Of a stretch of 64,000 bases of DNA, positions 1-64,000 are shown in pieces. The notes beneath the pieces are model-generated. The model had not been told where the DNA came from. It was given only the letters and a program-made list of their open reading frames with translations, and ran no database searches. How positions within the stretch are numbered: position 1 is the stretch's first letter; every line of letters begins with the position of its first letter. The translations under genes were made by a program, and so were the position numbers. The stretch comes from a virus (lineage: Duplodnaviria; Caudoviricetes): positions 833 through 64,832 of IMG/VR virus record IMGVR_UViG_3300028802_000001. One strand, given 5' to 3'.

Positions 1-24
1 CGAATACCCGCGCACCCCACACAT

Positions 25-588
25 TTGACGGAAACGGGCGGCCTCGTGCCGTCCCATGCTGGGTGCAAAGTGGCCAAGCCGACGCCTACATTCGAACGCT
101 GTCATGAACTTCTCAAGTTGGACCCTGAGACGGGCATCCTGACTTGGCGGGTTCATAAAAGCTCGCGCAGCCCCATTGGCAGTCGAGCGGGTTGGGTCAA
201 CCAACAGTCAGGCTATCGGAATGTATGCATCGACTGGCATGATTATCGTGAGCACGTCGTAATTTGGTTCATGCTTTACGGTGAATGGGTTCCCCGCCAG
301 ATCGATCACCATGATCTGGATCGAACCAATAACCGGAAGTCGAACCTCCGACGCGCGAACGAATCTCAGCAGCGGTCAAATGCAAGGCTGCGATCCGACA
401 ATTCGACCGGCGAACGGGGCGTGACCTGCCACAAGGATGGCGGATACGTTGCCAGGGTCGAATATCAAGGACGCTATAGCCTTCGAAAATACTTCCGAAA
501 CTTTGACGACGCAGTAGCCGCAGTGCGAGCGGAGCGTCAGAGGGTTTTCGGACAGTTCGCCCCCGCGTATGACCAGCAGGGAGCATAG
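25..588 (+). CDS. HNH homing endonuclease with AP2-like C-terminal domain (likely start GTG at 70)
   Basis: IDHHDLDRTNNRKSNLR HNH_3-type motif; NSTGERGV...A..R..FGQFA tail. Confidence 0.88.
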   Translation: MTETGGLVPSHAGCKVAKPTPTFERCHELLKLDPETGILTWRVHKSSRSPIGSRAGWVNQQSGYRNVCIDWHDYREHVVIWFMLYGEWVPRQIDHHDLDRTNNRKSNLRRANESQQRSNARLRSDNSTGERGVTCHKDGGYVARVEYQGRYSLRKYFRNFDDAVAAVRAERQRVFGQFAPAYDQQGA

Positions 589-594
589 AATCCT

Positions 595-1731
595 ATGGCT
601 ATGACTAATTACCCAGTAAATGATGCCCTCGCGATTAAGGTCTGGTCCAAGATTCTCGACCACGAGGCGCTCAAATACACGGACATCGGGCCCTTAATCG
701 GGGACGACCCGAATTCCATCATCCACCGCAAGACGGAATTGCAGAAGGGGCCCGGTGACCAGATCACCTACGGCATCCGGATGCAGTTGAACGGTGCTGG
801 CTTCTCCGAGAACAATCTCGCGGAGGGCAATGGTGAGGCGCTCACGACCTACAGCGATGCTCTGCTCATCAACGAGTTGGGCAACGTCGTTGGGGTGAAG
901 AGCGAGTACACCATCGACCAGCAACGAGTCCCGTTCAATCTCCGCGAGGAGGCCAAGGATGGTCTGGCCGATTGGTACGCCAAGCGGTTCAGTGTCGCAT
1001 TCTTCAATCAGGTCTGCGGGAACACCTTGCAGACCGACGTGAGGTTTACCGGACTGAATGCGACGGTAGCGGCGTCAACGACCCGCATCATCCGGCAGTC
1101 GGGACGAGCGTCCGATGACCTTCTGCTTTCGACCGATACGTTCACCATCGATCTGGTGGACAAGGCGAAGGAAATGGCCGTCAGCGCCTCTCCGAAGATC
1201 CGGCCGGCGACTTTTGCCGGTGGCGGCTCAATGGGCAGCCAGCGGCGCGACTACAACATGACGTTGACCGACCGCTATGTCATGTATCTGGACCAATATC
1301 AGGTCTACGATATGCGACGGAACACCTCCACCGGCCAATGGCAGGACATCGTCAAGGCCGTCTACACGTCGGCCAAGAAGGCCAACCCCATCTACGAGGG
1401 TGCCATTGGTGAATGGAACGGCGTTGTGCTCCGGCAGACCGCGGCCATGAACTCCACGGGTACGGACGGTGTCCTGCCTAGGGGCATCTCGGCTACCAGT
1501 ACCGCGGTTCCCAACGTCGGCCGTGCGGTTCTGCTCGGCGGGCAAGCTGCCATGATGGCTTTTGGTCAACGGGGCTCGATCAGCAAATATCGCTGGAACG
1601 AGGAACTGTTCGACCACAAGCGCCGCATGGAAGTGTCTGCCTGGACGATCCACGGTCTCAAGAAGACCCGATATAACTCTGTCGATTACGGTACGGTGGT
1701 TGTTTCCACTTATGCCGTAGCGCACACTTAA
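595..1731 (+). CDS. Major capsid protein, N4-gp56/DUF4043 family
   Basis: ELQKGPGDQIT, EGNGEAL, NLREEAKDGLADW, GAIGEWNGV, RAVLLGGQA, WNEELFD, GLKKTRYN..DYG motifs. Confidence 0.92.
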   Translation: MAMTNYPVNDALAIKVWSKILDHEALKYTDIGPLIGDDPNSIIHRKTELQKGPGDQITYGIRMQLNGAGFSENNLAEGNGEALTTYSDALLINELGNVVGVKSEYTIDQQRVPFNLREEAKDGLADWYAKRFSVAFFNQVCGNTLQTDVRFTGLNATVAASTTRIIRQSGRASDDLLLSTDTFTIDLVDKAKEMAVSASPKIRPATFAGGGSMGSQRRDYNMTLTDRYVMYLDQYQVYDMRRNTSTGQWQDIVKAVYTSAKKANPIYEGAIGEWNGVVLRQTAAMNSTGTDGVLPRGISATSTAVPNVGRAVLLGGQAAMMAFGQRGSISKYRWNEELFDHKRRMEVSAWTIHGLKKTRYNSVDYGTVVVSTYAVAHT

Positions 1732-1744
1732 GGGAGGGCGGCAC

Positions 1745-2194
1745 ATGACCACGAACACTGCTCAAGTCGCCCCTCCGGTTCGCCAAGACCCGAGGCAGGT
1801 AACCAATACCCTCAAGAAGACGATCAACTACACCGATGGTGTGGTGTCGTCATCTGGGTCGGTGCCATTCGACAACTCGCTGCCGATGGGTGCTTTCATC
1901 ACTGGCGTGTTTGTTGAGATCGTCACGGCCTTTAATGCTTCAAGCACGAACACCCTGACGGTCGGAACGGTGAGCACGGCATACAACAACATGGTTGCGT
2001 CGGCTGACATTCCCGGCAATGCCTCGTCATCGATCACCGTTGGCACGACTGGCCCGATCACCCGAGGCAACGGCCGTTCGCTCACGGCCGCCGCAGATAT
2101 CACTCCCTACGTGAAATACGCGCAGACAGGGACAGTGGCATCCGCCGGACAGGCGATTGTCGTCATCACCTACGAAGGCGGATGGAGTTCATAA
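1745..2194 (+). CDS. Virion structural protein, probable capsid decoration/cement
   Basis: Directly after the capsid gene; LP.GA.I..V...TAFN...TLTVG beta-rich pattern. Confidence 0.6.
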   Translation: MTTNTAQVAPPVRQDPRQVTNTLKKTINYTDGVVSSSGSVPFDNSLPMGAFITGVFVEIVTAFNASSTNTLTVGTVSTAYNNMVASADIPGNASSSITVGTTGPITRGNGRSLTAAADITPYVKYAQTGTVASAGQAIVVITYEGGWSS

Positions 2195-2410
2195 ATGGCA
2201 AACAACATCTCAGTTGATGGCGTTCTATCCGTTGGCGGTGGTGTTGGCGCATATGGTGTGGCACCGACCACCCAGCGGGCGTCATCCATCCAGGCAACGA
2301 GCGTGATCTCAGCCTACACCTCCACCACGGCCTCGGCCCTGATTGGCGCTCTGCTCGTGGAGATCGCCAATACGTTGACTGGGCTAGGCTTATGGAAAGG
2401 TTCAGCTTAA
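2195..2410 (+). CDS. Small virion protein (head-fibre-like, ending LTGLGLWKGSA)
   Basis: Position in head module; C-terminal L..LGL.KG motif seen in phage head appendage proteins. Confidence 0.5.
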   Translation: MANNISVDGVLSVGGGVGAYGVAPTTQRASSIQATSVISAYTSTTASALIGALLVEIANTLTGLGLWKGSA

Positions 2411-2418
2411 GGTTGCAA

Positions 2419-2462
2419 TTGACAATTCGGGGTAACCTGCTAGTTGCATAGCAGGCTACCCC
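2419..2462 (+). promoter_or_regulatory. Sigma70-like promoter (TTGACA) overlapped by a 14-bp inverted repeat, upstream of HNH gene
   Basis: TTGACA at 2419; GGGGTAACCTGCTA-n6-TAGCAGGCTACCCC (13/14 complementary). Confidence 0.5.
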
Positions 2463-2490
2463 TAACCACTCAGTCTGTAAGGAGACGAGA

Positions 2491-3051
2491 ATGGCTAACG
2501 AACGTAAGCGCGTTCCGAATAGTGAACGCAAGAGAATTTCTATGGAGAGGCTGAAGGAACTGATCCACTACAGTCCCGATACTGGATCGTTCACTCGGGT
2601 TTCCGCCGCTCGCGCCCAAATGTCTCATCTCATCGGCAAATCGGCGGGCTACATCAAGCCCGGCGGCAACGCTGATGGCGGTGGCTATCTGATGCTGTAC
2701 ATCGATGGGCGCGTTTATCGTGGTCACCATGTTGCATGGTTTTGGATGACCGGAGAGTGGCCAACTCTCGATATTGACCACATCAACGATATTCGCCACG
2801 ACAATAGTTGGTCCAACCTGCGTGCTGCTACGCGGTCTCAGAACATTGGGAACGCACGCATGCCTCACGATAGTTGGTCAGGCGTCAAAGGCGCGACATG
2901 GGACAGGGCTCGTCGTCAATGGCGGGCACAGATCACATTCAATGGCAAAAACATCCACCTCGGTCGCTATCCCACCAAGGAAGCCGCTGGCGCTGCCTAC
3001 GAGGCTGCATCTCGCAAGTATTTCGGTGAATTTGCGAGGGTGTCGGCATGA
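2491..3051 (+). CDS. HNH homing endonuclease with AP2 domain
   Basis: IDHINDIRHDNSWSNLR; SGVKGATW...WRAQI...HLG.Y...E.A..AY...YFGEFA. Confidence 0.92.
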   Translation: MANERKRVPNSERKRISMERLKELIHYSPDTGSFTRVSAARAQMSHLIGKSAGYIKPGGNADGGGYLMLYIDGRVYRGHHVAWFWMTGEWPTLDIDHINDIRHDNSWSNLRAATRSQNIGNARMPHDSWSGVKGATWDRARRQWRAQITFNGKNIHLGRYPTKEAAGAAYEAASRKYFGEFARVSA

Positions 3052-3740
3052 AAGCCATCTTCTGCAATCCAGTTGTCAACCGGCCTCATGATGCCTTCAT
3101 CGCCTCGCTGGAGGCTTCGGTCCCGCTGATCGAAGCCGCCGGCTGGGAGCATGGTTTAGCGACAGAACTCAATAATCCCTACATCTCGGCGGCTCGGGCA
3201 TCGATGACGCGCAAGGCGTTGGATGCCGGGGCCGACGTTGTTGTGTATCTTGACCACGATCTGAGTTGGGACCCTGCCGATCTCGTGACGCTCCTGAAGA
3301 CCAAGGGCGACGTTGTTGCGGGGACCTATCGGTTCAAGCACGATGGGCCTGAGGAATACATGGGGTGCATATTCACCGAGCCGAATGGTCGTCCGCTTTG
3401 CCGACCGGACGGGTGCATCAAGGCTGACAGAGTCCCTGCGGGGTTTTTGAAGATAACCAAAGAGGCTATCGGTCACTTCATGACCTCTTATCCGCACCTC
3501 GTCTATGGTCCGCCCTACAATCCGAGTGTGGATTTGTTTAACCATGGTGCCCACAAGGGTGTATGGTTTGGTGAGGACTATGCGTTCTCCCGGAACTGGT
3601 GCGATTCCGGGGGAGAGATTTGGATCATCCCAAATCTCAATATCAACCATCACACCAAGGATAAGGTCTATCCCGGCAACTTCCACTCGTTCCTGCTAAG
3701 GCAACCGCAACCTGATGCTGTCGGCTTGAGGGCCGCTTAG
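3048..3740 (+). CDS. GT-A fold glycosyltransferase-like protein
   Basis: ISAARA...YLDHDLSW (DxD), GFLKI, GEDYAFS..W motifs. Confidence 0.75.
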   Translation: MKAIFCNPVVNRPHDAFIASLEASVPLIEAAGWEHGLATELNNPYISAARASMTRKALDAGADVVVYLDHDLSWDPADLVTLLKTKGDVVAGTYRFKHDGPEEYMGCIFTEPNGRPLCRPDGCIKADRVPAGFLKITKEAIGHFMTSYPHLVYGPPYNPSVDLFNHGAHKGVWFGEDYAFSRNWCDSGGEIWIIPNLNINHHTKDKVYPGNFHSFLLRQPQPDAVGLRAA

Positions 3741-3751
3741 AGGAGGATACC

Positions 3752-4156
3752 ATGGCTATAACTGCAAATCGCCGCGCGACTGCTGCCGATGGCACGGTTT
3801 CGCTATTCCAAGATCAGGTTTTCAAGCCTGGATTTATCGACCTGTCTGCAACGGATGGCCTCACGGCTGGTGCCACGCAGACGATTGCTGGTGGCACGGC
3901 TCTCATCTATCAGCTTAATCGCTTCACGACCGTCACCAGTTCCGGTGATGCCGCAACACTCCCGCTTGCCAAGCAGGGCCGCTGGCGCGTTGTGACCAAT
4001 GTCAGCGGATCGAATGCAATGGCGATTTTCCCGGCAAATGCCACGGACCAGATCAATGCCGTCACGGCCGGGTCGTCCTATTCCTTGTCTGACACCAAGA
4101 CTGTAATCTTCTTCTGCATGGTCGATGGCATTTGGAATACAGTCCTTACCGCGTGA
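3752..4156 (+). CDS. Virion structural protein (decoration-like)
   Basis: Small Ala/Thr-rich beta protein with ATLP...IFP...IN motifs; head module. Confidence 0.5.
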   Translation: MAITANRRATAADGTVSLFQDQVFKPGFIDLSATDGLTAGATQTIAGGTALIYQLNRFTTVTSSGDAATLPLAKQGRWRVVTNVSGSNAMAIFPANATDQINAVTAGSSYSLSDTKTVIFFCMVDGIWNTVLTA

Positions 4157-4179
4157 TGAGGCCATGAGGATGGAATCCA

Positions 4180-4695
4180 ATGGCCGAGAAGCGCATTCTG
4201 CACGTCGGTTGCGGCACTGAGGCAACGCCGGAATGGCTTCCGGGCGTAAGCGTGCGCCTTGATATTGATCCCGGCGTGGAGCCCGACATCGTGGCCTCGA
4301 TCCTTGATCTGGGGCCGCTCTCTGAATTCGATGTTGTCTACTGCTCGCACACGCTAGAGCACGTCTACCCGCACGAGGTGTCGGTCGCATTGGGCGAGTT
4401 TCGGCGCGTTCTCAAGGATGGCGGCGCGGTTCTTATATTCGTGCCCGACCTTGAGGATCAGAAACCGACTGACGATGTGCTCTACAACTCTGATGCCGGC
4501 CCCGTCACCGGGTTCGATCTGTTCTACGGCTACCGGCCATTTGTCGAGATGTACCCCAACACGATGGCTCATCATTGTGGATTTGTGTCATCCACGATGC
4601 GGCGCGCGATGGAGGATGCCGGGTTTGGCAAGGTTACCGTGCAGCGGATTCCGTGTTGCAACCTCTTTGCCGCGGGGATGAAAAATGTCGGGTGA
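4180..4695 (+). CDS. Class I SAM-dependent methyltransferase
   Basis: ILHVGCG motif I, RLDID, FDVVYCSHTLEH, RRVLKDGG...VPD. Confidence 0.88.
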   Translation: MAEKRILHVGCGTEATPEWLPGVSVRLDIDPGVEPDIVASILDLGPLSEFDVVYCSHTLEHVYPHEVSVALGEFRRVLKDGGAVLIFVPDLEDQKPTDDVLYNSDAGPVTGFDLFYGYRPFVEMYPNTMAHHCGFVSSTMRRAMEDAGFGKVTVQRIPCCNLFAAGMKNVG

Positions 4696-5368
4696 CCTCG
4701 CCACCATGAAGGCCAGAATTTCTCGGGACATCGCGCGCCCTGATTTCCCGCCTGACAGCCAGGATATTGCCGATGCCATCAACACGGCCATCGAGCAATA
4801 CCAGAACCAACGGTTTCGCTTCTCGGACACGATCCCGAATGCCCCACCGTCGTTCAACACGGTGGCGGGACGGTATATCTACACGTCGGCGGATAATCCG
4901 AATATCGGGACGCTGATGAAGATCGACTACGTGTTGATCAGGATTGGCAACATCTATCAGGGATTGGGTCGGACGAGCGTCGAAAATGTCACGCTGTACA
5001 ATCAGCTAACGACGATGCAGGGACAACCGTCGTCCTATGCGTATGGTGGGAATCAGTTGCTGTTGGCGGCCGTGCCCTCGCAAGTCTGGCCGATGATCCT
5101 CGGGCTGTTCCTCAATCGATTGGCTCCTGCGACTGATGATGAGGCCGACAATCCGTGGATGACGGATGCAGAGTTATTGATCCGCTCTAGGGCCAAGTAT
5201 GAGATTGCCACCCATCGCACGCGCAATCAGCAGATGGCTGCTGCCATGTCGCCTGACGTTCCAGCAAGAGGTCAGCCAGCGGGTGCTACGTATGCAGCAT
5301 GGTCAACGCTTAAATCAGAGGCGAACAGGGTCGCATATACAGGCCGCGTGCGCCCCATGAGGTTCTGA
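4685..5368 (+). CDS. Head-to-tail adaptor / tail tubular protein A-like
   Basis: LATMKARI..DI.R, AIN.AI, GQP..Y, NPWMTDAE.LIR motifs; position. Confidence 0.65.
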   Translation: MSGDLATMKARISRDIARPDFPPDSQDIADAINTAIEQYQNQRFRFSDTIPNAPPSFNTVAGRYIYTSADNPNIGTLMKIDYVLIRIGNIYQGLGRTSVENVTLYNQLTTMQGQPSSYAYGGNQLLLAAVPSQVWPMILGLFLNRLAPATDDEADNPWMTDAELLIRSRAKYEIATHRTRNQQMAAAMSPDVPARGQPAGATYAAWSTLKSEANRVAYTGRVRPMRF

Positions 5369-5853
5369 TGTTGCCTCTATCCAGTGCCATTCGAGAGCGG
5401 ATTGCGAACAACGGACACCGCGTTGACCGCACGCACGATGGACCGTGGATGTCATGCATGAGCCGCGACGGGCGCACGATGTATGTCAACAAAGACCTTC
5501 CCAAGTCGGCCATGATAGAAGGCCGGAAGGTTGATGTTGCCGACATGCTGTTTGCGCACGAGGTGCCTGAATGGCGCGAACTCCAGCGGCTGCTGCTATC
5601 GTTTCGGGTCAGCAAAAAGCGTGAGCCAAACGAATCTGACCGCAAGGCGATTTACTTGAGCGCCCATCGCAGATATGGGACGCCAAACGAACGAGCGCAT
5701 GCGAAAAAGATTGGCGTGAATTGGATGGCATGGTCGGCATGGTGCCGTGGCGAGGAAAGCAAGATCGAGCGTGGCCCGTTTCGAAATCAGCCGAAGGATG
5801 CCGACGTGAAGCCAATCCCGCATAGCCACAATGAACTGGCTGCGGTGGCGTGA
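5368..5853 (+). CDS. Hypothetical protein with HExxE...H zincin-like motif
   Basis: FAHEVPE...YLSAH; TGATG coupling to the upstream gene. Confidence 0.4.
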   Translation: MLPLSSAIRERIANNGHRVDRTHDGPWMSCMSRDGRTMYVNKDLPKSAMIEGRKVDVADMLFAHEVPEWRELQRLLLSFRVSKKREPNESDRKAIYLSAHRRYGTPNERAHAKKIGVNWMAWSAWCRGEESKIERGPFRNQPKDADVKPIPHSHNELAAVA

Positions 5854-7454
5854 TGTCCGACACCTGGGGCTCATTAGCGCCGATGGCTGAAGACCCGCTC
5901 TTGCCGGTGCCGCGCAATCCAGCAATGCCGGCGGATTTGGCGCAACGCGGTGTGATGGGCGTTGCCAACATGCTCGGCAACATCGTGATGGCCCCTAAGC
6001 GCGCGATGGATCAGGGGATGACAACCTCAGAGGCCATTCCATGGGCCGGTGATGTGGCAACGATGGGCGTTGGCGCTGGTGCTCCTGCCGCTGTGCGTGG
6101 TGCGGCTGGCATCTTCGGCGGCCGGTTAGCCCAGACGGCAGATCAGGCGGCATTGGCGCAAGCGGAAAAGATGGCGACGGCTGGAATTCCACGCGAGCAA
6201 ATCTGGAACAATACCGGCTGGTTCAAGGGAGGGGATGACAAGTGGCGGTTTGAGATACCGGATAATGCTGCTGCAATGCAAACAAACATTCAGCAACCGC
6301 AGCATCGACTAGAATTGGCGCAGGATATATTTGAGGGGATGGGATTACCACGCCTTGGATTTTCCAATCCGAAATACCGAGAGCAGACCAGTAAGGCGAT
6401 AGCATCTGCGGATGATCAACTAAAACTCATGGACGCCACTCATCAGCCTTTGTCGGCTCACATGAAACACCCTGAATTATATGGTGCCTATCCAAATGTT
6501 GCTGAGATTCCAACACGCAGACAAGATATGTTTGGCTACAAAGGCTCATACCAGCCAGGGGAAGACCCACACCTGTCATATGCCACCATGGCTCGTCCCA
6601 AGGAGACCTTGAGTACCGTTTTGCATGAGGGCCAACATGCCGTCCAAGATGTGGAGGGGTTCGCGAAGGGATCGAATACTTTCGGGCTACGCCCCGGTAC
6701 GCCCGCGTGGGATATTTATATGGAGCGCCGCAAGGCGTTAGAACAGGCGCCATTGTCACGCGAGGTTTATTCAAAGGCTGCTAACTATGAGGGACTGGCT
6801 CCGGAAAAGGATTACAAGGAATACGTCAAGATAGTTAAAAAGTCTTCAAAAGATCCAAATCTAGATCGAATGGCGCAAGATTACGCTGTTCAGACAGCCT
6901 ATAAGCGGTCGGCCGGCGAAGTCGAAGCCCGCAACGTCCAGACCCGCATGAACATGACGCCGGAGGAACGGCGCGCAAAGCCGCCTTGGCTGACCGAGGA
7001 CGTGCCGGCAGACCAACAGATATTTGGGGCACTGGCATCGGGCCCGCAGATGTCGTTACCGCCGAAGGAGCCATTTCGAATCCAGCCGCAAGACGTACGC
7101 GCTCCAAAAGCCGCCAATGTAAACACGTCAAAGGCCGAAGTTCTTGCAGACTTGCCCCCGCCGTTGCCGCCATCTGATCGCATTTGGCAAAACTACGTAA
7201 AGCGGATGGGGCCGGATGAAATGCTGAAATCGGAGCCGGTATGGAGTGCCGCTGAAAACTTGTCGGCGGCGAAGGGGATTTCACCGAGTGAAGCATTTGC
7301 TGAGGTTGCCAACGATATGTTTGGTAGGATGGGGGCCAACCGTTTTATGACCCCTGCACAGGCAAAAATGCACATGGCGCGAGAGCGTGGGATATTAGTG
7401 CCGGTGCCGGCGGAGCAGCAGATATTTGGGTCACTGGGGCCTAGAGGCAAGTAA
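5850..7454 (+). CDS. Polyvalent-protein-type effector: LPD23-like domain plus zincin metallopeptidase
   Basis: TGWFKGGDDKWRFEIPD, LHEGQHAVQ (HExxH), YKRSAGEVEARNVQ.R. Confidence 0.75.
   Translation: MMSDTWGSLAPMAEDPLLPVPRNPAMPADLAQRGVMGVANMLGNIVMAPKRAMDQGMTTSEAIPWAGDVATMGVGAGAPAAVRGAAGIFGGRLAQTADQAALAQAEKMATAGIPREQIWNNTGWFKGGDDKWRFEIPDNAAAMQTNIQQPQHRLELAQDIFEGMGLPRLGFSNPKYREQTSKAIASADDQLKLMDATHQPLSAHMKHPELYGAYPNVAEIPTRRQDMFGYKGSYQPGEDPHLSYATMARPKETLSTVLHEGQHAVQDVEGFAKGSNTFGLRPGTPAWDIYMERRKALEQAPLSREVYSKAANYEGLAPEKDYKEYVKIVKKSSKDPNLDRMAQDYAVQTAYKRSAGEVEARNVQTRMNMTPEERRAKPPWLTEDVPADQQIFGALASGPQMSLPPKEPFRIQPQDVRAPKAANVNTSKAEVLADLPPPLPPSDRIWQNYVKRMGPDEMLKSEPVWSAAENLSAAKGISPSEAFAEVANDMFGRMGANRFMTPAQAKMHMARERGILVPVPAEQQIFGSLGPRGK
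7002..7437 (+). repeat. 34-bp imperfect direct repeat (7002-7035 and 7404-7437) encoding VPA[D/E]QQIFG[A/S]L
   Basis: 30 of 34 nt identical by manual comparison. Confidence 0.85.
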
Positions 7455-9172
7455 TGGCCAAGAGCATTCCCTTCCCAGAATGGCGGCCTGATCTGTCCGA
7501 CCTCGGCACGGGGATTACGTCGATTGTCAGTGGTGTGTTGGCTCGCGCAGACGGCTATGGGCCGTTCAAGTCGCTTGTGGAATTGACTGATGCCTTGCCA
7601 AGCGCATGCCGCGGGTTCTTTTTTGCGCGACGTAGTGACGGGTCGATAGCAGCATTTGCTGGCACGGACAAACGGCTATATCTGCTCGATAACTCGCTGT
7701 TTACTTGGACGGATGTCTCGCTTGGCGGGACGGACTATCCGACCTTGGTAACGAGCGACAATTGGCAATTTGTGCAGTTCAATGATCTTGTGATTGCGGT
7801 CAATCAGAACACCCCACCGCAGAAGTTTACCATGGCCTCGGCCACGACGTTTGTCGATCTCCTGGGCTCGCCCCCAAATGCGAGGTTTATTGCGGTCGTA
7901 GGACAAATTCTTGTCTTGAGCGGATTGCTGTCCAACCCTCGCAGATTGCAGTGGTCCGACCTTGATGCACCGGAGGAATGGACAGCCGGGGTCGGCACGT
8001 CTGACTTTCAGGACATGCCAGACGGAGGGTCATGCTTAAGTCTTTCGGGCGGTGACGCCTATGGGCTGTTGTTTCAGGACGAGGCCATTCGCAGCATCAT
8101 CTTTGCTCCGGGCTCTCCTACGACATTTCAGATTGTCCGCATATCGACGCAGGATACCGTTTTTGCGCACTACTCCGTCATCAATGCCGGGACGAAGACG
8201 TTTTTCCTGTCGGCGCAGGGGTTCAAGATCATCGAGTCCGGCGGAAAACCGCAGCCAATCGGTAAAGAGCGCGTTGATACGACGTTTTTCAAAGATGTTG
8301 ATAAGAGTAATCTCCAGCTTTGCATTGGTGCCACGGACCCCACGGGTACCCGCATCTATTGGGCCTACAAATCCATCCATGGTGCCGCTGGTCTGTTCGA
8401 CACGATCCTCTGCTATGATTGGTCCATTGGCGAACAGGGGCGGTGGTCGAAACTTCCAATTATGGGGGAATACCTGACATCGTTTGCAAGACCTGGGGTG
8501 ACATTGGAACAGTTGGATGCCGTTGCACCCACGCCATTGGATATCACCGGAGCCGCGAACAATGGCAGCGGATTGATCAGGCTCGCTCTGGCTGGTGGTT
8601 TGTCGAATTCGGACTTCAACATCGTCGGGCAGAATTTCATTGTCGTTTATGGTGTTGGCGGGACGACAGAGGCCAACGCGACGTGGCGTTTCACGGTTAT
8701 CAACTCAACGCACATCGATCTGATTGGATCGACTTTTGTTCATGCCTATACGAGCGGAGGGCATATTGGTGGTTCGCTGGATGCATTGCCGTTCTCGCTC
8801 GACAGCGTGTCAAAGGCGACGGTTGCGGAACTGGCTGCTTTTTCCAGCGACCATAAACTAGGATTTTTCACGGGACTAAACATCGAGGCCGTCATTGAGA
8901 CGGGAGAGCAGGATCTTGAGGGGCAGTTGGTCTTTGTGAGTGCCGCCCGTCCGATCACGGATAGCCCAGATGCGGCGGTATCGATTGGATGCCGGATTGG
9001 GCCGCAAGATACGGTGTCCTACACGCCAGAATCCCCCGTCAATAATCAGGGTCTCTGCGGGTTCACCATTGAGACTCGCTATGCCAGGGCGAGATTGAGG
9101 ATACCCGCGGAATCGGTTTGGTCATTTGCAACGTCGGTCCAGCCGCAAGTGGTGTTGGCGGGTGACACGTAA
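7454..9172 (+). CDS. Tail tube/nozzle (packaged DNA stabilisation) protein with inserted beta domain
   Basis: IPFPEWRPD N-terminus, QWSDL, DFQDMPDGG, PIGKERVD..F, RYARAR; position after adaptor. Confidence 0.7.
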   Translation: MAKSIPFPEWRPDLSDLGTGITSIVSGVLARADGYGPFKSLVELTDALPSACRGFFFARRSDGSIAAFAGTDKRLYLLDNSLFTWTDVSLGGTDYPTLVTSDNWQFVQFNDLVIAVNQNTPPQKFTMASATTFVDLLGSPPNARFIAVVGQILVLSGLLSNPRRLQWSDLDAPEEWTAGVGTSDFQDMPDGGSCLSLSGGDAYGLLFQDEAIRSIIFAPGSPTTFQIVRISTQDTVFAHYSVINAGTKTFFLSAQGFKIIESGGKPQPIGKERVDTTFFKDVDKSNLQLCIGATDPTGTRIYWAYKSIHGAAGLFDTILCYDWSIGEQGRWSKLPIMGEYLTSFARPGVTLEQLDAVAPTPLDITGAANNGSGLIRLALAGGLSNSDFNIVGQNFIVVYGVGGTTEANATWRFTVINSTHIDLIGSTFVHAYTSGGHIGGSLDALPFSLDSVSKATVAELAAFSSDHKLGFFTGLNIEAVIETGEQDLEGQLVFVSAARPITDSPDAAVSIGCRIGPQDTVSYTPESPVNNQGLCGFTIETRYARARLRIPAESVWSFATSVQPQVVLAGDT

Positions 9173-9487
9173 ATGGCTATCAATCTACAGCCCACCGAAA
9201 CCGGTATTTTCCGTGTCGTCCAAGCGATCCGGCAGCTTATCCAGGGCCGGTCGGATGCGACATTGCTGGTGACCCTCGCGGCTGGGGCGACGACGACGGT
9301 TGTCTCGGCGATCAACTGTAGCAAGGACTCAGAGGTGTTTCTGTCACCTCGAACCGCCAATGCTGCGGCGGCTATTCCTACGACCTACATCAAAAGTGTG
9401 GATATCCTGAACGGCAGTTTTTCGATTACGCACGCGAACAATGGACAGACTGATCGGACCTATGGGGTCCTCTGCATAGGCGGCTAG
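9173..9487 (+). CDS. Small tail structural protein
   Basis: VTL...ATTT, LSPRTANAAA, F.ITHAN....DRTY motif; tail module. Confidence 0.55.
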   Translation: MAINLQPTETGIFRVVQAIRQLIQGRSDATLLVTLAAGATTTVVSAINCSKDSEVFLSPRTANAAAAIPTTYIKSVDILNGSFSITHANNGQTDRTYGVLCIGG

Positions 9488-9916
9488 ATGATCACGAGCG
9501 ACGATATCCTGATTTGCATCCCCCCAAAGAATGTGCGGGACGTGTGGCACGTTGTTAGACCTATGATTAGCCGTGCCTATGCCGCGGTAGACGAGGAGAG
9601 GCCCCCCGAGATGCTTGAGGCGCTGACGGCTGGGAAGTTGTTGCTGTGGGTTTATGCCGTTGGCGGGGACATTGTTGCGGCATTGGTCACGGCATTGGTG
9701 CCAAAGCCTTCGGGTCTTGCCTGCAAATTGATGGTCTGCGGTGGAGGGGCGATGGAGGATTGGCTGGTCAGAGGCCATCGGCAAATTGAGGCTTATGCAC
9801 GGGCAGAAGGGTGTGATAGGTTGACAATGGAAGGCAGACGTGGGTGGACGCGCTTGCTCCCCGGATATGACGTGAAACGGGTTGTCCTCGAAAAGAGACT
9901 TATCCATGCCGGGTAA
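9488..9916 (+). CDS. GNAT-like protein of podovirus tail module
   Basis: GG..MEDW...IEAYARAEGC...EGRRGW.R.L. Confidence 0.6.
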   Translation: MITSDDILICIPPKNVRDVWHVVRPMISRAYAAVDEERPPEMLEALTAGKLLLWVYAVGGDIVAALVTALVPKPSGLACKLMVCGGGAMEDWLVRGHRQIEAYARAEGCDRLTMEGRRGWTRLLPGYDVKRVVLEKRLIHAG

Positions 9917-11015
9917 AGACACACAGACACAGAACCAGAACAGCGTAACGTCGCCATATGAGCCGACGAAACCGTTGTTGCAGGACATTCTGAACAAATA
10001 TGGCTCGATGAATACGAGCGTCACGCCGGGACAGTCGTCGGCCCTGACAAATCTCAGCACGGCTGCATCTGGAATACCCAATTTTGGCAATAGCAGCAGT
10101 GATGCCATCAAGAACCTGTTTGGCAGTTCGACCGCGCCCCAGGTTGGCATGCTGGGGGATGCCTATCGCACGCTCCAGGGCAATCTGGGTTCAACGGCGT
10201 CGGGCGCCGGTCTCAATCCGTATTCGACGCCCGGATTCTCTGACGCCATCAATACGATGACAAATGACATCACCAATCAGACCAAGGGTGTTTTTGCCGG
10301 GTCGGGACGTGATCCCAGTGGCGCCGGCAGTTTTGCTCAGTCGCTCGGGCGAGGTCTGACGCAAGGCATCGCCCCGACGATTGCCAATCAATACAACCAG
10401 AACGCCGCTCGTATGGATGCGGCAAACAACACATTGTTCGGCGGGGCCGGCTCGACAGCCACCGGAATCACCGGCCAGCAACAGGTGCCGTTGACCAACG
10501 CAGCCAATGCGGTTGGCCTGCTTCCTGCGGCTGCGCAGGCGTATCTGGCTCCTGGGACTGCTCAACTTGGGGCCGCCAATGCTCAGTTCCAACAGCCCTA
10601 CGGGAACCTCTCGGCGTTGCTCAATCCAGTGGCTGGGATTGCGGGGCTTGGGGGGCAGTCGAGTGGGACCTCAACGACGACGCAGCCCCAGAACACGCTC
10701 AGCAATATCCTCGGAGGTGCTCTCGGGGGCACGGGCATCCTCAGTGCGACGGGCGCATTCGGCCCCGCAGGATGGCTACCGGCCTTATCGGACGAGCGCG
10801 CTAAAGACGACATCGAGCCTGTCGGTAAACTCAACGACGGTCAGAAGGTCTATCGCTACAAGATCAAGGGATCACCGAAGACCGAGATTGGGTTGTTGGC
10901 GCAAGAGGTCGGCAGGCGTAATCCTGACGCGGTGGGTCATATCGGCATGGGGCTGCTGGGTGTGGATTACCACCGTGCAACTGACAAGGCTGCCGCAATG
11001 GAAAGGGCCGCATAA
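9906..11015 (+). CDS. DNA pilot/ejection protein with C-terminal peptidase S74-like chaperone domain
   Basis: Gly/Ala/Gln-rich body; SDERAKDDIE.VG...VYRY...GLLAQEV...VDY. Confidence 0.75.
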   Translation: MPGKDTQTQNQNSVTSPYEPTKPLLQDILNKYGSMNTSVTPGQSSALTNLSTAASGIPNFGNSSSDAIKNLFGSSTAPQVGMLGDAYRTLQGNLGSTASGAGLNPYSTPGFSDAINTMTNDITNQTKGVFAGSGRDPSGAGSFAQSLGRGLTQGIAPTIANQYNQNAARMDAANNTLFGGAGSTATGITGQQQVPLTNAANAVGLLPAAAQAYLAPGTAQLGAANAQFQQPYGNLSALLNPVAGIAGLGGQSSGTSTTTQPQNTLSNILGGALGGTGILSATGAFGPAGWLPALSDERAKDDIEPVGKLNDGQKVYRYKIKGSPKTEIGLLAQEVGRRNPDAVGHIGMGLLGVDYHRATDKAAAMERAA

Positions 11016-11309
11016 ATGCCGTACCAACCGATGCAATTCCAGCCGGTGCAGATGCGTCCCAACGCGATGATGCAGATGGGCATGCAGGCGCTGAATATGG
11101 GGAAGCCGCAGCAAACCGGGCTGCTACAGCGATTGCTCAATCCCCCGGCTGCTCCTCTCAATCTAGCACCTCCGGGAGTGGCACCGATGGGCGGGATGGG
11201 GCAACCGGGCCTCTTGGCCAAGCTTTTCCCGGCCCTTGGGCAACAGCAACCGCAGGTTCCCATGATGCCGCAGGGTGATCCTACGGGCGGTCTTGGACCC
11301 ATTCGTTGA
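11016..11309 (+). CDS. Low-complexity Pro/Gln/Met-rich protein (ejection module)
   Basis: Coupled to the upstream stop; composition. Confidence 0.5.
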   Translation: MPYQPMQFQPVQMRPNAMMQMGMQALNMGKPQQTGLLQRLLNPPAAPLNLAPPGVAPMGGMGQPGLLAKLFPALGQQQPQVPMMPQGDPTGGLGPIR

Positions 11310-11318
11310 GGATTTCCG

Positions 11319-13115
11319 ATGGCTGGATGGCTCGAAGATTTGCTTATGCAGGGCGGCGCTATCCCGCAGCAGATGGCGGCCGCCTTGCAGGGCACCGGCA
11401 TGCGCCCTCAAGAGGGCGGCGCTTGGATGAAGCCACAGGAACCCGGCATGCTGAATGCGGCGGCTATGGTGCCTCCGCCGGCCCCTGCGCCAGTCCCTGT
11501 TTCTGCTCCGCCGCCGCCTGATGATATCATGGCGCGTGCCCCAGTGCCGTACCTCAATGGCCGTCCAATACCGACGCAGAGGAGTCCTAGTGTAGAACCG
11601 CCGCCGCAGCCAGAACCGGAGCCTCCGAAGCCGGCGGAGCCGAATGTCCCGGAGCCTCCTCCGCAATCCGCATTTGCGGCCGATCCTGCCGCCATTCGGC
11701 AACCTCCACCGGCTGCACCAGTCAACAACTCGCCTCCGGGTGGGGGTGGATTTGGTGGTATTCTCGGCAAGATATTCGACCCTGCGAATGCGCCTTTGCT
11801 GCTGGCTATGGGTGGTGGATTTGCTGGTGCGCCCTCGCTGGGCACGGGCATGCGCCGCGGGTTTACTGCGGCTGCTCCGCAGGCAACCCAACTATACAAG
11901 GAACGGCTGCTCGCTGAGCAGCAGAATGCGACAGCGAGGGCTTTAAGGTCAAAGCCGGGTATCTCTGAGGCCGATGTTATCGCAGCATCGCAGAACCCAG
12001 AATACCTTAAGAGCCTTCTGGCCGAGCATTTCGGCGGGTGGAAGCCGGTGACGGTAGGCGAGACACCTTTTGGCAAGACCATCGTCATGATGGGGCCCGG
12101 TGGTCAAACGCTGACGCCAGAACAGTTTCAGCAGAAGTTTTCTGCGGCTCGCTCTCCGGGCGGGACAGGAGGGGCGGTAACGAGCGCGCCTAATAACATC
12201 CCGGAGGGTACGGTTCCCGTCCCACCGAATAATGGCATCATCAAGCAGGGGCGGAATTATTACGATCCGAATGAGCCTGATGCGCAGAAGTATCTCGACC
12301 AGTTCTCGCCTGAGATGCAACAGGGCATCAAGCAGTTCGTGGAGGGCAAGGAAATCCCTGTTGGCAATCCGAGAATGAAGACGATGGCTGAGCCAATACG
12401 GAACTATGGCCGTCTCTATGCGGGCAAGGCTGGCATTGATGTCAGCGATGCGGCGTTTGCCGGTCGTCGTTTGATGGAGGTTGGACTGAAGGATACCGTC
12501 AAGCCAAGCGCGATTGGCGGGCAGATCACCTATGGCGGCACCTCGTTGACGCATTTGGAGGGAGCGGCGGAGAATGCTGTCAAGCTGAAGAATGCCGGCA
12601 TTGGTTTTGCTCCAGCATCTGAGGGGATTAACTATTTGAGGTCACTTGGTGAGAAGCAGAAGGGTATCGTCAATGAATTTAAAACAGATACGGGTAAATA
12701 CGGTCAAGAGATAACGAAGTTTTACACTAATTCGCCCGGCGGCGTTGAGGAGCGTCAGGCATTCGCCAAAAATACGTCACCATTCCAGGCGCCAGAAGCA
12801 ATGGCTGGATCAATTCGTGGGGAGTTGAAACTGCTTCCTGGCCGCTTTGAGCAAATCTACGACAACATCGCGCAAACTCTTGGAAAGGATCGTGCAGAAC
12901 AGGCGTTGGCGCGTGCAAAGATTAGAGAGCGCACCAACGCCATCAAGGGCTATCTCGCAGAACTTGACCCGACTGGCACAGAGGCGCAGGAAAAGAAACA
13001 ATACGGGGGCAAGTTTGCGCCTCTTGATGCGGTGGGGCGGCCTATAGAGACGCCGCATGCTCCAACTGCTCCGGCTGCCACCGGCGGTCAGTTCAAGATT
13101 CTCAGTGTGCAGTAA
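11319..13115 (+). CDS. Internal virion / DNA transfer protein
   Basis: Pro-rich N-terminus, helical C-terminus; position among ejection genes. Confidence 0.6.
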   Translation: MAGWLEDLLMQGGAIPQQMAAALQGTGMRPQEGGAWMKPQEPGMLNAAAMVPPPAPAPVPVSAPPPPDDIMARAPVPYLNGRPIPTQRSPSVEPPPQPEPEPPKPAEPNVPEPPPQSAFAADPAAIRQPPPAAPVNNSPPGGGGFGGILGKIFDPANAPLLLAMGGGFAGAPSLGTGMRRGFTAAAPQATQLYKERLLAEQQNATARALRSKPGISEADVIAASQNPEYLKSLLAEHFGGWKPVTVGETPFGKTIVMMGPGGQTLTPEQFQQKFSAARSPGGTGGAVTSAPNNIPEGTVPVPPNNGIIKQGRNYYDPNEPDAQKYLDQFSPEMQQGIKQFVEGKEIPVGNPRMKTMAEPIRNYGRLYAGKAGIDVSDAAFAGRRLMEVGLKDTVKPSAIGGQITYGGTSLTHLEGAAENAVKLKNAGIGFAPASEGINYLRSLGEKQKGIVNEFKTDTGKYGQEITKFYTNSPGGVEERQAFAKNTSPFQAPEAMAGSIRGELKLLPGRFEQIYDNIAQTLGKDRAEQALARAKIRERTNAIKGYLAELDPTGTEAQEKKQYGGKFAPLDAVGRPIETPHAPTAPAATGGQFKILSVQ

Positions 13116-15193
13116 TGCCAACTTACACCATTGAAACGCCGCTCGGTAAGAAACTCACCATCGAAGCGCCGGATGAGGCGCAGGCGATGGCCGGGGCGCA
13201 GCAATGGCATGCGGAGAATGGTGGCGGAACTTCAGCGCCACCCCCCGCCCCAGAGCCCATCACCACCAATAAGGTTATCCGCTCGGCGGCGACTGGCGTT
13301 CCTATTCTTGGCGGCCTTCTCAACAAGGCGAACGCAGCTACAAATGCTGCGCTGGCTCCGATTGTCGAGCCATTTCTTGCCAAGGGGCCAGAGACGCTGG
13401 ATCAACCGACATTTGGCGAACGCTATGCCAAGTCTCTTGAATTGCAGAACAAGCAGGACGAGAGGTTCTCCGCTGAGCATCCGTATGTGGACACTGCGGC
13501 TCAACTTGCTGGTGGAGTTGGTGCCACGCTTCCCCTTGCAGCCGGTACACTGGGCCCGATGGCAGCACGGGCCGTTGGTATGGGCGGGAATACGCTCGTC
13601 GGCCAGACAACGCGGAATGCGGTGAGCGGAGGCGGGATTGCTGCCGCCGATGCCTTGGTCCGCGGCAATGATCCATTAGCGGCTGGAGGCTTGGGAACGG
13701 TTATCGGCGCTGCGGCTCCGGTGACGGGGCGCATTGTTGGCGGGCTGGTGGAAGGCGGCAGAAATCTCATTCGCGGGATCGTCAACCCTGCGGAGGAGGC
13801 GGCCCGCAAGGTCGCTGTTACAGCCCAACGGGCGCAAGACCTTGCGGCGTTAACACCGACTAACCCGCGGAACCCTTTGACACCAGCGCAGGCAATGTCG
13901 GCCGAGGCGCAAGGCTTCCCGACCACGGTGCTCGATACGGCCGGCGAGCCTGGGAGGCGGTTGGCGCAGAGTGCAGTCAACACCTCGGCTGAGGGTGGAC
14001 AGATTCTCACCAACGCAATGGAGCAAAGGACCGAGGCGCAATCCGGCCGGATGCGCAATTGGCTGCAGTCTCAGTTTCATTATCCGAATATAGAAGCGCA
14101 AGATCGTGCCATCGCCAACGTCCAACGCACGGTCAATGACAGGGCGTATGAAGGAGCGCGCACTGCCGCCGATGTGGCTCACCCACAGGGAATTTGGTCG
14201 CCAGAGTTAGAGCGCCTGACATCGAGCCCCGACGTTATCAAGGCAATGAAGGAGGCTGTTGAGAGCGGAAAAGGGCGAGCGGTTGCGGAGCGTTATGGTG
14301 GATTCAATCCTGGTGTGACTTTTGAAAATGGTATGCTTAAGTTTCAGCGCGGCGCAACTGGCGTGCCAAGCTATCCTGATTTGCGTTTCTGGGATTATAC
14401 TTATCGCAATCTACGCGATGAGGCGGGTGCCGCATTTGACAAAGGGCTCAAAGACAAAGGCAGCGTACTTAGCACGCAAGCCAATCAATTGCGCGCTGAG
14501 CTTGACCAAATGGTTCCTGAATTTGGGCAAGCGCGTGCCGGTGCGGCACAGTTTTTTGGAGCACATAACGCGCTTGAAGCTGGTCGTGTGTTTGCAACGC
14601 CAGCCGCAAAATTCGAGAACGATGCAGCCCGTCGAACTGTCGCTGGAATGTCGGCTCCAGAGCGTCAGTTGTTTCAGGACGGGTTTGTAGACAGCCTCGT
14701 GCGGCAACTGCATGAATTTGGCAACACGCGCAATGCGGCGGGTCTCATCCTCAAATCCGATGCCGATATCGAGCGTCTGCAAATTGCTCTCGGGCCGCAG
14801 CGCGCCCGTGAGGTAGAGGCAATGTTGCGGCTTGAGAAGATCATGCATTTGGGCCAGAGCACCGTCAAAGGCTATTCAACGACGGCACGGCAGACGCGAG
14901 ATTTGATACTTGCCGGCGGCATCGGGACGGCTTTGGAAGGTGGCAACGTGTATGACCCGCAGACGTATCTCAATGCGGCGCTAACATTTGGTGGATTGAA
15001 GGCGAGGGGCTATGTCAATGAGCGGGTAGCTCGTCAGGTGGCAGAACTTCTAGCATCAAACAATCATGCGCGGGTGGCGCAAGGGATGCGAATTGCGAGC
15101 CAGCCGCGATTTTTGAATTCACTTCGACAAGCCGATGCGGCCATATCGAAGGCCGCAAGCGTTCAAGCTGAGCCTCATCCGACCTATCAATGA
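13115..15193 (+). CDS. Large internal virion / DNA transfer protein
   Basis: MPTYTIETP.G N-terminus, Ala/Gly-rich hydrophobic segment, helical body. Confidence 0.65.
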   Translation: MPTYTIETPLGKKLTIEAPDEAQAMAGAQQWHAENGGGTSAPPPAPEPITTNKVIRSAATGVPILGGLLNKANAATNAALAPIVEPFLAKGPETLDQPTFGERYAKSLELQNKQDERFSAEHPYVDTAAQLAGGVGATLPLAAGTLGPMAARAVGMGGNTLVGQTTRNAVSGGGIAAADALVRGNDPLAAGGLGTVIGAAAPVTGRIVGGLVEGGRNLIRGIVNPAEEAARKVAVTAQRAQDLAALTPTNPRNPLTPAQAMSAEAQGFPTTVLDTAGEPGRRLAQSAVNTSAEGGQILTNAMEQRTEAQSGRMRNWLQSQFHYPNIEAQDRAIANVQRTVNDRAYEGARTAADVAHPQGIWSPELERLTSSPDVIKAMKEAVESGKGRAVAERYGGFNPGVTFENGMLKFQRGATGVPSYPDLRFWDYTYRNLRDEAGAAFDKGLKDKGSVLSTQANQLRAELDQMVPEFGQARAGAAQFFGAHNALEAGRVFATPAAKFENDAARRTVAGMSAPERQLFQDGFVDSLVRQLHEFGNTRNAAGLILKSDADIERLQIALGPQRAREVEAMLRLEKIMHLGQSTVKGYSTTARQTRDLILAGGIGTALEGGNVYDPQTYLNAALTFGGLKARGYVNERVARQVAELLASNNHARVAQGMRIASQPRFLNSLRQADAAISKAASVQAEPHPTYQ

Positions 15194-15317
15194 CATATGC
15201 GGCATAGAAAAATATGGTAAGCCAAGGCGGTAGCATCCAAAAAAGTCCGACACTGAGGATGAGCCATTTCGCCAGCATATAGATGCCAAGCATGGCGAAC
15301 AGGAAAGCATAGGTCAT
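15015..15317 (-). CDS. Possible small membrane protein antisense to the ejection operon
   Basis: About 40 strongly hydrophobic N-terminal residues fill the gap 15194-15315; 3' part overlaps the convergent gene. Confidence 0.3.
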   Translation of the reverse strand: MTYAFLFAMLGIYMLAKWLILSVGLFWMLPPWLTIFFYAAYVIDRSDEAQLERLRPSIWPHRLVEVNSKIAAGSQFASLAPPAHDCLMLEVLPPDELPAH

Positions 15318-16176
15318 GGCTGACGATACCACATCCCCAGAGGCCGCGCTAATCCGCGCTCGGATGGCGATTGACCCCAGATATGCGCCTGCGCTGTTTC
15401 AGATCGAGAGCGGGGGCAATCCCAGGGCAGTAACGGGCTCCAATCGTGGATTGGGACAATTCGGGCCTCGGGAGGAAGCACAATATGGCATTACGAGTGC
15501 GAATCGGATGGATCCAGCCGCGCAAACTGCTGCGGTACAGCGGGAAGCCATCAACCATGCCAATGTGCTGACGCAGAGGCTTGGCCGCGAGCCGACACCA
15601 TCGGAACTTTACTTTACGCATCAACAGGGTATTGCGGGCGGGCCTGCGTTGCTCACGGCTGATCCGAGTGTGCCGGCGTGGCAGGTTGTGCGGCCCTATT
15701 ATTCCGATGCGTTGGCCAGAAGCAAAGGCTTCGCTAGCGGCGATGCAATGGCGAGGGCCGCGATCACCGGCAACATCCCCTCAAAACACCCCCTCGCCGG
15801 GACGGACCCAACGGCTGGGGACTTCCGCAATCTATGGATGGACAGGTTCAATCGCGCGCTCACTGGCGCAGGGAATGCTCCTGCCCCTGCATCGGGTACA
15901 CCGGCCATGCCCCAGCCCATGGGCGGGGCACCAGTGTCTCCCACAGCCCCCTCCCAGGCTCCTGCCGTGCCGTCCCAGACGGGGGCCGTGCCGGTCGTCC
16001 CGGAGAATGCAGCACCGGACAACGATGCACTGCTGAAGATGCTTCAGGCGATGTCCGCGCCTGCCCAACAGCAGCCAGCCATGCCGCAAATGCCCCCCAT
16101 CAACTTCCCGCAGCCCAAGGGGCTTGATCTTGCGCGGGCTATTGCGCGGGCTACTGGACGGGAGAAAATCGCATGA
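15316..16176 (+). CDS. Virion-associated lytic transglycosylase (lysozyme-like fold)
   Basis: QIESGG.P.A, GLGQF, LY.THQQG..G; Pro-rich tail. Confidence 0.75.
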   Translation: MADDTTSPEAALIRARMAIDPRYAPALFQIESGGNPRAVTGSNRGLGQFGPREEAQYGITSANRMDPAAQTAAVQREAINHANVLTQRLGREPTPSELYFTHQQGIAGGPALLTADPSVPAWQVVRPYYSDALARSKGFASGDAMARAAITGNIPSKHPLAGTDPTAGDFRNLWMDRFNRALTGAGNAPAPASGTPAMPQPMGGAPVSPTAPSQAPAVPSQTGAVPVVPENAAPDNDALLKMLQAMSAPAQQQPAMPQMPPINFPQPKGLDLARAIARATGREKIA

Positions 16177-17177
16177 GTTGGTGGAATTGGTCTACCACGG
16201 CATCGACAAACTCGACTGCTGACCCGACCATCAATTGGAGTGAGGGCCAAAGTCCGTCATCCGTGAACGATAGCGCCAGGAGTATGATGGCGCGCACGGC
16301 GGATTTCCGCGATCTGATTTCCGGCAAACTCGTCACGACGGGAACTGGCACCGCCTATGTGCTGGCGAGCTTGCAAACTCCTGCATTCGATACACTGGCC
16401 CATATGGACGGCCAAATGTTTGCGTTCGTGCCGAATGTCACCAACACCGGCCCGGTGACACTTGCCGTCGATGGACTCACGGCTAAGCCGATCCGCTCGC
16501 AGACGGGGGCCGCTGGTGATCTCGGGTCTGGTACACTTATTCTTGGCACTCCCTACGTGGTGACATACTACAATTCTGTGGGCGAGTTCATTTTACAGGG
16601 ATTTGTTGGCACGCCTCTCATTGTTCCGATTGGGGCGCTTCTGTTTTTGACTTATTCACCATCTCTCCCCAACAGCAACTTTGTCTTTCCAATTGGGCAG
16701 GCTATATCACGCAGCACCTATTCAATATATTTTGGATTGGTTGGCACATACTACGGTGTCGGCGACGGCAGCACGACGTTTAACATTCCTGATTTGCGAA
16801 GCCGGATGATCATCCCAACGGCCACGATGGGAGGGGGTGCCGATCCGGGTCTTGTGACGACTGCTGGATCGGGAATTAACGGAGCTTTGATTGGAGCTAC
16901 TGGCGGCGTGCAGAATATCACTCTCGACAGCACGATGATCCCGTCGCACTCTCACAGTATCACCGATCCCGGCCATACCCATACGACAAGTTTGCCGCTG
17001 ACCAACGCAACTGCGGCTGGGGCTAACTTTGCTGGTGGTTCTGGTGCCGCAAATCGCGTAGCAACGATTGACGCGGCATCCACTGGAATCACCACGACAA
17101 ACGCGACTGGCGGAAGTCAGGCTCACAACAACATGCCTCCGTCGATAGTGTTGCCGGTGATCCTCCGAATTTTATAG
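16173..17177 (+). CDS. Tail fibre with tail-collar domain (no signal peptide)
   Basis: WSEGQSPSSVNDSAR.MMA anchor; GQAISR.TY...GVGDGSTTFNIPDLR collar; PSHSH...HNNMPP tip. Confidence 0.88.
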   Translation: MSWWNWSTTASTNSTADPTINWSEGQSPSSVNDSARSMMARTADFRDLISGKLVTTGTGTAYVLASLQTPAFDTLAHMDGQMFAFVPNVTNTGPVTLAVDGLTAKPIRSQTGAAGDLGSGTLILGTPYVVTYYNSVGEFILQGFVGTPLIVPIGALLFLTYSPSLPNSNFVFPIGQAISRSTYSIYFGLVGTYYGVGDGSTTFNIPDLRSRMIIPTATMGGGADPGLVTTAGSGINGALIGATGGVQNITLDSTMIPSHSHSITDPGHTHTTSLPLTNATAAGANFAGGSGAANRVATIDAASTGITTTNATGGSQAHNNMPPSIVLPVILRIL

Positions 17178-17186
17178 GGTTGCACC

Positions 17187-17624
17187 ATGACACAAATCCA
17201 TACCGATCTTCTGATCACGCGGGAATCTGCCCGCCGGATTCGCGTCGAGCCGACGACGGCTGTTGGAGGAACAATCTCGCAGACGAATGTGCAACGAGCA
17301 TTGGAGCAGATCGCCGGGTTCATTGCTCCAGTGAATACGACGATCATTGCCACGCCTGCGGTGATACCAGCAACAGTCAGTGCCGTATATTTTAACGTCG
17401 GATCGGCAGTTACTGCGACACTTCCAGACGCGGCGACTTGGGCAACCAATTTTACTGGATCGCTTTTGCTCAAGGATATAAGCGGTGCTGCGGCAACCAA
17501 CAACATCACCATCAATCGTGCCGGGAGCAATACGATTGACGGCCTAACGACGTTCCAAATCCTGAGCAATTACGGATTCTTCTCTCTCCGTGTCGTTTCT
17601 GGAAACTGGACATTTGTCGGATGA
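17187..17624 (+). CDS. Tail appendage/adaptor beta protein, paralogue 1
   Basis: TLPDA..W...LLLKDISG...ITINRAG.NTID...SG.WT.VG shared with the next gene. Confidence 0.6.
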   Translation: MTQIHTDLLITRESARRIRVEPTTAVGGTISQTNVQRALEQIAGFIAPVNTTIIATPAVIPATVSAVYFNVGSAVTATLPDAATWATNFTGSLLLKDISGAAATNNITINRAGSNTIDGLTTFQILSNYGFFSLRVVSGNWTFVG

Positions 17625-17983
17625 CACTCAAGATAGAAATATCGGGAGATTTGACTGCGTCCATCATTTCTGGGAATGAGAATTCTTACAGCGAGATCAG
17701 CGTGACAACCACGCCGTCTGTGATCCCGACGTCTGCTTCAAGGGTGTTTTTCAATGTTGGGGGCACAGCATTATCAACACTCCCTGATGCTGTGACGTGG
17801 GCCGCCGACAATCCAAGCGGTGAACTTTTGCTCAAAGACATCAGCGGCAATGTTGGAGCCGGAATCACAATCAATCGAGCCGGAATGAATACGATAGACA
17901 GGCTCATAAGCATCACAATCACCAGAAACTTCGCGTTCTATGTTCTGTGCGTGGTTTCTGGAGACTGGACCATCGTCGGGTGA
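17621..17983 (+). CDS. Tail appendage/adaptor beta protein, paralogue 2
   Basis: Tandem paralogue of 17187-17624. Confidence 0.6.
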   Translation: MTLKIEISGDLTASIISGNENSYSEISVTTTPSVIPTSASRVFFNVGGTALSTLPDAVTWAADNPSGELLLKDISGNVGAGITINRAGMNTIDRLISITITRNFAFYVLCVVSGDWTIVG

Positions 17984-17987
17984 AACA

Positions 17988-19511
17988 ATGAAACATATTC
18001 TTGCGGCTCTTCCAGTTGCCGTCGTCTATTTCCTAACTCCTGCAACGGCGCATGCACAGTGCAATGGGCAATTCGGTGCTGGCCAAATTTGTGGAAATCC
18101 GACAGGCTCGCAGGCATTGCCAAGACCTGGGGCCACAAGCGTCTTTGGAGTTGTGACAGGCCCTGCTTCGGCTACGGACAATGCCATTGCGCGGTTTGAC
18201 GGAACCACTGGCAAATTAATCCAGAATTCAATCCCTACAATCGCTGATGACGGTAGCTTTGCAATCGTAACCGCGACTAGTGTAATCGGGACAACAACGG
18301 GGCGCGGTCCCCTCTTTGTCGTTAACAATGCCGCCTCATCTGGCAACCCGGCCGGCAAAAATATGGGATGCCAGTTCTGGGTTGGGAACAATCCAACTGC
18401 TACTCCCGGAGCAAATCAAAGCGTCAACTGCACGATGTACATTGACAATCTCAATCGTGATTCGATTTGGGGTTTGAATGTCATCACATTATACGGAGAC
18501 AATGGTGCGGGATGGGCCGATACCAGCGGTCGCGCGATTGAGCTTGAAGTGAACAACTTCTTCGTAGCCAACTCGACAACCGATCCTTGGGGTTCAGCTA
18601 ATACGAGAAAGAACGGCATCGAAATCGTCAATGGCGCATCCACGATTGGGAGAACCACTGCCGGGATTATGACATGGGGCGTGCAAACTAATGGGACTGG
18701 CTGGTTTGATTCATCCATCGCCCTGTCAAGGGGGTACAATTACGGAGTGCGTTGTGTTGCCGATCCGGGAGGGGTGGTTGACACGACGCCAGCTTTCAAG
18801 ACCGCATGTTTCTCGGATGAGAGTGACAGCGTTAATGTTCTGAAGGTATCGCGTACACATACCAATGGTGTAGATTTTTCTGCTGCTACCTTTAGCGGCA
18901 ATGCTTTCGCTAGTCCTGGTTTCAGCGTCGGTGGGACTGGACTGCTCTCTGTCACTAATACTGGCGTGTCGTCTACACTTGGCAGTTTGGGAGTTGGCAC
19001 TACGGCCGGCAGCGTAATTGGCCTGTCTCGATTTGTTCACATTGTCGGAACTGCGGGGAATACCGCGGGTTTTGAAATTGGAGTGACTGGGGGAAACACT
19101 TCTGCCGTGTATCTGTCTACGGATGGAGCGACATTCGGTGCCATTGCGACAAGCATTAATATGCCACTTAGTTTTCAAACGAGCAGCACAGCCAGACTAA
19201 GCATTATCGGAAACGCCACTCATTTAGCTCCGTCTGGAACAGCACCCGCACTGACCGCCTGCGGCGGTGGTTCGCCTGCAATAACCGGATCAGACGTTGC
19301 GGGTGAAGTGACGATGGGGACTACGGCAACCGGCTGCGTCATTACGTTCAACGTGGCTTATGTGGCCGCCCCATATTGCACAGTGTCATGGCAAGCAACA
19401 CCATTGGCATCACAGAGTTACACAGTTTCCACCACTGCTATTACGACCGTGCAGACAAGCACGTCATCAAATAAGATTAATTACACCTGTATGGCTCAGA
19501 GTGGAGGATAA
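17988..19511 (+). CDS. Tail-fibre-like protein with N-terminal Sec signal peptide
   Basis: MKHILAALPVAVVYFLTPATAHA|QC; GPASATDNAIARFDGTTGKLIQNS fibre motif; 10 Cys in mature part. Confidence 0.7.
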   Translation: MKHILAALPVAVVYFLTPATAHAQCNGQFGAGQICGNPTGSQALPRPGATSVFGVVTGPASATDNAIARFDGTTGKLIQNSIPTIADDGSFAIVTATSVIGTTTGRGPLFVVNNAASSGNPAGKNMGCQFWVGNNPTATPGANQSVNCTMYIDNLNRDSIWGLNVITLYGDNGAGWADTSGRAIELEVNNFFVANSTTDPWGSANTRKNGIEIVNGASTIGRTTAGIMTWGVQTNGTGWFDSSIALSRGYNYGVRCVADPGGVVDTTPAFKTACFSDESDSVNVLKVSRTHTNGVDFSAATFSGNAFASPGFSVGGTGLLSVTNTGVSSTLGSLGVGTTAGSVIGLSRFVHIVGTAGNTAGFEIGVTGGNTSAVYLSTDGATFGAIATSINMPLSFQTSSTARLSIIGNATHLAPSGTAPALTACGGGSPAITGSDVAGEVTMGTTATGCVITFNVAYVAAPYCTVSWQATPLASQSYTVSTTAITTVQTSTSSNKINYTCMAQSGG

Positions 19512-19516
19512 TAGAC

Positions 19517-19738
19517 ATGCGATTCCGCTATGTGTTGCCGGTTCTGTTTTTGACAACGCCGACCTTTGCGCAACAGCAATCTACACCGCAACAAATAATC
19601 GAACAGCGCGAGGCTTTACAGATCGGGGCTCTGCTCAAGCAGAATATCACTCTGAGTGTCCAGCTTGAGGCGGCTAACGATGCCCTGGCGAAAGCGCAGG
19701 CCAGGATCAAGGAACTGGAAGCCAAGGTGCCAAAGTGA
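19517..19738 (+). CDS. Small signal-peptide coiled-coil protein (putative fibre chaperone)
   Basis: MRFRYVLPVLFLTTPTFA|QQQ; heptad tail LAKAQARIKELE. Confidence 0.6.
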   Translation: MRFRYVLPVLFLTTPTFAQQQSTPQQIIEQREALQIGALLKQNITLSVQLEAANDALAKAQARIKELEAKVPK

Positions 19739-19869
19739 GCGACGTGATCGATGCGATGGCAATCATTGCGGCATACAGCCTGAACATGCTGGCTATCTTT
19801 GCGCTTGGGTTTGGGGTTGCGGGCGTGCTCGTGCTTCCCATCGTCAACAAGTGGAAAAATAATCTGTGA
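19735..19869 (+). CDS. 44-aa single-pass membrane protein, holin candidate (not in ORF track)
   Basis: GTG start overlapping upstream TGA; MSDVIDAMAIIAAYSLNMLAIFALGFGVAGVLVLPIVNKWKNNL; stop overlaps the endolysin start. Confidence 0.5.
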   Translation: MSDVIDAMAIIAAYSLNMLAIFALGFGVAGVLVLPIVNKWKNNL

Positions 19870-21053
19870 GCGAATCGTGGCGCGTTGCCAAATCACTCGA
19901 CACCATATTGGTGCAGGTCAACGCAAAATGGCCTGACCGCGACAAGTCAAGCGACGGTACGGTTGCCTCAGATCAGCACCATCAGCAGAACCCTAACTCG
20001 GATCATGAGCCTAATCAGGATGGAGTGGTGTGTGCCCGCGACATCACGCACGATCCGCCCTATTTTGATTCCTACGCCTTTGCCGACATGCTGCTGCGGA
20101 ACAAGGACGAGCGCATCAAATATGTCATCAGCAACAGCCGCATAGCATCAGGAACGGGGCAAGATCATCCAGCGTGGGTTTGGCGACCGTACACCGGCTC
20201 GAATCCGCACGATCATCACGTCCATATCTCGGTCAAGGCTGATGCGGCGCACTATGACGATCCCCGGCCGTGGGACATCGAGGGCGGTGACAGCGTTTCC
20301 AAGCCCGGCGACCACCCGCCGCCTTTATCGATCTACCCCCCGACCTTGAAGCTCGGCAGCAATGGCGACGACGTTCGCCGGGTACAGCAGTTGTTGATGG
20401 TTGACGGCATCTTTGGTGACCTAACGCGGATTGCCGTCACTGACTTCCAGCACGATAAGGGGCTTACGGCTGACGGGATTGTGGGTCCTGAGACGTGGCA
20501 GGCCCTGCTCAAAATCGCCCCGTTGCCGACGCCCGTGGTCCGGCCGTCCCTGTATCTGACTGGCAAGTGTAGCTGGTTCGGGGGCCCGCTCGATACTGGC
20601 GTGACGCCCAGCGAGGGGCTAGCATTTATCGATGCCGTGGATGATCAACCGACCATCTTTTTGCCAGAGCAGCCTCCTGGCACGACCGGACTGGCGCGGC
20701 GACTAGACACGGCGAAACTCTTCATTGCCTGCCGCTGGTCCTACGATAAGCCGTATCAATCCAAGATCGACCTACTAAAGCACAAGGCGAGGGTTCGCGC
20801 GTTAAAGACTGGGTTGGAACTCGAAGCATGGCCTGCCGATTGGGGGCCAAACGAGGCCACAGGACGCATCGCCGACCTCAGTCACGGCCTCATGACCTCG
20901 CTCGGAATAACCACTGACGATGAGGTGGAGGTTGTGTATCCGTCAGATATCCCGTCTATAGTGGCGAAGCCTGTACCGCCTGTTCCCGCTCCCGCCCCGG
21001 CAGACTGGCGAGATTTTGATATCTGGGGCTGGATTAAATCGTTCTTCAAATAG
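19866..21053 (+). CDS. Modular endolysin: M15-like Zn peptidase, PG-binding domain and RlpA/DPBB-like domain
   Basis: SDH...ARDI...HDHHVHIS; LKLGS.G.DV..VQ...DG.FG...FQ...GL.ADGIVG..TW; DWGP...GRIADLS. Confidence 0.8.
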   Translation: MSESWRVAKSLDTILVQVNAKWPDRDKSSDGTVASDQHHQQNPNSDHEPNQDGVVCARDITHDPPYFDSYAFADMLLRNKDERIKYVISNSRIASGTGQDHPAWVWRPYTGSNPHDHHVHISVKADAAHYDDPRPWDIEGGDSVSKPGDHPPPLSIYPPTLKLGSNGDDVRRVQQLLMVDGIFGDLTRIAVTDFQHDKGLTADGIVGPETWQALLKIAPLPTPVVRPSLYLTGKCSWFGGPLDTGVTPSEGLAFIDAVDDQPTIFLPEQPPGTTGLARRLDTAKLFIACRWSYDKPYQSKIDLLKHKARVRALKTGLELEAWPADWGPNEATGRIADLSHGLMTSLGITTDDEVEVVYPSDIPSIVAKPVPPVPAPAPADWRDFDIWGWIKSFFK

Positions 21054-21056
21054 GAG

Positions 21057-21602
21057 ATGCCCATGAACCCTTTGTCACTTCTCATCCCGCTTCTGACCCA
21101 CATGGATCAAATTATGAGCCTGTTGCCGTTTGTTCAGCGGGTCATCGCGCGTGGCTTCACCGTCAACTCGATTGCGGAGGACCTCAAGGATCTGGGCAGT
21201 ACGCACCTTCTCGATTGGCTTGCGCACAACGGGGCGGCATTTTTCCCTGACGTTAAGCCAGACCTGCAAGTCGCGGCCGGCGCCGTGCTCGTTGCTCCTG
21301 ACTACGTGATGAAAATCCAGCAACTGCTGAATAAGGTTATGTCACCATCTCCCAACTTGGACATTGACGGGCGTCTCGGCCCGAAGACAAGGGCCGCAGT
21401 CATCGCGTATCAGACCGCGAAGGGTTTGACCGTTGATGCGTTTCCCGGCGACGCCACGCGGGCTGCGCTTGAAGCCGATTCGGTGAAGACCACTCCGACT
21501 GCACTGGGCGGCTCGGGTGAGGCGGCAAACACCGTCGAGGTCCCCAAGGTGGCGGATGCCCCGACCCCAGCAGCAGTTCCTAAGGCCCCGGCAGCAGCCT
21601 GA
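21057..21602 (+). CDS. Peptidoglycan-binding domain protein
   Basis: IQQLLN...LDIDG.LGPKTRAAV..YQ..KGL.VD..PG..T. Confidence 0.75.
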   Translation: MPMNPLSLLIPLLTHMDQIMSLLPFVQRVIARGFTVNSIAEDLKDLGSTHLLDWLAHNGAAFFPDVKPDLQVAAGAVLVAPDYVMKIQQLLNKVMSPSPNLDIDGRLGPKTRAAVIAYQTAKGLTVDAFPGDATRAALEADSVKTTPTALGGSGEAANTVEVPKVADAPTPAAVPKAPAAA

Positions 21603-21605
21603 CTC

Positions 21606-21950
21606 ATGACCGAGCAACACTATCATCACCACTTTTATCACCATCACGATCCCGGCCTGCACGAGGTCAAGGCAGAGATTGCAAAACTTCGCGACCTCAT
21701 CATCCGAAACCAGGAGGCCCTAATGGCCACTCTTGATGAAGTTCTTGCTGAAGTCACCGACGAAAGCGGTCGTCTTGATAGCATCCAATCTCTGATTGAC
21801 GGCATCAAGCAACAGCTTGCTGACGCTCTCTCCGGGACAGCGTTGCCGCCGGCTGTGCAGCAAAAGGTTGATGAGGTGTTTGCTGGGTTGACGGCAAACA
21901 AAGCAAAAATCGACACCGCGCTCAATGCGGGAACGCCGCCTCCAGCCTAA
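21606..21950 (+). CDS. Coiled-coil protein with His-rich N-terminus (lysis region)
   Basis: ORF continuity; heptad pattern. Confidence 0.55.
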   Translation: MTEQHYHHHFYHHHDPGLHEVKAEIAKLRDLIIRNQEALMATLDEVLAEVTDESGRLDSIQSLIDGIKQQLADALSGTALPPAVQQKVDEVFAGLTANKAKIDTALNAGTPPPA

Positions 21951-22036
21951 CCGTTGACCTCCAACATACCGGGCCGTGGGCGACTGCGGCTCGGTTTGGG
22001 ACTGTTTTGGGACGGCTCTGAGCAAAGGAGGCTACC

Positions 22037-22255
22037 ATGATCGCTCTCGCAATCAGTATCCTGTGGCTTCTAATCGGCATCATTGTCTTACTTGGAGTAT
22101 TGTGGCTGACATTTTACGCGCTTGCTGTTTTTGGATTGGTCGTCCCGGAAAACATCAAAAACGGCATTTATGTCATTGCTCTCATTCTGATTATCATTGC
22201 TGCGCTGTCTCTGATTGCAGGCGGAGGCGGTCTTCATATGCCTTCCCTTCGATGA
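22037..22255 (+). CDS. Two-TM membrane protein, holin-like
   Basis: GGAGG RBS; almost entirely hydrophobic. Confidence 0.6.
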   Translation: MIALAISILWLLIGIIVLLGVLWLTFYALAVFGLVVPENIKNGIYVIALILIIIAALSLIAGGGGLHMPSLR

Positions 22256-22287
22256 TGCCGATCTTCGATGGGCGATGGTAATGGTCA

Positions 22288-22599
22288 ATGCCGATACGTG
22301 ACAGAGGTGGATCAGACGGCGACGAAACGCCTCTTGGAAAAATCGAGGGCAGACTCGTTCTGATTGAAGATGTCATATCCGCACAAGCTCGCTCCATGCG
22401 CGACCTTAATGGTACGATTGAGGAATTTCGTAGTGCAATCACAATCATTCAGACCATCCAGGACGATTTCCGGACGCAAAGAGCAACTCGTGAGGCATGG
22501 GCGGCGATAATGAAAACGGTTCAGTGGTTCGTGGTGATCGTAGCATCCATGGTGGGGGCAATAGCGGCTTATATTGGAATGCATGCCGGCAAGTCGTGA
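22288..22599 (+). CDS. Coiled-coil protein with C-terminal TM (lysis cassette)
   Basis: Coiled coil followed by VQWFVVIVASMVGAIAAYIG. Confidence 0.55.
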   Translation: MPIRDRGGSDGDETPLGKIEGRLVLIEDVISAQARSMRDLNGTIEEFRSAITIIQTIQDDFRTQRATREAWAAIMKTVQWFVVIVASMVGAIAAYIGMHAGKS

Positions 22600-22611
22600 G
22601 AGGCTGACACC

Positions 22612-23124
22612 ATGCAATGGATCTTTCAACTTGTTTCGACCTTCCTGATGGTGTCTGGCACCGTTGCGCTTACTGTCCCGATGGTCCTGTGGGCGCTGGA
22701 TCGAAATGGCCCCTATGACCGATTGTTTGGAGTGATCGTTTCAGGGCACCAGATGGAGTGTGGACCGGACGCCAACTATTACGATGAGGTGCGCCCCAAC
22801 GGGTGCGTAGTTGTCGAGTGGACCATCGAGCTTCACGACAACTACAAAAACTGTTCTCCTATCAATTCATTGCATGTCAGCCGGACCATTATGGGCGCCG
22901 ACGGCGTGACCCACGATCTCCCACGGACTGAGCGATATTTTGGTCCAGACCGGCAACCGTTCAGCGAAAAACTGCGCCGCCCATTTGTTCTGCCGGCCTT
23001 CAGCGTTCCGGGACCTGCCACATATCACTCAGAAGCGTGCTTTGTCTGTAACCCCCTGCAAAAGTTTGCGAACTGGCCGGTGTGCAAGACGACGCCTGAT
23101 GTCACATATGAGGTGGCCAATTGA
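22612..23124 (+). CDS. N-terminally anchored periplasmic Cys-containing protein (antiholin/spanin-like)
   Basis: N-terminal TM; six Cys; Y.S...F.CNPLQ motif. Confidence 0.5.
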   Translation: MQWIFQLVSTFLMVSGTVALTVPMVLWALDRNGPYDRLFGVIVSGHQMECGPDANYYDEVRPNGCVVVEWTIELHDNYKNCSPINSLHVSRTIMGADGVTHDLPRTERYFGPDRQPFSEKLRRPFVLPAFSVPGPATYHSEACFVCNPLQKFANWPVCKTTPDVTYEVAN

Positions 23125-23390
23125 ACGCCAGCGAGGAGGCAGGCAAGGCCGTCAGGGGCTTTGTGGATACGCTCAAAGAGCAGCCCCTATCGCTGGCGTT
23201 GGTCGTGATGAACATTGCGCTGCTGATGCTGGTGGCTTGGAATTCCCGAGATCTAACTGCAACAAGATTGGAAACTGCTAAACTGATCATTGAGAAGTTC
23301 AAGGAAACTGATCAACTCCTAGCGAAATGCACGGACGTGGAGGGGGTTAGAAGGCTTTTGCAGACGGCTCCGCCAGTGGATTTACGATAG
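23121..23390 (+). CDS. Small membrane protein
   Basis: QPLSLALVVMNIALLMLVAW TM segment. Confidence 0.5.
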   Translation: MNASEEAGKAVRGFVDTLKEQPLSLALVVMNIALLMLVAWNSRDLTATRLETAKLIIEKFKETDQLLAKCTDVEGVRRLLQTAPPVDLR

Positions 23391-23391
23391 C

Positions 23392-23760
23392 ATGCCTCCT
23401 CGTCGTCCCCCTCCCCCGCCAACTGGATGGTGGTCTCAATTGTCCATGACAGCCAAATTTGCCACAGCGGTTGGCGCGATTGCCGCCGCAGTCGTATCAA
23501 CCGGTGCGGCGTGGGCGTTCCTCGACCTCCCGGTGGTCTCTACCAAGGCGTGGACCATGGCGCAGGTTGAGCGTCTGGAGCGGAATCTCAAGCAACAGGG
23601 CCAGATCCTCTATGATATCCGGCGTGGGCAACTTGAGAGAAATGTCATCGACCTTGAGCAAAAATCCAAACGGAACTCCGACGAGGAATTCCGGCTGCGT
23701 GCGCTGAAGGAAGACATGCGGCGGCTTGACACGCAGATCGACCAAATGGGGAAAAAATAG
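23392..23760 (+). CDS. Membrane-anchored coiled-coil protein (i-spanin-like)
   Basis: TM followed by a long coiled coil; last gene of the late operon. Confidence 0.45.
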   Translation: MPPRRPPPPPTGWWSQLSMTAKFATAVGAIAAAVVSTGAAWAFLDLPVVSTKAWTMAQVERLERNLKQQGQILYDIRRGQLERNVIDLEQKSKRNSDEEFRLRALKEDMRRLDTQIDQMGKK

Positions 23761-23766
23761 CCGTCG

Positions 23767-24000
23767 CTACGTCTCTGACGCGGCGCGAAAGGCTTCAACG
23801 AAAGCACTCACTTTCAACCCATCAAGACTCAGCCTCTCCGCGCTGGCATCAGGAGGGATGGCTTTGTTGGGAGCGCAGTGTGGGGCCCATTTCTGGCCAA
23901 GTTCAGCAAATGGTTTGAGCGCCGCCCGCAGACGCTCGATCTCGGCCTCCAGTCTATCAATGCTGTTCAAGTATCCTAACTCGACGCCGATCCTAGTCAT
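23767..24000 (-). CDS. Hypothetical protein
   Basis: EIERLRAALKPFA motif common in small phage ORFs. Confidence 0.5.
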   Translation of the reverse strand: MTRIGVELGYLNSIDRLEAEIERLRAALKPFAELGQKWAPHCAPNKAIPPDASAERLSLDGLKVSAFVEAFRAASET

Positions 24001-24085
24001 GATCTTTCACCTTGCTATTGCGGAGGATAGCGCGCCTAGTGGGATTTCGTCTCACATGAGACGGTCCTCCCGATACCAGACTTGG

Positions 24086-24111
24086 GCCGCCCGCCAATGG
24101 GCGGCTTTTTT
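24086..24111 (+). terminator. Rho-independent terminator ending late transcription
   Basis: GCCGCCC-gccaat-GGGCGGC-TTTTTT. Confidence 0.8.
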
Positions 24112-24509
24112 CATGCCTTCCTCCTGTTTGCGATCTTGCGAGACGGCCACTTCCTTTTTGCCGTCAATTTATCGGTCGAAGATCGGAAGTGCGGCCCCTC
24201 AGACTTGGCCAGTAGTCGGTGGGCGAATTCCTCATTGGCTCGCGTGATCCTCTTGCCCTTGGCAATCGCCGGTACGTCGATCTTGGCGGTTTTCTCTCGA
24301 TGCGCTGCCACAAGTTTAGGGTCCAAGTTCCACCATGAGGCGGGGCCATCGTGGGCATGGAATACAATATGGTCGAAATGAAACAGTGCCAGCACGGCCT
24401 TGGCCTTCACCTTCCTCCGTCTCAGATCGTCCCGTTGCTCCTGTGGTAGCAGGCAGGCCAGCGTGGCTGCTAGGCGCTCGGGGAGGGGGACGTAGGGGCG
24501 TTTGGTCAT
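24111..24509 (-). CDS. HNH endonuclease-like protein
   Basis: FDHIV....G....NL......H..KT...D...IAK.KR. Confidence 0.65.
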   Translation of the reverse strand: MTKRPYVPLPERLAATLACLLPQEQRDDLRRRKVKAKAVLALFHFDHIVFHAHDGPASWWNLDPKLVAAHREKTAKIDVPAIAKGKRITRANEEFAHRLLAKSEGPHFRSSTDKLTAKRKWPSRKIANRRKA

Positions 24510-24787
24510 ATCAACGCCCTCCAAGCGAGTTGCATGGAAACCGCAAACAAGACGACCGCGGTGGCCCAAAGAACGGCCTCCAATATCCTCACGAACGTGC
24601 TTCCTACGGTTTGCGGGTTTGTTTTTCGTGTATCTCCCAGAACATAGCTGCCTCCACTAACGTGAGGAGGTCCGCATTTAGCTGAGCGGGCAGATAGTGG
24701 GAGTCGATTGCCATCATGGCGCGCTTGGCGGCGGCCCCGATTGCGCTCGGGATTTCAAGTTCGATGGTGTCGGGCATGGGTCAGCCT

Positions 24788-25192
24788 TCATTCAGCCAGT
24801 GCGACGTCCCAGTTTGGTTCGCCAGTTGTCAGGTAGCTCCGCAGGGCGATGGCGGCCTGGGAGCGCGTTGCTAAAGACCCACACTCGCCGGGGTAAAATA
24901 GTTTTCTCAGTTCTTTGGGGTGACTCCCTTGCACGTAATGAATCGGATTGCGGCCCATTAGGATCGCGGCCCAGCCTCCGATGCACGCGACCGTTCCACA
25001 CTCACTTTCGGAATATATGACGTTCATGTGGAAAGTTTTGGGGCCAGTCAGTACGACCGTATCCAAGAAATGCAGATAATTCCCGTAGGTAAGTTCCTCC
25101 CGTTCTAGCATCCCGAGCACCTTTACCAGCGCGTTATGCTCAACGTCAGTAATCTGGAGATCGGCGGGTGTCCTGAAGTAGTTAGCAAGCAT
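24788..25192 (-). CDS. Hypothetical protein (FHM...CGTVACIGGWA family)
   Basis: Recurrent phage motif; operon context. Confidence 0.55.
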   Translation of the reverse strand: MLANYFRTPADLQITDVEHNALVKVLGMLEREELTYGNYLHFLDTVVLTGPKTFHMNVIYSESECGTVACIGGWAAILMGRNPIHYVQGSHPKELRKLFYPGECGSLATRSQAAIALRSYLTTGEPNWDVALAE

Positions 25193-25406
25193 TGGTCTCT
25201 CCTTCATTCCAATGCGCACTTGTCACGGCGATTGCCGCAGCTTTTGCAGTTTCTTTATTTTCGTACCAAATGATCACACCATATTTCGGCGGCGCCTTCC
25301 CTTGGGCGAGCGTCGGTGGATCAATCAGTGGTGGATAAAAGTTGTCGATTTCACCAGCGATAAAACACTCGCAATCCGAAATTGGCAGTGTGACGGTTTT
25401 GCTCAC
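25182..25406 (-). CDS. Hypothetical protein
   Basis: Coupled ORF in leftward operon. Confidence 0.45.
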   Translation of the reverse strand: MSKTVTLPISDCECFIAGEIDNFYPPLIDPPTLAQGKAPPKYGVIIWYENKETAKAAAIAVTSAHWNEGETNAC

Positions 25407-25606
25407 AATGTATTTCCTTCCGGTTTTGTCACCTGTCTCTCGGGAACGGATAGTTCGGCCGAAAACTCACCGAGCAAATCATGCCGCGTTAGCACTACCA
25501 GCGCGGCGTCCAGCAGCATGGTCTGACTGGTGAGGCGTGTCATGGCCTGCGCCATATCGTGCATGGAGGTTTCGATGTTTTGCAAAACTATCTCCGAGTG
25601 GTTCAT
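25403..25606 (-). CDS. Hypothetical protein
   Basis: Coupled ORF with RBS. Confidence 0.45.
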   Translation of the reverse strand: MNHSEIVLQNIETSMHDMAQAMTRLTSQTMLLDAALVVLTRHDLLGEFSAELSVPERQVTKPEGNTL

Positions 25607-25618
25607 TAGCGCCCTTCC

Positions 25619-25921
25619 TCACATTGACAAGATGGTTGCGATGCGAGCAGCAGCCGCGCGGTTCAAAGCCGCCTCGCGATAGAGTTGCTCGCCTTTTTCC
25701 ATGTAACCGTGCGCCATCTCCTCAAGTTCTTCTGCTATTTTCAGAAGCCTTTGTACGTCTTCCTCGGTTGTCATCTTCTCATTCACTGTAGTTCTCCTAT
25801 TAGCGCCGTCGCCGCCCACCCTTCTCGGCGACGGCATTGCGAGCGGGGAGGCCGTCACCGCTCGCTCGGGAGTGGACACCGCGGTGACATCCGCGGCGGT
25901 GGGCCCCGATGGGAATTTCAT
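25619..25921 (-). CDS. Hypothetical protein
   Basis: ATGA overlap with upstream gene; the true start may be internal. Confidence 0.4.
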   Translation of the reverse strand: MKFPSGPTAADVTAVSTPERAVTASPLAMPSPRRVGGDGANRRTTVNEKMTTEEDVQRLLKIAEELEEMAHGYMEKGEQLYREAALNRAAAARIATILSM

Positions 25922-26136
25922 GGTGTCTCCGGTGGTTCTGGGAGGGGCATCCAGTGGGTCGGCTTCACGTCGTATGGTCTCAAGGAACGGCCATCCCAAA
26001 TCCAACCGTCGCGAATCCAATAGCCTGTTTCCATTTTCCAATTTGTGATAGTCCCGTTATCGGAAATGTCCGTTGGTCCCCATAGCAGTACAACTTTTCC
26101 TTTCGGTGCCGTGTCGATAGATTGCCACTGGCTCAT
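25918..26136 (-). CDS. DUF551-like protein
   Basis: WQSIDTAPKG..VLL...PTHWMPLPEPP. Confidence 0.8.
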   Translation of the reverse strand: MSQWQSIDTAPKGKVVLLWGPTDISDNGTITNWKMETGYWIRDGWIWDGRSLRPYDVKPTHWMPLPEPPETP

Positions 26137-26432
26137 CGTTCCTCCACGTCCACTTTGCTGAATCGTGCTAGCGCAGCCTGGATAACCGGCCACCGCGCGA
26201 TGGTTTCTTGCCCTAACGCAGACAGCCGCTCTCCCAGGTTCCCAGCCCTCTGAGCCTTGGATAATTGCACTGCATCGATACGCCGGCCGAGTTCCGTCTC
26301 AGCCACCGATGGGGCACCGTCGAGGCGGGCGCGGAGGTCCTTGGCGATGGCCTTGAGCACTTTGTAATGCATCGGCTCCGCCTCGATCAGGTGCTCGATG
26401 GCCTCGATCTTCTCTCGGAGGGTGATTGTCAT
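26133..26432 (-). CDS. Hypothetical protein
   Basis: MTITLREKIEAIE; ATGA overlaps. Confidence 0.5.
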   Translation of the reverse strand: MTITLREKIEAIEHLIEAEPMHYKVLKAIAKDLRARLDGAPSVAETELGRRIDAVQLSKAQRAGNLGERLSALGQETIARWPVIQAALARFSKVDVEER

Positions 26433-26968
26433 GGCCTGCGCAGCCCCGTGGGCTCGGTTTCGTGGGTGGGGTTCTGTGATGTAGCCTTGGGACGCTTGGA
26501 CGCGCCAGTGGCCTTCCTGGGCTTGGTAGCAGGCATGTCGGCCCCAACCATGGCTTCCAGTTCTGCCCGGAGGGGGCCTTCCTGCAAGCCGGGGATGATC
26601 TCGTTGCAGACGACCCACACCATGCGGTTGAAAATCCTGTTGAATGCATCCTGAGACAGGGACGCAAAGGCAATGGATTTCGGGATGATCGCCACCTGTT
26701 TGGTGCGTGGGTTCTGGATCATTCGAACGTGGCGAGCTTTGATCTTAAGCCAAGACATGCTGTCCTCGCGGTCGTGCAGGAAATCGACAGCCTCGCTGAC
26801 CATTTGCGCCAATGCCCATGCGAGCCGGAACTGACGCAGATTGCGCGGCGTCTTGACCGTGACGAGCACGTCCTGCGTGGTCGGGATTTGGCGGACAGCC
26901 TCGGCCGACACCTCATCGAGGGGGACAAGGTGGCTGCCGTCCCGGCGCATGGCTATTTCTGTGGTCAC
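26429..26968 (-). CDS. DUF1367/NinB-like recombination accessory protein
   Basis: PRNLRQFRL.WAL...PKSIAFASLSQDAF. Confidence 0.7.
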   Translation of the reverse strand: MTTEIAMRRDGSHLVPLDEVSAEAVRQIPTTQDVLVTVKTPRNLRQFRLAWALAQMVSEAVDFLHDREDSMSWLKIKARHVRMIQNPRTKQVAIIPKSIAFASLSQDAFNRIFNRMVWVVCNEIIPGLQEGPLRAELEAMVGADMPATKPRKATGASKRPKATSQNPTHETEPTGLRRP

Positions 26969-27996
26969 GACGCAAGCCTCTGTTCTGTGCGGTCCCATTC
27001 CTTGATCAGGTCAGCAAGGTCAGGGGGGAAAAATTCGCTCTCTCGTGGTGCCACCAATCTGGCCCAGAAGGTTTTGGCATTCTCAATCGAGTCGAAAGTT
27101 GCGAGTTTGCTCACAACCCATTTATACGCCGCATCAGGGTCCTCGACCGGCGATGGCATGATGTCGGGCTTAGGTGCCTTAGCATCCACAATCTCCCCGT
27201 CCGCCGTCACGACCTCGGCCTTGGGGGTCAGTTCCTCGCGCCGAGCCTTCATTGCCGCCATGACCGCCTTGAGCCGCGCGGGGTCTTTCGAGGCCAGCAG
27301 TTTCAGGTTGTCACGGTTCACCACGTCCCACTGGACGACCTCGTCGGCGGTCTTCGCTGCGGCGATGTAGTCCAACATCTTGATGCACCACTGTGCGGTC
27401 GTTCCAGCCTTGAAGGCATAGGGGGCGGCTTGGACGGGTTCAGATGGAGGCGACGGCACGCGGGACTTCGGCGGTGATGGCACGTTGGACTTGGCCGGCG
27501 GAGGTGGCGGCGATACCGATCCCGCGCTATCCTCAATCTCGGTTTCGTCCAGAAGTCCAAGGCCGCAGATCGACAGCGTGGCACGGCGTTTTGCCTTCGT
27601 CTCGGTCTTCATGATGGCATTGGCGAGGTGCTCGCCCTTGAGGTTGGCGATATTGACAGCACCCTTGGCAATGTCCGTGCGCCCGTCTCCGTTCTGTACC
27701 TTGGCCGTCACGATGAACACGCCGTCGCGCTCGCTCTCGGTAAGGTCAGTCACCGAGATGTTGTGGATCGAGCGCAACTGGTCCGTAGCATCTTTACGGG
27801 CGTACAGGACGAGCCGACCGCTCAATGTGATGTATTCGAGGGGGCGCGTTAGCGGATTGAGGCCGACTGATTCGCAAACCAGCAAATAGTAGGAATTGCG
27901 CTCATCAGCGGTCAATTTGGCAAGGTCACCCTTGACCAAGATAGTTTCAATGATCTCGCCACGGGTCTGCGTTTTTGCTAGTGATTGCACGGTCAT
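26965..27996 (-). CDS. Single-strand annealing recombinase (RecT/Red-beta-like)
   Basis: GLNPLT, LYARKD, NAIMKTETKAKRRATLSICGLG..DE.E. Confidence 0.75.
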   Translation of the reverse strand: MTVQSLAKTQTRGEIIETILVKGDLAKLTADERNSYYLLVCESVGLNPLTRPLEYITLSGRLVLYARKDATDQLRSIHNISVTDLTESERDGVFIVTAKVQNGDGRTDIAKGAVNIANLKGEHLANAIMKTETKAKRRATLSICGLGLLDETEIEDSAGSVSPPPPPAKSNVPSPPKSRVPSPPSEPVQAAPYAFKAGTTAQWCIKMLDYIAAAKTADEVVQWDVVNRDNLKLLASKDPARLKAVMAAMKARREELTPKAEVVTADGEIVDAKAPKPDIMPSPVEDPDAAYKWVVSKLATFDSIENAKTFWARLVAPRESEFFPPDLADLIKEWDRTEQRLAS

Positions 27997-28952
27997 CGGA
28001 CATCAGCCCTTTCTTCAATGGTTACGCCCGGCACAGGAAATCCTGCCTTGACGGCTCTCTGCGCCATAGTGATCAGAACGGTTCGCACTTCCTCTGTTGA
28101 GGCAAAGTATTGGTAGAGCGCCATTTCGTCCGTGATGCCGGTGACAACCTTGATGGTCCCGACGTGGGCCGCCTTACCGCTGGCGCCCCTGATCTTGGTG
28201 GGGGATGGCGGTGGTAAAGGTGGAACTGCTGGGCGGTAGGTTTGGCCTTCGGCTGCCTCTGCGGCGGCACGGTTCGCCTCATCGACCTTTCGTTGCGCCT
28301 CGCGGTGTGCCTGAAGTTTCGACGTTTCCCACTTGGCCATCGCGGCGCGGATTGTGTCCGCAACGGCCCGCGCTCCCTTCACGAGGGGTTGCCATCTGGC
28401 ATCCGCGGCCTTCGCAGCCTCGAAATGTGGGCGCTTCTCGGCCTCCCGACGCCCGTCTGCCTCATTGGAAAGCTCGATCAGCCGCGAACGCAGCGTCTGC
28501 GCCCGTGTCAGTGTGGCATCGTCCGTGATTTCGGCATAGGCTTCCGCACCGGCCTTGGCGCTCTCGATCTGCTCGCGGATCAGTTCCAGGTCGCTGACCG
28601 TACCGCTGTTGTCACCGATGCCTCGGCCGTTCGTTTGGGTATGGACCGTGTCGTCAATGTCGGACCACGAGCCGCCAGCCTCGACACGGCGGAATTCGTC
28701 ATGGGAGATTGGATGCTGAACGGCTGACAACCACGCATCTGCGGCCTGATTGGGATTGACCTCACGTCCATCCACGACACCACACAGTTGGCCGTCATCG
28801 CGCCAGAATGCCGCCGCAACGTAGTGCGTCTTGCCCGTCGCCTTGTCCTTGCGGCGGATGCGGTAGTAGCCGCTCTCTACGTTGTCGACACCCTCATGTA
28901 TTGGGAGCTTCTGGCCGGCCAACCGCTTGGACCAGTTGTTCCATTGGTTCAT
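27993..28952 (-). CDS. Gam/Gp157-like coiled-coil recombination-associated protein
   Basis: R..EK.P......DA.W; C-terminal VPGV.IEE; upstream of the recombinase. Confidence 0.55.
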   Translation of the reverse strand: MNQWNNWSKRLAGQKLPIHEGVDNVESGYYRIRRKDKATGKTHYVAAAFWRDDGQLCGVVDGREVNPNQAADAWLSAVQHPISHDEFRRVEAGGSWSDIDDTVHTQTNGRGIGDNSGTVSDLELIREQIESAKAGAEAYAEITDDATLTRAQTLRSRLIELSNEADGRREAEKRPHFEAAKAADARWQPLVKGARAVADTIRAAMAKWETSKLQAHREAQRKVDEANRAAAEAAEGQTYRPAVPPLPPPSPTKIRGASGKAAHVGTIKVVTGITDEMALYQYFASTEEVRTVLITMAQRAVKAGFPVPGVTIEERADVR

Positions 28953-29134
28953 TAGCGTATCTCCCAGTGGCCGCGCTCGATGATTTCCTCAGGGGTTTCG
29001 CTGACAATGTATTTGTCAGAATCTGTAACAACGAGAGTAAGCAGGTTATCGTGGTCGATGTGGATGGCCGACACGCGATCCATATTGATAAAGAAATCGC
29101 GTCCATAATTGCCTGTAAGTTTCATCCACTTCAT
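28952..29134 (-). CDS. Small FlbD-like hypothetical protein
   Basis: MKLT...FIN.D.V...VSETPEEI. Confidence 0.5.
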   Translation of the reverse strand: MKWMKLTGNYGRDFFINMDRVSAIHIDHDNLLTLVVTDSDKYIVSETPEEIIERGHWEIR

Positions 29135-29343
29135 GCCACCCTCCCCGATGTCTTGAGATGCTCCTGCCACTCCGCCTCCTCTTGCAGGAGGCGATTCAGG
29201 TCCTCGATGGCCTCGGCCTCGGTCTTGCCGTAGCCAATCATGTTGCGGTTGGCTGAATCCTCGACTCCGTCATAGGTTTCGTCATCAACCGCAGACCAAG
29301 CAAATTCGCCATAGTGTCCGTTGTGGTGGGCGATGATTTTCAT
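29131..29343 (-). CDS. Hypothetical protein
   Basis: WSAVD..TYDG...GYGKTE.EAI.DL motif. Confidence 0.55.
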   Translation of the reverse strand: MKIIAHHNGHYGEFAWSAVDDETYDGVEDSANRNMIGYGKTEAEAIEDLNRLLQEEAEWQEHLKTSGRVA

Positions 29344-29525
29344 TTCAGTCTCCTTCGCCGTTCCACCAATCCTCATGATTGGCACGGGCATCCATCTGGT
29401 CCCGGTCGAGCGGGTCGCCCTGGTCGCCGACGACAAACCCAAGGGCACGTAGTCGGGCGTACAGCACGTCATCCGGGATTGCGGACATGGCCTCGCCCAA
29501 TTCCGCGAGCGTTGGGATTTTCATC

Positions 29526-29729
29526 TCACCCTCCTGCCGTAAGTTTGTATAGCCGATGGAGTTTCATGCTGGAGCGCGCCATGCTCACTAGGAAAGCCAC
29601 GCGCGGGCGCTCCCAATCGTAGGCGGTGCCATTCAGAACGCGCGCCTTGATCTCGCGGGCCTCGGCCAAATGCTGCCAAGCCTTGCGGCGGTGCTTGTTC
29701 GCTCGGTAGGTGTCGGCGTTAAACGGCAT
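29526..29729 (-). CDS. Hypothetical protein
   Basis: RBS GGAGG; operon context. Confidence 0.45.
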   Translation of the reverse strand: MPFNADTYRANKHRRKAWQHLAEAREIKARVLNGTAYDWERPRVAFLVSMARSSMKLHRLYKLTAGG

Positions 29730-29828
29730 TTCACCCTCCCGCCATCACGAGAACAGCCACGCAGACCATCGCGATTGCCGCGCATACGAATTGTGCTGCG
29801 ATCCAGTAGAGTTCTGTGCGGTCGTTGG

Positions 29829-30041
29829 TCATGGCATCACCACCTTCACCGTGATGATGGGTGCGGCCCCTCCGCCGAAAACTAGCCCACCATTTTGGGC
29901 TTGCCGATAGGCGGCCGAGACAGAACCGTAGTCATCGAGGACGGTCTGGTAGTTCTCGCGAACGAAGTCGAACCACTCATCGAGAGTGTTGAGGACGAGT
30001 TCGTTAATTTCAGTGATGGAAATCTTGTGGGTCTTGGTCAT
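29829..30041 (-). CDS. Hypothetical protein, first gene of leftward operon
   Basis: Follows the divergent promoter region. Confidence 0.5.
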   Translation of the reverse strand: MTKTHKISITEINELVLNTLDEWFDFVRENYQTVLDDYGSVSAAYRQAQNGGLVFGGGAAPIITVKVVMP

Positions 30042-30076
30042 TTTCGTTGCCCCTTGCTCGGTTGCATCGCAGGAGT

Positions 30077-30138
30077 GATATGGCACGCATTGACTGTTCG
30101 TGCAATAGCGAATATACGATTATTCGCGAATTAATTCG
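30077..30138. promoter_or_regulatory. Divergent promoters with palindromic operators
   Basis: Rightward TTGACT (30090)-17-TATACG; leftward TTGCAC-17-CATATC; GCGAATA-n6-TATTCGC (30108-30127) and CGAATTAATTCG (30127-30138). Confidence 0.6.
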
Positions 30139-30149
30139 AAGGAAAGCGA

Positions 30150-30389
30150 ATGCGCTATTTCTGCAACAGTGACATAGTGAAACTAGCCCGCCAGGAAATT
30201 GAGGGGAAAACCCAAGCGCAATGGGCGAAAGAGAATGGCATATCGCCGGCCTACCTGTCTGAGTTTCTGAGCGGGTATGTCACTGCCGGTCCCCTGATTT
30301 TGAAGGCATTGGGCTTCAATCAACGGCCGTTTTATAGGAGGGTAGCCCAGGAAATGGCTCGGGCCACGGTGCGGGCGCGCAGGAAATGA
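30150..30389 (+). CDS. Cro/XRE-like HTH regulator
   Basis: TQAQWAKENGISPAYLSEFLSG...GP.IL.ALG. Confidence 0.8.
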   Translation: MRYFCNSDIVKLARQEIEGKTQAQWAKENGISPAYLSEFLSGYVTAGPLILKALGFNQRPFYRRVAQEMARATVRARRK

Positions 30390-30604
30390 CCTTTGTGGGC
30401 GAGTGCCATGGTGGGCCACTGGATAAGCAGCATCTCGCGCATTGGCAGCGCGCGGTGAAGTTCTACCGCCCTATGATCGGCCTGAGCATGAACATGGAGA
30501 ACGCCCCGGTCGAAGCGGTTGAGATCGGGGAGTACAAGTTCAATTTCGGCCAGTGGCATTGGTGGCCGCGAAAGAGGGACGGAGGGAAAAATGAACAAGT
30601 TTAG
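30386..30604 (+). CDS. Hypothetical protein
   Basis: GGPLD motif; coupled ORF. Confidence 0.5.
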   Translation: MTFVGECHGGPLDKQHLAHWQRAVKFYRPMIGLSMNMENAPVEAVEIGEYKFNFGQWHWWPRKRDGGKNEQV

Positions 30605-31052
30605 CTGGACCGATGAAAACCTAGCCTATGCCACGGAGCAATGGGCCAAGGGCGCGACCTCGACGGTGATCGCCGCTGCCATTGGCACTACCCGCAATTC
30701 GGTGATCGGGAAATTACAGCGCGCAGGCGTCTCGCAGCAGCGGCGCTTTGCCCCATTTCACTATGCAAGGGCCACTCCGGTAGCCGAGGCACCCAAAAAC
30801 GCGCCCACGGTCACCCGTGTTACGCCTAAGACCCCTCGTAGGGCGAGGCGTGGCAAGCCCAAGACCCTGCTGGCGCTCCGGTTTGCCACGGAGCACCGCC
30901 GCGCCGACTGTCGCTGGCCGCTCGGGGACTGGGCGTCTGGCAAGAATCTGCACAACGATCCGCCCACCACCCTGTTCTGCGGTGCGCCTGCGGTGTCTGG
31001 AAAAGCCTATTGTGCTACACACTGCAAACAATCCTTCTCCCGATGGAAATGA
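30591..31052 (+). CDS. gcrA: GcrA cell-cycle regulator homologue
   Basis: WTDE....W.KG....IA..IG.TRNSVIGK..R; CRWPLGD...FCG......YC..H. Confidence 0.88.
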   Translation: MNKFSWTDENLAYATEQWAKGATSTVIAAAIGTTRNSVIGKLQRAGVSQQRRFAPFHYARATPVAEAPKNAPTVTRVTPKTPRRARRGKPKTLLALRFATEHRRADCRWPLGDWASGKNLHNDPPTTLFCGAPAVSGKAYCATHCKQSFSRWK

Positions 31053-31056
31053 TCCA

Positions 31057-31254
31057 ATGAGCGGTATTGTCGTTGACAAGATTGACCTTCTCGCCCTCAA
31101 AAAGTTGGCCACAATCTGCGGTGCGCTGGCAAAATCCCTCCGTGACCCGAGGGCCTCCCGAGAGCAAACGGCGCTGACCAGCGTCCTGGTTGACGTGATC
31201 AACCGCGCCGAGATTGAAAATGCGCGCCGGGCGGAAGCGGACGGCGGCAAATGA
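31057..31254 (+). CDS. Hypothetical protein
   Basis: Operon context. Confidence 0.45.
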   Translation: MSGIVVDKIDLLALKKLATICGALAKSLRDPRASREQTALTSVLVDVINRAEIENARRAEADGGK

Positions 31255-31433
31255 ACGGGGACGACTACGAAGTGGTTATCCCCCTGGACGCCGAAACCGT
31301 GAAGCGGCTGGCTCGCGTCGGCCGTCACCTGGGCGTGCATCCGCGGACGGTTGCCGCTAAGCTATTGAGGGATATCTTGAACGACAACGCAATGGTTGAT
31401 GCTGGCCTGATCGAGGCCAACTATCTGAATTGA
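31251..31433 (+). CDS. Small ribbon-helix-helix-like protein
   Basis: VVIPLDAETVKRL...G......AKLLRD. Confidence 0.4.
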   Translation: MNGDDYEVVIPLDAETVKRLARVGRHLGVHPRTVAAKLLRDILNDNAMVDAGLIEANYLN

Positions 31434-31453
31434 ACCCCACAACGGAGAATCAC

Positions 31454-31843
31454 ATGGCTCGACCGAGGAAAGATAAGACATCCCCCAATCTGACACCTGA
31501 GAAAGACCTCAAGGCCCTGCTGAGGGCTGGCCAGCGGAACGATGTCGAAACTGACGCCTTGAATTCATTGCTGCGGGACAAAATTGCCGACGCCGTCGCC
31601 AACAAGAACCTGCACCGGAAGGCGTTTTCCAATGCCCGCGCACTCGACAAGATGGAAGCCGAGGATCTGAACGCCTTTTTCCTGCATTTTGACCACTACT
31701 GCGAGGTTTTCGGGCTGCGCACGCGGGCCGACTCGGCTCCTGCGCTTGAGATGCCGGAACCAGAACTGGAGTCCGCCGTTGAACGTGACAATGTGTCGCA
31801 GATCGGCCGTGGCCGCCGACGAGAATTGGCCGACGTGGGGTAA
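31454..31843 (+). CDS. GapR/DUF2312-like DNA-binding protein
   Basis: Helical pattern LKAL...I.DA....LHRKAF......KM.......FDHY...GL. Confidence 0.45.
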   Translation: MARPRKDKTSPNLTPEKDLKALLRAGQRNDVETDALNSLLRDKIADAVANKNLHRKAFSNARALDKMEAEDLNAFFLHFDHYCEVFGLRTRADSAPALEMPEPELESAVERDNVSQIGRGRRRELADVG

Positions 31844-31846
31844 GTT

Positions 31847-32365
31847 GTGAGCCTGTTGGACCTCATCGAGCAGAGCGATGCGGCTGCTCCGCTCCTTGTG
31901 GTCACCTTGGCTGAACCACCAATCGGTAAGGCACGACCGCGGGCACGGCTCGTCCGCACCCGCGCCGGTCGCCAATTCATCTCCCTCTACACGGAAGGCC
32001 CTACGAGGGCCCAGGAGGCCCGCCTGCGCGATGCCGCGCTCCGGGCTATGCGAGGCCAGCCGCCCCTGGAGGGGCCACTGGCGGTCACCGTATGGGCTTA
32101 CATGGCCATCCCGCCGAGTTGGTCCGGCAAGAAACAGGATGCCATGGTGGGAGGGTATGCACCCGGTCGTCCCGATCAGGACAATATCCATAAGCTCGTG
32201 CTCGATTCCTTCAACAGTTCCAAGAAAATGGGCCCCGGTGTCTGGCGTGACGATTCGCAGATCGTGGACGGTAGGACGATCAAGCTCTACGCCCTGCGCC
32301 GGCCTGGGCTCATCATCGAGGTGAGGCGTGCTGGCACTCCGCCGACGCCATGGGTTAGAGGGTAA
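31847..32365 (+). CDS. rusA: RusA-family Holliday junction resolvase
   Basis: PIGKARPR, PPSWS.KK, RPDQDNIHK.VLD, WRDDSQIV. Confidence 0.9.
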   Translation: MSLLDLIEQSDAAAPLLVVTLAEPPIGKARPRARLVRTRAGRQFISLYTEGPTRAQEARLRDAALRAMRGQPPLEGPLAVTVWAYMAIPPSWSGKKQDAMVGGYAPGRPDQDNIHKLVLDSFNSSKKMGPGVWRDDSQIVDGRTIKLYALRRPGLIIEVRRAGTPPTPWVRG

Positions 32366-32366
32366 C

Positions 32367-32567
32367 ATGACACGAGACAGACGCGCAGCCACGACCACCA
32401 AACAAGCGAAATTGCGCCGTGATGTGGCCCTGGCCCGGAACGAGTTCCGGTACCCGTCGGCCGCACGCGAACCCCCGGCTGGGGTGACGTCGATGCCTGT
32501 CAAATCCGTGGATGCCGCCACCCGGAGGCTGATTGACGAGGCGCTGGCGAGGATAAATGGCCGATGA
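32367..32567 (+). CDS. Hypothetical protein
   Basis: Coupled ORF. Confidence 0.45.
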   Translation: MTRDRRAATTTKQAKLRRDVALARNEFRYPSAAREPPAGVTSMPVKSVDAATRRLIDEALARINGR

Positions 32568-33181
32568 CGGATATTGAGCATCTGTCTGAGCGACTGGCCT
32601 TTCCGTTGTTGGAAAGACCGGAGGGCCAACCGCTAATAAAGGCGCGACAACTCGTTGTGGACCTTTGCAATGTTGATCATGCTAGGTATTTGATCGCCCT
32701 GTGGCACAGCCGACTGCCAATTACGCAGGAGGGCCCGTGGCAATACGCATTTTCTGCTAGATTTGATGCCGTCACATACGGCGTTGCTCTATGGAATAAT
32801 CCAAGTGCTCGTATGCTCCCAGTTCATTGGTTGGAGCTTCGGCGCATGGCCGTTTCTCCAGACGCTCCTCACTGCACGGCATCAAGGATGCTGGGTGAGA
32901 TGGCGCGATGGTTTAAGGCGCAAACCCCTGACAGAGAGCGATTAATCTCCTATCAAGACAAAAGTGTCCACACAGGCACCATTTATCGTGCCGCTGGTTG
33001 GGTTCCAGTCCACACGTCACAGCCTCGTATCCGAGATAGATCAACGCGCAGACCTTCGGGCCGCATGTACCGCTGGAATAGTAATGGGATTGAGCCGGAC
33101 GCGGCGGCCAAGGTACGATGGGAAAAATCACTGGTCATAACAACCCCTAGTGTCCCCGTCTCTGCCGTGCCCTACCAGTAG
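32564..33181 (+). CDS. Mom-like DNA adenine-modifying GNAT protein
   Basis: LELRRMAV, ASRML, LISYQD...HTGTIYRAAGW. Confidence 0.8.
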   Translation: MTDIEHLSERLAFPLLERPEGQPLIKARQLVVDLCNVDHARYLIALWHSRLPITQEGPWQYAFSARFDAVTYGVALWNNPSARMLPVHWLELRRMAVSPDAPHCTASRMLGEMARWFKAQTPDRERLISYQDKSVHTGTIYRAAGWVPVHTSQPRIRDRSTRRPSGRMYRWNSNGIEPDAAAKVRWEKSLVITTPSVPVSAVPYQ

Positions 33182-33185
33182 ACTA

Positions 33186-33267
33186 TCGCAGCAAGTGCCT
33201 TGGGCCGTTCCCGCTCGCGGCTGTAGCCCTACCTAGGCACTTCGCAAGCCTTCGGGAAGGGCTGCGA
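33186..33267 (+). ncRNA. Candidate small structured RNA element (multi-stem)
   Basis: TCGCAGC/GCTGCGA outer stem, AAGTGCCTTGG/CCTAGGCACTT inner stem, CCTT-cggg-AAGG hairpin. Confidence 0.35.
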
Positions 33268-33296
33268 CCACCGCAAGATGGAGCCGGAAACACCCC

Positions 33297-33605
33297 ATGG
33301 CTAAGAGGAACGAAAATCATAAATGCCCACGATGCGGCTGTTCTGAAATTCGCACTATCGAAAGCCGTCCAATTGGTACAAGTGCGGAGCCGATTATACG
33401 GCGCGGTAAAAAATGCTTGGACTGCCAATACCGATGGTCAACATACGAAATGCGCGCCGAAATTTTTGATGCGCTTCGCAGTGCGCTCAAACCCTTCTCT
33501 TTCATCCATCCGATGAAAGGTCGCGCTAGGGTCTCTGTCTCTTTGGCGAACCCAAACAACCACGACGGATCGCCACTTGCATCAAGAAATAGTGGCCCGA
33601 TCTAA
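33297..33605 (+). CDS. NrdR-like N-terminal zinc-ribbon protein
   Basis: CPRCG.....IESR.....IRR.KKC..C..RWSTYE; no ATP cone. Confidence 0.75.
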   Translation: MAKRNENHKCPRCGCSEIRTIESRPIGTSAEPIIRRGKKCLDCQYRWSTYEMRAEIFDALRSALKPFSFIHPMKGRARVSVSLANPNNHDGSPLASRNSGPI

Positions 33606-33749
33606 GCCCAACACAAAATCTAGGGACTTGCACTTCTGCGTGTGAAGGCGCATAAACGAGGAAGCCCCGCCATGGTGGCGAGGCTCCCGTAGTCATGAGA
33701 TCGATGTCAACGATCTCGGGGCGTGCGGGCCAAGGTGTAACAGGCACCA

Positions 33750-34211
33750 ATGGCTGAAACTCACATAGTCAAAAGCAAGCGAGCGCGCAATAGGTGCTCC
33801 CGGCACCGAAAGCTGCGTGCTATTTTTGCGCACCTGTTTCCCAAGGCATTTGTTCCAGAACATGCTACGAAAAAGCCTCTAAAAATAGGCATCCATCTCG
33901 ATATTAAACAGCGCCTACCGGAGATCAGGGACGATGGATTGGATGAGTTTTTGCGTGCCTATATTCGAAGCATTGGCTATCAGTCACAGCTAGTTGCTGG
34001 ACGGGATCGCTATGACTTGGACGGGGAAAAATGCGGTGTTGTGGAAGAGGGCCATGAGCTTGGAGCTAGAAATCTACTTAGAATTTGGGAATCTCAAAAA
34101 CAACAAAGGCTTGAGCGCGCGTTGGCAGCACGAAACGACGTGCTTCAAACTGTCGGGGCGACTGTAAGCGTCCGCCAACGTGCTGAAGGTTCGTGCGTCT
34201 GTAGCGTCTGA
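33750..34211 (+). CDS. ProQ/FinO-family RNA chaperone
   Basis: FPKAF...KPLKIGIH.DI...Y....Y......G..RYDLDG...G.V...H. Confidence 0.88.
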   Translation: MAETHIVKSKRARNRCSRHRKLRAIFAHLFPKAFVPEHATKKPLKIGIHLDIKQRLPEIRDDGLDEFLRAYIRSIGYQSQLVAGRDRYDLDGEKCGVVEEGHELGARNLLRIWESQKQQRLERALAARNDVLQTVGATVSVRQRAEGSCVCSV

Positions 34212-34213
34212 GT

Positions 34214-34252
34214 AAACGGGCTGCCAGCAACCGCTGGTGGCCCGTTTTGTTT
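34214..34252 (+). terminator. Rho-independent terminator after ProQ/FinO gene
   Basis: AAACGGGCTGCCAGC-aacc-GCTGGTGGCCCGTTT-TGTTT. Confidence 0.7.
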
Positions 34253-34268
34253 GATCGAGGATAGGGCT

Positions 34269-34484
34269 ATGCAAAAAATACACATCACAGAGGCCCGTAG
34301 GATCGCTGAGCGGATCGGCGCGGATCAAGTGATTATAATCGCCTTCAGCGCGGAACGCTTTGCGGTCACGAGCTACGGCACAACCAAGGAACTGTGTGCT
34401 GACGCTGGACGATGGGTAGACCAAATCTGCGCTAATCTGGAAGGCGGCACGATGAAACCGCCAACTGTTTGGCCTAATATGTGA
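34269..34484 (+). CDS. Hypothetical protein
   Basis: I.I.EARRIAE..G.DQVII...TSYG.T..LC motif. Confidence 0.55.
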   Translation: MQKIHITEARRIAERIGADQVIIIAFSAERFAVTSYGTTKELCADAGRWVDQICANLEGGTMKPPTVWPNM

Positions 34485-34494
34485 ATTTTGCGTT

Positions 34495-35030
34495 TGTGCG
34501 GGAGGTCTGGTCGCCCCGGTACTCCCGAAGTTGGCCGCCACTGACGGGGACAATCCTTGCGGTGGCGGCCAGCGCCCTACCCGCGGTAGATGCCCGGCCC
34601 ATGGCCGATTGAGTGTCTAGCGGCTCTTTCTGAGGGTTGGTTGCCCCTAGGCGCAGCCGACGGCTCCCGCCGGTCTTACCCGACGGCCCCGAGGTCTGCT
34701 CGACCAAAAGGGACAAACGGCTTCCAGCGCCAATGCTGGTAGCACCCACGGCGTACTTCGTGGGTCCCCTGCGGGTTTCGGCCCGCGCCTTTCCCGGCCG
34801 GTTACCGTCACACCAGACGGTAGCCGGTCTAACGCCCGATAGTTTTGGGCAGGGTAGCGGCTTGGCCCCACGATACGGGGCGGGGCGATTAAAACGGGAG
34901 CGGAAGCAGAGTTTCCTACGGGGATACACAACCCAGTGTATCCGTACCTACCGTTATTCCACCGCTGGTTCCTCGACAAGGGAGCAAGCAAGAGGAAGCA
35001 GCGGGTAGGGTAGGAATAACGGGTTGGGTT
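34495..35030. ncRNA. Candidate large structured ncRNA or structured origin (about 540 nt)
   Basis: At least 12 hairpins plus long-range pairing in the largest gene-free gap; G-U pairs favour the + strand RNA. Confidence 0.55.
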
Positions 35031-35053
35031 GGACCTATGGGAGAATGTGAATC

Positions 35054-35368
35054 ATGAGCCGCATGAATTATTCCAGACCATTTTTCCGGGTTCAGGGGCG
35101 GGAGACGGTGGATATTCACGAGGAGAGAAAGTTAGAGCGATTAGCGGATGAGTATTTGCGTGAGCATGAGCCTCGTTATTGGCCCAAGCCAAAAAAACCA
35201 AAACCCAAAAAACATAATCGCCACCATCGTCATCCGTTCGATCTTGTGACAGCGGTGGAGGACGACGTTCGCGACATAGCTACGGACAAATTTTTCAACA
35301 CGCCGGAAACCGTGCAGGCCGAGGTTGATCGTCGGTTGGCGTGGCATCGTGAAACTGGGAGATTGTAG
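35054..35368 (+). CDS. Hypothetical basic protein upstream of helicase
   Basis: Abuts the helicase start; Lys/His-rich segment. Confidence 0.55.
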   Translation: MSRMNYSRPFFRVQGRETVDIHEERKLERLADEYLREHEPRYWPKPKKPKPKKHNRHHRHPFDLVTAVEDDVRDIATDKFFNTPETVQAEVDRRLAWHRETGRL

Positions 35369-36850
35369 GTGAGGGAATTAAGGGACTACCAACAAGACGG
35401 TGTCGGATCGCTCAAGCAGACGCTTCGGCAGGGTGTGAAGCGGGTGATGTGCCAACTCCCGACTGGCGCTGGCAAGACGCTGATCAGTGCCACGATAGCG
35501 GCTGGTGCTCTGGCCAAGGGCAACAAGTTAGCCTTCGTTTGCCCACGCATCTCACTAATCGACCAGACCGTGGAAGAATTTGCCAAGGAAGATATCCGCG
35601 AGGTTGGGGTGATCCAAGGCAGCCACCCGCTGGAAGATTGGTCAAAGCCGATTCAAGTGTGCAGCATCGACACGATTCGCAGCCGCAAGGCGTTTCCCGA
35701 AGCATCGGTCGTCATCTTTGATGAGGCGCATCTGTTGTACGAAGCGCACAAGGCGTGGATGGCTGACAGGCCAGGGACGATTTTCATCGGGCTATCGGCT
35801 ACGCCTTGGGCGAAGGGATTGGGAAATTATTTCGACACGCTTTTGGTGATGGCGACGACCAAGGAGTTGATCGAGAAAAAATATCTGTGCCCGTTCCGGG
35901 TCTTTGCGACCGGGCATCCAGATTTGCGGGACGTGAAGATCACCGCGGGGGACTACAACGAGGGACAACTTTCGGATGCGATGCAGCAGGGCACGCTCAT
36001 TGCCGACATCGTGGAGACTTGGAAGAAAAAGTGGGGGAAAGGGAACACGTTCGTCTTCTGCGTAGACTGTGCTCATGCGCAGGCGGTGCAAGAGCGGTTC
36101 GCCGCGGCTGGCATCTTCTGCGCTTACCAGGATGCTAGGACGCCTCCGTTAGAGCGCGCCGAGATCAAGCGCAAATTTCATACCGGCGAATATCAGGTCG
36201 TCGTAAGTGTTGGGACATTGACGCTCGGCGTCGATTGGGACGTGCGCTGCATTTCGTTTTGCCGACCAACACGCAGCGAGATGCTATTTGTCCAGGCAAT
36301 CGGCAGAGGGCTGCGGATGGCACCCGGAAAATCTGAGTGCCTGATTCTGGATCATAGCGACACCACGTCCCGGCTCGGCTTCGTGACGGACATCCACCAC
36401 GATCACTTGAGCGACGGCAAGGAGCAAGTGAAGTCAGAGCGCAAGGAGCCGTTGCCAAAGGAGTGCAAGAAGTGCGGTGTGTTGAAGCCGCCGAGGACGG
36501 CAGTCTGCCCCAACTGTGGGTTCAAGGCCGAGCGCGTGAACGGGATCATGGAGCATGACGGCGAGTTACAGGAGGTAACTGGACTTGTCCCGAAGTATCG
36601 TAAAAAGAGCAAAGAGTGGACGATGCAAGAAAAGTCCGTATTCCTTGCAGAGTTGAAGGCATACGGTATTTCGAAGCAATACAAGCCCGGATGGGCGGCG
36701 CGGAAGTATCTGGAAAAGTTTGGGGTGTGGCCGGATTGGTCCATCAAAGACGTGCGGCCGGCTTCCTACCCGTCGTCGGCCACGATGATGTTCATCAAGT
36801 CGCGGCAGATAGCGTGGGCCAAATCCAAACGGAACGAAGCTCATGCGTGA
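35369..36850 (+). CDS. Superfamily II DEAD/DEAH helicase (RadD/YejH-like) with Zn finger
   Basis: LRDYQ, PTGAGKT, DEAH, LSATP, QAIGRGLR, CxxC..CxxC. Confidence 0.93.
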   Translation: MRELRDYQQDGVGSLKQTLRQGVKRVMCQLPTGAGKTLISATIAAGALAKGNKLAFVCPRISLIDQTVEEFAKEDIREVGVIQGSHPLEDWSKPIQVCSIDTIRSRKAFPEASVVIFDEAHLLYEAHKAWMADRPGTIFIGLSATPWAKGLGNYFDTLLVMATTKELIEKKYLCPFRVFATGHPDLRDVKITAGDYNEGQLSDAMQQGTLIADIVETWKKKWGKGNTFVFCVDCAHAQAVQERFAAAGIFCAYQDARTPPLERAEIKRKFHTGEYQVVVSVGTLTLGVDWDVRCISFCRPTRSEMLFVQAIGRGLRMAPGKSECLILDHSDTTSRLGFVTDIHHDHLSDGKEQVKSERKEPLPKECKKCGVLKPPRTAVCPNCGFKAERVNGIMEHDGELQEVTGLVPKYRKKSKEWTMQEKSVFLAELKAYGISKQYKPGWAARKYLEKFGVWPDWSIKDVRPASYPSSATMMFIKSRQIAWAKSKRNEAHA

Positions 36851-37031
36851 GACGCTGGCAGTGATTGATGCCCCTCACTTCTACGCAGGCATTGTCCTGC
36901 AAGATAACCGCGTGAGTGAAGCGGCCCCCATCGTGAAATACATGAGGAAATGGTCGCGCGACAAGGTGCGAGACTACTGCAAGGGCAAGGGCTGGAAGAT
37001 ATCGGTGGTTTGGGAGATGGAACGTGCGTGA
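36843..37031 (+). CDS. Hypothetical protein
   Basis: APHF.AG......AAPI.KYM..W motif. Confidence 0.55.
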   Translation: MRETLAVIDAPHFYAGIVLQDNRVSEAAPIVKYMRKWSRDKVRDYCKGKGWKISVVWEMERA

Positions 37032-37344
37032 GCAAGACTTCGAACTTGCAAGGGCCCTGCGCGCCCGCATCCAGGAACTGGAGAAGGTTCTGTTTACGAT
37101 ATTGGTCCACGGCCCATCGGCAGCTTTCGATCACCTCCTATACATCAGAAAGTGCTACAAGAGCGACACGGATGCCTTTCTCGAAATCAAGCAGACGTTG
37201 ATCGAGGCCGGCATGGACCACAGTGCCGTCATGGAAATGGTTCTCGGCCGTCACCCGCTCGGCTGCGCCTGTTGGCGGTGTGTTCTGATGCTGCACACAC
37301 AGGCGCTACGGCACCACGTAAGGCTCAATCAGGGAGAGGGTTGA
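37024..37344 (+). CDS. Hypothetical protein
   Basis: Coupled ORF; H..GC.C..C. Confidence 0.45.
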   Translation: MREQDFELARALRARIQELEKVLFTILVHGPSAAFDHLLYIRKCYKSDTDAFLEIKQTLIEAGMDHSAVMEMVLGRHPLGCACWRCVLMLHTQALRHHVRLNQGEG

Positions 37345-37553
37345 TGGACGAAATCCTGCAAGCCAAATCGATATCATGCGAACTGTGCGAACACAGTTCA
37401 GGGGTGGATGTCTGCCTGCACGATGTGGACGGGGAGATTTTCGCTATGGCGCATGTCCCGGCGTCGAGCGGCAAGGAATTCCTCGCGCAGTTCCGAGCTT
37501 GCCTGAAAGCGACAGGGACGGTGGCGACTGCGCCCTCGCCGTGGGTGCAGTGA
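37344..37553 (+). CDS. Hypothetical protein
   Basis: TGATG coupling on both sides. Confidence 0.45.
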   Translation: MDEILQAKSISCELCEHSSGVDVCLHDVDGEIFAMAHVPASSGKEFLAQFRACLKATGTVATAPSPWVQ

Positions 37554-38338
37554 TGCTCACAGTCATTTCCTTGGGCGCGGGCGTCCAGAGCACCACCATG
37601 GCGCTGATGGCCGCGCACGGCGAGATCACGCCAATGCCGGACTGCGCGATCTTCGCCGATACGCAGGACGAGCCTTCAGAGGTTTACGACCATTTGGCGT
37701 GGTTGACTTCAGGTAACGTCCTCCCGTTCCCCGTACACGTCGCAACGCATGGGCGCCTGAGCCTCGCGCTGATGGCCGGCGACAATGAGGCTCGCATTCC
37801 CGCCTTCATTGGTGGGGGAGGACTGAAACAGCGCCAATGCACCCGGAATTTCAAAATCAGGGTCATCAAGCGCCGGACACGTGAATTACTGGGAATAGGG
37901 CCGCGATCATACATTGCGCCGGCGACGGTCGAGGCATGGATCGGCATTTCGACCGACGAGGCGATCCGCAAGAAGCCAAGCAATGTAGCTTACATCCGCA
38001 ATCGTCACCCACTGATCGAGAAGTTTATGAGCCGCAACGATTGCAAGGCGTGGCTCAAGGCGAACGATTACCCGGTGCCGCCGAAATCTGCCTGTAAGTA
38101 TTGTCCATACCAGGGCAATGTTGGTTGGCGGAATCGTGCTGAGAATCCAGCCGATTGGGCAGAGGTGGTGGCGCTGGACAACTGGCTCCGCCTCCCGCCG
38201 CAAGTCATACGCTTCCATGGCGAACTCTATTTGCACCACTCGCGGAAGCCGTTGGAGCAGGCTGACATAACTGAGGCTGAACTGCCACTTTTTGGCGGCG
38301 ACTTCGCCCACGAATGCGAGGGCATGTGCGGTGTCTAA
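37553..38338 (+). CDS. PAPS-reductase-like (PP-loop) protein, probable DNA-modification enzyme
   Basis: ISLGAGVQST, FADT..EP, CT..FKI, WIGIS.DE, PPKSAC.YCPY, ECEGMCGV. Confidence 0.8.
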   Translation: MLTVISLGAGVQSTTMALMAAHGEITPMPDCAIFADTQDEPSEVYDHLAWLTSGNVLPFPVHVATHGRLSLALMAGDNEARIPAFIGGGGLKQRQCTRNFKIRVIKRRTRELLGIGPRSYIAPATVEAWIGISTDEAIRKKPSNVAYIRNRHPLIEKFMSRNDCKAWLKANDYPVPPKSACKYCPYQGNVGWRNRAENPADWAEVVALDNWLRLPPQVIRFHGELYLHHSRKPLEQADITEAELPLFGGDFAHECEGMCGV

Positions 38339-38585
38339 TCTCACCCCTGACCACATCGCCCGCAGCGACAACCTGCGCCTAGTATCCGATGACAAGCGAG
38401 AGGCGGCGTGGGGTGCGCTGATGTTTGCCGCCCTGATGGATGGAGGACTGCGTAACTTGGCTCCGGAGTTCCCCACCGTGACAGCGACTTGCAAGCAGTG
38501 CGGCACGCCGTTCCTCTATCGCAAGACCTTTGGAAATCCTCGATTGCGCTGCGATGCCTGCGTAAAACTTAACAGTGGAGTATAA
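38331..38585 (+). CDS. Zn-finger hypothetical protein
   Basis: C..CG.PF........C..C. Confidence 0.45.
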   Translation: MSNLTPDHIARSDNLRLVSDDKREAAWGALMFAALMDGGLRNLAPEFPTVTATCKQCGTPFLYRKTFGNPRLRCDACVKLNSGV

Positions 38586-38928
38586 GCCCATGCCCTGCAC
38601 GAGTTGGTATTCAGACGCCGAATTGGAACTGATTGAGAGTTTGAGTAGCCAGGATGTTGATGTTCAGGAAATCCGGCGCAGACTGATATTTGCTGGATTT
38701 GCGGCCCGCAGTGTTGACGGGTTGGCGCGGAGGTTGCGGCGTTCCAAGGGTGGGCGGCCTGTGCGAACGGGGCGCTATGATCCGAAGGATGGGAATCCCG
38801 TCGCATCGGACGACAGGGAAGAGTTGAAGCGGCTCAAACAGTCGGATGAAAAATTCTGCGAGGCGCTTCGGCGTGAGCATCCGCTTTGCTATAGGGACGC
38901 ACAACAGACAACGGAGCACAGCAAATGA
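38575..38928 (+). CDS. Hypothetical protein (Myb/HTH-like N-terminus)
   Basis: W.SDAELEL...EI..RL......RS. Confidence 0.4.
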   Translation: MEYKPMPCTSWYSDAELELIESLSSQDVDVQEIRRRLIFAGFAARSVDGLARRLRRSKGGRPVRTGRYDPKDGNPVASDDREELKRLKQSDEKFCEALRREHPLCYRDAQQTTEHSK

Positions 38929-39389
38929 CCAAGGCTTTGACTTCCACCAACGGCAAGGCTGACCCTGTTTTCCCCGCGCGCAATCTTCCTCCCGCCCCGC
39001 CGCTGGAATTACACCCGAAGGCGCAACAAGCCGCAGCGGCGTGGAGCGATATGTGCGGTGCTATCGAGCGGCAGGAAGCGGAGATTGGCCAACTGCGGGC
39101 CGACCTCGCCGTCGAGCGCCGGCACGTTGCTGACTTGCAACGGATGCTTGACGCAAAGATTGCCGACTGCGGTCGTTATCAGCGTTATGCCATCGAGATT
39201 CGCACGGACCTCAAGCACATCGTCCAGATGGCCGAGGCCCTCAAGGCGGCTACGCTCCAGACGGATTCGAGCGCCTTGGAATTTTCACTGGAAGAGCGAC
39301 CGACCGAGGGTCGCCTCGACGCGGTTGCCGCGGTCGAGAAGGCAATTGCAGGCGTGGCGGAAGACCGTACTACGAACGGGGAGGGATAA
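38925..39389 (+). CDS. Coiled-coil hypothetical protein
   Basis: ATGA coupling. Confidence 0.5.
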   Translation: MTKALTSTNGKADPVFPARNLPPAPPLELHPKAQQAAAAWSDMCGAIERQEAEIGQLRADLAVERRHVADLQRMLDAKIADCGRYQRYAIEIRTDLKHIVQMAEALKAATLQTDSSALEFSLEERPTEGRLDAVAAVEKAIAGVAEDRTTNGEG

Positions 39390-39541
39390 TGCGGCGATAC
39401 TTTTACGGCTGGCGCTGTTGGCTCCGCGGCTACCATGTCCATGGGGGCATGGCCAAGTTTCGGTGGGACTGTTCCGGTACCTGCGACGATTGCGGTATTG
39501 TCGGCACGGGAATTTTTGACGCAGACGGCGAATAGGCGGGA

Positions 39542-39796
39542 GTGACGAGGATGGAAATCTGTGCCGACTGCGGCAAAAAAATCGGGATGCTTGAGCCGTC
39601 CTATTATCGCAAGGGTGATGACGATATTGGGAGAGCCTATCACGCAGCATGTGGAGATCCATACGGACTCAAAGCAAAAGATGCCGAGATCGAACTGCTC
39701 CGCGCCGAGATCGAACAACTCAAGCGCCGCCCCTCCGCCAGCGACATAGACCCGACCGCTGGTGCCGATCCTCATTGGAATTGGGGCCGTCAGTGA
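39542..39796 (+). CDS. Hypothetical protein
   Basis: C..C...YH..C; coiled coil. Confidence 0.45.
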   Translation: MTRMEICADCGKKIGMLEPSYYRKGDDDIGRAYHAACGDPYGLKAKDAEIELLRAEIEQLKRRPSASDIDPTAGADPHWNWGRQ

Positions 39797-39809
39797 AAGG
39801 CAACGATAA

Positions 39810-40175
39810 ATGAGCCTGCAATCGGACCCATCCTTCCCCCCTCGCCGCCGTCATATGGCCAATCGGCGGCCAGCAGTTACGTTTCAGGTGGAGCATCGAA
39901 CCCATAGTGGATCGGAATTTCCGTACCACGTTACAGTCGGTCTTTACCGCGATCAATCCATTGATATTGGTGAGATTTTCATTAATACTGCGGGAAAGGC
40001 CGGGAGCGACATCGACACGATGGTTAGTGATGCCGCAGTTGCCGTATCCCTTGCATTACAGTACGGTTGTCCCATCGAGGTTTTGAGGTCGGCCATGAAA
40101 CGCAACCCAGACGGAAGTCCCGCTGGCCTCATGAGCCACGCCCTGGACGAGGCAGCAAAGGTAGTAGGACGATGA
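39810..40175 (+). CDS. Stand-alone TSCPD/NrdJb-like ribonucleotide reductase domain
   Basis: GEIFIN..K.GS......DAAV.VSLALQYGCP.E.L. Confidence 0.75.
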   Translation: MSLQSDPSFPPRRRHMANRRPAVTFQVEHRTHSGSEFPYHVTVGLYRDQSIDIGEIFINTAGKAGSDIDTMVSDAAVAVSLALQYGCPIEVLRSAMKRNPDGSPAGLMSHALDEAAKVVGR

Positions 40176-40442
40176 CCCAACAATCGGCCACAAATGCCCA
40201 AGGGTAAGAAAATCACGGTTGAGGGCACCAAGCCAGCCCCCAATATGGAAAACGCGCCAGTGGGCCTGCCAATGGTTCCATTCGATCCTCCCCTGACCAC
40301 AGACAGACCATTCGGACTGCCCATCTCGCAATAGCGCACTTAAATGTCAAAACTCACTCAAATTTAACAACTATATTTCAGAAAACACAGTCGCTACCTA
40401 TCATATTGGTCAGGCTGTCGATTGGCTATATATTTCAATGCT

Positions 40443-41099
40443 ATGGATAATACTGAAACTGGAAAACCGGAAAATCCCGAGATGCCACGCGGTGGTTCCA
40501 AGAAAGGCGAGCACCGCGGCGAGATCAAACGCGAGGCTAAAAGCTTGGGTGTTCCAGCGGGACTCCCGAAGCGCAAGCGGGGCAAGCGTGGCAATCCAAT
40601 AGGCCGTGTTCATGGCTCGATGAACCGGACGACGCAGAAGCGATTAAGGTTGATTTCCAAAGAGTTAGGCATGGCCGAGTTGAGCGGTATGATGCCGAAG
40701 GACATGCTGCTGGCCGTTAGCCGGATATTCTTCAAGATGGCGATGGATGATCAGAAGGCTATGGTGTCTGCATCTGAGCCGAAACCAGTGGACAATCAAC
40801 AGGTTCTAACGCCTAAAGAGGAAAACCCGGACGGGCGTGACGAGCTTGAATTGGTAGGCGCGTTCGAGCGTCACCTCGTCCTGGCGGCGGATACTGCCTA
40901 CAAGGCAGCGGCGTTCTACCATCCTCGGCTGGAAGCCATTGCAGTTGCTGGCAATTCTGATCAATCACCAGGGGATGTGTTGCGTGGATTGCTGGCTGAG
41001 ATCGACGGTGATTCCCGTAAGGAACGCGAGCAAATCAAGCAGATCGAGCATGAGCCCACGCCTGAGGCCGTTGCGCTGAAGGACGTGATGGAGGGTTGA
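40443..41099 (+). CDS. Terminase small subunit-like protein
   Basis: GR..GS.NRTT N-terminal motif, MPKD.LL, A..AA.FYHPRL. Confidence 0.6.
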   Translation: MDNTETGKPENPEMPRGGSKKGEHRGEIKREAKSLGVPAGLPKRKRGKRGNPIGRVHGSMNRTTQKRLRLISKELGMAELSGMMPKDMLLAVSRIFFKMAMDDQKAMVSASEPKPVDNQQVLTPKEENPDGRDELELVGAFERHLVLAADTAYKAAAFYHPRLEAIAVAGNSDQSPGDVLRGLLAEIDGDSRKEREQIKQIEHEPTPEAVALKDVMEG

Positions 41100-41130
41100 T
41101 AATCGTTTCAAAATTGCCCATAATGGTTTC

Positions 41131-41457
41131 ATGGACGCCCCCAAATGCAAGATATGCAACGAGCGACACTATGGCCTCTGCCCCGGTTCTAAGCGTCCAC
41201 GCCCAACAGCGGTGGAGGCGATGGCCTCTCGCGTTACTCCCATTAAGAATCCCCGTGCTGATGCAAAGCCGGTCTCGGCTGGATACGAGGACGGTCGAAC
41301 AGTCGGTTTGATTCCGGCGACGGGGGCCAAGCCTAAGCGTGGTCGGCCCCGCATTGGCGAGCCCCCACGATCCAGACCCTGGGAGGCCCTAGGGATGTCT
41401 CGGTCCACTTGGTGGCGTCGGCAACGGGAGAAGAAAAACGGCGTCCCCCCAAAATAA
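41131..41457 (+). CDS. Small DNA-binding protein (CxxC..H, KRGRP, PW..LGMSR.TW.RR)
   Basis: Motifs seen directly. Confidence 0.55.
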   Translation: MDAPKCKICNERHYGLCPGSKRPRPTAVEAMASRVTPIKNPRADAKPVSAGYEDGRTVGLIPATGAKPKRGRPRIGEPPRSRPWEALGMSRSTWWRRQREKKNGVPPK

Positions 41458-41458
41458 T

Positions 41459-41501
41459 TGTGCCACCCCCTATTGACCTCCGTGCCAAATCGTGCCAATA
41501 T
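41459..41501 (+). promoter_or_regulatory. Sigma70-like promoter with three GTGCCA direct repeats
   Basis: TTGACC (41473)-17-CAATAT; CGTGCCAA at 41481 and 41491, TGTGCCA at 41459. Confidence 0.6.
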
Positions 41502-41526
41502 GCGTCATCAGCAACGGGAGACGGAC

Positions 41527-41724
41527 ATGACCTACTGCATCGTGACTGGAATTGAGTTCGCTTCCACCCGTGAGATGGAAGAGGCTTATGGCATCGATAG
41601 CCCGGAGATGCTCCGAGCGGAGTCGCAGGCTCAGTACGAAGAGGATTGCATCGCGCAGCAGGACGAGATCGAAGCCTCTGGTCCTAAGTTCCGCGTGGCA
41701 TTTGACGATGAAATCCCTTGGTGA
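41527..41724 (+). CDS. Small acidic protein ending DDEIPW (SSB-tail-like)
   Basis: GGGAG RBS; acidic; C-terminus resembles the SSB DDIPF tail. Confidence 0.55.
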   Translation: MTYCIVTGIEFASTREMEEAYGIDSPEMLRAESQAQYEEDCIAQQDEIEASGPKFRVAFDDEIPW

Positions 41725-41732
41725 AGTCTAGC

Positions 41733-41753
41733 GGGGGCTTAGGCCCCCCTTCT
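41733..41753 (+). terminator. Short GC hairpin, terminator-like
   Basis: GGGGGC-ttag-GCCCCC-TTCTT. Confidence 0.5.
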
Positions 41754-41773
41754 TCCCCACCCAATCAGGAGCA

Positions 41774-41971
41774 ATGCAGATGACGAAGGTTCTGGCAGAA
41801 ATGGCCCGCGAGTGTGACGTGTGGGGCAAGAACGTGACTTGGCGTTGTGAGGCGGGCGATAGCTATATCGGCAATGTTGAAGGGCGAGGCGCTACATACG
41901 AGGCGGCGATTGCCGATGCAAAGCGTCAGTACCCATTCCCGGTGACAATTGAAGTGATTGAAACCCCATGA
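41774..41971 (+). CDS. Hypothetical protein
   Basis: AGGAG RBS. Confidence 0.5.
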   Translation: MQMTKVLAEMARECDVWGKNVTWRCEAGDSYIGNVEGRGATYEAAIADAKRQYPFPVTIEVIETP

Positions 41972-42086
41972 CCCTTCGCGAGGCAGCGCAGCGCGTAATT
42001 GACGCTTGGGACGATGGCGACCTTGCGGAAGCGGTCAACGATTTGCGCGAGGCTTTGAAAGAAGCCCAATCCGTCGAGGAGGCATC

Positions 42087-42338
42087 ATGAAGGCCGGTCG
42101 CCCCCTCGACAGCCAGAAGCACACGACCCTGACCGCGACCAAGCCGTGGGTTGCTGAAGGCATGTCGCGTAGAACTTGGTACCGCCGCCGCGCGGATGGG
42201 GCCGTCGTCCCCACCAAGCCCAAGCGCGGCCGTCCCCTTGCTCGCGACCGTGACAAGACACTCGTCGCCACGAAGCCGTGGGCCAAGCTCGGGATGAGCG
42301 AGTCCACATGGCGACGGCGGCAGGAGAAGCGGCCATGA
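42087..42338 (+). CDS. Protein with two GRP...TL.ATKPW...GMS..TW.RR repeats (DNA-binding)
   Basis: Internal duplication; GGAGG RBS. Confidence 0.6.
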   Translation: MKAGRPLDSQKHTTLTATKPWVAEGMSRRTWYRRRADGAVVPTKPKRGRPLARDRDKTLVATKPWAKLGMSESTWRRRQEKRP

Positions 42339-42514
42339 CCATCATCGATATGCTTGAGCGCGACCGCGCTCGTTATGAGGACAAGTGTCTCGCTGACACG
42401 CTATTGCTTTCTATCTGCCGGACTGAAACCGATCCAGACAAACTATTCGAGGCCGTCAAAATATGGCGGCGGGCCAGAGCAGACTTTGAACGAACGGAGA
42501 AAAGCGATGATTGA
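42335..42514 (+). CDS. Hypothetical protein
   Basis: ATGA coupling. Confidence 0.4.
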   Translation: MTIIDMLERDRARYEDKCLADTLLLSICRTETDPDKLFEAVKIWRRARADFERTEKSDD

Positions 42515-42698
42515 TGGTACAATCCGCTCCCACCGCGGTCGCATTGTGGTGGACTACTCGACGCCGCCCGTGATCGAGTACATTGACGAGCAACCATTGC
42601 CGCTTCGGTGGCAACTGTTCGCCGCCGCCATGGCCTGCTCTTGCACTGCGGCAATCGGTTTCATCTGGGCATACCTGATATTCGGGGTGTTGCAATGA
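42507..42698 (+). CDS. Small membrane protein
   Basis: C-terminal TM. Confidence 0.4.
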   Translation: MIDGTIRSHRGRIVVDYSTPPVIEYIDEQPLPLRWQLFAAAMACSCTAAIGFIWAYLIFGVLQ

Positions 42699-43327
42699 TG
42701 CGCTACGTGCTCACGGCGGCCGTCCTGTTACTGCCGCTCCCGGCCAGCGCCAATGCAATCACCTACACGGCCTCTGGGGTGATCGCGGCGTGGCCCGGAA
42801 CTGCGATTAGCGGTGAGACGTGGGGAATTGATGGGGGCGGCTACTTTGGATCAGCCGGCGCAAGCCTCGTTGGCGCTCCGTATGCGGTAACGTGGACGGC
42901 GACCGATTGCGAATGCATTGGCGCAGCAAATTATGCGCCACTGGCGTCTAGTTACCCCAAACCCAACCCCATCGTAGACGTGACGCTGACCATTAACGGG
43001 TTCACCTACGATTTTGGTGGCAACGGTTGGTATGGCGCATTCTATTTCAACGACCAAGCAACTGGCTATTTCGACGGTGGCAGCTTCATCGAAACGAGCG
43101 TGGGTGTTGCTCCGACGCCCGGTATCCAGGGATCTTTCCAGATCATCAATAACCGCTCGTCCACGCTGCAATTCACCAGCGGCATGTTCCAGGAAGCGCC
43201 GGTCGTGGTGAACAGGCTTGCGAGCGTTTCAGTTCCTGGTCCGGTCGCTGGCTCGGGTCTGCCCGGCTTGCTCATGGCATGCGCTGGCCTTCTCGGCTGG
43301 CGATGCAGAGCCAATAGGAGGCTATGA
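42695..43327 (+). CDS. Secreted protein with PEP-CTERM/VPLPA-CTERM-like sorting signal
   Basis: Signal peptide ...LPASANA|IT; C-terminal VPGPVAGSGLPGL-hydrophobic-WRCR..RR. Confidence 0.8.
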   Translation: MMRYVLTAAVLLLPLPASANAITYTASGVIAAWPGTAISGETWGIDGGGYFGSAGASLVGAPYAVTWTATDCECIGAANYAPLASSYPKPNPIVDVTLTINGFTYDFGGNGWYGAFYFNDQATGYFDGGSFIETSVGVAPTPGIQGSFQIINNRSSTLQFTSGMFQEAPVVVNRLASVSVPGPVAGSGLPGLLMACAGLLGWRCRANRRL

Positions 43328-43506
43328 TGCTAATCAGGCGCATTGGGTGGCGCTGGTATCTGTTCCTGCGCAACAGCGTATGGTGCATTGGGCGTGATGG
43401 AATATCCAAGCCCAATTGGCAGTGGACGCCGGGGGAAGTGGAGCGGATGAAAGAGTACAAGAAAGATAAGCCACCCATCACATACAATCGCATTGAGAAG
43501 GGCTGA
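43324..43506 (+). CDS. Hypothetical protein
   Basis: GGAGG RBS. Confidence 0.4.
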   Translation: MMLIRRIGWRWYLFLRNSVWCIGRDGISKPNWQWTPGEVERMKEYKKDKPPITYNRIEKG

Positions 43507-43508
43507 TC

Positions 43509-43736
43509 ATGGGCTACGTTCTCGCTGACAAGGGCAAGACCATCGTCCGCAAGGGCGGGGCAGACGGGCAATCGGATGACGACTTGCTCCTGCTGGAGAT
43601 TGTCAAGCGAGCGCCTGCGCTCTCCAAGGAAGACTTACAATCGTGCTTCGTGGCGATCCGCATGGAGTATGGGACTGACGCGCTGGACGCGATTCGATCC
43701 AATCACATTCATTTTGAGGAGCGGAAGCCGCAATGA
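43509..43736 (+). CDS. Hypothetical protein
   Basis: Operon context. Confidence 0.45.
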   Translation: MGYVLADKGKTIVRKGGADGQSDDDLLLLEIVKRAPALSKEDLQSCFVAIRMEYGTDALDAIRSNHIHFEERKPQ

Positions 43737-44272
43737 GCAACTCCTATGATGGACTAATGGACGCTGCGATTAAGACTGCCTCGTTGGATGACTTGAAGGC
43801 CGCTGCCGCGCTCATGGATGAGATGAAATTGAAGGCGATTAAGATTGCGATATTTCTTGGCTCTAATGGAATTGGTGATGCTCACTTGGATTATGATCCT
43901 CTTCCCGAGAAATCTGATCTAGAAATTGATGGGGATGATGCGATTCTTCATTGGTTCTCTGAGGACTATGGCCCTTTCAGCCAGCGTTTCCCGGCAACAT
44001 TGCTGTTGGGAAACGTCAATGGCGAAGGATTAAATGCTGCTATTTTCGCGTTCGCTGATCAAGAGATCAAGAGGATTGAACTCAAAAAGAAGGACGACAG
44101 AGAACTTGCCGCGATGCTGGAGGAGGAAGGCCGCAGGAACTTCATGGCAGCGATGCCAGAGCTTGTGAAGGATCTGATGGAGCAACAAAAGTCCTTGCAG
44201 GGGAAATTTGATGCCAACCAGGACCAGATCGTTGAGTTGCTTAAGCAGTTGACTGAGGGCAATCATGGCTGA
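43733..44272 (+). CDS. Acidic hypothetical protein
   Basis: ATGA coupling, RBS. Confidence 0.5.
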   Translation: MSNSYDGLMDAAIKTASLDDLKAAAALMDEMKLKAIKIAIFLGSNGIGDAHLDYDPLPEKSDLEIDGDDAILHWFSEDYGPFSQRFPATLLLGNVNGEGLNAAIFAFADQEIKRIELKKKDDRELAAMLEEEGRRNFMAAMPELVKDLMEQQKSLQGKFDANQDQIVELLKQLTEGNHG

Positions 44273-44480
44273 GAAGGCGAGCAAGGCGCTGGTGAATTAC
44301 CGGCTCGGCACCGTGTCCCGGAGGTGCGAGCTATGCACGATGTTCCGGCCACCCTCGTCCTGCACTGCGGTGGAGGGGCGGATATCCCCGATAGACTTGT
44401 GCGATTATTTCAAACGCCAGCCCTCAAATGTGGTAGCGTTCGGCAGTCTTGGTGGTTCGCGCTATCCTAAGGCATCGTGA
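44265..44480 (+). CDS. HiPIP-like 4Fe-4S protein without export signal, with FGSLG tail
   Basis: Y-x8-C-x2-C-x2-F-x5-C-x2-V-x-G-x-I-x-P-x3-C-x2-F. Confidence 0.7.
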   Translation: MAEKASKALVNYRLGTVSRRCELCTMFRPPSSCTAVEGRISPIDLCDYFKRQPSNVVAFGSLGGSRYPKAS

Positions 44481-44492
44481 TGGAGATCCCAA

Positions 44493-44771
44493 ATGCCGCC
44501 TGTCAGCGAAAAGCAACGCGCCGCCATGTACGCAGCGGCATCAGGCCATTCGACCATCGGCATCCCGCAAAGTGTGGGTAAGGAGTTCGTCGGGGCCGAC
44601 CCTGGAGGAAAACTCCCAAAGCGAGTCAAATCACCAGTTTCCAAGCCCCACAAGACCCCAATGACGAAGGGCACTGGCTCCTCGATGCCCAAGCACCCGA
44701 AATACGGTGCCGGCCACTACATGAGCACGCCAGCCCCATTTGGATCGCTCGGTTCCTCAGAGGAGGAATGA
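44493..44771 (+). CDS. Small basic phage protein (S.KQ..AM.AAA...GIP..VGKEF..AD) with FGSLG tail
   Basis: Recurrent phage family motif; GGAG RBS. Confidence 0.65.
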
Positions 44772-44772
44772 C

Positions 44773-44976
44773 ATGCCAATCCTCAATCCACTAGACGAAT
44801 GCATCAGAATCGGAATGCACGTCAGATCAATCCACGGTCACGGCACCGGCGTTGTCGTAGACATTGCGGAGGACGACTACTGCGACATCCTCACCGTGGA
44901 GATGGATATTCCCCATAAGAACGGGAAATACGCGCTCGTCCATGCTGACGAGGTAGTTCCTGTGAGGTTGCATTGA
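44773..44976 (+). CDS. Small SH3/KOW-like hypothetical protein
   Basis: IG.HV....HG.G.VV. Confidence 0.45.
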   Translation: MPILNPLDECIRIGMHVRSIHGHGTGVVVDIAEDDYCDILTVEMDIPHKNGKYALVHADEVVPVRLH

Positions 44977-44977
44977 C

Positions 44978-45220
44978 ATGGCAGTCCTGACCGCAAAGAC
45001 GCGCAAGGCTATCCCGACCAGCCAGTTTGCTGGCCCGGACAGGAGCTACCCGGTTCCTGATCGGGCTCACGCCGCCAATGCCAAAAGTAGGGCCACGCAG
45101 GCAGTCAGGGCCGGCCGGATGTCTTCCTCGACCGCCGCCAAGATCAAGGCGAAGGCGAACAAGGTGCTCGGCCACAAGCGCACGTTTGGCTCGCTGGCAC
45201 CGGGGGACGACGATGAGTGA
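44978..45220 (+). CDS. DUF6582-like basic protein with FGSLAP tail
   Basis: R..IP.SQFA....YPVPDRAHA.NA.SR. Confidence 0.65.
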   Translation: MAVLTAKTRKAIPTSQFAGPDRSYPVPDRAHAANAKSRATQAVRAGRMSSSTAAKIKAKANKVLGHKRTFGSLAPGDDDE

Positions 45221-46541
45221 TCCGTACGCCTTCGGGTCGCTCGCCCCTGCGGACATGCCATCTCAGCAGCCTGCGCTCCAAGACGCCAACGTCATTGCGC
45301 TCCTGCGGCAGGCCATGGCCCGGAATCCGGCGATGGGGGCCTCGCAGGCGTTCATGGGCGCCGTGGCTCCGCATCTGGCCGACCCGGCCACGTATGGCCC
45401 GCGGCCGGCACCGACAATGGAGCCCAATGAGGCTGGCAAGGTGCCTACGGCCGATCCGCGCATGCTCGGGGGTGCCGCTGACGTAGGGAGCCTGCTGGGC
45501 CTTGGCATTGGTGGTCCTGGCGCTACCGGGGCGAAGATTGGCGCAGTGGCCGTGGGTCGGGCTATGCGCGATCCTGCCCTGTGGCATGGCTTGTCGATGG
45601 TCAAACTGCCGCGCCCGATCAGCGAGATGTCGAGCGGTCGGTTGGTACAGCAAGCGCCCACCGCGGAACGGTTGATTTCGCCAGAGGCGCTAGAGGGTGG
45701 TATTTTGCTCCCCGGCCTAGGTGATAGGTCTGCCGTTGGAGGCTCTCTCACGCACGTTGGGGAGACACCGCTACAAACGCCGGTCCCGTTGCAGGGTGGT
45801 CATGGCTACATGGCCGAGAACTCGCCCACAGGACAGGTATGGGCCTCGGCCAAGCAGGTCATCAGCACCATGGCAAATCGTGCAAAGATGCTTTCAGAAC
45901 GTGAAGGGGCCCCCGTCTATCTGCCCTACACGGCGATGGGCGAGCGGGCCGTTGATTTCTCTCACCATATGTCGGACACGCTTGCCGATATGGTTGGAAG
46001 CGCAGGCGTCTCACGGGCGCAGGCCAAGGCGTTTAACGAGAAGATGCTGGCACCCTCGACGGACTTCAAAGCAGACCCAAATTTCCCCGGTGTGATGTCG
46101 AAGAATCTCCGAGAATATCTGGCGAGTTCTCCGGGTGCCATCCGTAACAAGTTTGCCAAGCTGATGGACACGCGGGAGATGCAACAGGCTGGGTTTCCGA
46201 GCGTGGCTGAAGCTCGGTTTGCCGTCACTGACCCACGGCTTTTACATGAGCCGACCGGCGCTGCGGGGATGTCGATTTCACGGCTCGATCCGAATGTTGT
46301 AGGGCCTTCGGCTCACCGGACCTATAATACCGGGATTGGTGGCGAATATCTCGGCGGCTTTGGGCAGTCCGTGCCGAAGGAAGTCATGTACCCCAATATC
46401 ATCGACGCCTATCGCAAGCAGGGCTATCGGCCGGATCAATATGACTACCTAATGGGACGAGGCGCTGCGCCTGTCTTTCAAAAAGCCGATCCGCAGTGGC
46501 TAGAAGGCATCATGAAATACTTACGGGGACAAGGTCGATGA
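45213..46541 (+). CDS. Putative virion-delivered effector with N-terminal FGSLAP tag
   Basis: Flexible Ala/Gly N-terminus resembling the 5850 protein, then a globular domain (GDRS, QGG..Y, WAS, H.TY). Confidence 0.6.
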   Translation: MSDPYAFGSLAPADMPSQQPALQDANVIALLRQAMARNPAMGASQAFMGAVAPHLADPATYGPRPAPTMEPNEAGKVPTADPRMLGGAADVGSLLGLGIGGPGATGAKIGAVAVGRAMRDPALWHGLSMVKLPRPISEMSSGRLVQQAPTAERLISPEALEGGILLPGLGDRSAVGGSLTHVGETPLQTPVPLQGGHGYMAENSPTGQVWASAKQVISTMANRAKMLSEREGAPVYLPYTAMGERAVDFSHHMSDTLADMVGSAGVSRAQAKAFNEKMLAPSTDFKADPNFPGVMSKNLREYLASSPGAIRNKFAKLMDTREMQQAGFPSVAEARFAVTDPRLLHEPTGAAGMSISRLDPNVVGPSAHRTYNTGIGGEYLGGFGQSVPKEVMYPNIIDAYRKQGYRPDQYDYLMGRGAAPVFQKADPQWLEGIMKYLRGQGR

Positions 46542-46753
46542 GAAACGCAGTGAGTCCAGGGGCCAAGGCCGTCCAGTTTGATACCACTGAGGCACCCGAT
46601 GTCTATCGGGTTTGCACCGTCGATGCTGATGGGGGCATCGTTGACCTGTTCGATGACCTTCACGACAGCCAGAAGGCTGCGGCTCTTGCCGTTAAGTTGG
46701 CGCAAGATCACGGTCTTCCGGTGTCCCGCCGCGCCGATCACGATGGGGAATAG
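46538..46753 (+). CDS. Small acidic protein coupled to the effector gene
   Basis: ATGA overlap. Confidence 0.45.
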   Translation: MRNAVSPGAKAVQFDTTEAPDVYRVCTVDADGGIVDLFDDLHDSQKAAALAVKLAQDHGLPVSRRADHDGE

Positions 46754-46756
46754 CGA

Positions 46757-47155
46757 ATGGCCTTCAACGTCAGAATCTTCGCGCACGAGGGCTTGGCCCA
46801 ACAGCGCCTAATTCTGCCGTTTCAGCATACGGAGAGGTCGGTATTTCAACTCACGCAGCCCTACCTCTGGAGCCAAGTGATCTCTACGAGTGGAGTGGTT
46901 GTCTCAAGCTCCCCAGACAACACGCCGCGCGTTAGCGTTTTGCGCATTGAGGTGCCAGATAGGGAGCGGATCTTCTATGAAATCAACCCTCCGTCGCGTA
47001 CTGTGATAGCGAGCGTGACATCGCCGCTCATGAGTGGCTGCAACAACTTTCCCTTTGCGCCGGGGTGGACGATCAGCATGGGTGACGCCTCGACGGCTGG
47101 AATCGGGTATTTCATAATCGGGGTCAGCGGCATCGGCATCGGTGCAATCGGTTGA
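46757..47155 (+). CDS. Beta protein, tandem paralogue 1 (MAFN.RIFAHEGLAQ)
   Basis: Clear similarity to the next gene; extra GIG-repeat tail. Confidence 0.6.
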   Translation: MAFNVRIFAHEGLAQQRLILPFQHTERSVFQLTQPYLWSQVISTSGVVVSSSPDNTPRVSVLRIEVPDRERIFYEINPPSRTVIASVTSPLMSGCNNFPFAPGWTISMGDASTAGIGYFIIGVSGIGIGAIG

Positions 47156-47170
47156 GCGAGGTGATGTGAT

Positions 47171-47518
47171 ATGGCCTTCAATTGCAGGATTTTTGCCCAT
47201 GAGGGACTCGCGCAGATGCGATTGATTTTGCCAGTGCAGCACACTGAGGACACTGTCTATCAACTCACGCAGCCTTATGTGTTTTCGCAGATATTGACGG
47301 TGACCTCCACGCCGGTTTCGAGCGATGCCGACAGCACGCCGCGTGTTACGATCCTTCGGATCGAAGTTCCGGATGGGGCGAGCATCCGTTACGAGATCAA
47401 CCCAACGGGGCGCAACATACAGGCTGGCAATGAATCACCGATCTTGAGCGGGATGAACAATTTCCAATGGGCGCCGGAATGGCGTCTATCGGTGGTTGAT
47501 GCGGCGGCGTTTCCATAG
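47171..47518 (+). CDS. Beta protein, tandem paralogue 2
   Basis: Shared QLTQPY, TPRV..LRIEVPD, YEINP, SP..SG.NNF. Confidence 0.6.
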   Translation: MAFNCRIFAHEGLAQMRLILPVQHTEDTVYQLTQPYVFSQILTVTSTPVSSDADSTPRVTILRIEVPDGASIRYEINPTGRNIQAGNESPILSGMNNFQWAPEWRLSVVDAAAFP

Positions 47519-47528
47519 AGGTATTGAC

Positions 47529-49949
47529 ATGAAGCGATATGTCTTAGCGGCGATTGCTGGAGTGGCTCTTTCGGGTCCTGCCTGGGGTCAGTCGTCTCCG
47601 GGGTGGGTTACGGGTCAGGTGCCCACGGCGGCGCAATGGAACAATGCGTTTGCCGGGAAGGCGGATTATCCTGTAACAGGAACAGGATGTCCTACGTGTG
47701 TGATAGGACCGGCTAGCGCAACTGATAATGCGGTTGCCTTATTCAATGGGGTTACTGGGAAGCTGCTAAAAAATAGCAGTAGTTTGTTGCCTATTCGCAA
47801 ATCTCTACAGGATTTTGGTGCTTGTTCTTCTTATTCTACTTGTGGCGGCCAAGATGATACAGTGGCAATTCAGGCAGCGTGGACTTGGGCAGCGACTGGA
47901 GTTGGCGGCCTCGATATCATCGACATCGGGGGCTGCTATGCAGTCACTGGTAATATCACGGCACTGAACGTGGCTGGACCATTTACAGCCAGGGGAATCG
48001 GCCAGCCGTGTATTGCAGACAGCGGTACAGGAGCCGCAACGCTTAGCGTTGGAACTTTGACACAGGTCGTTAGCGGTGCTGTCAACAACGGCTCTGGGCT
48101 AATCCGGCTAACTGTCGGATCGACTGCCAACTACACCACAGGCCAGACTAAATTAGTCGGCTCCGTTGGCGGGACGACAGAAGCCAACGCTACATGGACG
48201 GTCACCGTTGTCGATGCCACGCATATAGACTTGCAGGGATCGACGTTTACGAATGCTTACACTAGTGGCGGCGTCGTTGTCACGCCCAGCACAGCCAATG
48301 TTATTATTGAAAATGTCCGGCTCAGCACCTCCACACAGACTAACGGGCTGAGAATTAATGGAATGGGTTACGGTGTTGTTAGTAACATGGATATCTCGGG
48401 GTATTCTGGCATTGGCATCTACGCAGATGCTACGTACACAATGAAATTTGAAAAGCCTCGTTTGCTCTCGAACGGCACCGGAATTAAGTTTCTCAATGGG
48501 GGAGCAAATAGCGCATCGGTAGAGAATGGTGTGATAAATGGGCATACGAATTGCGGTGTTGAATACGACGCAACGGACCATTTCCGGCCAAGCATTCTTT
48601 GGTCAAATCTTGAAAGCAACTTAAGAGCCATCTGTATCGGAGGGGCAAACCCGGTAATCTCAGGAAACGAATTTGAGGGAAATACGACTGATATTTACGC
48701 ACCGACGAACGGTGGAGTACATCGCAGGGGAATAGTCATTAGTGGAAACGGTGCCATCAGCACCACTTTCATCACTGCTACAGAAATCGATGGATTTATG
48801 TTTGTCGGAAATCGCATACAGCATGGTGCTGGTGGCTCGACTGGCACGCTGACAACGATCACGGCAATGTTTTTCTGCTCCAACGACATAACGGGAGGCA
48901 GTACGATTACCGCCCCTTGGGGGCGTGCTCTTGGCTCTGGCGACTGTGCCAACAACACAAATTCTCAGCGATTTGTCGGATACTTAGAAGGATTTGATGG
49001 TTCAGACAATGCGAAGTTCCAATTCACCAATGACGGAGGCGGTAGCTATATCAACAGTCCCTTTGTCGTAGGAGCAACTGATGGCTCTGGTGTAGGCACC
49101 CTTGACGTTCGTGGGGCAGGCAAATTTACCGGTCAGATAACCTCTACTGTATCCACAGGCACGGCACCATTTGTTATTGCGTCAACTACAGCAGTTGCTA
49201 ACCTTCACGCTGCATCAGCAGATGCAGTCGCTGTCGGTGGCATCACCGGATTAGGAACTGGCGTGGCAACAGCCCTTGGTATTAATACCGGCTCCGCGGG
49301 GTCGTTTGTTGTGAATGGTGGAGCGGGAATTTTCACGACTGTAGCCGTTAATGCCACTATAGGGGCGAACCAAACCTCAACAGGCGTTGTTGATTTTCGA
49401 ATTGGCGCTGTTCGACTAATGTCTTGGGGTGCGGCTGCAACTCAGGGTCAGATTGAGTTCTGGCAAGGCCAGGGTGCAAGTGCAGTCGCAAAAACCATGT
49501 GGTTGGACACGACAAATAGCCTTAACCTTGATGCTAAGATTTTTGCTCCAAATCTTGCTACTACTTCAGCAGCACTTGCCGCTGCATTGTGTTGGACGGC
49601 GACAACTGGTGAATTTCAACGTGACACTAATGCAGGCGGATGCCTAGTGTCTGCGGCCAAATTTAAGCAGAATGTTGAGCCTCTGCGCGATTCATTAGAT
49701 ACCGTGATGTCGCTTAAGCCAGTGTCCTTCGACTATAAGCCAGAGGTTGGTATAAATGGCAGGCAGATAGGCTTCATTGCAGATCAAGCTGCTAAAGTAG
49801 ACGAACGCCTGATTGGTCGCGATGATGAAGGAAATGTGCATAGCTTCAAATATATGCAGTATGTTGCTCATTTAACTGGAGCTATTCAGCAGCTTAAAGC
49901 AGATAATGATAATTTAAGACAGCGAATTGAACTATTGGAGCGGAAATGA
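47529..49949 (+). CDS. Tailspike/fibre: signal peptide, beta-helix and S74-like intramolecular chaperone
   Basis: MKRYVLAAIAGVALSGPAWG|Q; DFGA...DDT.AIQAA; S..FK.NV.PL...LKPV.F.YK...GFIA; coiled-coil end; 12 Cys. Confidence 0.8.
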   Translation: MKRYVLAAIAGVALSGPAWGQSSPGWVTGQVPTAAQWNNAFAGKADYPVTGTGCPTCVIGPASATDNAVALFNGVTGKLLKNSSSLLPIRKSLQDFGACSSYSTCGGQDDTVAIQAAWTWAATGVGGLDIIDIGGCYAVTGNITALNVAGPFTARGIGQPCIADSGTGAATLSVGTLTQVVSGAVNNGSGLIRLTVGSTANYTTGQTKLVGSVGGTTEANATWTVTVVDATHIDLQGSTFTNAYTSGGVVVTPSTANVIIENVRLSTSTQTNGLRINGMGYGVVSNMDISGYSGIGIYADATYTMKFEKPRLLSNGTGIKFLNGGANSASVENGVINGHTNCGVEYDATDHFRPSILWSNLESNLRAICIGGANPVISGNEFEGNTTDIYAPTNGGVHRRGIVISGNGAISTTFITATEIDGFMFVGNRIQHGAGGSTGTLTTITAMFFCSNDITGGSTITAPWGRALGSGDCANNTNSQRFVGYLEGFDGSDNAKFQFTNDGGGSYINSPFVVGATDGSGVGTLDVRGAGKFTGQITSTVSTGTAPFVIASTTAVANLHAASADAVAVGGITGLGTGVATALGINTGSAGSFVVNGGAGIFTTVAVNATIGANQTSTGVVDFRIGAVRLMSWGAAATQGQIEFWQGQGASAVAKTMWLDTTNSLNLDAKIFAPNLATTSAALAAALCWTATTGEFQRDTNAGGCLVSAAKFKQNVEPLRDSLDTVMSLKPVSFDYKPEVGINGRQIGFIADQAAKVDERLIGRDDEGNVHSFKYMQYVAHLTGAIQQLKADNDNLRQRIELLERK

Positions 49950-49984
49950 ACGCTAACAAGCCATGGTGGGTTCCGGGTCCATAA

Positions 49985-50053
49985 ATGCCCCGTGTCCCAC
50001 TCACAGGCCGCGCCTACCAAGAGCGTTCCGTCATCGCTGGAGGGAGTTGTTAA
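49985..50053 (+). pseudogene. 22-codon remnant resembling the N-terminus of P22 gp10-like tail proteins
   Basis: MPRVPLTGRAYQERSVIA; resemblance from memory only. Confidence 0.35.
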
Positions 50054-50307
50054 TGCCTCGGTGGTTGTGGTTTATTCCAACACTAATCGGGTTACAAATT
50101 GTTGGTACATTGGCAATTGCCCAACAACAGCAACCTGATCCGGCGTTTTTGTTGCAGGCAATGCAGGTAGTGCAGGGCCAGCGCAATAGCGCGCTCGATG
50201 GAATGGCGGTCTGTCAGGCGCAGGGCGCCATGATGACGGAGGAGCTAAAGAAGGCGAAGGAGCGAATTGCCATGCTTGAGAAGGCTGCGGAGGATAAGAA
50301 GCCATGA
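50053..50307 (+). CDS. Small signal-peptide coiled-coil protein (putative fibre chaperone)
   Basis: Hydrophobic N-terminus ending AIA|QQQQ; QRNSALD; LKKAKERIAMLE. Confidence 0.6.
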   Translation: MPRWLWFIPTLIGLQIVGTLAIAQQQQPDPAFLLQAMQVVQGQRNSALDGMAVCQAQGAMMTEELKKAKERIAMLEKAAEDKKP

Positions 50308-50528
50308 CCCGCCTTCCCTTCGCCATCGAGGATTTGTCGGCTGAAATCCGCAAGGTCTGCGGCGAAGGGGCGGAGATCGCGATATCGTTGAATGAGCCTG
50401 ATTGGGACAAGGTGATATCCGAGCTACGCAATCACGGGGATTTCTGGAAAATCGGGGATGCCGACGCCCATTTCAAGGGGATAACGCTGGTCAAGCTTGA
50501 GGGCGAAGATGTCCGCCCTGCTGCCTGA
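50304..50528 (+). CDS. Hypothetical protein
   Basis: ATGA coupling. Confidence 0.45.
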   Translation: MTRLPFAIEDLSAEIRKVCGEGAEIAISLNEPDWDKVISELRNHGDFWKIGDADAHFKGITLVKLEGEDVRPAA

Positions 50529-52074
50529 TTTCTCCGGTTTGACCAAGGCCAAGACCAGCCCGGAATACCAACGGTTGCGGGAATTGCTGAGAGACCGGGA
50601 ACAACGGCTCGACAAGCTCTACTGGATCAAGGACGCAAACGGCAATCCGGTCAAATTTGTCCGAAACGCCGCCCAGCGTGCTTACTATGGACAACGCCAC
50701 CATCGCGATCTCATTGCCAAATCCCGTCAATTGGGGTTCTCGACGCTGATCGAGATTCTGATGCTCGATACGTGCCTATTCACGATGAACACGCGCGCCG
50801 GGATTGTAGACAACACGTTGGATGACGCCGCGAAGAAACTCGATATCATCAAATTTGCCTATGACCGACTGCCGTCCCAACTGCGCACTGCGTTGCCGCT
50901 GATCAAGCGCAACACCGAAAGCATGGAGTTCTTTAACGGGTCCACCATCGAGATTGGCACCTCGGCCCGCGGCGGGACGTTCCAGTTCCTGCACATCTCG
51001 GAATTCGGCAAGACATCCGTAGATAGCCCTGATGTTGCTAGGGAAATCAAGATTGGTGCCATTCCTGCGGTTCATGCCGGGAACGTCTTGGCAATCGAGA
51101 GCACGGCGCACGGGACATCGGGTGAATTCCACGACATGGTGCAGCGTGCGGCGGCCCAGCAGAAGGAAGGGCGGGCGCTCACGGATCTGGACTTTAAGCT
51201 GCATTTTTATGGATGGTGGGTGAAGCCGGAATATCGGCTGCCCAACCACTTGGTGCATATCACGCAGGAACTGAAGGAGTATTTTGCATCATTGGCCCCA
51301 GCACTCTTGGCACAAGGCGTGCGGCTCGATGCCAATCAGCAGGCATGGTACGCGCAGCAATACTACGACCTGGGGCCGGATGACTGCCGGCAGGAATATC
51401 CGAGCACGTTCACGGAGTGCTTCTACAACTCGCTGGCCGGGGCGTATTTCAAGGCGGAGATGTCGCGGGCTCGCGCCGATGGGCGGATCGGGCAGATTGT
51501 CCCCCATGATCCTACGAGGCGCGTAAACACGTTCTGGGACATCGGGGAGGATGGAACGGCCATCCTGTTTCACCAGACCGATGGCTTGCGGCATCGGTTC
51601 ATCGACTATTACGAGGAAGAGGGCGGGTCGCTACAGTCGGCTGCCGCTATTCTGGACGCGAAGCGGATCGAGCGCAAGTTCATGTACGACAAGCACTACG
51701 GCCCGCATGACCTCGCCAACAAGGACTGGGCGCACGAGGCGCAATCTAGGAAGCAGGTCGCTGAGGGGTTGGGGATCAAGTTCACGGTCGTCCCGCGGGT
51801 GTTGGTGAAGGCGGACTCGATTGAGGCGGCTCGGCGGATGATTACCATGGCATGGTTCGACGTGACACACTGCTCGCTCTTGGTCGAGCGCCTTGATAAC
51901 TACCGCAAGAAGTGGAACAAATCGCTGGGGCAGTTCTCGGCGGAGCCAGAACACAAGCGACCTAGTCATCCCGCCGACGCCCTCCAGCAGGGTGCCATGG
52001 GCTTGGCTCCAGAGCGCATCCCGCGCGAGGCCAGGGCGCGACCGGAGAGGAAAACGTCGTCATGGGGAGCGTAG
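50509..52074 (+). CDS. terL: Terminase large subunit
   Basis: KSRQLGFST Walker A, LHISE Walker B, ESTAHG, WDIG nuclease Asp, GPHD, SHPADA. Confidence 0.93.
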   Translation: MSALLPDFSGLTKAKTSPEYQRLRELLRDREQRLDKLYWIKDANGNPVKFVRNAAQRAYYGQRHHRDLIAKSRQLGFSTLIEILMLDTCLFTMNTRAGIVDNTLDDAAKKLDIIKFAYDRLPSQLRTALPLIKRNTESMEFFNGSTIEIGTSARGGTFQFLHISEFGKTSVDSPDVAREIKIGAIPAVHAGNVLAIESTAHGTSGEFHDMVQRAAAQQKEGRALTDLDFKLHFYGWWVKPEYRLPNHLVHITQELKEYFASLAPALLAQGVRLDANQQAWYAQQYYDLGPDDCRQEYPSTFTECFYNSLAGAYFKAEMSRARADGRIGQIVPHDPTRRVNTFWDIGEDGTAILFHQTDGLRHRFIDYYEEEGGSLQSAAAILDAKRIERKFMYDKHYGPHDLANKDWAHEAQSRKQVAEGLGIKFTVVPRVLVKADSIEAARRMITMAWFDVTHCSLLVERLDNYRKKWNKSLGQFSAEPEHKRPSHPADALQQGAMGLAPERIPREARARPERKTSSWGA

Positions 52075-52271
52075 AAAGACGTTCTGGTGCGGAATTGGCG
52101 CCATTATTTTTCCCGTTCGATCCCCATTTGATGGACGGTGAATGGGAGCGGTGCTCAACTGATTGGGTTGCCAATGGCGGAATATCTAGTTCTGAAATCC
52201 TGACGGATGCCGACAACAAAATAATCAAGGTGAAACGTGGTGCTGTATCGTTTTGTAAGGTTGTCGAATGA
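52062..52271 (+). CDS. Hypothetical protein
   Basis: Coupled ORF. Confidence 0.35.
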   Translation: MGSVERRSGAELAPLFFPFDPHLMDGEWERCSTDWVANGGISSSEILTDADNKIIKVKRGAVSFCKVVE

Positions 52272-52510
52272 AGCTTGACCGTGACGAGCTTGCCCTTCGG
52301 ATGCTGGAGGCCGCGATAGGCTTCCGGCGCCCTCCGAATCTGACGGCTGCCCAGGCCATGATGCACGGCCCTAAGGTGCTACGGGAAGCCTACCAGCGGG
52401 CCGCAGGGGCCGCGTGTGCGTATTTTGTCGAGTGCGCTGGTCCGATCACGATTTTGGGCAATCCGATCCCTCCGCCATCGGATCGCGAGTCGATTGGAGA
52501 AAATCCATGA
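52268..52510 (+). CDS. Hypothetical protein
   Basis: ATGA coupling. Confidence 0.45.
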   Translation: MKLDRDELALRMLEAAIGFRRPPNLTAAQAMMHGPKVLREAYQRAAGAACAYFVECAGPITILGNPIPPPSDRESIGENP

Positions 52511-52740
52511 GCGTTGCCGGTCTGCGGGATGCCTTCAATTCGGTCTCCGCTCCGCAATACAATTGCCAGAAGGCATTCATGGCTACGGAGCGGTCTGATG
52601 GGAAAGAATGGTCACGGCTCATATTCCGTGGTACACGGGCAGACGGGACGCCGTTCGAAACTGCTTCCGACCTCGTTCCAGGGAATTCCGACGTGATGCT
52701 GGCCGCCAAGCAGACGGCGCAGAAGTTGATCGGGCCATAG
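52507..52740 (+). CDS. Hypothetical protein
   Basis: GGAGA RBS, ATGA coupling. Confidence 0.5.
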   Translation: MSVAGLRDAFNSVSAPQYNCQKAFMATERSDGKEWSRLIFRGTRADGTPFETASDLVPGNSDVMLAAKQTAQKLIGP

Positions 52741-52752
52741 GAAGATAGCAAC

Positions 52753-53010
52753 GTGTGGATTGTGGGGGCTGTAATTGGTTTCATTTTGCTTCCGAGCGTG
52801 CTCCTGGCGCGTGATTTGCTGGTCCCAGAATTTCAGCAGCAGGCTCTTCTCGTGATCTGCGAGAAGGCGGCTCGATCTCCAGCGGCTACAATTGATGAAG
52901 TCGCCAACATAGCGCAGTTTTGCATCAATTTCCGGAAGTCAATTATGCAGAACAATGCGGTCCCCGATCACCCCAGCCAGACTGATCCAGGGCAACAGCC
53001 AAGGAACTAG
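52753..53010 (+). CDS. Small signal-peptide protein with one Cys pair
   Basis: Hydrophobic N-terminus ending VLLA|RD. Confidence 0.5.
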   Translation: MWIVGAVIGFILLPSVLLARDLLVPEFQQQALLVICEKAARSPAATIDEVANIAQFCINFRKSIMQNNAVPDHPSQTDPGQQPRN

Positions 53011-53014
53011 AGAA

Positions 53015-54091
53015 ATGTCAATATATACGCGCATTTTGGCTCTGTCCTGCTTGGCGTTGTTGTCACTATGTGGGAGAGCATCTGCGCAAGGGACCATTGT
53101 GGTTGCCAGTTGCGGAGATTCATTGGCCTACATCGTAGGACAGGCCAACCGCAATGTTGCTATCGACATAAACGGGATTCAATGCACTGCGGCATCTGTC
53201 TCGGCTTCGATCACCGGATTTCCAGGCACCCAGACCACGGGAACGCCGATTTCCGTCACGACCGGAGGCGTAACCGGTACGCTGCCATCTGGCACCGAAG
53301 TGGTTGCAACGAACGTCGGCACCACAAATGCCGCCTACTGCAAACTTGGAGCGTCTGCCACCACGAGCGACCAATACATCTCCCCCAACGGAGGTTGGTT
53401 TGCCTTCACGGTCGGCGCCGCGACACAACTGACCTGCATCACGAGTACCAGCACCACGACCGTCAACATGGTCGGTGGCTCGGGCCTGCCGACTGGCACG
53501 GGCGGTGGGGGTGGCGGTAGCGGTAGCGGTAGCTCTTCAATCACCTCCTGGGGCGGCGGTGTGCTTGGTGCGATGGCGAATTACGGAACATCCCCCGGTG
53601 CCGTTCTAGTTCCAGGGGTGAATGCGTTTGTCACCAACGTGAACACCAACGGTCAGGCAACGATGGTCAATTCGTCGCCAGTAGTCATAGCAAGCAACCA
53701 AAGTGCTGTGCCTGTGTCTCTTGCTGCGGTCGCCACCGGGGGATCGTCAACGACTGGCAACATCGCAGCCAACAATACGACAGCCGTGGTTGTGAAAGCC
53801 AGTGCGGGAACACTTTATGGAGTTCAGGTGTATGGCATTGGATCAGCGCCAGCTTACCTTAAAATCTACAATGCCACTAGCGCCACCTGCGGCTCTGGCA
53901 CTCCCGTCAAACGGCTGATGATCCCATCTGCGGCTACTGCTGCAAATGGCGCTGGGAGTAACATTACATTCGGTACCTCTGGTGTCGCCTTTGGAACAGG
54001 CATTACCTACTGCATAACCACAGGCATTGCCGACAATGACACAACTGCACCAGCCGCAGCGACCTTTCTTGTCAACGTGGATTGGCTGTGA
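53015..54091 (+). CDS. Signal-peptide, two-domain beta (decoration/spike-base-like) protein
   Basis: ...GRASA|QG; Gly linker; C-terminal KASAGT...YLKIYNA...F.TGI.YC...ADNDTT; 6 Cys in mature part. Confidence 0.65.
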   Translation: MSIYTRILALSCLALLSLCGRASAQGTIVVASCGDSLAYIVGQANRNVAIDINGIQCTAASVSASITGFPGTQTTGTPISVTTGGVTGTLPSGTEVVATNVGTTNAAYCKLGASATTSDQYISPNGGWFAFTVGAATQLTCITSTSTTTVNMVGGSGLPTGTGGGGGGSGSGSSSITSWGGGVLGAMANYGTSPGAVLVPGVNAFVTNVNTNGQATMVNSSPVVIASNQSAVPVSLAAVATGGSSTTGNIAANNTTAVVVKASAGTLYGVQVYGIGSAPAYLKIYNATSATCGSGTPVKRLMIPSAATAANGAGSNITFGTSGVAFGTGITYCITTGIADNDTTAPAAATFLVNVDWL

Positions 54092-54252
54092 TGAAAATTG
54101 TATTCTATATTCTTTGCATTGGGCTTGCGCTCGTGTCGTCAGCGTTGGCGCAACTTGGGGTGTTCCAACTTAGCAGGCCAGTCCCCAGTGTTTGTGGCAA
54201 TACCTTGGACTTCACTTCTAGCTGCAACAGCCAATACATAACGGTGATCTAA
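54091..54252 (+). CDS. 53-aa secreted peptide with one Cys pair (not in ORF track)
   Basis: MKIVFYILCIGLALVSSALA|QLGVFQLSRPVPSVCGNTLDFTSSCNSQYITVI; TGATG coupling. Confidence 0.6.
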   Translation: MKIVFYILCIGLALVSSALAQLGVFQLSRPVPSVCGNTLDFTSSCNSQYITVI

Positions 54253-54253
54253 A

Positions 54254-55168
54254 ATGAGAAAATCCCTGTTCTTTCTATTAGCTATGACAGCTTCAGCTTT
54301 GGCAGCTGACAATACGGTCGTGCTCACTCCTGGCACTGGAGTGACGATGCGGACGCAGGATGTTGGCAGCGGTGTTCAGTCTCCGTACAATATCCTCGGC
54401 AATACTTCTGGAACGACAATCTACGGCACGGCTGGGACAGCTAATTCTGCTGTACTGAGTGTGCAAGGCATTGCATCAGGAACCAACTTGCCAGTTAGCG
54501 GGGCGTCTGGAGCTTTTGCGTCCGGCTCATTCGCAAGTGGCTCCCACGCTTCGGGATCGTTTGCGTCGGGGGCTTTCGCAAGTGGTAGCGTGGCAAGCGG
54601 AGCCTTGGCTTCTGGCTCCATTGCATCTGGTGCAATGGTCGATCTCGGGGCCATCGCAGATGCGGCTGCTACGGCAGGCAGTACAGGCACGGTCAACGCC
54701 AAGCTCCGATTGATGACAACACAGCTTGATACACTCAACACCAACGTCTCGTCAGCTATTCCTGCCGGGACGAATCTTATCGGCCAAGTTCGTTCGGTAA
54801 CAGGAGCTACCGGCGGTGGTACACTCACCAGTGCTATTGCCCCAGCAACGCCAGCAGGTGTCAATCTGAAGGCCAGTGCTGGAACAGTGTTCAAGGTCTT
54901 CGCAACGACAATTCAGTCAACGCCAGTCTACGTCAAACTCTATAATGCCTCGTCTGCACCTACTTGCGGATCAGGAACGCCTGTAGCGCGTTTCATGGTG
55001 CCATCGGCTGCTACTGCTGCAAACGGTGCTGGAACCAACATTGATCTCGGTGACATCGGTGCGGCATTTGGTACCGGCATTGGCTACTGCGTCACTGGCG
55101 CTCTTGCCGATAACGACACGACCGCAATCACAACTGCTAATACTCTCGTCAACATCGTGTGGAATTGA
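54254..55168 (+). CDS. Signal-peptide beta protein with pentapeptide repeats; C-domain paralogous to 53015
   Basis: MRKSLFFLLAMTASALA|AD; (G-x-x-A-S)n; TCGSGTPV...PSAATAANGAG. Confidence 0.65.
   Translation: MRKSLFFLLAMTASALAADNTVVLTPGTGVTMRTQDVGSGVQSPYNILGNTSGTTIYGTAGTANSAVLSVQGIASGTNLPVSGASGAFASGSFASGSHASGSFASGAFASGSVASGALASGSIASGAMVDLGAIADAAATAGSTGTVNAKLRLMTTQLDTLNTNVSSAIPAGTNLIGQVRSVTGATGGGTLTSAIAPATPAGVNLKASAGTVFKVFATTIQSTPVYVKLYNASSAPTCGSGTPVARFMVPSAATAANGAGTNIDLGDIGAAFGTGIGYCVTGALADNDTTAITTANTLVNIVWN
54503..54637 (+). repeat. About 8-9 tandem 15-nt codon-degenerate repeats encoding A-S-G-[SA]-[FHVLI]
   Basis: ASGAFASGSFASGSHASGSFASGAFASGSVASGALASGSIASGAM. Confidence 0.8.
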
Positions 55169-55171
55169 CCA

Positions 55172-55888
55172 ATGATCCGCATCGCATGGTCGATCAGTCT
55201 TTGTTTGTTTGTTGTCGGATTGCTTTGTTTGAACCCGCCATCGCGTGCTCAACTGACAGTGATGGGTGTTGGTGGTGGATTTGGTGGTGCCGCTGCGGCT
55301 GGTGGCAGCGCCTGGGGCGACAAAGGCACGAATGTCACGCTAAGCACAACGACAATTGCCAACGATACTGCCGCTAATTCGTCGGGAGTTAGTGCTTTCA
55401 GTTCGGTACGTGGAACACAGGCATATTCAAGCGGGAAGCATTATTTCGAAGTCAAAATGATAACTGCGCCTGGGTCTCCACTATTTATCATTGGAATAAT
55501 GGACAACACGACGGCGACTGGCGCCGCCATGGATGATACTCCAAATAACATCCCTAATGCCTGTGGCAATTCCATGTTCAATGGCAACACGTTTTCCGTT
55601 AATTGGAATGGTGTAAATTCCGGGTCTTGGTCACTTGTTGATGGCGATTACATGGGCGTTGCTGTTGATTCGGATAACGCGTTTTCTTACTTGGCTCTGA
55701 ATAATGTTTATTTTCTCAGTGGCGATCCAACTTCTGGTGCTATGGGAACAGGCTCTGTTTGCAGTAGCGTAGGCGCGGGAGCGCGCCCGATGATATCAAT
55801 ATTCAATGTTGCAGGCTCGTTTCAACTGAGAACGACTTCTTCGGCATTTCAAGGGACTTTGCCTACTGGATATTCGGCGTGGAACTAG
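55172..55888 (+). CDS. Signal-peptide SPRY/ConA-like lectin-fold protein
   Basis: ...PPSRA|QL; SVRGT...SSGKHYFEV, GD.MGVAVD, P.GYSAW. Confidence 0.75.
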   Translation: MIRIAWSISLCLFVVGLLCLNPPSRAQLTVMGVGGGFGGAAAAGGSAWGDKGTNVTLSTTTIANDTAANSSGVSAFSSVRGTQAYSSGKHYFEVKMITAPGSPLFIIGIMDNTTATGAAMDDTPNNIPNACGNSMFNGNTFSVNWNGVNSGSWSLVDGDYMGVAVDSDNAFSYLALNNVYFLSGDPTSGAMGTGSVCSSVGAGARPMISIFNVAGSFQLRTTSSAFQGTLPTGYSAWN

Positions 55889-55892
55889 CATC

Positions 55893-56705
55893 ATGATTAG
55901 ACGAGTCCTCGCAATCGTGCTGATCGTCTTATGTGTGTCCTCGCCGACCGGCATTGAGGCGTGGCCGGTGCATGGAAATGCTAACACCGTCATCAGAATT
56001 ATGCCTTTGGGAGATTCTATCACCCAGGGCCTGAACACGTCGTATGGCAGCTATCGCCGCCTACTCTACTCCCTGCTCATTGCAAATGGCGTCAATGTTG
56101 AGTTCGTCGGAGACTTGTCCGATGGGACGTTCCCGAGTCCGATGCACGAAGGACTGACTGGCTACTATATCGACGGCATCCGGGGCCAAGTCACGTTCAA
56201 TTCCATCATCGAGCGCAATAACCCTAGCATCATTCTGCTTCTGATTGGGACCAATGACATTTGGCATGGCCCGACAGATACACCAACAGAGACGCCATCC
56301 GATGCGCTGACTTTGTTAGGCCTGCTGTTGAGCGGAGATATCACGACGCACGGACCAAACGTAAAGGTTATAGTTGCCTCGATCCCTCCCATTGCATCGT
56401 TCGTGGCTGGTCCTACTGTGAGTTCAAATGTCAATGTTTACAACGCCGGTATTCCAGCGGCCGTTGCAGCGGCCGGAGCAAATTTTTCGTTTGTCGATGT
56501 CAACGCCGCCTTGACAACTTCGGACCTCGTTGATGGTGTTCATCCGACAGATGCTGGCAACGACAAGATTGCACCTGTTTGGTTGGCGGGTATCTTAGCG
56601 GTGTTGTTAGGAAATTGTGGGGGCGGTGGTCTTCTTGTCACTTCCAGCACTGATTGTTCCAATGTTTTGCAGTCTGGCGGCGGCGACAACTTAACACCAA
56701 ACTGA
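55893..56705 (+). CDS. Signal-peptide SGNH/GDSL esterase
   Basis: IMPLGDSITQG, HEG..G, LLIGTND, DGVHP. Confidence 0.9.
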   Translation: MIRRVLAIVLIVLCVSSPTGIEAWPVHGNANTVIRIMPLGDSITQGLNTSYGSYRRLLYSLLIANGVNVEFVGDLSDGTFPSPMHEGLTGYYIDGIRGQVTFNSIIERNNPSIILLLIGTNDIWHGPTDTPTETPSDALTLLGLLLSGDITTHGPNVKVIVASIPPIASFVAGPTVSSNVNVYNAGIPAAVAAAGANFSFVDVNAALTTSDLVDGVHPTDAGNDKIAPVWLAGILAVLLGNCGGGGLLVTSSTDCSNVLQSGGGDNLTPN

Positions 56706-56712
56706 GGGCACC

Positions 56713-58314
56713 GTGAGCATCTTGCACAGCAGGCGGACGGCGTTAATCGGAGGCATCGGTGCAGGATTGCTTGTGCCCCGGCGCGCAGATGCGAATACGG
56801 TGTTCACCAGTTTCGGCTTCAAAGCAACTGGTACGACAACTGATCGCACAATGCCTGATCGGCTGGCTGAGATACATAATGTGCTCGACTATGGTGCCGA
56901 TCCAGGTGGTGGAAATCCATCAGTCACCACCCCAGCAATTCAGGCGGCGGTTGACGCTGTCGTGGGGGCGGGTCGAGGGAGGATACATTTCCCGTTAGGG
57001 TCATATCAGACGAACGCACCAATCACATTTAATTATGATGGTGATTTAAGCATAAATTTCACCGGAGATATCGGTTCTGTCATCTTCGGCAATTTCAATG
57101 GCTATATTTTTGACAGGAACATTGCTCCTGTCACGGTCACGATTTCCATTGCGTCCCCAGGCGTCATTAGCGAGACATCGCACGGGCGACTGGCTGACGG
57201 ACAAGTCAGGTTTGCAACTACAGGCGCGCTACCTACAGGGCTTGTTGCCGGTGTTATTTATTACGTCAAGACGGTGCTTTCGTCGAGCACCTACACGGTA
57301 TCGGCAACGGCTGGCGGGACTGCCATAGTTACCACGGGTTCGCAATCTGGAACGCAGACGCGCTTGCCAAACAACACTTCTGGCGGCCGAATTTTTGAGC
57401 GTCTGATTATTCAAAATGGCCATGCCAGTGGCGGCGGCGTCAGGATAGGTGCCACTACAGGCGCGGCGTTTCGCGATTGTTTGATAAGTGCGTTTATCTG
57501 TGTGACCACAGAAGACGCCGTGGGGGTTAGTTCACAAAATGTGTTTTTTCAAGATTGCACAATGTCCAATGGCGGAGCTGTCTCCGGGTCGCACTTTATT
57601 ATCATCGGTGGCGGCGGGTCTATTGAAGGCTGTACTTTATCCGGTGCTGATACAGCAGTCAGGGCTTATGGTTCAGGGCTTTCTATAACTGGGTGCCGTT
57701 CTGAACGGTGTAATACATCCTACCTTTTTGGTGTCGATAGCGGGGATAATCCTGTTGGCTGTTCTGGGTTTTCGATAATGTCGTGTTCCACTGAGGGATG
57801 TTGGACATCCTACCATCTGGCAGGGCCATGCAACGGCTTTGCAATCGTGGGCGTAGGTGCTCTCGGGCATGATGCTGGAAATTCTGGCGTTGTCCCAGGC
57901 ATCATGGGTTCGCAGTATGGACTTCGCATCGACGCGGATTGCGCTAGCAACGGAGTTATCCAGTCGTGTACTTTTGGGGGTGACTTTCAGGCAATAGCCG
58001 GTCTTTCATTCGCGGGTGCGACAAGTCGCGGTAACGTCGTGGTCAGAGAGACTAATGCCATTTCAAATAACGGTGGCGGTGTGGGGTGGATTTTCCCGTC
58101 CAATGCCTACACAGCGCAATTCTTCAATAACAATGAATCTCCTCTGTGGACGTTTTCGCAGCTTCCTTCGGGCGGCAATGTACTTGAGGGCGACGAATAT
58201 GATCTTACTGATGCGAACTCTACCACATGGGGCGCGAACGTAACGGCAGGGAGCAGTTCTGGCCGCGTCAGGGTACGCTACAACGGCACCAATTGGACGG
58301 TGATGGGCAAATGA
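56713..58314 (+). CDS. Pectate-lyase-3-like beta-helix tailspike with twin-arginine-type signal
   Basis: SRRTAL..hydrophobic..ADA|N; DRLAE..NVLDYGAD...AIQAAVD...FP.G.Y. Confidence 0.75.
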   Translation: MSILHSRRTALIGGIGAGLLVPRRADANTVFTSFGFKATGTTTDRTMPDRLAEIHNVLDYGADPGGGNPSVTTPAIQAAVDAVVGAGRGRIHFPLGSYQTNAPITFNYDGDLSINFTGDIGSVIFGNFNGYIFDRNIAPVTVTISIASPGVISETSHGRLADGQVRFATTGALPTGLVAGVIYYVKTVLSSSTYTVSATAGGTAIVTTGSQSGTQTRLPNNTSGGRIFERLIIQNGHASGGGVRIGATTGAAFRDCLISAFICVTTEDAVGVSSQNVFFQDCTMSNGGAVSGSHFIIIGGGGSIEGCTLSGADTAVRAYGSGLSITGCRSERCNTSYLFGVDSGDNPVGCSGFSIMSCSTEGCWTSYHLAGPCNGFAIVGVGALGHDAGNSGVVPGIMGSQYGLRIDADCASNGVIQSCTFGGDFQAIAGLSFAGATSRGNVVVRETNAISNNGGGVGWIFPSNAYTAQFFNNNESPLWTFSQLPSGGNVLEGDEYDLTDANSTTWGANVTAGSSSGRVRVRYNGTNWTVMGK

Positions 58315-59939
58315 TATTGCCATTGTGGCGGGCAGTTCTTTTGGCCGGCGGGTCTTGGCTCGTAGCGAAGCAAGCCTTCGCCGCTGATGTTGCCTTCACA
58401 ACATATGCATTTCCTGCCACTGCCACGCCAACTTCGATCACCCTGCCTGATCGGCTTGCGCAGATAAAGAACGTCAAGGACTTCGGCGCGACCGGAAACG
58501 GTGTCACCGATGATCTTGCAGCTATTCAGGCCGCTTTCGATTGGACTGTCGGGGCATCCAGGGGGTGTCTTTATTTCCCTCCTGGGACTTATTACGTCTC
58601 TGGCCCAATCGACATCAGTACCACGTCAACTACCGTTTATATTCTTGGAAGCATGGGGGCTTCAACTCTCGTTGGTAACTTTGCTGATTATGTCATTAAA
58701 CGATATTTTCTTGGGCCTGATCTTGGAGGCTCCGGCCACGTCATTGAGAAGTTGACCATCATCAACAGCAATGCTCTTGGTGGTGGAATAAGAATCGGAG
58801 GGTGCGTCGGTGCCGCTGTTCGCGATTGTGACATCACGGCGAACTTTGGGATTGATACCGACAACAGCGACGTGTTTGGTCCTCCAGGCGGTCCTGGGGC
58901 TTATTGGTATTCTGTCGAGGTCAGTATTGAGAATTGTCACATGCGGGCCTATACCGCGTTGGCTACTGGTTCAACTGGAATGGCTCGCGGTGGAAATGGG
59001 CCTACGAGCAACTGCACCTTCAAAAATTTTGACACAGCGTTGCGGACATATGGCGGCCAAGGGGCGCACAACTATTTTGGGTGCTATTTCGAAGGGAACA
59101 ACATTGCGATAGCAAACTCCACGCCACCTTATCCAGGGGCACTTCACGGAACGGGTGGAAGTACGGGTGGACTCGCGTTTGTCGGTTGCCATTTCAAAAA
59201 TAATGGCATCGCAATTGATTTTGTTGCAGGCATCACGCGATATTCTGGTCTTTTCATTGAGGCGTTGGAAGGTACAATTCCAGGAGACCCACAGTATGGG
59301 ATCACTGTAGAAGGTGGTGGAAGTTGCGCATTCGAAGGGATTTCAATAACGGGTCAGTATGCTGTTGCTGGCGTTCAAATGACAGGTGGCGAATCCGTTT
59401 CCTCACCGTCAGCATGGATGGGCGTCGGTGTGACTAATACCAGTATGGCTGGCGGCGCTGTGGCTTGGGATTTGCCATCAACCGCTAAGTCTATGAATAT
59501 CATTGAGTGCAACGTTGCGTCTGTCTGGACGATGGCGGAACTTCCAGCCAAGACCTATACTCTCGCAACAGCAACGTGGTCAGGTGGCACTGCAAGCATA
59601 ACTGTTGTTGGCGGTTCCGGTGATCTTCCAACAGGGCAAAACCTGAACGTGACCATATCGGGAGTAACGCCGTCCGGTTATAATGGTTTCTTCTTTGCAA
59701 CCGTGACTAATTTTAATGCATTTACCTACACGGTTGCTGATCCAGGTGGCCCCGGTACTGTTATGGGGACCGCATTTGAAACTGCGGCATCCAATCAAGG
59801 GGCTAATGCTGTTGAAGGGGTGACATACAATGTCAGTAATGCCGACACGGCAACGTGGGGTGCTGCTGCCGTCAGCACAGGGTCAAACCACTGCAAACTC
59901 AGGTTTACGCCAGCGGCGTGGACGGTGATGGGGAAATGA
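58311..59939 (+). CDS. Pectate-lyase-3-like beta-helix tailspike with signal peptide; paralogue of 56713
   Basis: ...AKQAFA|AD; DRLAQ..NVKDFGATGNGVTDD.AAIQAA...YFPPGTY; both end WTVMGK. Confidence 0.78.
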   Translation: MILPLWRAVLLAGGSWLVAKQAFAADVAFTTYAFPATATPTSITLPDRLAQIKNVKDFGATGNGVTDDLAAIQAAFDWTVGASRGCLYFPPGTYYVSGPIDISTTSTTVYILGSMGASTLVGNFADYVIKRYFLGPDLGGSGHVIEKLTIINSNALGGGIRIGGCVGAAVRDCDITANFGIDTDNSDVFGPPGGPGAYWYSVEVSIENCHMRAYTALATGSTGMARGGNGPTSNCTFKNFDTALRTYGGQGAHNYFGCYFEGNNIAIANSTPPYPGALHGTGGSTGGLAFVGCHFKNNGIAIDFVAGITRYSGLFIEALEGTIPGDPQYGITVEGGGSCAFEGISITGQYAVAGVQMTGGESVSSPSAWMGVGVTNTSMAGGAVAWDLPSTAKSMNIIECNVASVWTMAELPAKTYTLATATWSGGTASITVVGGSGDLPTGQNLNVTISGVTPSGYNGFFFATVTNFNAFTYTVADPGGPGTVMGTAFETAASNQGANAVEGVTYNVSNADTATWGAAAVSTGSNHCKLRFTPAAWTVMGK

Positions 59940-60039
59940 CCACTTGGCAAGGCTGGCCAGCACCATAAGCCTGGATTGGAACTCGCACTAGCGTCGTGTA
60001 ATGCTGTAATATATCGTAACAATCTGAGAGGCTCACAAA

Positions 60040-60609
60040 ATGTCCGGCCATCTTCTGAAGACCATCAACCCAGAGGCCGCCGAGGAGGCAGATAACGGCT
60101 GGAAGCCGGCCGGACCTCCACTCGTGGAGGATGTTGAGGCAATCCCGATGGGGATACATGAGGGAGTGCCTTTTGAGGAGGTGCCTATGTTGGCTCTCCC
60201 GTCTGTTGGCATGGATGTGGTCTATCACCTTCGGGATGGCGATGCCCGCAACATGCGGACGAAGTTTCCCGCGGTCGTGCTCGATGCCGATCCGGTGACA
60301 AGCACCCTGTCAATTGTGGTTATGGTTGACGCTGGCGACCTCTGGCGGCAGGACCGCGTTCCGCAATATGCGCCGCCTGAGGCAGGGTGGGGTTGGGTCG
60401 GAAGTGGGCGTATGAATCCTCAATTTGTAGTCCCAGAAGGGGTGGGTGATGATGATTACACCCATCCGGGCGACATCACCTGGGAGAGGCAAGGGGGAAC
60501 GGGGGATGTGGCCGCTCTACAATCGACCATCACCTCGCTGGAGGCGCGCATTGCTGCCTTGGAGGCCAAGCGCGGTCCTGGGCGGCCTCCCAAGTTGAGG
60601 GACGAGTAA
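60040..60609 (+). CDS. Hypothetical protein with C-terminal coiled coil and AT-hook (KRGPGRPPK)
   Basis: GAGG RBS; motifs seen. Confidence 0.55.
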   Translation: MSGHLLKTINPEAAEEADNGWKPAGPPLVEDVEAIPMGIHEGVPFEEVPMLALPSVGMDVVYHLRDGDARNMRTKFPAVVLDADPVTSTLSIVVMVDAGDLWRQDRVPQYAPPEAGWGWVGSGRMNPQFVVPEGVGDDDYTHPGDITWERQGGTGDVAALQSTITSLEARIAALEAKRGPGRPPKLRDE

Positions 60610-60748
60610 AATGTTGTGGTGGCGGACCCGGAAGGATTTGGTGACATGCTTGCCTGTTAATGTCGTACAATCGCGTGGCGACTACACGATACCGGGCGGC
60701 ATCATTTGGGTTCGTCCGACTCCGCTTTGGTTTTGGGCAGTATAACCG

Positions 60749-63085
60749 ATGGCCTTCGAGCGCATCGACACCCCTCCTGACGACGGCATGACGATTGAGG
60801 CCGAGTCGAAGGACGATAATCGCCTGCCAGAGGCCGCAACTCCCATTTCCAAACTCCCGAAAGGGAAGCAATTCGACTGCCTCAAGGCGCATTGGCGCTC
60901 AGATGCGGATCATTCCCGTGAGTGGCGCAAGAACGCCGACTTTTGGTTTGGATTTCGGGCTGGCGAGCAATGGACCGAGGAAGACAAGGCGTTGCTCGAT
61001 AGCCAGGACCGCCCCCACATCGTTTTCAATCGCGTCTTGACCATCCTCAAGGCTGTGGCCGGGATGGAGATCAACGGTCGCCACGAGGTGGGATATCTCC
61101 CGCGGGGGACTGAGGACACCAAGGCTAACGAAGTCCTCTCGGCCGGCTCCAAATGGATGTCCGATGAGTGCGATGGAGAGGACGAGGAATCCCAGGCATT
61201 CGACCAGTGCTGTACGACCGGCATGGGATGGGTGGAGGAGCGCATTTCCTTCACGAAAGAGCCCAAGGGACTCTACGTCGAGGAGATGATCGACTGCCGG
61301 GAGATGTACTGGGACCGGCGAGCCAAGAAAAAGAACGTGGCTGATGCCAAGCGCATGGCGCGCGTTCGCCGGATGTCCTATGGCGATGCCGCTAGATTGT
61401 TTCCGGGGTTTACGCGGGACCAGCTTGATGCGGTGTGGGCCATCGAGGGGTTACAGGATTATCCGCTGCGTTCGATTGAGGAACGGCGACGGCGCAACAC
61501 CGATACCGATACGATGCTCTATGATGATCAATGCGAGGTCGTCATTGTTCACATGCAGTGGGTTGAGTTTGAAACCTACTGGCTGATTGCCGATGAGGTC
61601 GAAGGCAAGATCAGCGAATTGACCGATGAGCAATACCAACGGCTAGTCCCGCGCATGAAGGCGCTCGGGATGGAATTGCATGCCGCAAAACTTGAGCGGG
61701 AAATCTATAAGCAGGCGTTCCTTGGGAATGAGTTGCTGAAGCCTGCTGGTCCCGCGCCAATCAAGGGACAATTCTCCTGGAAATGCATTACCGGCGAGAT
61801 CGATGCACAGAAGAACGTGTGGTTTGGCCTCGTCAAGGTGATGCGCGATCCGCAGATGTGGGCCAACAAGTGGCTCAGTCAAATCTTGCATATCCTCAAT
61901 ACGACGGCGAAGGGCGGCATCATTGCCGAATTGGATGCGTTCGAGGACATGACTGAGGCGGAGCAGGGTTATGCCCGGCCTGACACGATTACCTGGGCGA
62001 CGAAGGGTGCGATTAGCGACCAAAAGATCATGGCCAAGCCAGGGGCTGGCATGACGGACGGATATTTGGGTCTGATGACGTTCGCCATCTCGTCCGTGAA
62101 AGATGTGACCGGCATTAATCTGGAATTGCTCGGCCAGCAAGATCAAAATCAGCCCGGCATCCTAGAGGCCATGCGCAAGCAAGCTGGCATGACGGTGCTG
62201 GCGACGCTGTTCGATTCGCTGCGCCGGTTCCGCAAAGAAGTGGGGCGCACGCGGTTGTACTTCATCCAGACGTTTCTGTCGGATGGCCGTCTCATTCGTG
62301 TGGCGGGCCCTGACAGCGTCGAGGCGGTGGCTCTTGCGAAGGACAAGACCGTTGGCGAATATGACGTGGTGGTCGATGACACGCCCACGAGTCCAAACCA
62401 AAAAGAGCAGAATTGGGCAATCATCCAGCCGCTTCTGGCGGTATTCAAAGACCAACTTATGGCCAATCCGCAGGTGTTTGCGCTGTTGCTGGAATACTCG
62501 CCACTGCCGGCGCGTATCGTTGAGGCCATCAAGGGCTTCATCAAGCAGGCGACGGAAGACCCGCAGGCTGTCCAAGAGAAGCAGGAAGACCGCAGATTGC
62601 TGGTGGACGCTCGCCTTGCCGCCACGGCCAAGGACCAGTCCATCGCCGAGATGAATCTCAAGAAGGCGAGCGCCACAGAGGCGACGGCGATGTACGATAT
62701 CGCAATGGCTCGCAATCTGTTGGAAGACAACAACATGGCTGGGCTCAAGGCCCACCTTGATGCTATGGCGGCGGCTGCGAAGGCCAAGGAGGCCGATGCC
62801 AATGCCGCCAAGACGGGGGCGGAGGTCGAGCACACCAACGCTAAGACGGCCCGTGAACTGGCAGGGATCGGCACTGATGCGATAGACGCTCATGGGCGTC
62901 ACCTACAGGCACGGGCTGCGGCCCATTCGACCCTGGCCGATGCCCATGCCACGCGGGTGGGTGCCCACGGCGAGATCATGGGGCGGATGATAGACCATTT
63001 GCAGGGCGTGGCGGCTGCGCACAAGGATGTGGCGCATGCAGCCAAGCTCAAGGCTGACGCTAGACGGCCGAGGACGGCAGCATGA
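60749..63085 (+). CDS. Portal protein (P22-like)
   Basis: GEQW, RP...NR, G.GW, MRDPQ...NK..S, VTG.N..LLG, GEYDVVVD..P.SP. Confidence 0.9.
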   Translation: MAFERIDTPPDDGMTIEAESKDDNRLPEAATPISKLPKGKQFDCLKAHWRSDADHSREWRKNADFWFGFRAGEQWTEEDKALLDSQDRPHIVFNRVLTILKAVAGMEINGRHEVGYLPRGTEDTKANEVLSAGSKWMSDECDGEDEESQAFDQCCTTGMGWVEERISFTKEPKGLYVEEMIDCREMYWDRRAKKKNVADAKRMARVRRMSYGDAARLFPGFTRDQLDAVWAIEGLQDYPLRSIEERRRRNTDTDTMLYDDQCEVVIVHMQWVEFETYWLIADEVEGKISELTDEQYQRLVPRMKALGMELHAAKLEREIYKQAFLGNELLKPAGPAPIKGQFSWKCITGEIDAQKNVWFGLVKVMRDPQMWANKWLSQILHILNTTAKGGIIAELDAFEDMTEAEQGYARPDTITWATKGAISDQKIMAKPGAGMTDGYLGLMTFAISSVKDVTGINLELLGQQDQNQPGILEAMRKQAGMTVLATLFDSLRRFRKEVGRTRLYFIQTFLSDGRLIRVAGPDSVEAVALAKDKTVGEYDVVVDDTPTSPNQKEQNWAIIQPLLAVFKDQLMANPQVFALLLEYSPLPARIVEAIKGFIKQATEDPQAVQEKQEDRRLLVDARLAATAKDQSIAEMNLKKASATEATAMYDIAMARNLLEDNNMAGLKAHLDAMAAAAKAKEADANAAKTGAEVEHTNAKTARELAGIGTDAIDAHGRHLQARAAAHSTLADAHATRVGAHGEIMGRMIDHLQGVAAAHKDVAHAAKLKADARRPRTAA

Positions 63086-63435
63086 AATCGGCTCGTTACG
63101 CCCTGTCCCGTCATCTGCCAGTATTTTTCGAGACGGAATTGCGTGGTGTCTACCGTTTCGATGAAATCACGGTATTGCCCCCTGAGGACGCACCTCGACC
63201 AGAAGGCATGAGCCCTCTGCGTCGGCCGCCTTACGGGAAATATCGCGAACTTGTATCGGCGCGGTTTGGTAGTTACGATTTAGAGGTATATTCACCAAAC
63301 GAGCGCCCGCCATTGGGCGAAGTCGTCCTGAAATATCCTGACGGTGAGATATCCGGGCCGCTCGACCAAGTCACTTGGCAGCGTTTAGGCACATTCATTC
63401 GCAACCGAGAACCGAGGAAAACCCATGCCGCGTGA
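63082..63435 (+). CDS. Hypothetical protein between portal and scaffold
   Basis: ATGA coupling. Confidence 0.5.
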   Translation: MKSARYALSRHLPVFFETELRGVYRFDEITVLPPEDAPRPEGMSPLRRPPYGKYRELVSARFGSYDLEVYSPNERPPLGEVVLKYPDGEISGPLDQVTWQRLGTFIRNREPRKTHAA

Positions 63436-64000
63436 AACAGCCGATCAGCCAGCCGGCAACGGGGCTGATTTCGGGCTTGACGCTGACGAACAGGCTGCAT
63501 TTGAGTCAATGAAATCGGCTCCGGTCGAAGTTCCGGGCGAGCCGCCTGCCGAGCCATCCCCGGCAGAACCGGCGGAGCCAGCCCCTGATCCAGTGGCGGC
63601 TGAAGGGGCAAAGGCGGCACCTCCTGACGCTGACGACGATGACGAGCCTGAAGGGGCTCCTGCGGCCGATGGAACGGTGCCGCACCCGAAGCGTGTCTCC
63701 TACAACAAATACAAGCGCATCGAGGAAGAGCTAGCACTTGAGCGCACCGCCAAGCAGAAAATGGCCGAGGATCAGGCTCGCCTCGATGAGCGCCTGCGGT
63801 TGATCAACGAGGCCCTGACACCCCAACCGCAGGAGCCGACTGACGAAGACCCGGAGCCGGACCCGGAAACCGATATCTTTGCCCACAATGCGTGGCTGCG
63901 GCGGCAACAAGTCAGGATGCAGCAAGCATTCGATGAGCGCATCGGCCAAATGGAGACGACGCGGCAGACCGAAACGTCGGAACAGCAGCTTGCATCCACC
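63425..64000 (+). CDS. Capsid scaffolding protein (truncated by window end)
   Basis: Open from ATG 63425 to the end: acidic Pro-rich N-terminus, coiled coil, PDPETD motif; lies after portal. Confidence 0.7.
   Translation, partial: MPRETADQPAGNGADFGLDADEQAAFESMKSAPVEVPGEPPAEPSPAEPAEPAPDPVAAEGAKAAPPDADDDDEPEGAPAADGTVPHPKRVSYNKYKRIEEELALERTAKQKMAEDQARLDERLRLINEALTPQPQEPTDEDPEPDPETDIFAHNAWLRRQQVRMQQAFDERIGQMETTRQTETSEQQLAST

What the first reader, a model, noticed from the sequence alone, without database searches (positions are those of the whole stretch)
52753..59939. Phage operon of exported tailspike, lectin, esterase and decoration-type proteins: a periplasmic arm of virion biogenesis or a secreted arsenal
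Seen: eight consecutive, tightly packed genes between TerL and portal each begin with a signal-peptide-like N-terminus, most with a clear AxA-type cleavage site (52753, 53015, 54091, 54254, 55172, 55893, 56713, 58311). The same holds for the fibre genes at 17988 and 47529 and their small partners at 19517 and 50053. Where counted, the mature parts carry even Cys numbers (10, 12, 6, 2, 2, 2, 2), while the signal-less collar fibre at 16173 has no Cys. Established: beta-helix tailspikes, S74-chaperoned fibres, and SPRY and SGNH domains on phage appendages normally fold and assemble in the cytoplasm without signal peptides. Inference: these proteins are exported, oxidatively folded in the periplasm, and either dock onto virions at or after lysis or act as free EPS/LPS-degrading or receptor-masking factors.
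Basis: partly seen in the sequence, partly recalled or inferred. Interest (0 to 1): 0.92.

Follow-up and report, generated by a model that had tools for sequence, protein, structure and literature searches.

The report
Phage operon of exported glycan-handling proteins
A soil phage carries a run of eight genes for fibre-, lectin-, esterase- and spike-like proteins that are built to be sent out of the host cytoplasm, whereas other phages make the same proteins without an export tag.

Summary
The window is a complete 64.8 kb phage genome. Eight tightly packed genes (52753-59939) between the terminase and portal genes all begin with signal-peptide-like N-termini; six (c2, c4-c8) are backed by homologues, two small ones (c1, c3) are not. 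They encode two trimeric jelly-roll-knob fibres, a SPRY protein, an SGNH esterase and two pectate-lyase-fold beta-helix proteins.

Export is well supported. Signal-less relatives in other phages start exactly at the predicted cleavage sites. c5, c7 and c8 are 55-66% identical to a syntenic signal-less trio. In the fibre family, 115 of 117 leader-bearing members have an even Cys count, and a conserved Cys pair is present in 76 of 87 against 0 of 20 signal-less members. The beta-helix family shows no such Cys signal.

Leader-bearing genes cluster by phage (28 of 99 neighbours against 21 of 419). Tat-type relatives of c7/c8 sit in bacterial polysaccharide loci. The slot holds 0 to 8 such genes in sister phages, so the cassette is accessory.

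Best reading (0.5): an exported, disulfide-stabilised toolkit acting on host envelope glycans. Docking onto virions at lysis remains open (0.3). No such operon turned up in six literature searches.

The parts
52753..53010 (+). c1, 85 aa. Hydrophobic N-terminus without a positive n-region; 2 Cys. Status as a gene is uncertain.
   Evidence: ORF. No tblastn match in any fetched locus. No Pfam or PHROG hit.
53015..54091 (+). c2, 358 aa. Sec-type leader, 6 mature Cys, C-terminal jelly-roll knob shared with c4.
   Evidence: The knob is 89% identical to that of another phage (L090); 64 loci match. The public gene call P0232 includes the leader.
54091..54252 (+). c3, 53 aa. Leader plus a 33-aa mature peptide with 2 Cys. 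Unverified.
   Evidence: One weak match (L115, E 6e-4).
54254..55168 (+). c4, 304 aa. Leader, conserved N-terminal domain, Ala-Ser-Gly-rich repeat shaft, coiled coil, jelly-roll knob with one conserved Cys pair (238/279). Predicted homotrimeric fibre.
55172..55888 (+). c5, 238 aa. Leader plus SPRY domain; 2 mature Cys (131, 197).
55893..56705 (+). c6, 270 aa. Leader plus SGNH/GDSL esterase (GDS, GTND and DxxH blocks visible); C-terminal tail with 2 Cys.
56713..58314 (+). c7, 533 aa. Twin-arginine-like leader plus beta-helix, a paralogue of c8, with an inserted ~80-aa domain; 12 Cys.
58311..59939 (+). c8, 542 aa. Sec-type leader plus pectate-lyase-fold beta-helix; 10 Cys. Its start overlaps the c7 stop.
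50497..52074 (+). Large terminase (upstream flank).
   Evidence: PHROG terminase families. 41.5% identity to the terminase of Sphingopyxis phage VSN-002.
52414..52740 (+). Conserved small gene that marks the upstream edge of the variable slot. Its start within the ORF is uncertain.
   Evidence: Matches in L003, L004 and L088.
60040..60609 (+). Conserved 189-aa gene that marks the downstream edge of the slot.
   Evidence: Positional equivalents in L002 and L003. Weak match in L004.
60749..63085 (+). Portal protein.
   Evidence: Pfam P22_portal, E 7.2e-95.
47529..49949 (+). Leader plus beta-helix plus S74 chaperone fibre; 12 Cys in six close pairs.
50053..50307 (+). Small leader-bearing coiled-coil protein just downstream of the 47529 fibre gene.
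17988..19511 (+). Leader-bearing 507-aa protein; 10 Cys in five close pairs. Fibre-like by weak leads only.
19517..19738 (+). Small leader-bearing coiled-coil protein downstream of 17988. It has the same build as the 50053 protein.
42695..43327 (+).
16173..17177 (+). Leaderless tail collar fibre with 0 Cys. It is a candidate for the virion's own receptor-binding protein.
   Evidence: PHROG tail/collar families down to E 4.7e-26. Cys count.

Best explanation
The eight genes, six of them well supported, form an accessory cargo cassette. It sits in a variable slot of the head-gene region of a complete soil phage. It is co-oriented and tightly packed with the late genes.

Its products are sent across the host inner membrane: by Sec for c2-c6 and c8, and probably by Tat for c7. 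The leaders are cut so that the same mature N-termini appear as in the leaderless cytoplasmic versions of other phages. The fibre-type and SPRY proteins then fold with disulfide bonds.

Together they act as a glycan-binding and glycan-cutting toolkit: two trimeric knob fibres, a SPRY module, a deacylating SGNH esterase and two beta-helix glycanases. I propose that the target is the host's own envelope polysaccharide (EPS, capsule or O-antigen). The toolkit would act from the periplasm before lysis and in the surroundings after it. The virion does not need these proteins for assembly.

Shown by comparison: the domain folds, the modular nature of the leaders, the link between Cys and leader, the accessory status of the slot, and the existence of bacterial relatives in glycan loci. 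Inferred: actual export, the substrate, and the benefit to the phage. That benefit could be stripping or shortening receptors so that progeny are not trapped and rivals cannot adsorb, or loosening the matrix.
For: 1. Leaders are modular.
- Of the 61 best c8 relatives read, 33 start about 30 residues before the first beta-helix rung with no leader, 20 carry a Sec- or Tat-like leader ending just before the same motif, and 8 are truncated or differ.
- c5, c7 and c8 are 55, 66 and 64% identical to a syntenic leaderless trio in L009.
- Of the 7 closest c6 relatives, 6 are leaderless.

2. Fibre family (174 unique members).
- 115 of 117 leader-bearing members have an even, non-zero Cys count. After clustering at 60% identity this is 100 of 102 clusters.
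- The 22 leaderless members that begin at the cleavage point have 0-3 Cys: 5 zero, 7 even, 10 odd.
- The knob's Cys pair is present in 76 of 87 leader-bearing members and in 0 of 20 leaderless ones (Fisher 3.5e-14, not corrected for phylogeny).
- The two mature Cys of c5 are absent from both leaderless orthologues.

3. Within the window, 11 of 13 leader-bearing proteins have an even, non-zero Cys count. Among 40 others the counts are 9 even, 14 odd and 17 zero.

4. Leaders come in sets. 28 of 99 same-strand neighbours carry one in 11 leader-positive loci, against 21 of 419 in 44 leader-negative loci (Fisher 3.6e-10). L096 has 8 in a row.

5. The cassette is accessory. The slot holds no cassette in L088, one such gene in L003 and two or more in L002 and L005. 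Its GC is 0.52, against 0.55-0.60 for most of the genome.

6. Tat-type relatives with the same mature N-terminal motif sit in bacterial loci: beside Wzm/Wzt O-antigen exporter genes (L183), beside a carbamoyltransferase and three glycosyltransferases (L186), and beside OpgC (L177). WceF is a characterised bacterial analogue (PMC7949094, passages read).

7. c7 and c8 have no room for a particle-binding N-domain. The beta-helix starts about 30 residues after the cut.

8. A leaderless collar fibre is available as the virion's own receptor-binding protein.

9. The c4 homotrimer model scores 0.80 against a best control of 0.00. That mark was reached by 20 of 30 proteins solved as pairs of one chain and by 1 of 23 solved as single chains. 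The runs agree in at least 89% of contacts, and partner pLDDT is at least 76. The calibration holds only roughly here, because three copies and my own alignment were used.
Against: - No signal-peptide predictor was available, and nothing shows export experimentally.
- The beta-helix family shows no link between Cys and leader. 13 of 20 leader-bearing and 18 of 33 leaderless members have even counts, over similar ranges.
- The fibre family looks like a receptor-binding protein. It has a conserved N-terminal domain at the extreme mature N-terminus and mosaic C-termini. Leaderless members lie beside terminase, portal and scaffold genes. That fits virion parts better than free enzymes.
- The cassette shows no promoter or terminator excess of its own: 13 against 10.4 expected, and 14 against 13.9. 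It is probably made with the virion genes, unlike a classical moron.
- Each large fibre gene outside the cassette is followed by a small exported coiled-coil gene, like a fibre-assembly factor.
- The host is not known. The MAG labels (Pseudolabrys, Nitrospirae, Hyphomicrobiales) are binning-level hints only.
Confidence: 0.5

Rival explanations
1. Periplasmic arm of virion biogenesis. The exported fibres and spikes fold oxidatively in the periplasm. They bind to capsids or tails when holin lesions and lysis mix the compartments, as non-essential decorations or side fibres.
For: - The fibre family has the build of a receptor-binding protein: a conserved N-terminal domain and swapped C-terminal knobs. 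One knob is 89% identical between unrelated phages.
- Leaderless members begin with Met-Ala/Val/Thr-Asp-Asn. After Met removal this would give the same N-terminus as leader cleavage gives (Met excision is from general knowledge). So the exact mature N-terminus is under constraint.
- Leaderless members lie next to portal, terminase and scaffold genes.
- The cassette lies inside the late operon without signals of its own.
- Exported small coiled-coil genes follow the two large fibre genes.
- The knob resembles phage cement and fibre-tip domains only weakly (Z 6.8-7.4, all under 8).
- From general knowledge, P22 tailspikes and T4 Hoc/Soc bind particles in vitro. Attachment after assembly is therefore physically possible.
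Against: - Sister phages manage with 0 to 2 genes in the slot.
- The N-terminal motif of c7/c8 also occurs in bacterial Tat-exported enzymes in glycan loci, so it is part of the enzyme and not a docking peptide.
- c7 and c8 have no particle-binding domain.
- Moving several needed virion parts to another compartment one gene at a time would pass through defective intermediates, unless the parts are dispensable.
- No case in tailed phages turned up in six literature searches.
Confidence: 0.3
2. Cell-side protection. The exported proteins stay with the infected or lysogenic cell, in the periplasm or on the outer face. They mask or destroy the receptor to block superinfection, like known phage-encoded envelope proteins.
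For: - Signal-bearing accessory proteins are a known phage theme. Five such genes of unknown function are reported in Porphyromonas phages (PMC10367356, passages read). 5% (3261 of 64,678) of prophage CAZymes carry signal peptides (PMC13507307, passages read).
- An HTH gene pair is arranged divergently at about 30.1 kb, and lambdoid recombination genes are present. These would fit a temperate life style.
Against: - No integrase was found.
- The cassette is embedded in the late structural operon, not in an early or immunity region.
- Family-4 relatives were found in only 4 of 301 sampled genomes of the candidate host order, and weakly. Prophage carriage therefore looks rare in those searched.
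Confidence: 0.12
3. The hydrophobic N-termini are not cleaved export signals. They would be mis-set starts, membrane anchors, or parts of the folds.
For: - The public gene call for c4 (P0121) starts at Met32, without the leader.
- c1 lacks a positive n-region and has no relatives.
- c4 and c8 have no Shine-Dalgarno-like motif upstream.
- c7 matches no TAT profile.
Against: - The stretch upstream of Met32 in c4 is conserved as protein in many relatives.
- The leaders themselves are conserved in relatives: P0012, P0032 and P0036 for c8, and P0339 (78% over residues 1-45) for c5.
- Leaderless relatives begin at the predicted cuts.
- The Cys parity signal would have no cause.
- The c8 start overlaps the c7 stop, and the c4 start lies one base after the c3 stop, so translational coupling explains the missing SD.
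Confidence: 0.05

Closest known systems
Pantoea stewartii WceF: a Tat-exported, tailspike-like EPS hydrolase encoded in the stewartan cluster
   Same: Both are right-handed beta-helix glycanases of phage tailspike type with an export leader and no role in a virion. Relatives of c7/c8 with Tat-like leaders lie in bacterial polysaccharide loci in just the same way (PMC7949094, passages read).
   Different: WceF is a chromosomal bacterial gene. It keeps an N-terminal domain like the P22 head-binding domain. No sequence relationship to c7/c8 was tested. Here the genes are phage-borne, lie in a late operon, and come with fibres, a SPRY protein and an esterase.
Bdellovibrio MAT fibres: signal-peptide-bearing trimeric fibres with S74 or beta-sandwich/TNF-like tips
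   Same: Both are phage-fibre-like trimers that carry signal peptides and are exported to work outside the cytoplasm. Some end in an S74 chaperone, like the 47529 protein. Others end in a beta-sandwich tip. The Bd2133 tip is among the knob's structural neighbours (Z 6.8). (PMC10769870, passages read.)
   Different: MAT fibres are encoded by a predatory bacterium and displayed on its own surface. They share a ~130-aa domain after the leader that was not looked for here. The structural match is weak (Z under 8).
Classical phage tailspikes and depolymerases (P22 gp9, K1F endosialidase and others)
   Same: They share the beta-helix fold, the S74 chaperone and SGNH side activities, and they are encoded among structural genes.
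   Different: The classical ones have no leader, fold in the cytoplasm and carry an N-terminal particle-binding domain. c7 and c8 have a leader and no such domain.
Exported phage accessory proteins (morons, superinfection-exclusion lipoproteins, signal-bearing endolysins, signal-bearing prophage CAZymes)
   Same: These are phage genes whose products use the host Sec or Tat pathway. About 5% of prophage CAZymes carry signal peptides (PMC13507307, passages read).
   Different: Those are single genes, usually with their own regulation. Here there is a run of eight inside the late operon, drawn from fibre and spike families, and the pattern recurs as sets in several uncultured phages.

Membership tests
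Sec-type (signal peptidase I) signal peptide | Positive n-region, uncharged hydrophobic h-region, small residues at -3 and -1 | tested here: met
   My own rule-based scan, not SignalP. c2, c4, c5 and c6 pass the strict rule. c8 passes a looser rule. c3 passes by eye. c1 lacks the positive n-region.
Sec-type (signal peptidase I) signal peptide | The leader is removable: the mature part is a self-sufficient protein | tested here: met
   Leaderless relatives start at the predicted cuts in the c4, c5, c6, c7 and c8 families.
Sec-type (signal peptidase I) signal peptide | Actual translocation and cleavage | not testable with these tools
   Needs reporter fusions or N-terminal mass spectrometry.
Tat signal peptide (c7) | Twin-arginine motif before a mildly hydrophobic h-region | tested here: inconclusive
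   An S-R-R-x-A-L-I stretch is visible. No TAT profile matched in Pfam or NCBIfam. More distant relatives carry clearer RR or KR leaders.
Pectate lyase superfamily beta-helix (PF12708) | Match to the family profile above its cut-off | tested here: met
   c8 scores 53.1 bits against a cut-off of 27. c7 has no Pfam hit but aligns with c8 along its length at 33% identity and has a weak pectate-lyase PDB hit at E 0.014.
Virion tailspike | N-terminal particle-binding domain ahead of the beta-helix | tested here: not met
   The beta-helix profile match starts at residue 54 of c8, about 30 residues after the cut. The same short N-terminus occurs in bacterial relatives.
Virion tailspike | Presence on purified particles | not testable with these tools
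   Uncultured phage.
SGNH/GDSL hydrolase (c6) | Profile match and conserved blocks with the catalytic Ser, Asp and His | tested here: met
   Lipase_GDSL_2 at E 2.2e-17. GDS, GTND and DxxH blocks are visible in the translation.
SPRY domain (c5) | Profile-level match to SPRY | tested here: met
   c5 alone has no Pfam hit. The family profile matches the RanBP10 SPRY at E 3.1e-19. 19 of 42 members hit PF00622. Sugar binding was not tested.
Peptidase S74 chaperoned fibre (47529) | C-terminal S74 domain after a beta-helix | tested here: met
   PF13884 at E 8.4e-11 and PF13229 at its cut-off.
Moron (autonomous accessory transcription unit) | Own promoter and terminator flanking the insert | tested here: inconclusive
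   No excess over shuffles. The scan covers only sigma-70-type consensus sites, and the host is unknown.
Capsid decoration or cement protein | Jelly-roll trimer that binds the capsid lattice | tested here: inconclusive
   The knob is a jelly roll. The KHP40 cement protein is among its neighbours at Z 7.2, which is under 8. A trimer is predicted. Capsid binding is not testable here.

The most novel reading that the evidence does not exclude
A set of uncultured soil phages routes its fibres, spikes and lectin modules through the host periplasm so that they gain disulfide bonds. The phages then arm or decorate their particles with them when lysis mixes the compartments. This would be a second, extracytoplasmic branch of tailed-phage assembly. 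It would use the host Sec, Tat and Dsb machinery, and it would have arisen by adding leaders to whole sets of formerly cytoplasmic virion proteins.
Probability: 0.3. Interest if true: 0.95.

Novelty: new variant of a known kind. Interest (0 to 1): 0.8.

Why it matters
Tailed-phage appendages are taken to fold and assemble in the cytoplasm. Here whole sets of fibre-, spike-, lectin- and esterase-type genes carry export leaders, while close relatives in other phages lack them. The fibre and SPRY families also show a Cys signature of oxidative folding.

Whatever the fate of the proteins, this shows three things:
- Phages can switch the compartment of such proteins repeatedly.
- Bacterial glycan-locus enzymes and phage 'tailspikes' belong to one exchanging pool.
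- Part of what is annotated as tail fibre or depolymerase in soil viromes may never sit on a virion.

There are practical consequences. These proteins may need a periplasmic or oxidising expression route to be active. Host-range prediction from 'tailspike' genes would be misleading for such phages. If docking at lysis is real, it would add a new step to phage assembly and a new host dependency (Dsb, Tat).

Tried and rejected
- SignalP and TatP are not on hand. My own rules gave many false positives when any start was allowed (35 of 117 ORFs), so a stricter rule was used for the counts.
- The fibre family was sought in genome contigs. The first alignment was too diverse (error). A closer alignment found no relative.
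- The family was not found in 50,697 cultured phage records. A leaderless member gave only partial matches to unannotated proteins, and PHROGs gave nothing useful for leaderless members.
- The host stays open.
  - The major capsid profile found two MAG contigs, labelled Pseudolabrys and Nitrospirae.
  - Family 4 matched in 4 of 301 sampled genomes of the order of the first MAG, weakly, and in neither MAG itself.
  - P0041 matched in 0 of 301.
  - The listing of cluster members gave one name only.
  - No tRNA. No lipobox spanin was found by a simple pattern.
- Gln follows the predicted cut in 7 of 13 leaders. A rough look at 400 kb of the Pseudolabrys MAG was too noisy to say whether that is unusual.
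- The promoter and terminator scan showed no excess.
- No TAT profile hit for c7.
- Foldseek and VIA gave only generic jelly-roll neighbours for the knob (E at best 3.5e-4; Z at most 7.4). No family is excluded by that.
- The Atlas leads for the 17988 protein were all under 0.9.
- Sequencing runs: no RNA holder is listed. In a second soil run of another study, low-depth contigs near-identical to the window cover the terminase, c2-c4 and portal regions, but none was laid on 55015-59822 apart from a trace near 58.3 kb. No contig bridges that part, so nothing can be said about its presence there.
- Literature searches for signal-bearing tail fibres or tailspikes, or for periplasmic assembly of tailed phages, gave no such case. 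Subscription journals and supplements are not covered.

Full report
**What the window is.**
- The window is all but 832 bases of an IMG/VR virus record of 64,832 bp with direct terminal repeats, rated complete.
- It has a P22-type portal (Pfam E 7.2e-95) and a large terminase.
- It also has a major head protein, internal virion proteins, a transglycosylase, a leaderless tail collar fibre and an endolysin with a peptidoglycan-binding domain.
- Lambdoid recombination genes and a helicase are present.
- No integrase and no tRNA were found.
- A soil metagenome run holds it whole and may be its source.

**The observation.**
- Eight + strand ORFs fill 52753-59939 with gaps of -4 to +7 nt. I call them c1 to c8. 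Each begins with a hydrophobic leader.
- c2, c4, c5 and c6 pass a strict rule of my own. c8 passes a looser one.
- c7 has a twin-arginine-like leader by motif, but no TAT profile matched.
- c1 has no positive n-region and no relative. c3 is a 53-aa ORF with one weak match. I treat these two as unverified.
- Shine-Dalgarno-like motifs lie 9-14 nt upstream of c1, c2, c3, c5, c6 and c7. c4 and c8 start at or next to the preceding stop.
- Five further leader-bearing genes lie elsewhere: 17988, 19517, 42695, 47529 and 50053.
- Mature Cys counts of the 13 are 10, 4, 12, 1, 0, 2, 6, 2, 2, 2, 2, 12, 10. Of 40 leaderless genes, 17 have none, 9 an even count and 14 an odd count.
- The cassette has lower GC (0.52) than most of the genome.

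**What the proteins are.**
- c8 is a pectate-lyase-fold beta-helix. c7 is its paralogue with an inserted domain.
- c6 is an SGNH/GDSL esterase with its catalytic blocks in place.
- c5 had no Pfam hit, but 414 representatives relate to it. A 42-member profile matches SPRY domains of solved structures (best E 3.1e-19), and 19 of the 42 hit Pfam SPRY.
- c4 and c2 share a C-terminal domain.
  - An AlphaFold model of c4 (mean pLDDT 78, knob above 90) shows a jelly roll.
  - Its neighbours are generic (Foldseek E at best 3.5e-4; VIA Z at most 7.4).
  - Upstream of the knob lie a coiled coil and an Ala-Ser-Gly-rich repeat shaft.
- Three copies of mature c4 are predicted to form a trimer along the whole length.
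  - The score is 0.80 against a best control of 0.00.
  - That mark was reached by 20 of 30 proteins solved as pairs of one chain and by 1 of 23 solved as single chains.
  - The runs agree in at least 89% of contacts, and pLDDT is at least 76.
  - The calibration holds only roughly here.
- The nearest Atlas clusters of c4 are 82-95% viral.

**The leaders are modules.**
- *c8 family.* Of the 61 best c8 relatives that I read, 33 start about 30 residues before the first beta-helix rung without any leader. Twenty carry a Sec-like or Tat-like leader that ends just before the same conserved motif. Eight are truncated or differ.
- *Syntenic trio.* Another phage (L008/L009) carries SPRY, beta-helix and beta-helix genes in the same order between its portal and scaffold genes. 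They are 55, 66 and 64% identical to c5, c7 and c8, and all three lack leaders. L010 and L012 show the same.
- *c6 family.* Six of the seven closest c6 relatives lack a leader.
- *c4 family.* There are 440 hits, of which 120 were read, plus 61 IMG/VR loci. Most members carry a leader. The leaderless ones begin with Met-Ala/Val/Thr-Asp-Asn, exactly where the leader-bearing ones are predicted to be cut.
- *The c4 start.* The public gene call for c4 starts at Met32 and drops the leader. The stretch upstream of it is conserved as protein in many relatives, so the longer start is right.

**Cysteines.** There are 174 unique fibre-family sequences.
- 115 of 117 with a leader-like h-region have an even, non-zero Cys count after the leader. 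After clustering at 60% identity this is 100 of 102 clusters.
- The 22 leaderless Met-x-Asp-Asn starters have 0-3 Cys: 5 zero, 7 even, 10 odd.
- The knob's two conserved Cys columns are both Cys in 76 of 87 leader-bearing members and in 0 of 20 leaderless ones, where they are mostly Val/Ala (Fisher 3.5e-14, not corrected for shared descent).
- A third class of 35 with other N-termini is mixed. It includes truncated gene calls and a few leaders that my rule missed.
- The two mature Cys of c5 are replaced in both leaderless orthologues.
- In the wider SPRY family the signal is weak, and my classifier is noisy there.
- The beta-helix family shows no such link. 13 of 20 leader-bearing and 18 of 33 leaderless members have even counts, over similar ranges. 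Ten of the 12 Cys of c7 are shared with its leaderless orthologue.
It does not hold for the spikes.

**Leaders come in sets.**
- In 11 loci whose fibre gene passes the strict rule, 28 of 99 same-strand neighbours pass too. In 44 loci whose fibre gene does not pass, 21 of 419 do (Fisher 3.6e-10; Mann-Whitney 2e-5).
- Two loci that look leader-positive by eye (L091, L107) fell in the negative group. That works against the contrast.
- L096 has eight such genes in a row. L099 has four just upstream of its terminase gene. L108 has four after its internal virion proteins.

**The slot.**
- Phages related by portal (51-69% identity) and capsid (65-76%) keep the order terminase, small conserved gene, slot, 189-aa gene, portal.
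- The slot has no cassette in L088, one leader-bearing gene in L003 and two or more in L002 and L005. One gene in L005 is a bare leader plus knob.
- The cassette is therefore dispensable cargo, drawn from a shared pool of modules. The c2 knob is 89% identical to that of an otherwise different phage.

**Bacterial relatives.**
- More distant c7/c8 relatives with RR or KR leaders and the same mature N-terminal motif were fetched from metagenome contigs.
- Several sit in bacterial glycan loci:
  - directly after Wzm and Wzt O-antigen exporter genes (L183);
  - beside a carbamoyltransferase and three glycosyltransferases (L186);
  - beside OpgC (L177).
- Another relative, without a leader, sits after a portal gene in a phage contig (L184).
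- This is the pattern of WceF, a Tat-exported tailspike-like hydrolase in the stewartan cluster (PMC7949094, passages read).
- It shows that the short N-terminal motif belongs to the enzyme and is not a docking peptide.

**Reading.**
- Export and, for the fibres and SPRY, oxidative folding are well supported by comparison. I put that sub-claim at about 0.85.
- What happens next is open.
- I favour an accessory toolkit that works on the host's own envelope polysaccharide (0.5), for four reasons: the slot is dispensable; c7 and c8 lack a particle-binding domain; they have bacterial counterparts in glycan loci; and a leaderless collar fibre is present.
- Docking on particles at lysis stays a serious rival (0.3).
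  - The fibre family is built like a receptor-binding protein.
  - Its exact mature N-terminus is kept by both routes.
  - Leaderless members lie beside head and packaging genes.
  - The cassette has no detectable signals of its own.
  - The two large fibre genes outside the cassette are each followed by a small exported coiled-coil gene.
- A cell-side protective role (0.12) and mis-set starts (0.05) are less likely.

**What is known.**
- Signal-bearing phage accessory genes are known singly. 5% of prophage CAZymes carry signal peptides (PMC13507307, passages read). [quoted passage not shown]
- Exported phage-like fibres are known in Bdellovibrio (PMC10769870, passages read).
- Six full-text searches found no tailed phage with an operon of exported fibre- or spike-type proteins, and no assembly step outside the cytoplasm. 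Supplements and subscription journals were not covered.
- I file this as a new variant of a known kind.

Noticed in passing
window 19517-19738 and 50053-50307: Two small genes of the same build: a leader, a Gln-rich start and about 50 aa of coiled coil. Each lies directly downstream of a large leader-bearing fibre gene (17988, 47529), like fibre-assembly factors. No relatives were found in any fetched locus.
   Followed up: partly
window, 13 leader-bearing genes: Gln follows the predicted cleavage site in 7 of 13 leaders, and many fibre-family relatives show the same. This could point to N-terminal pyroglutamate, or to the host group. A rough comparison with a candidate host MAG was too noisy to judge.
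   Followed up: partly
L003:5158-8694 and L003:9986-13348: In a sister phage the terminase and portal ORFs are enlarged (1178 and 1120 aa). Homology to the window's proteins is split by about 1 kb inserts in frame. This looks like inteins or other in-frame insertions.
   Followed up: no
window 54254-54346: The public gene call for c4 (P0121, 273 aa) starts at Met32 and drops the leader. Automated calls may hide such leaders in virome catalogues.
   Followed up: yes
window 46757-47155 and 47171-47518: Tandem paralogues with near-identical N-termini lie upstream of the 47529 fibre gene. Homologues sit upstream of the terminase gene in L003 and L088.
   Followed up: no
window 47529-49949, residues 107-250: This part of the exported S74 fibre resembles (36-44% identity) a stretch inside leaderless ORFs of sister phages L002-L004. 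Two of these begin like the window's 7454-9172 virion protein. This suggests module exchange between exported and virion proteins.
   Followed up: no
protein P0250 (c6 relative): A leaderless SGNH relative begins with the short N-terminal motif that otherwise opens the c7/c8 beta-helix proteins. The motif may be a movable N-terminal module.
   Followed up: no
window 32564-33181 and 37376-38338: A Mom-like DNA modification gene and a PAPS-reductase-like gene are present, which suggests DNA modification functions.
   Followed up: no
L008:4861-5445 (-) and L013:11913-12458 (-): Phages whose spike genes lack leaders each carry one leader-bearing gene on the opposite strand, just after the spike genes. 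It weakly resembles the window's 42695 protein (51% over 41 aa).
   Followed up: no
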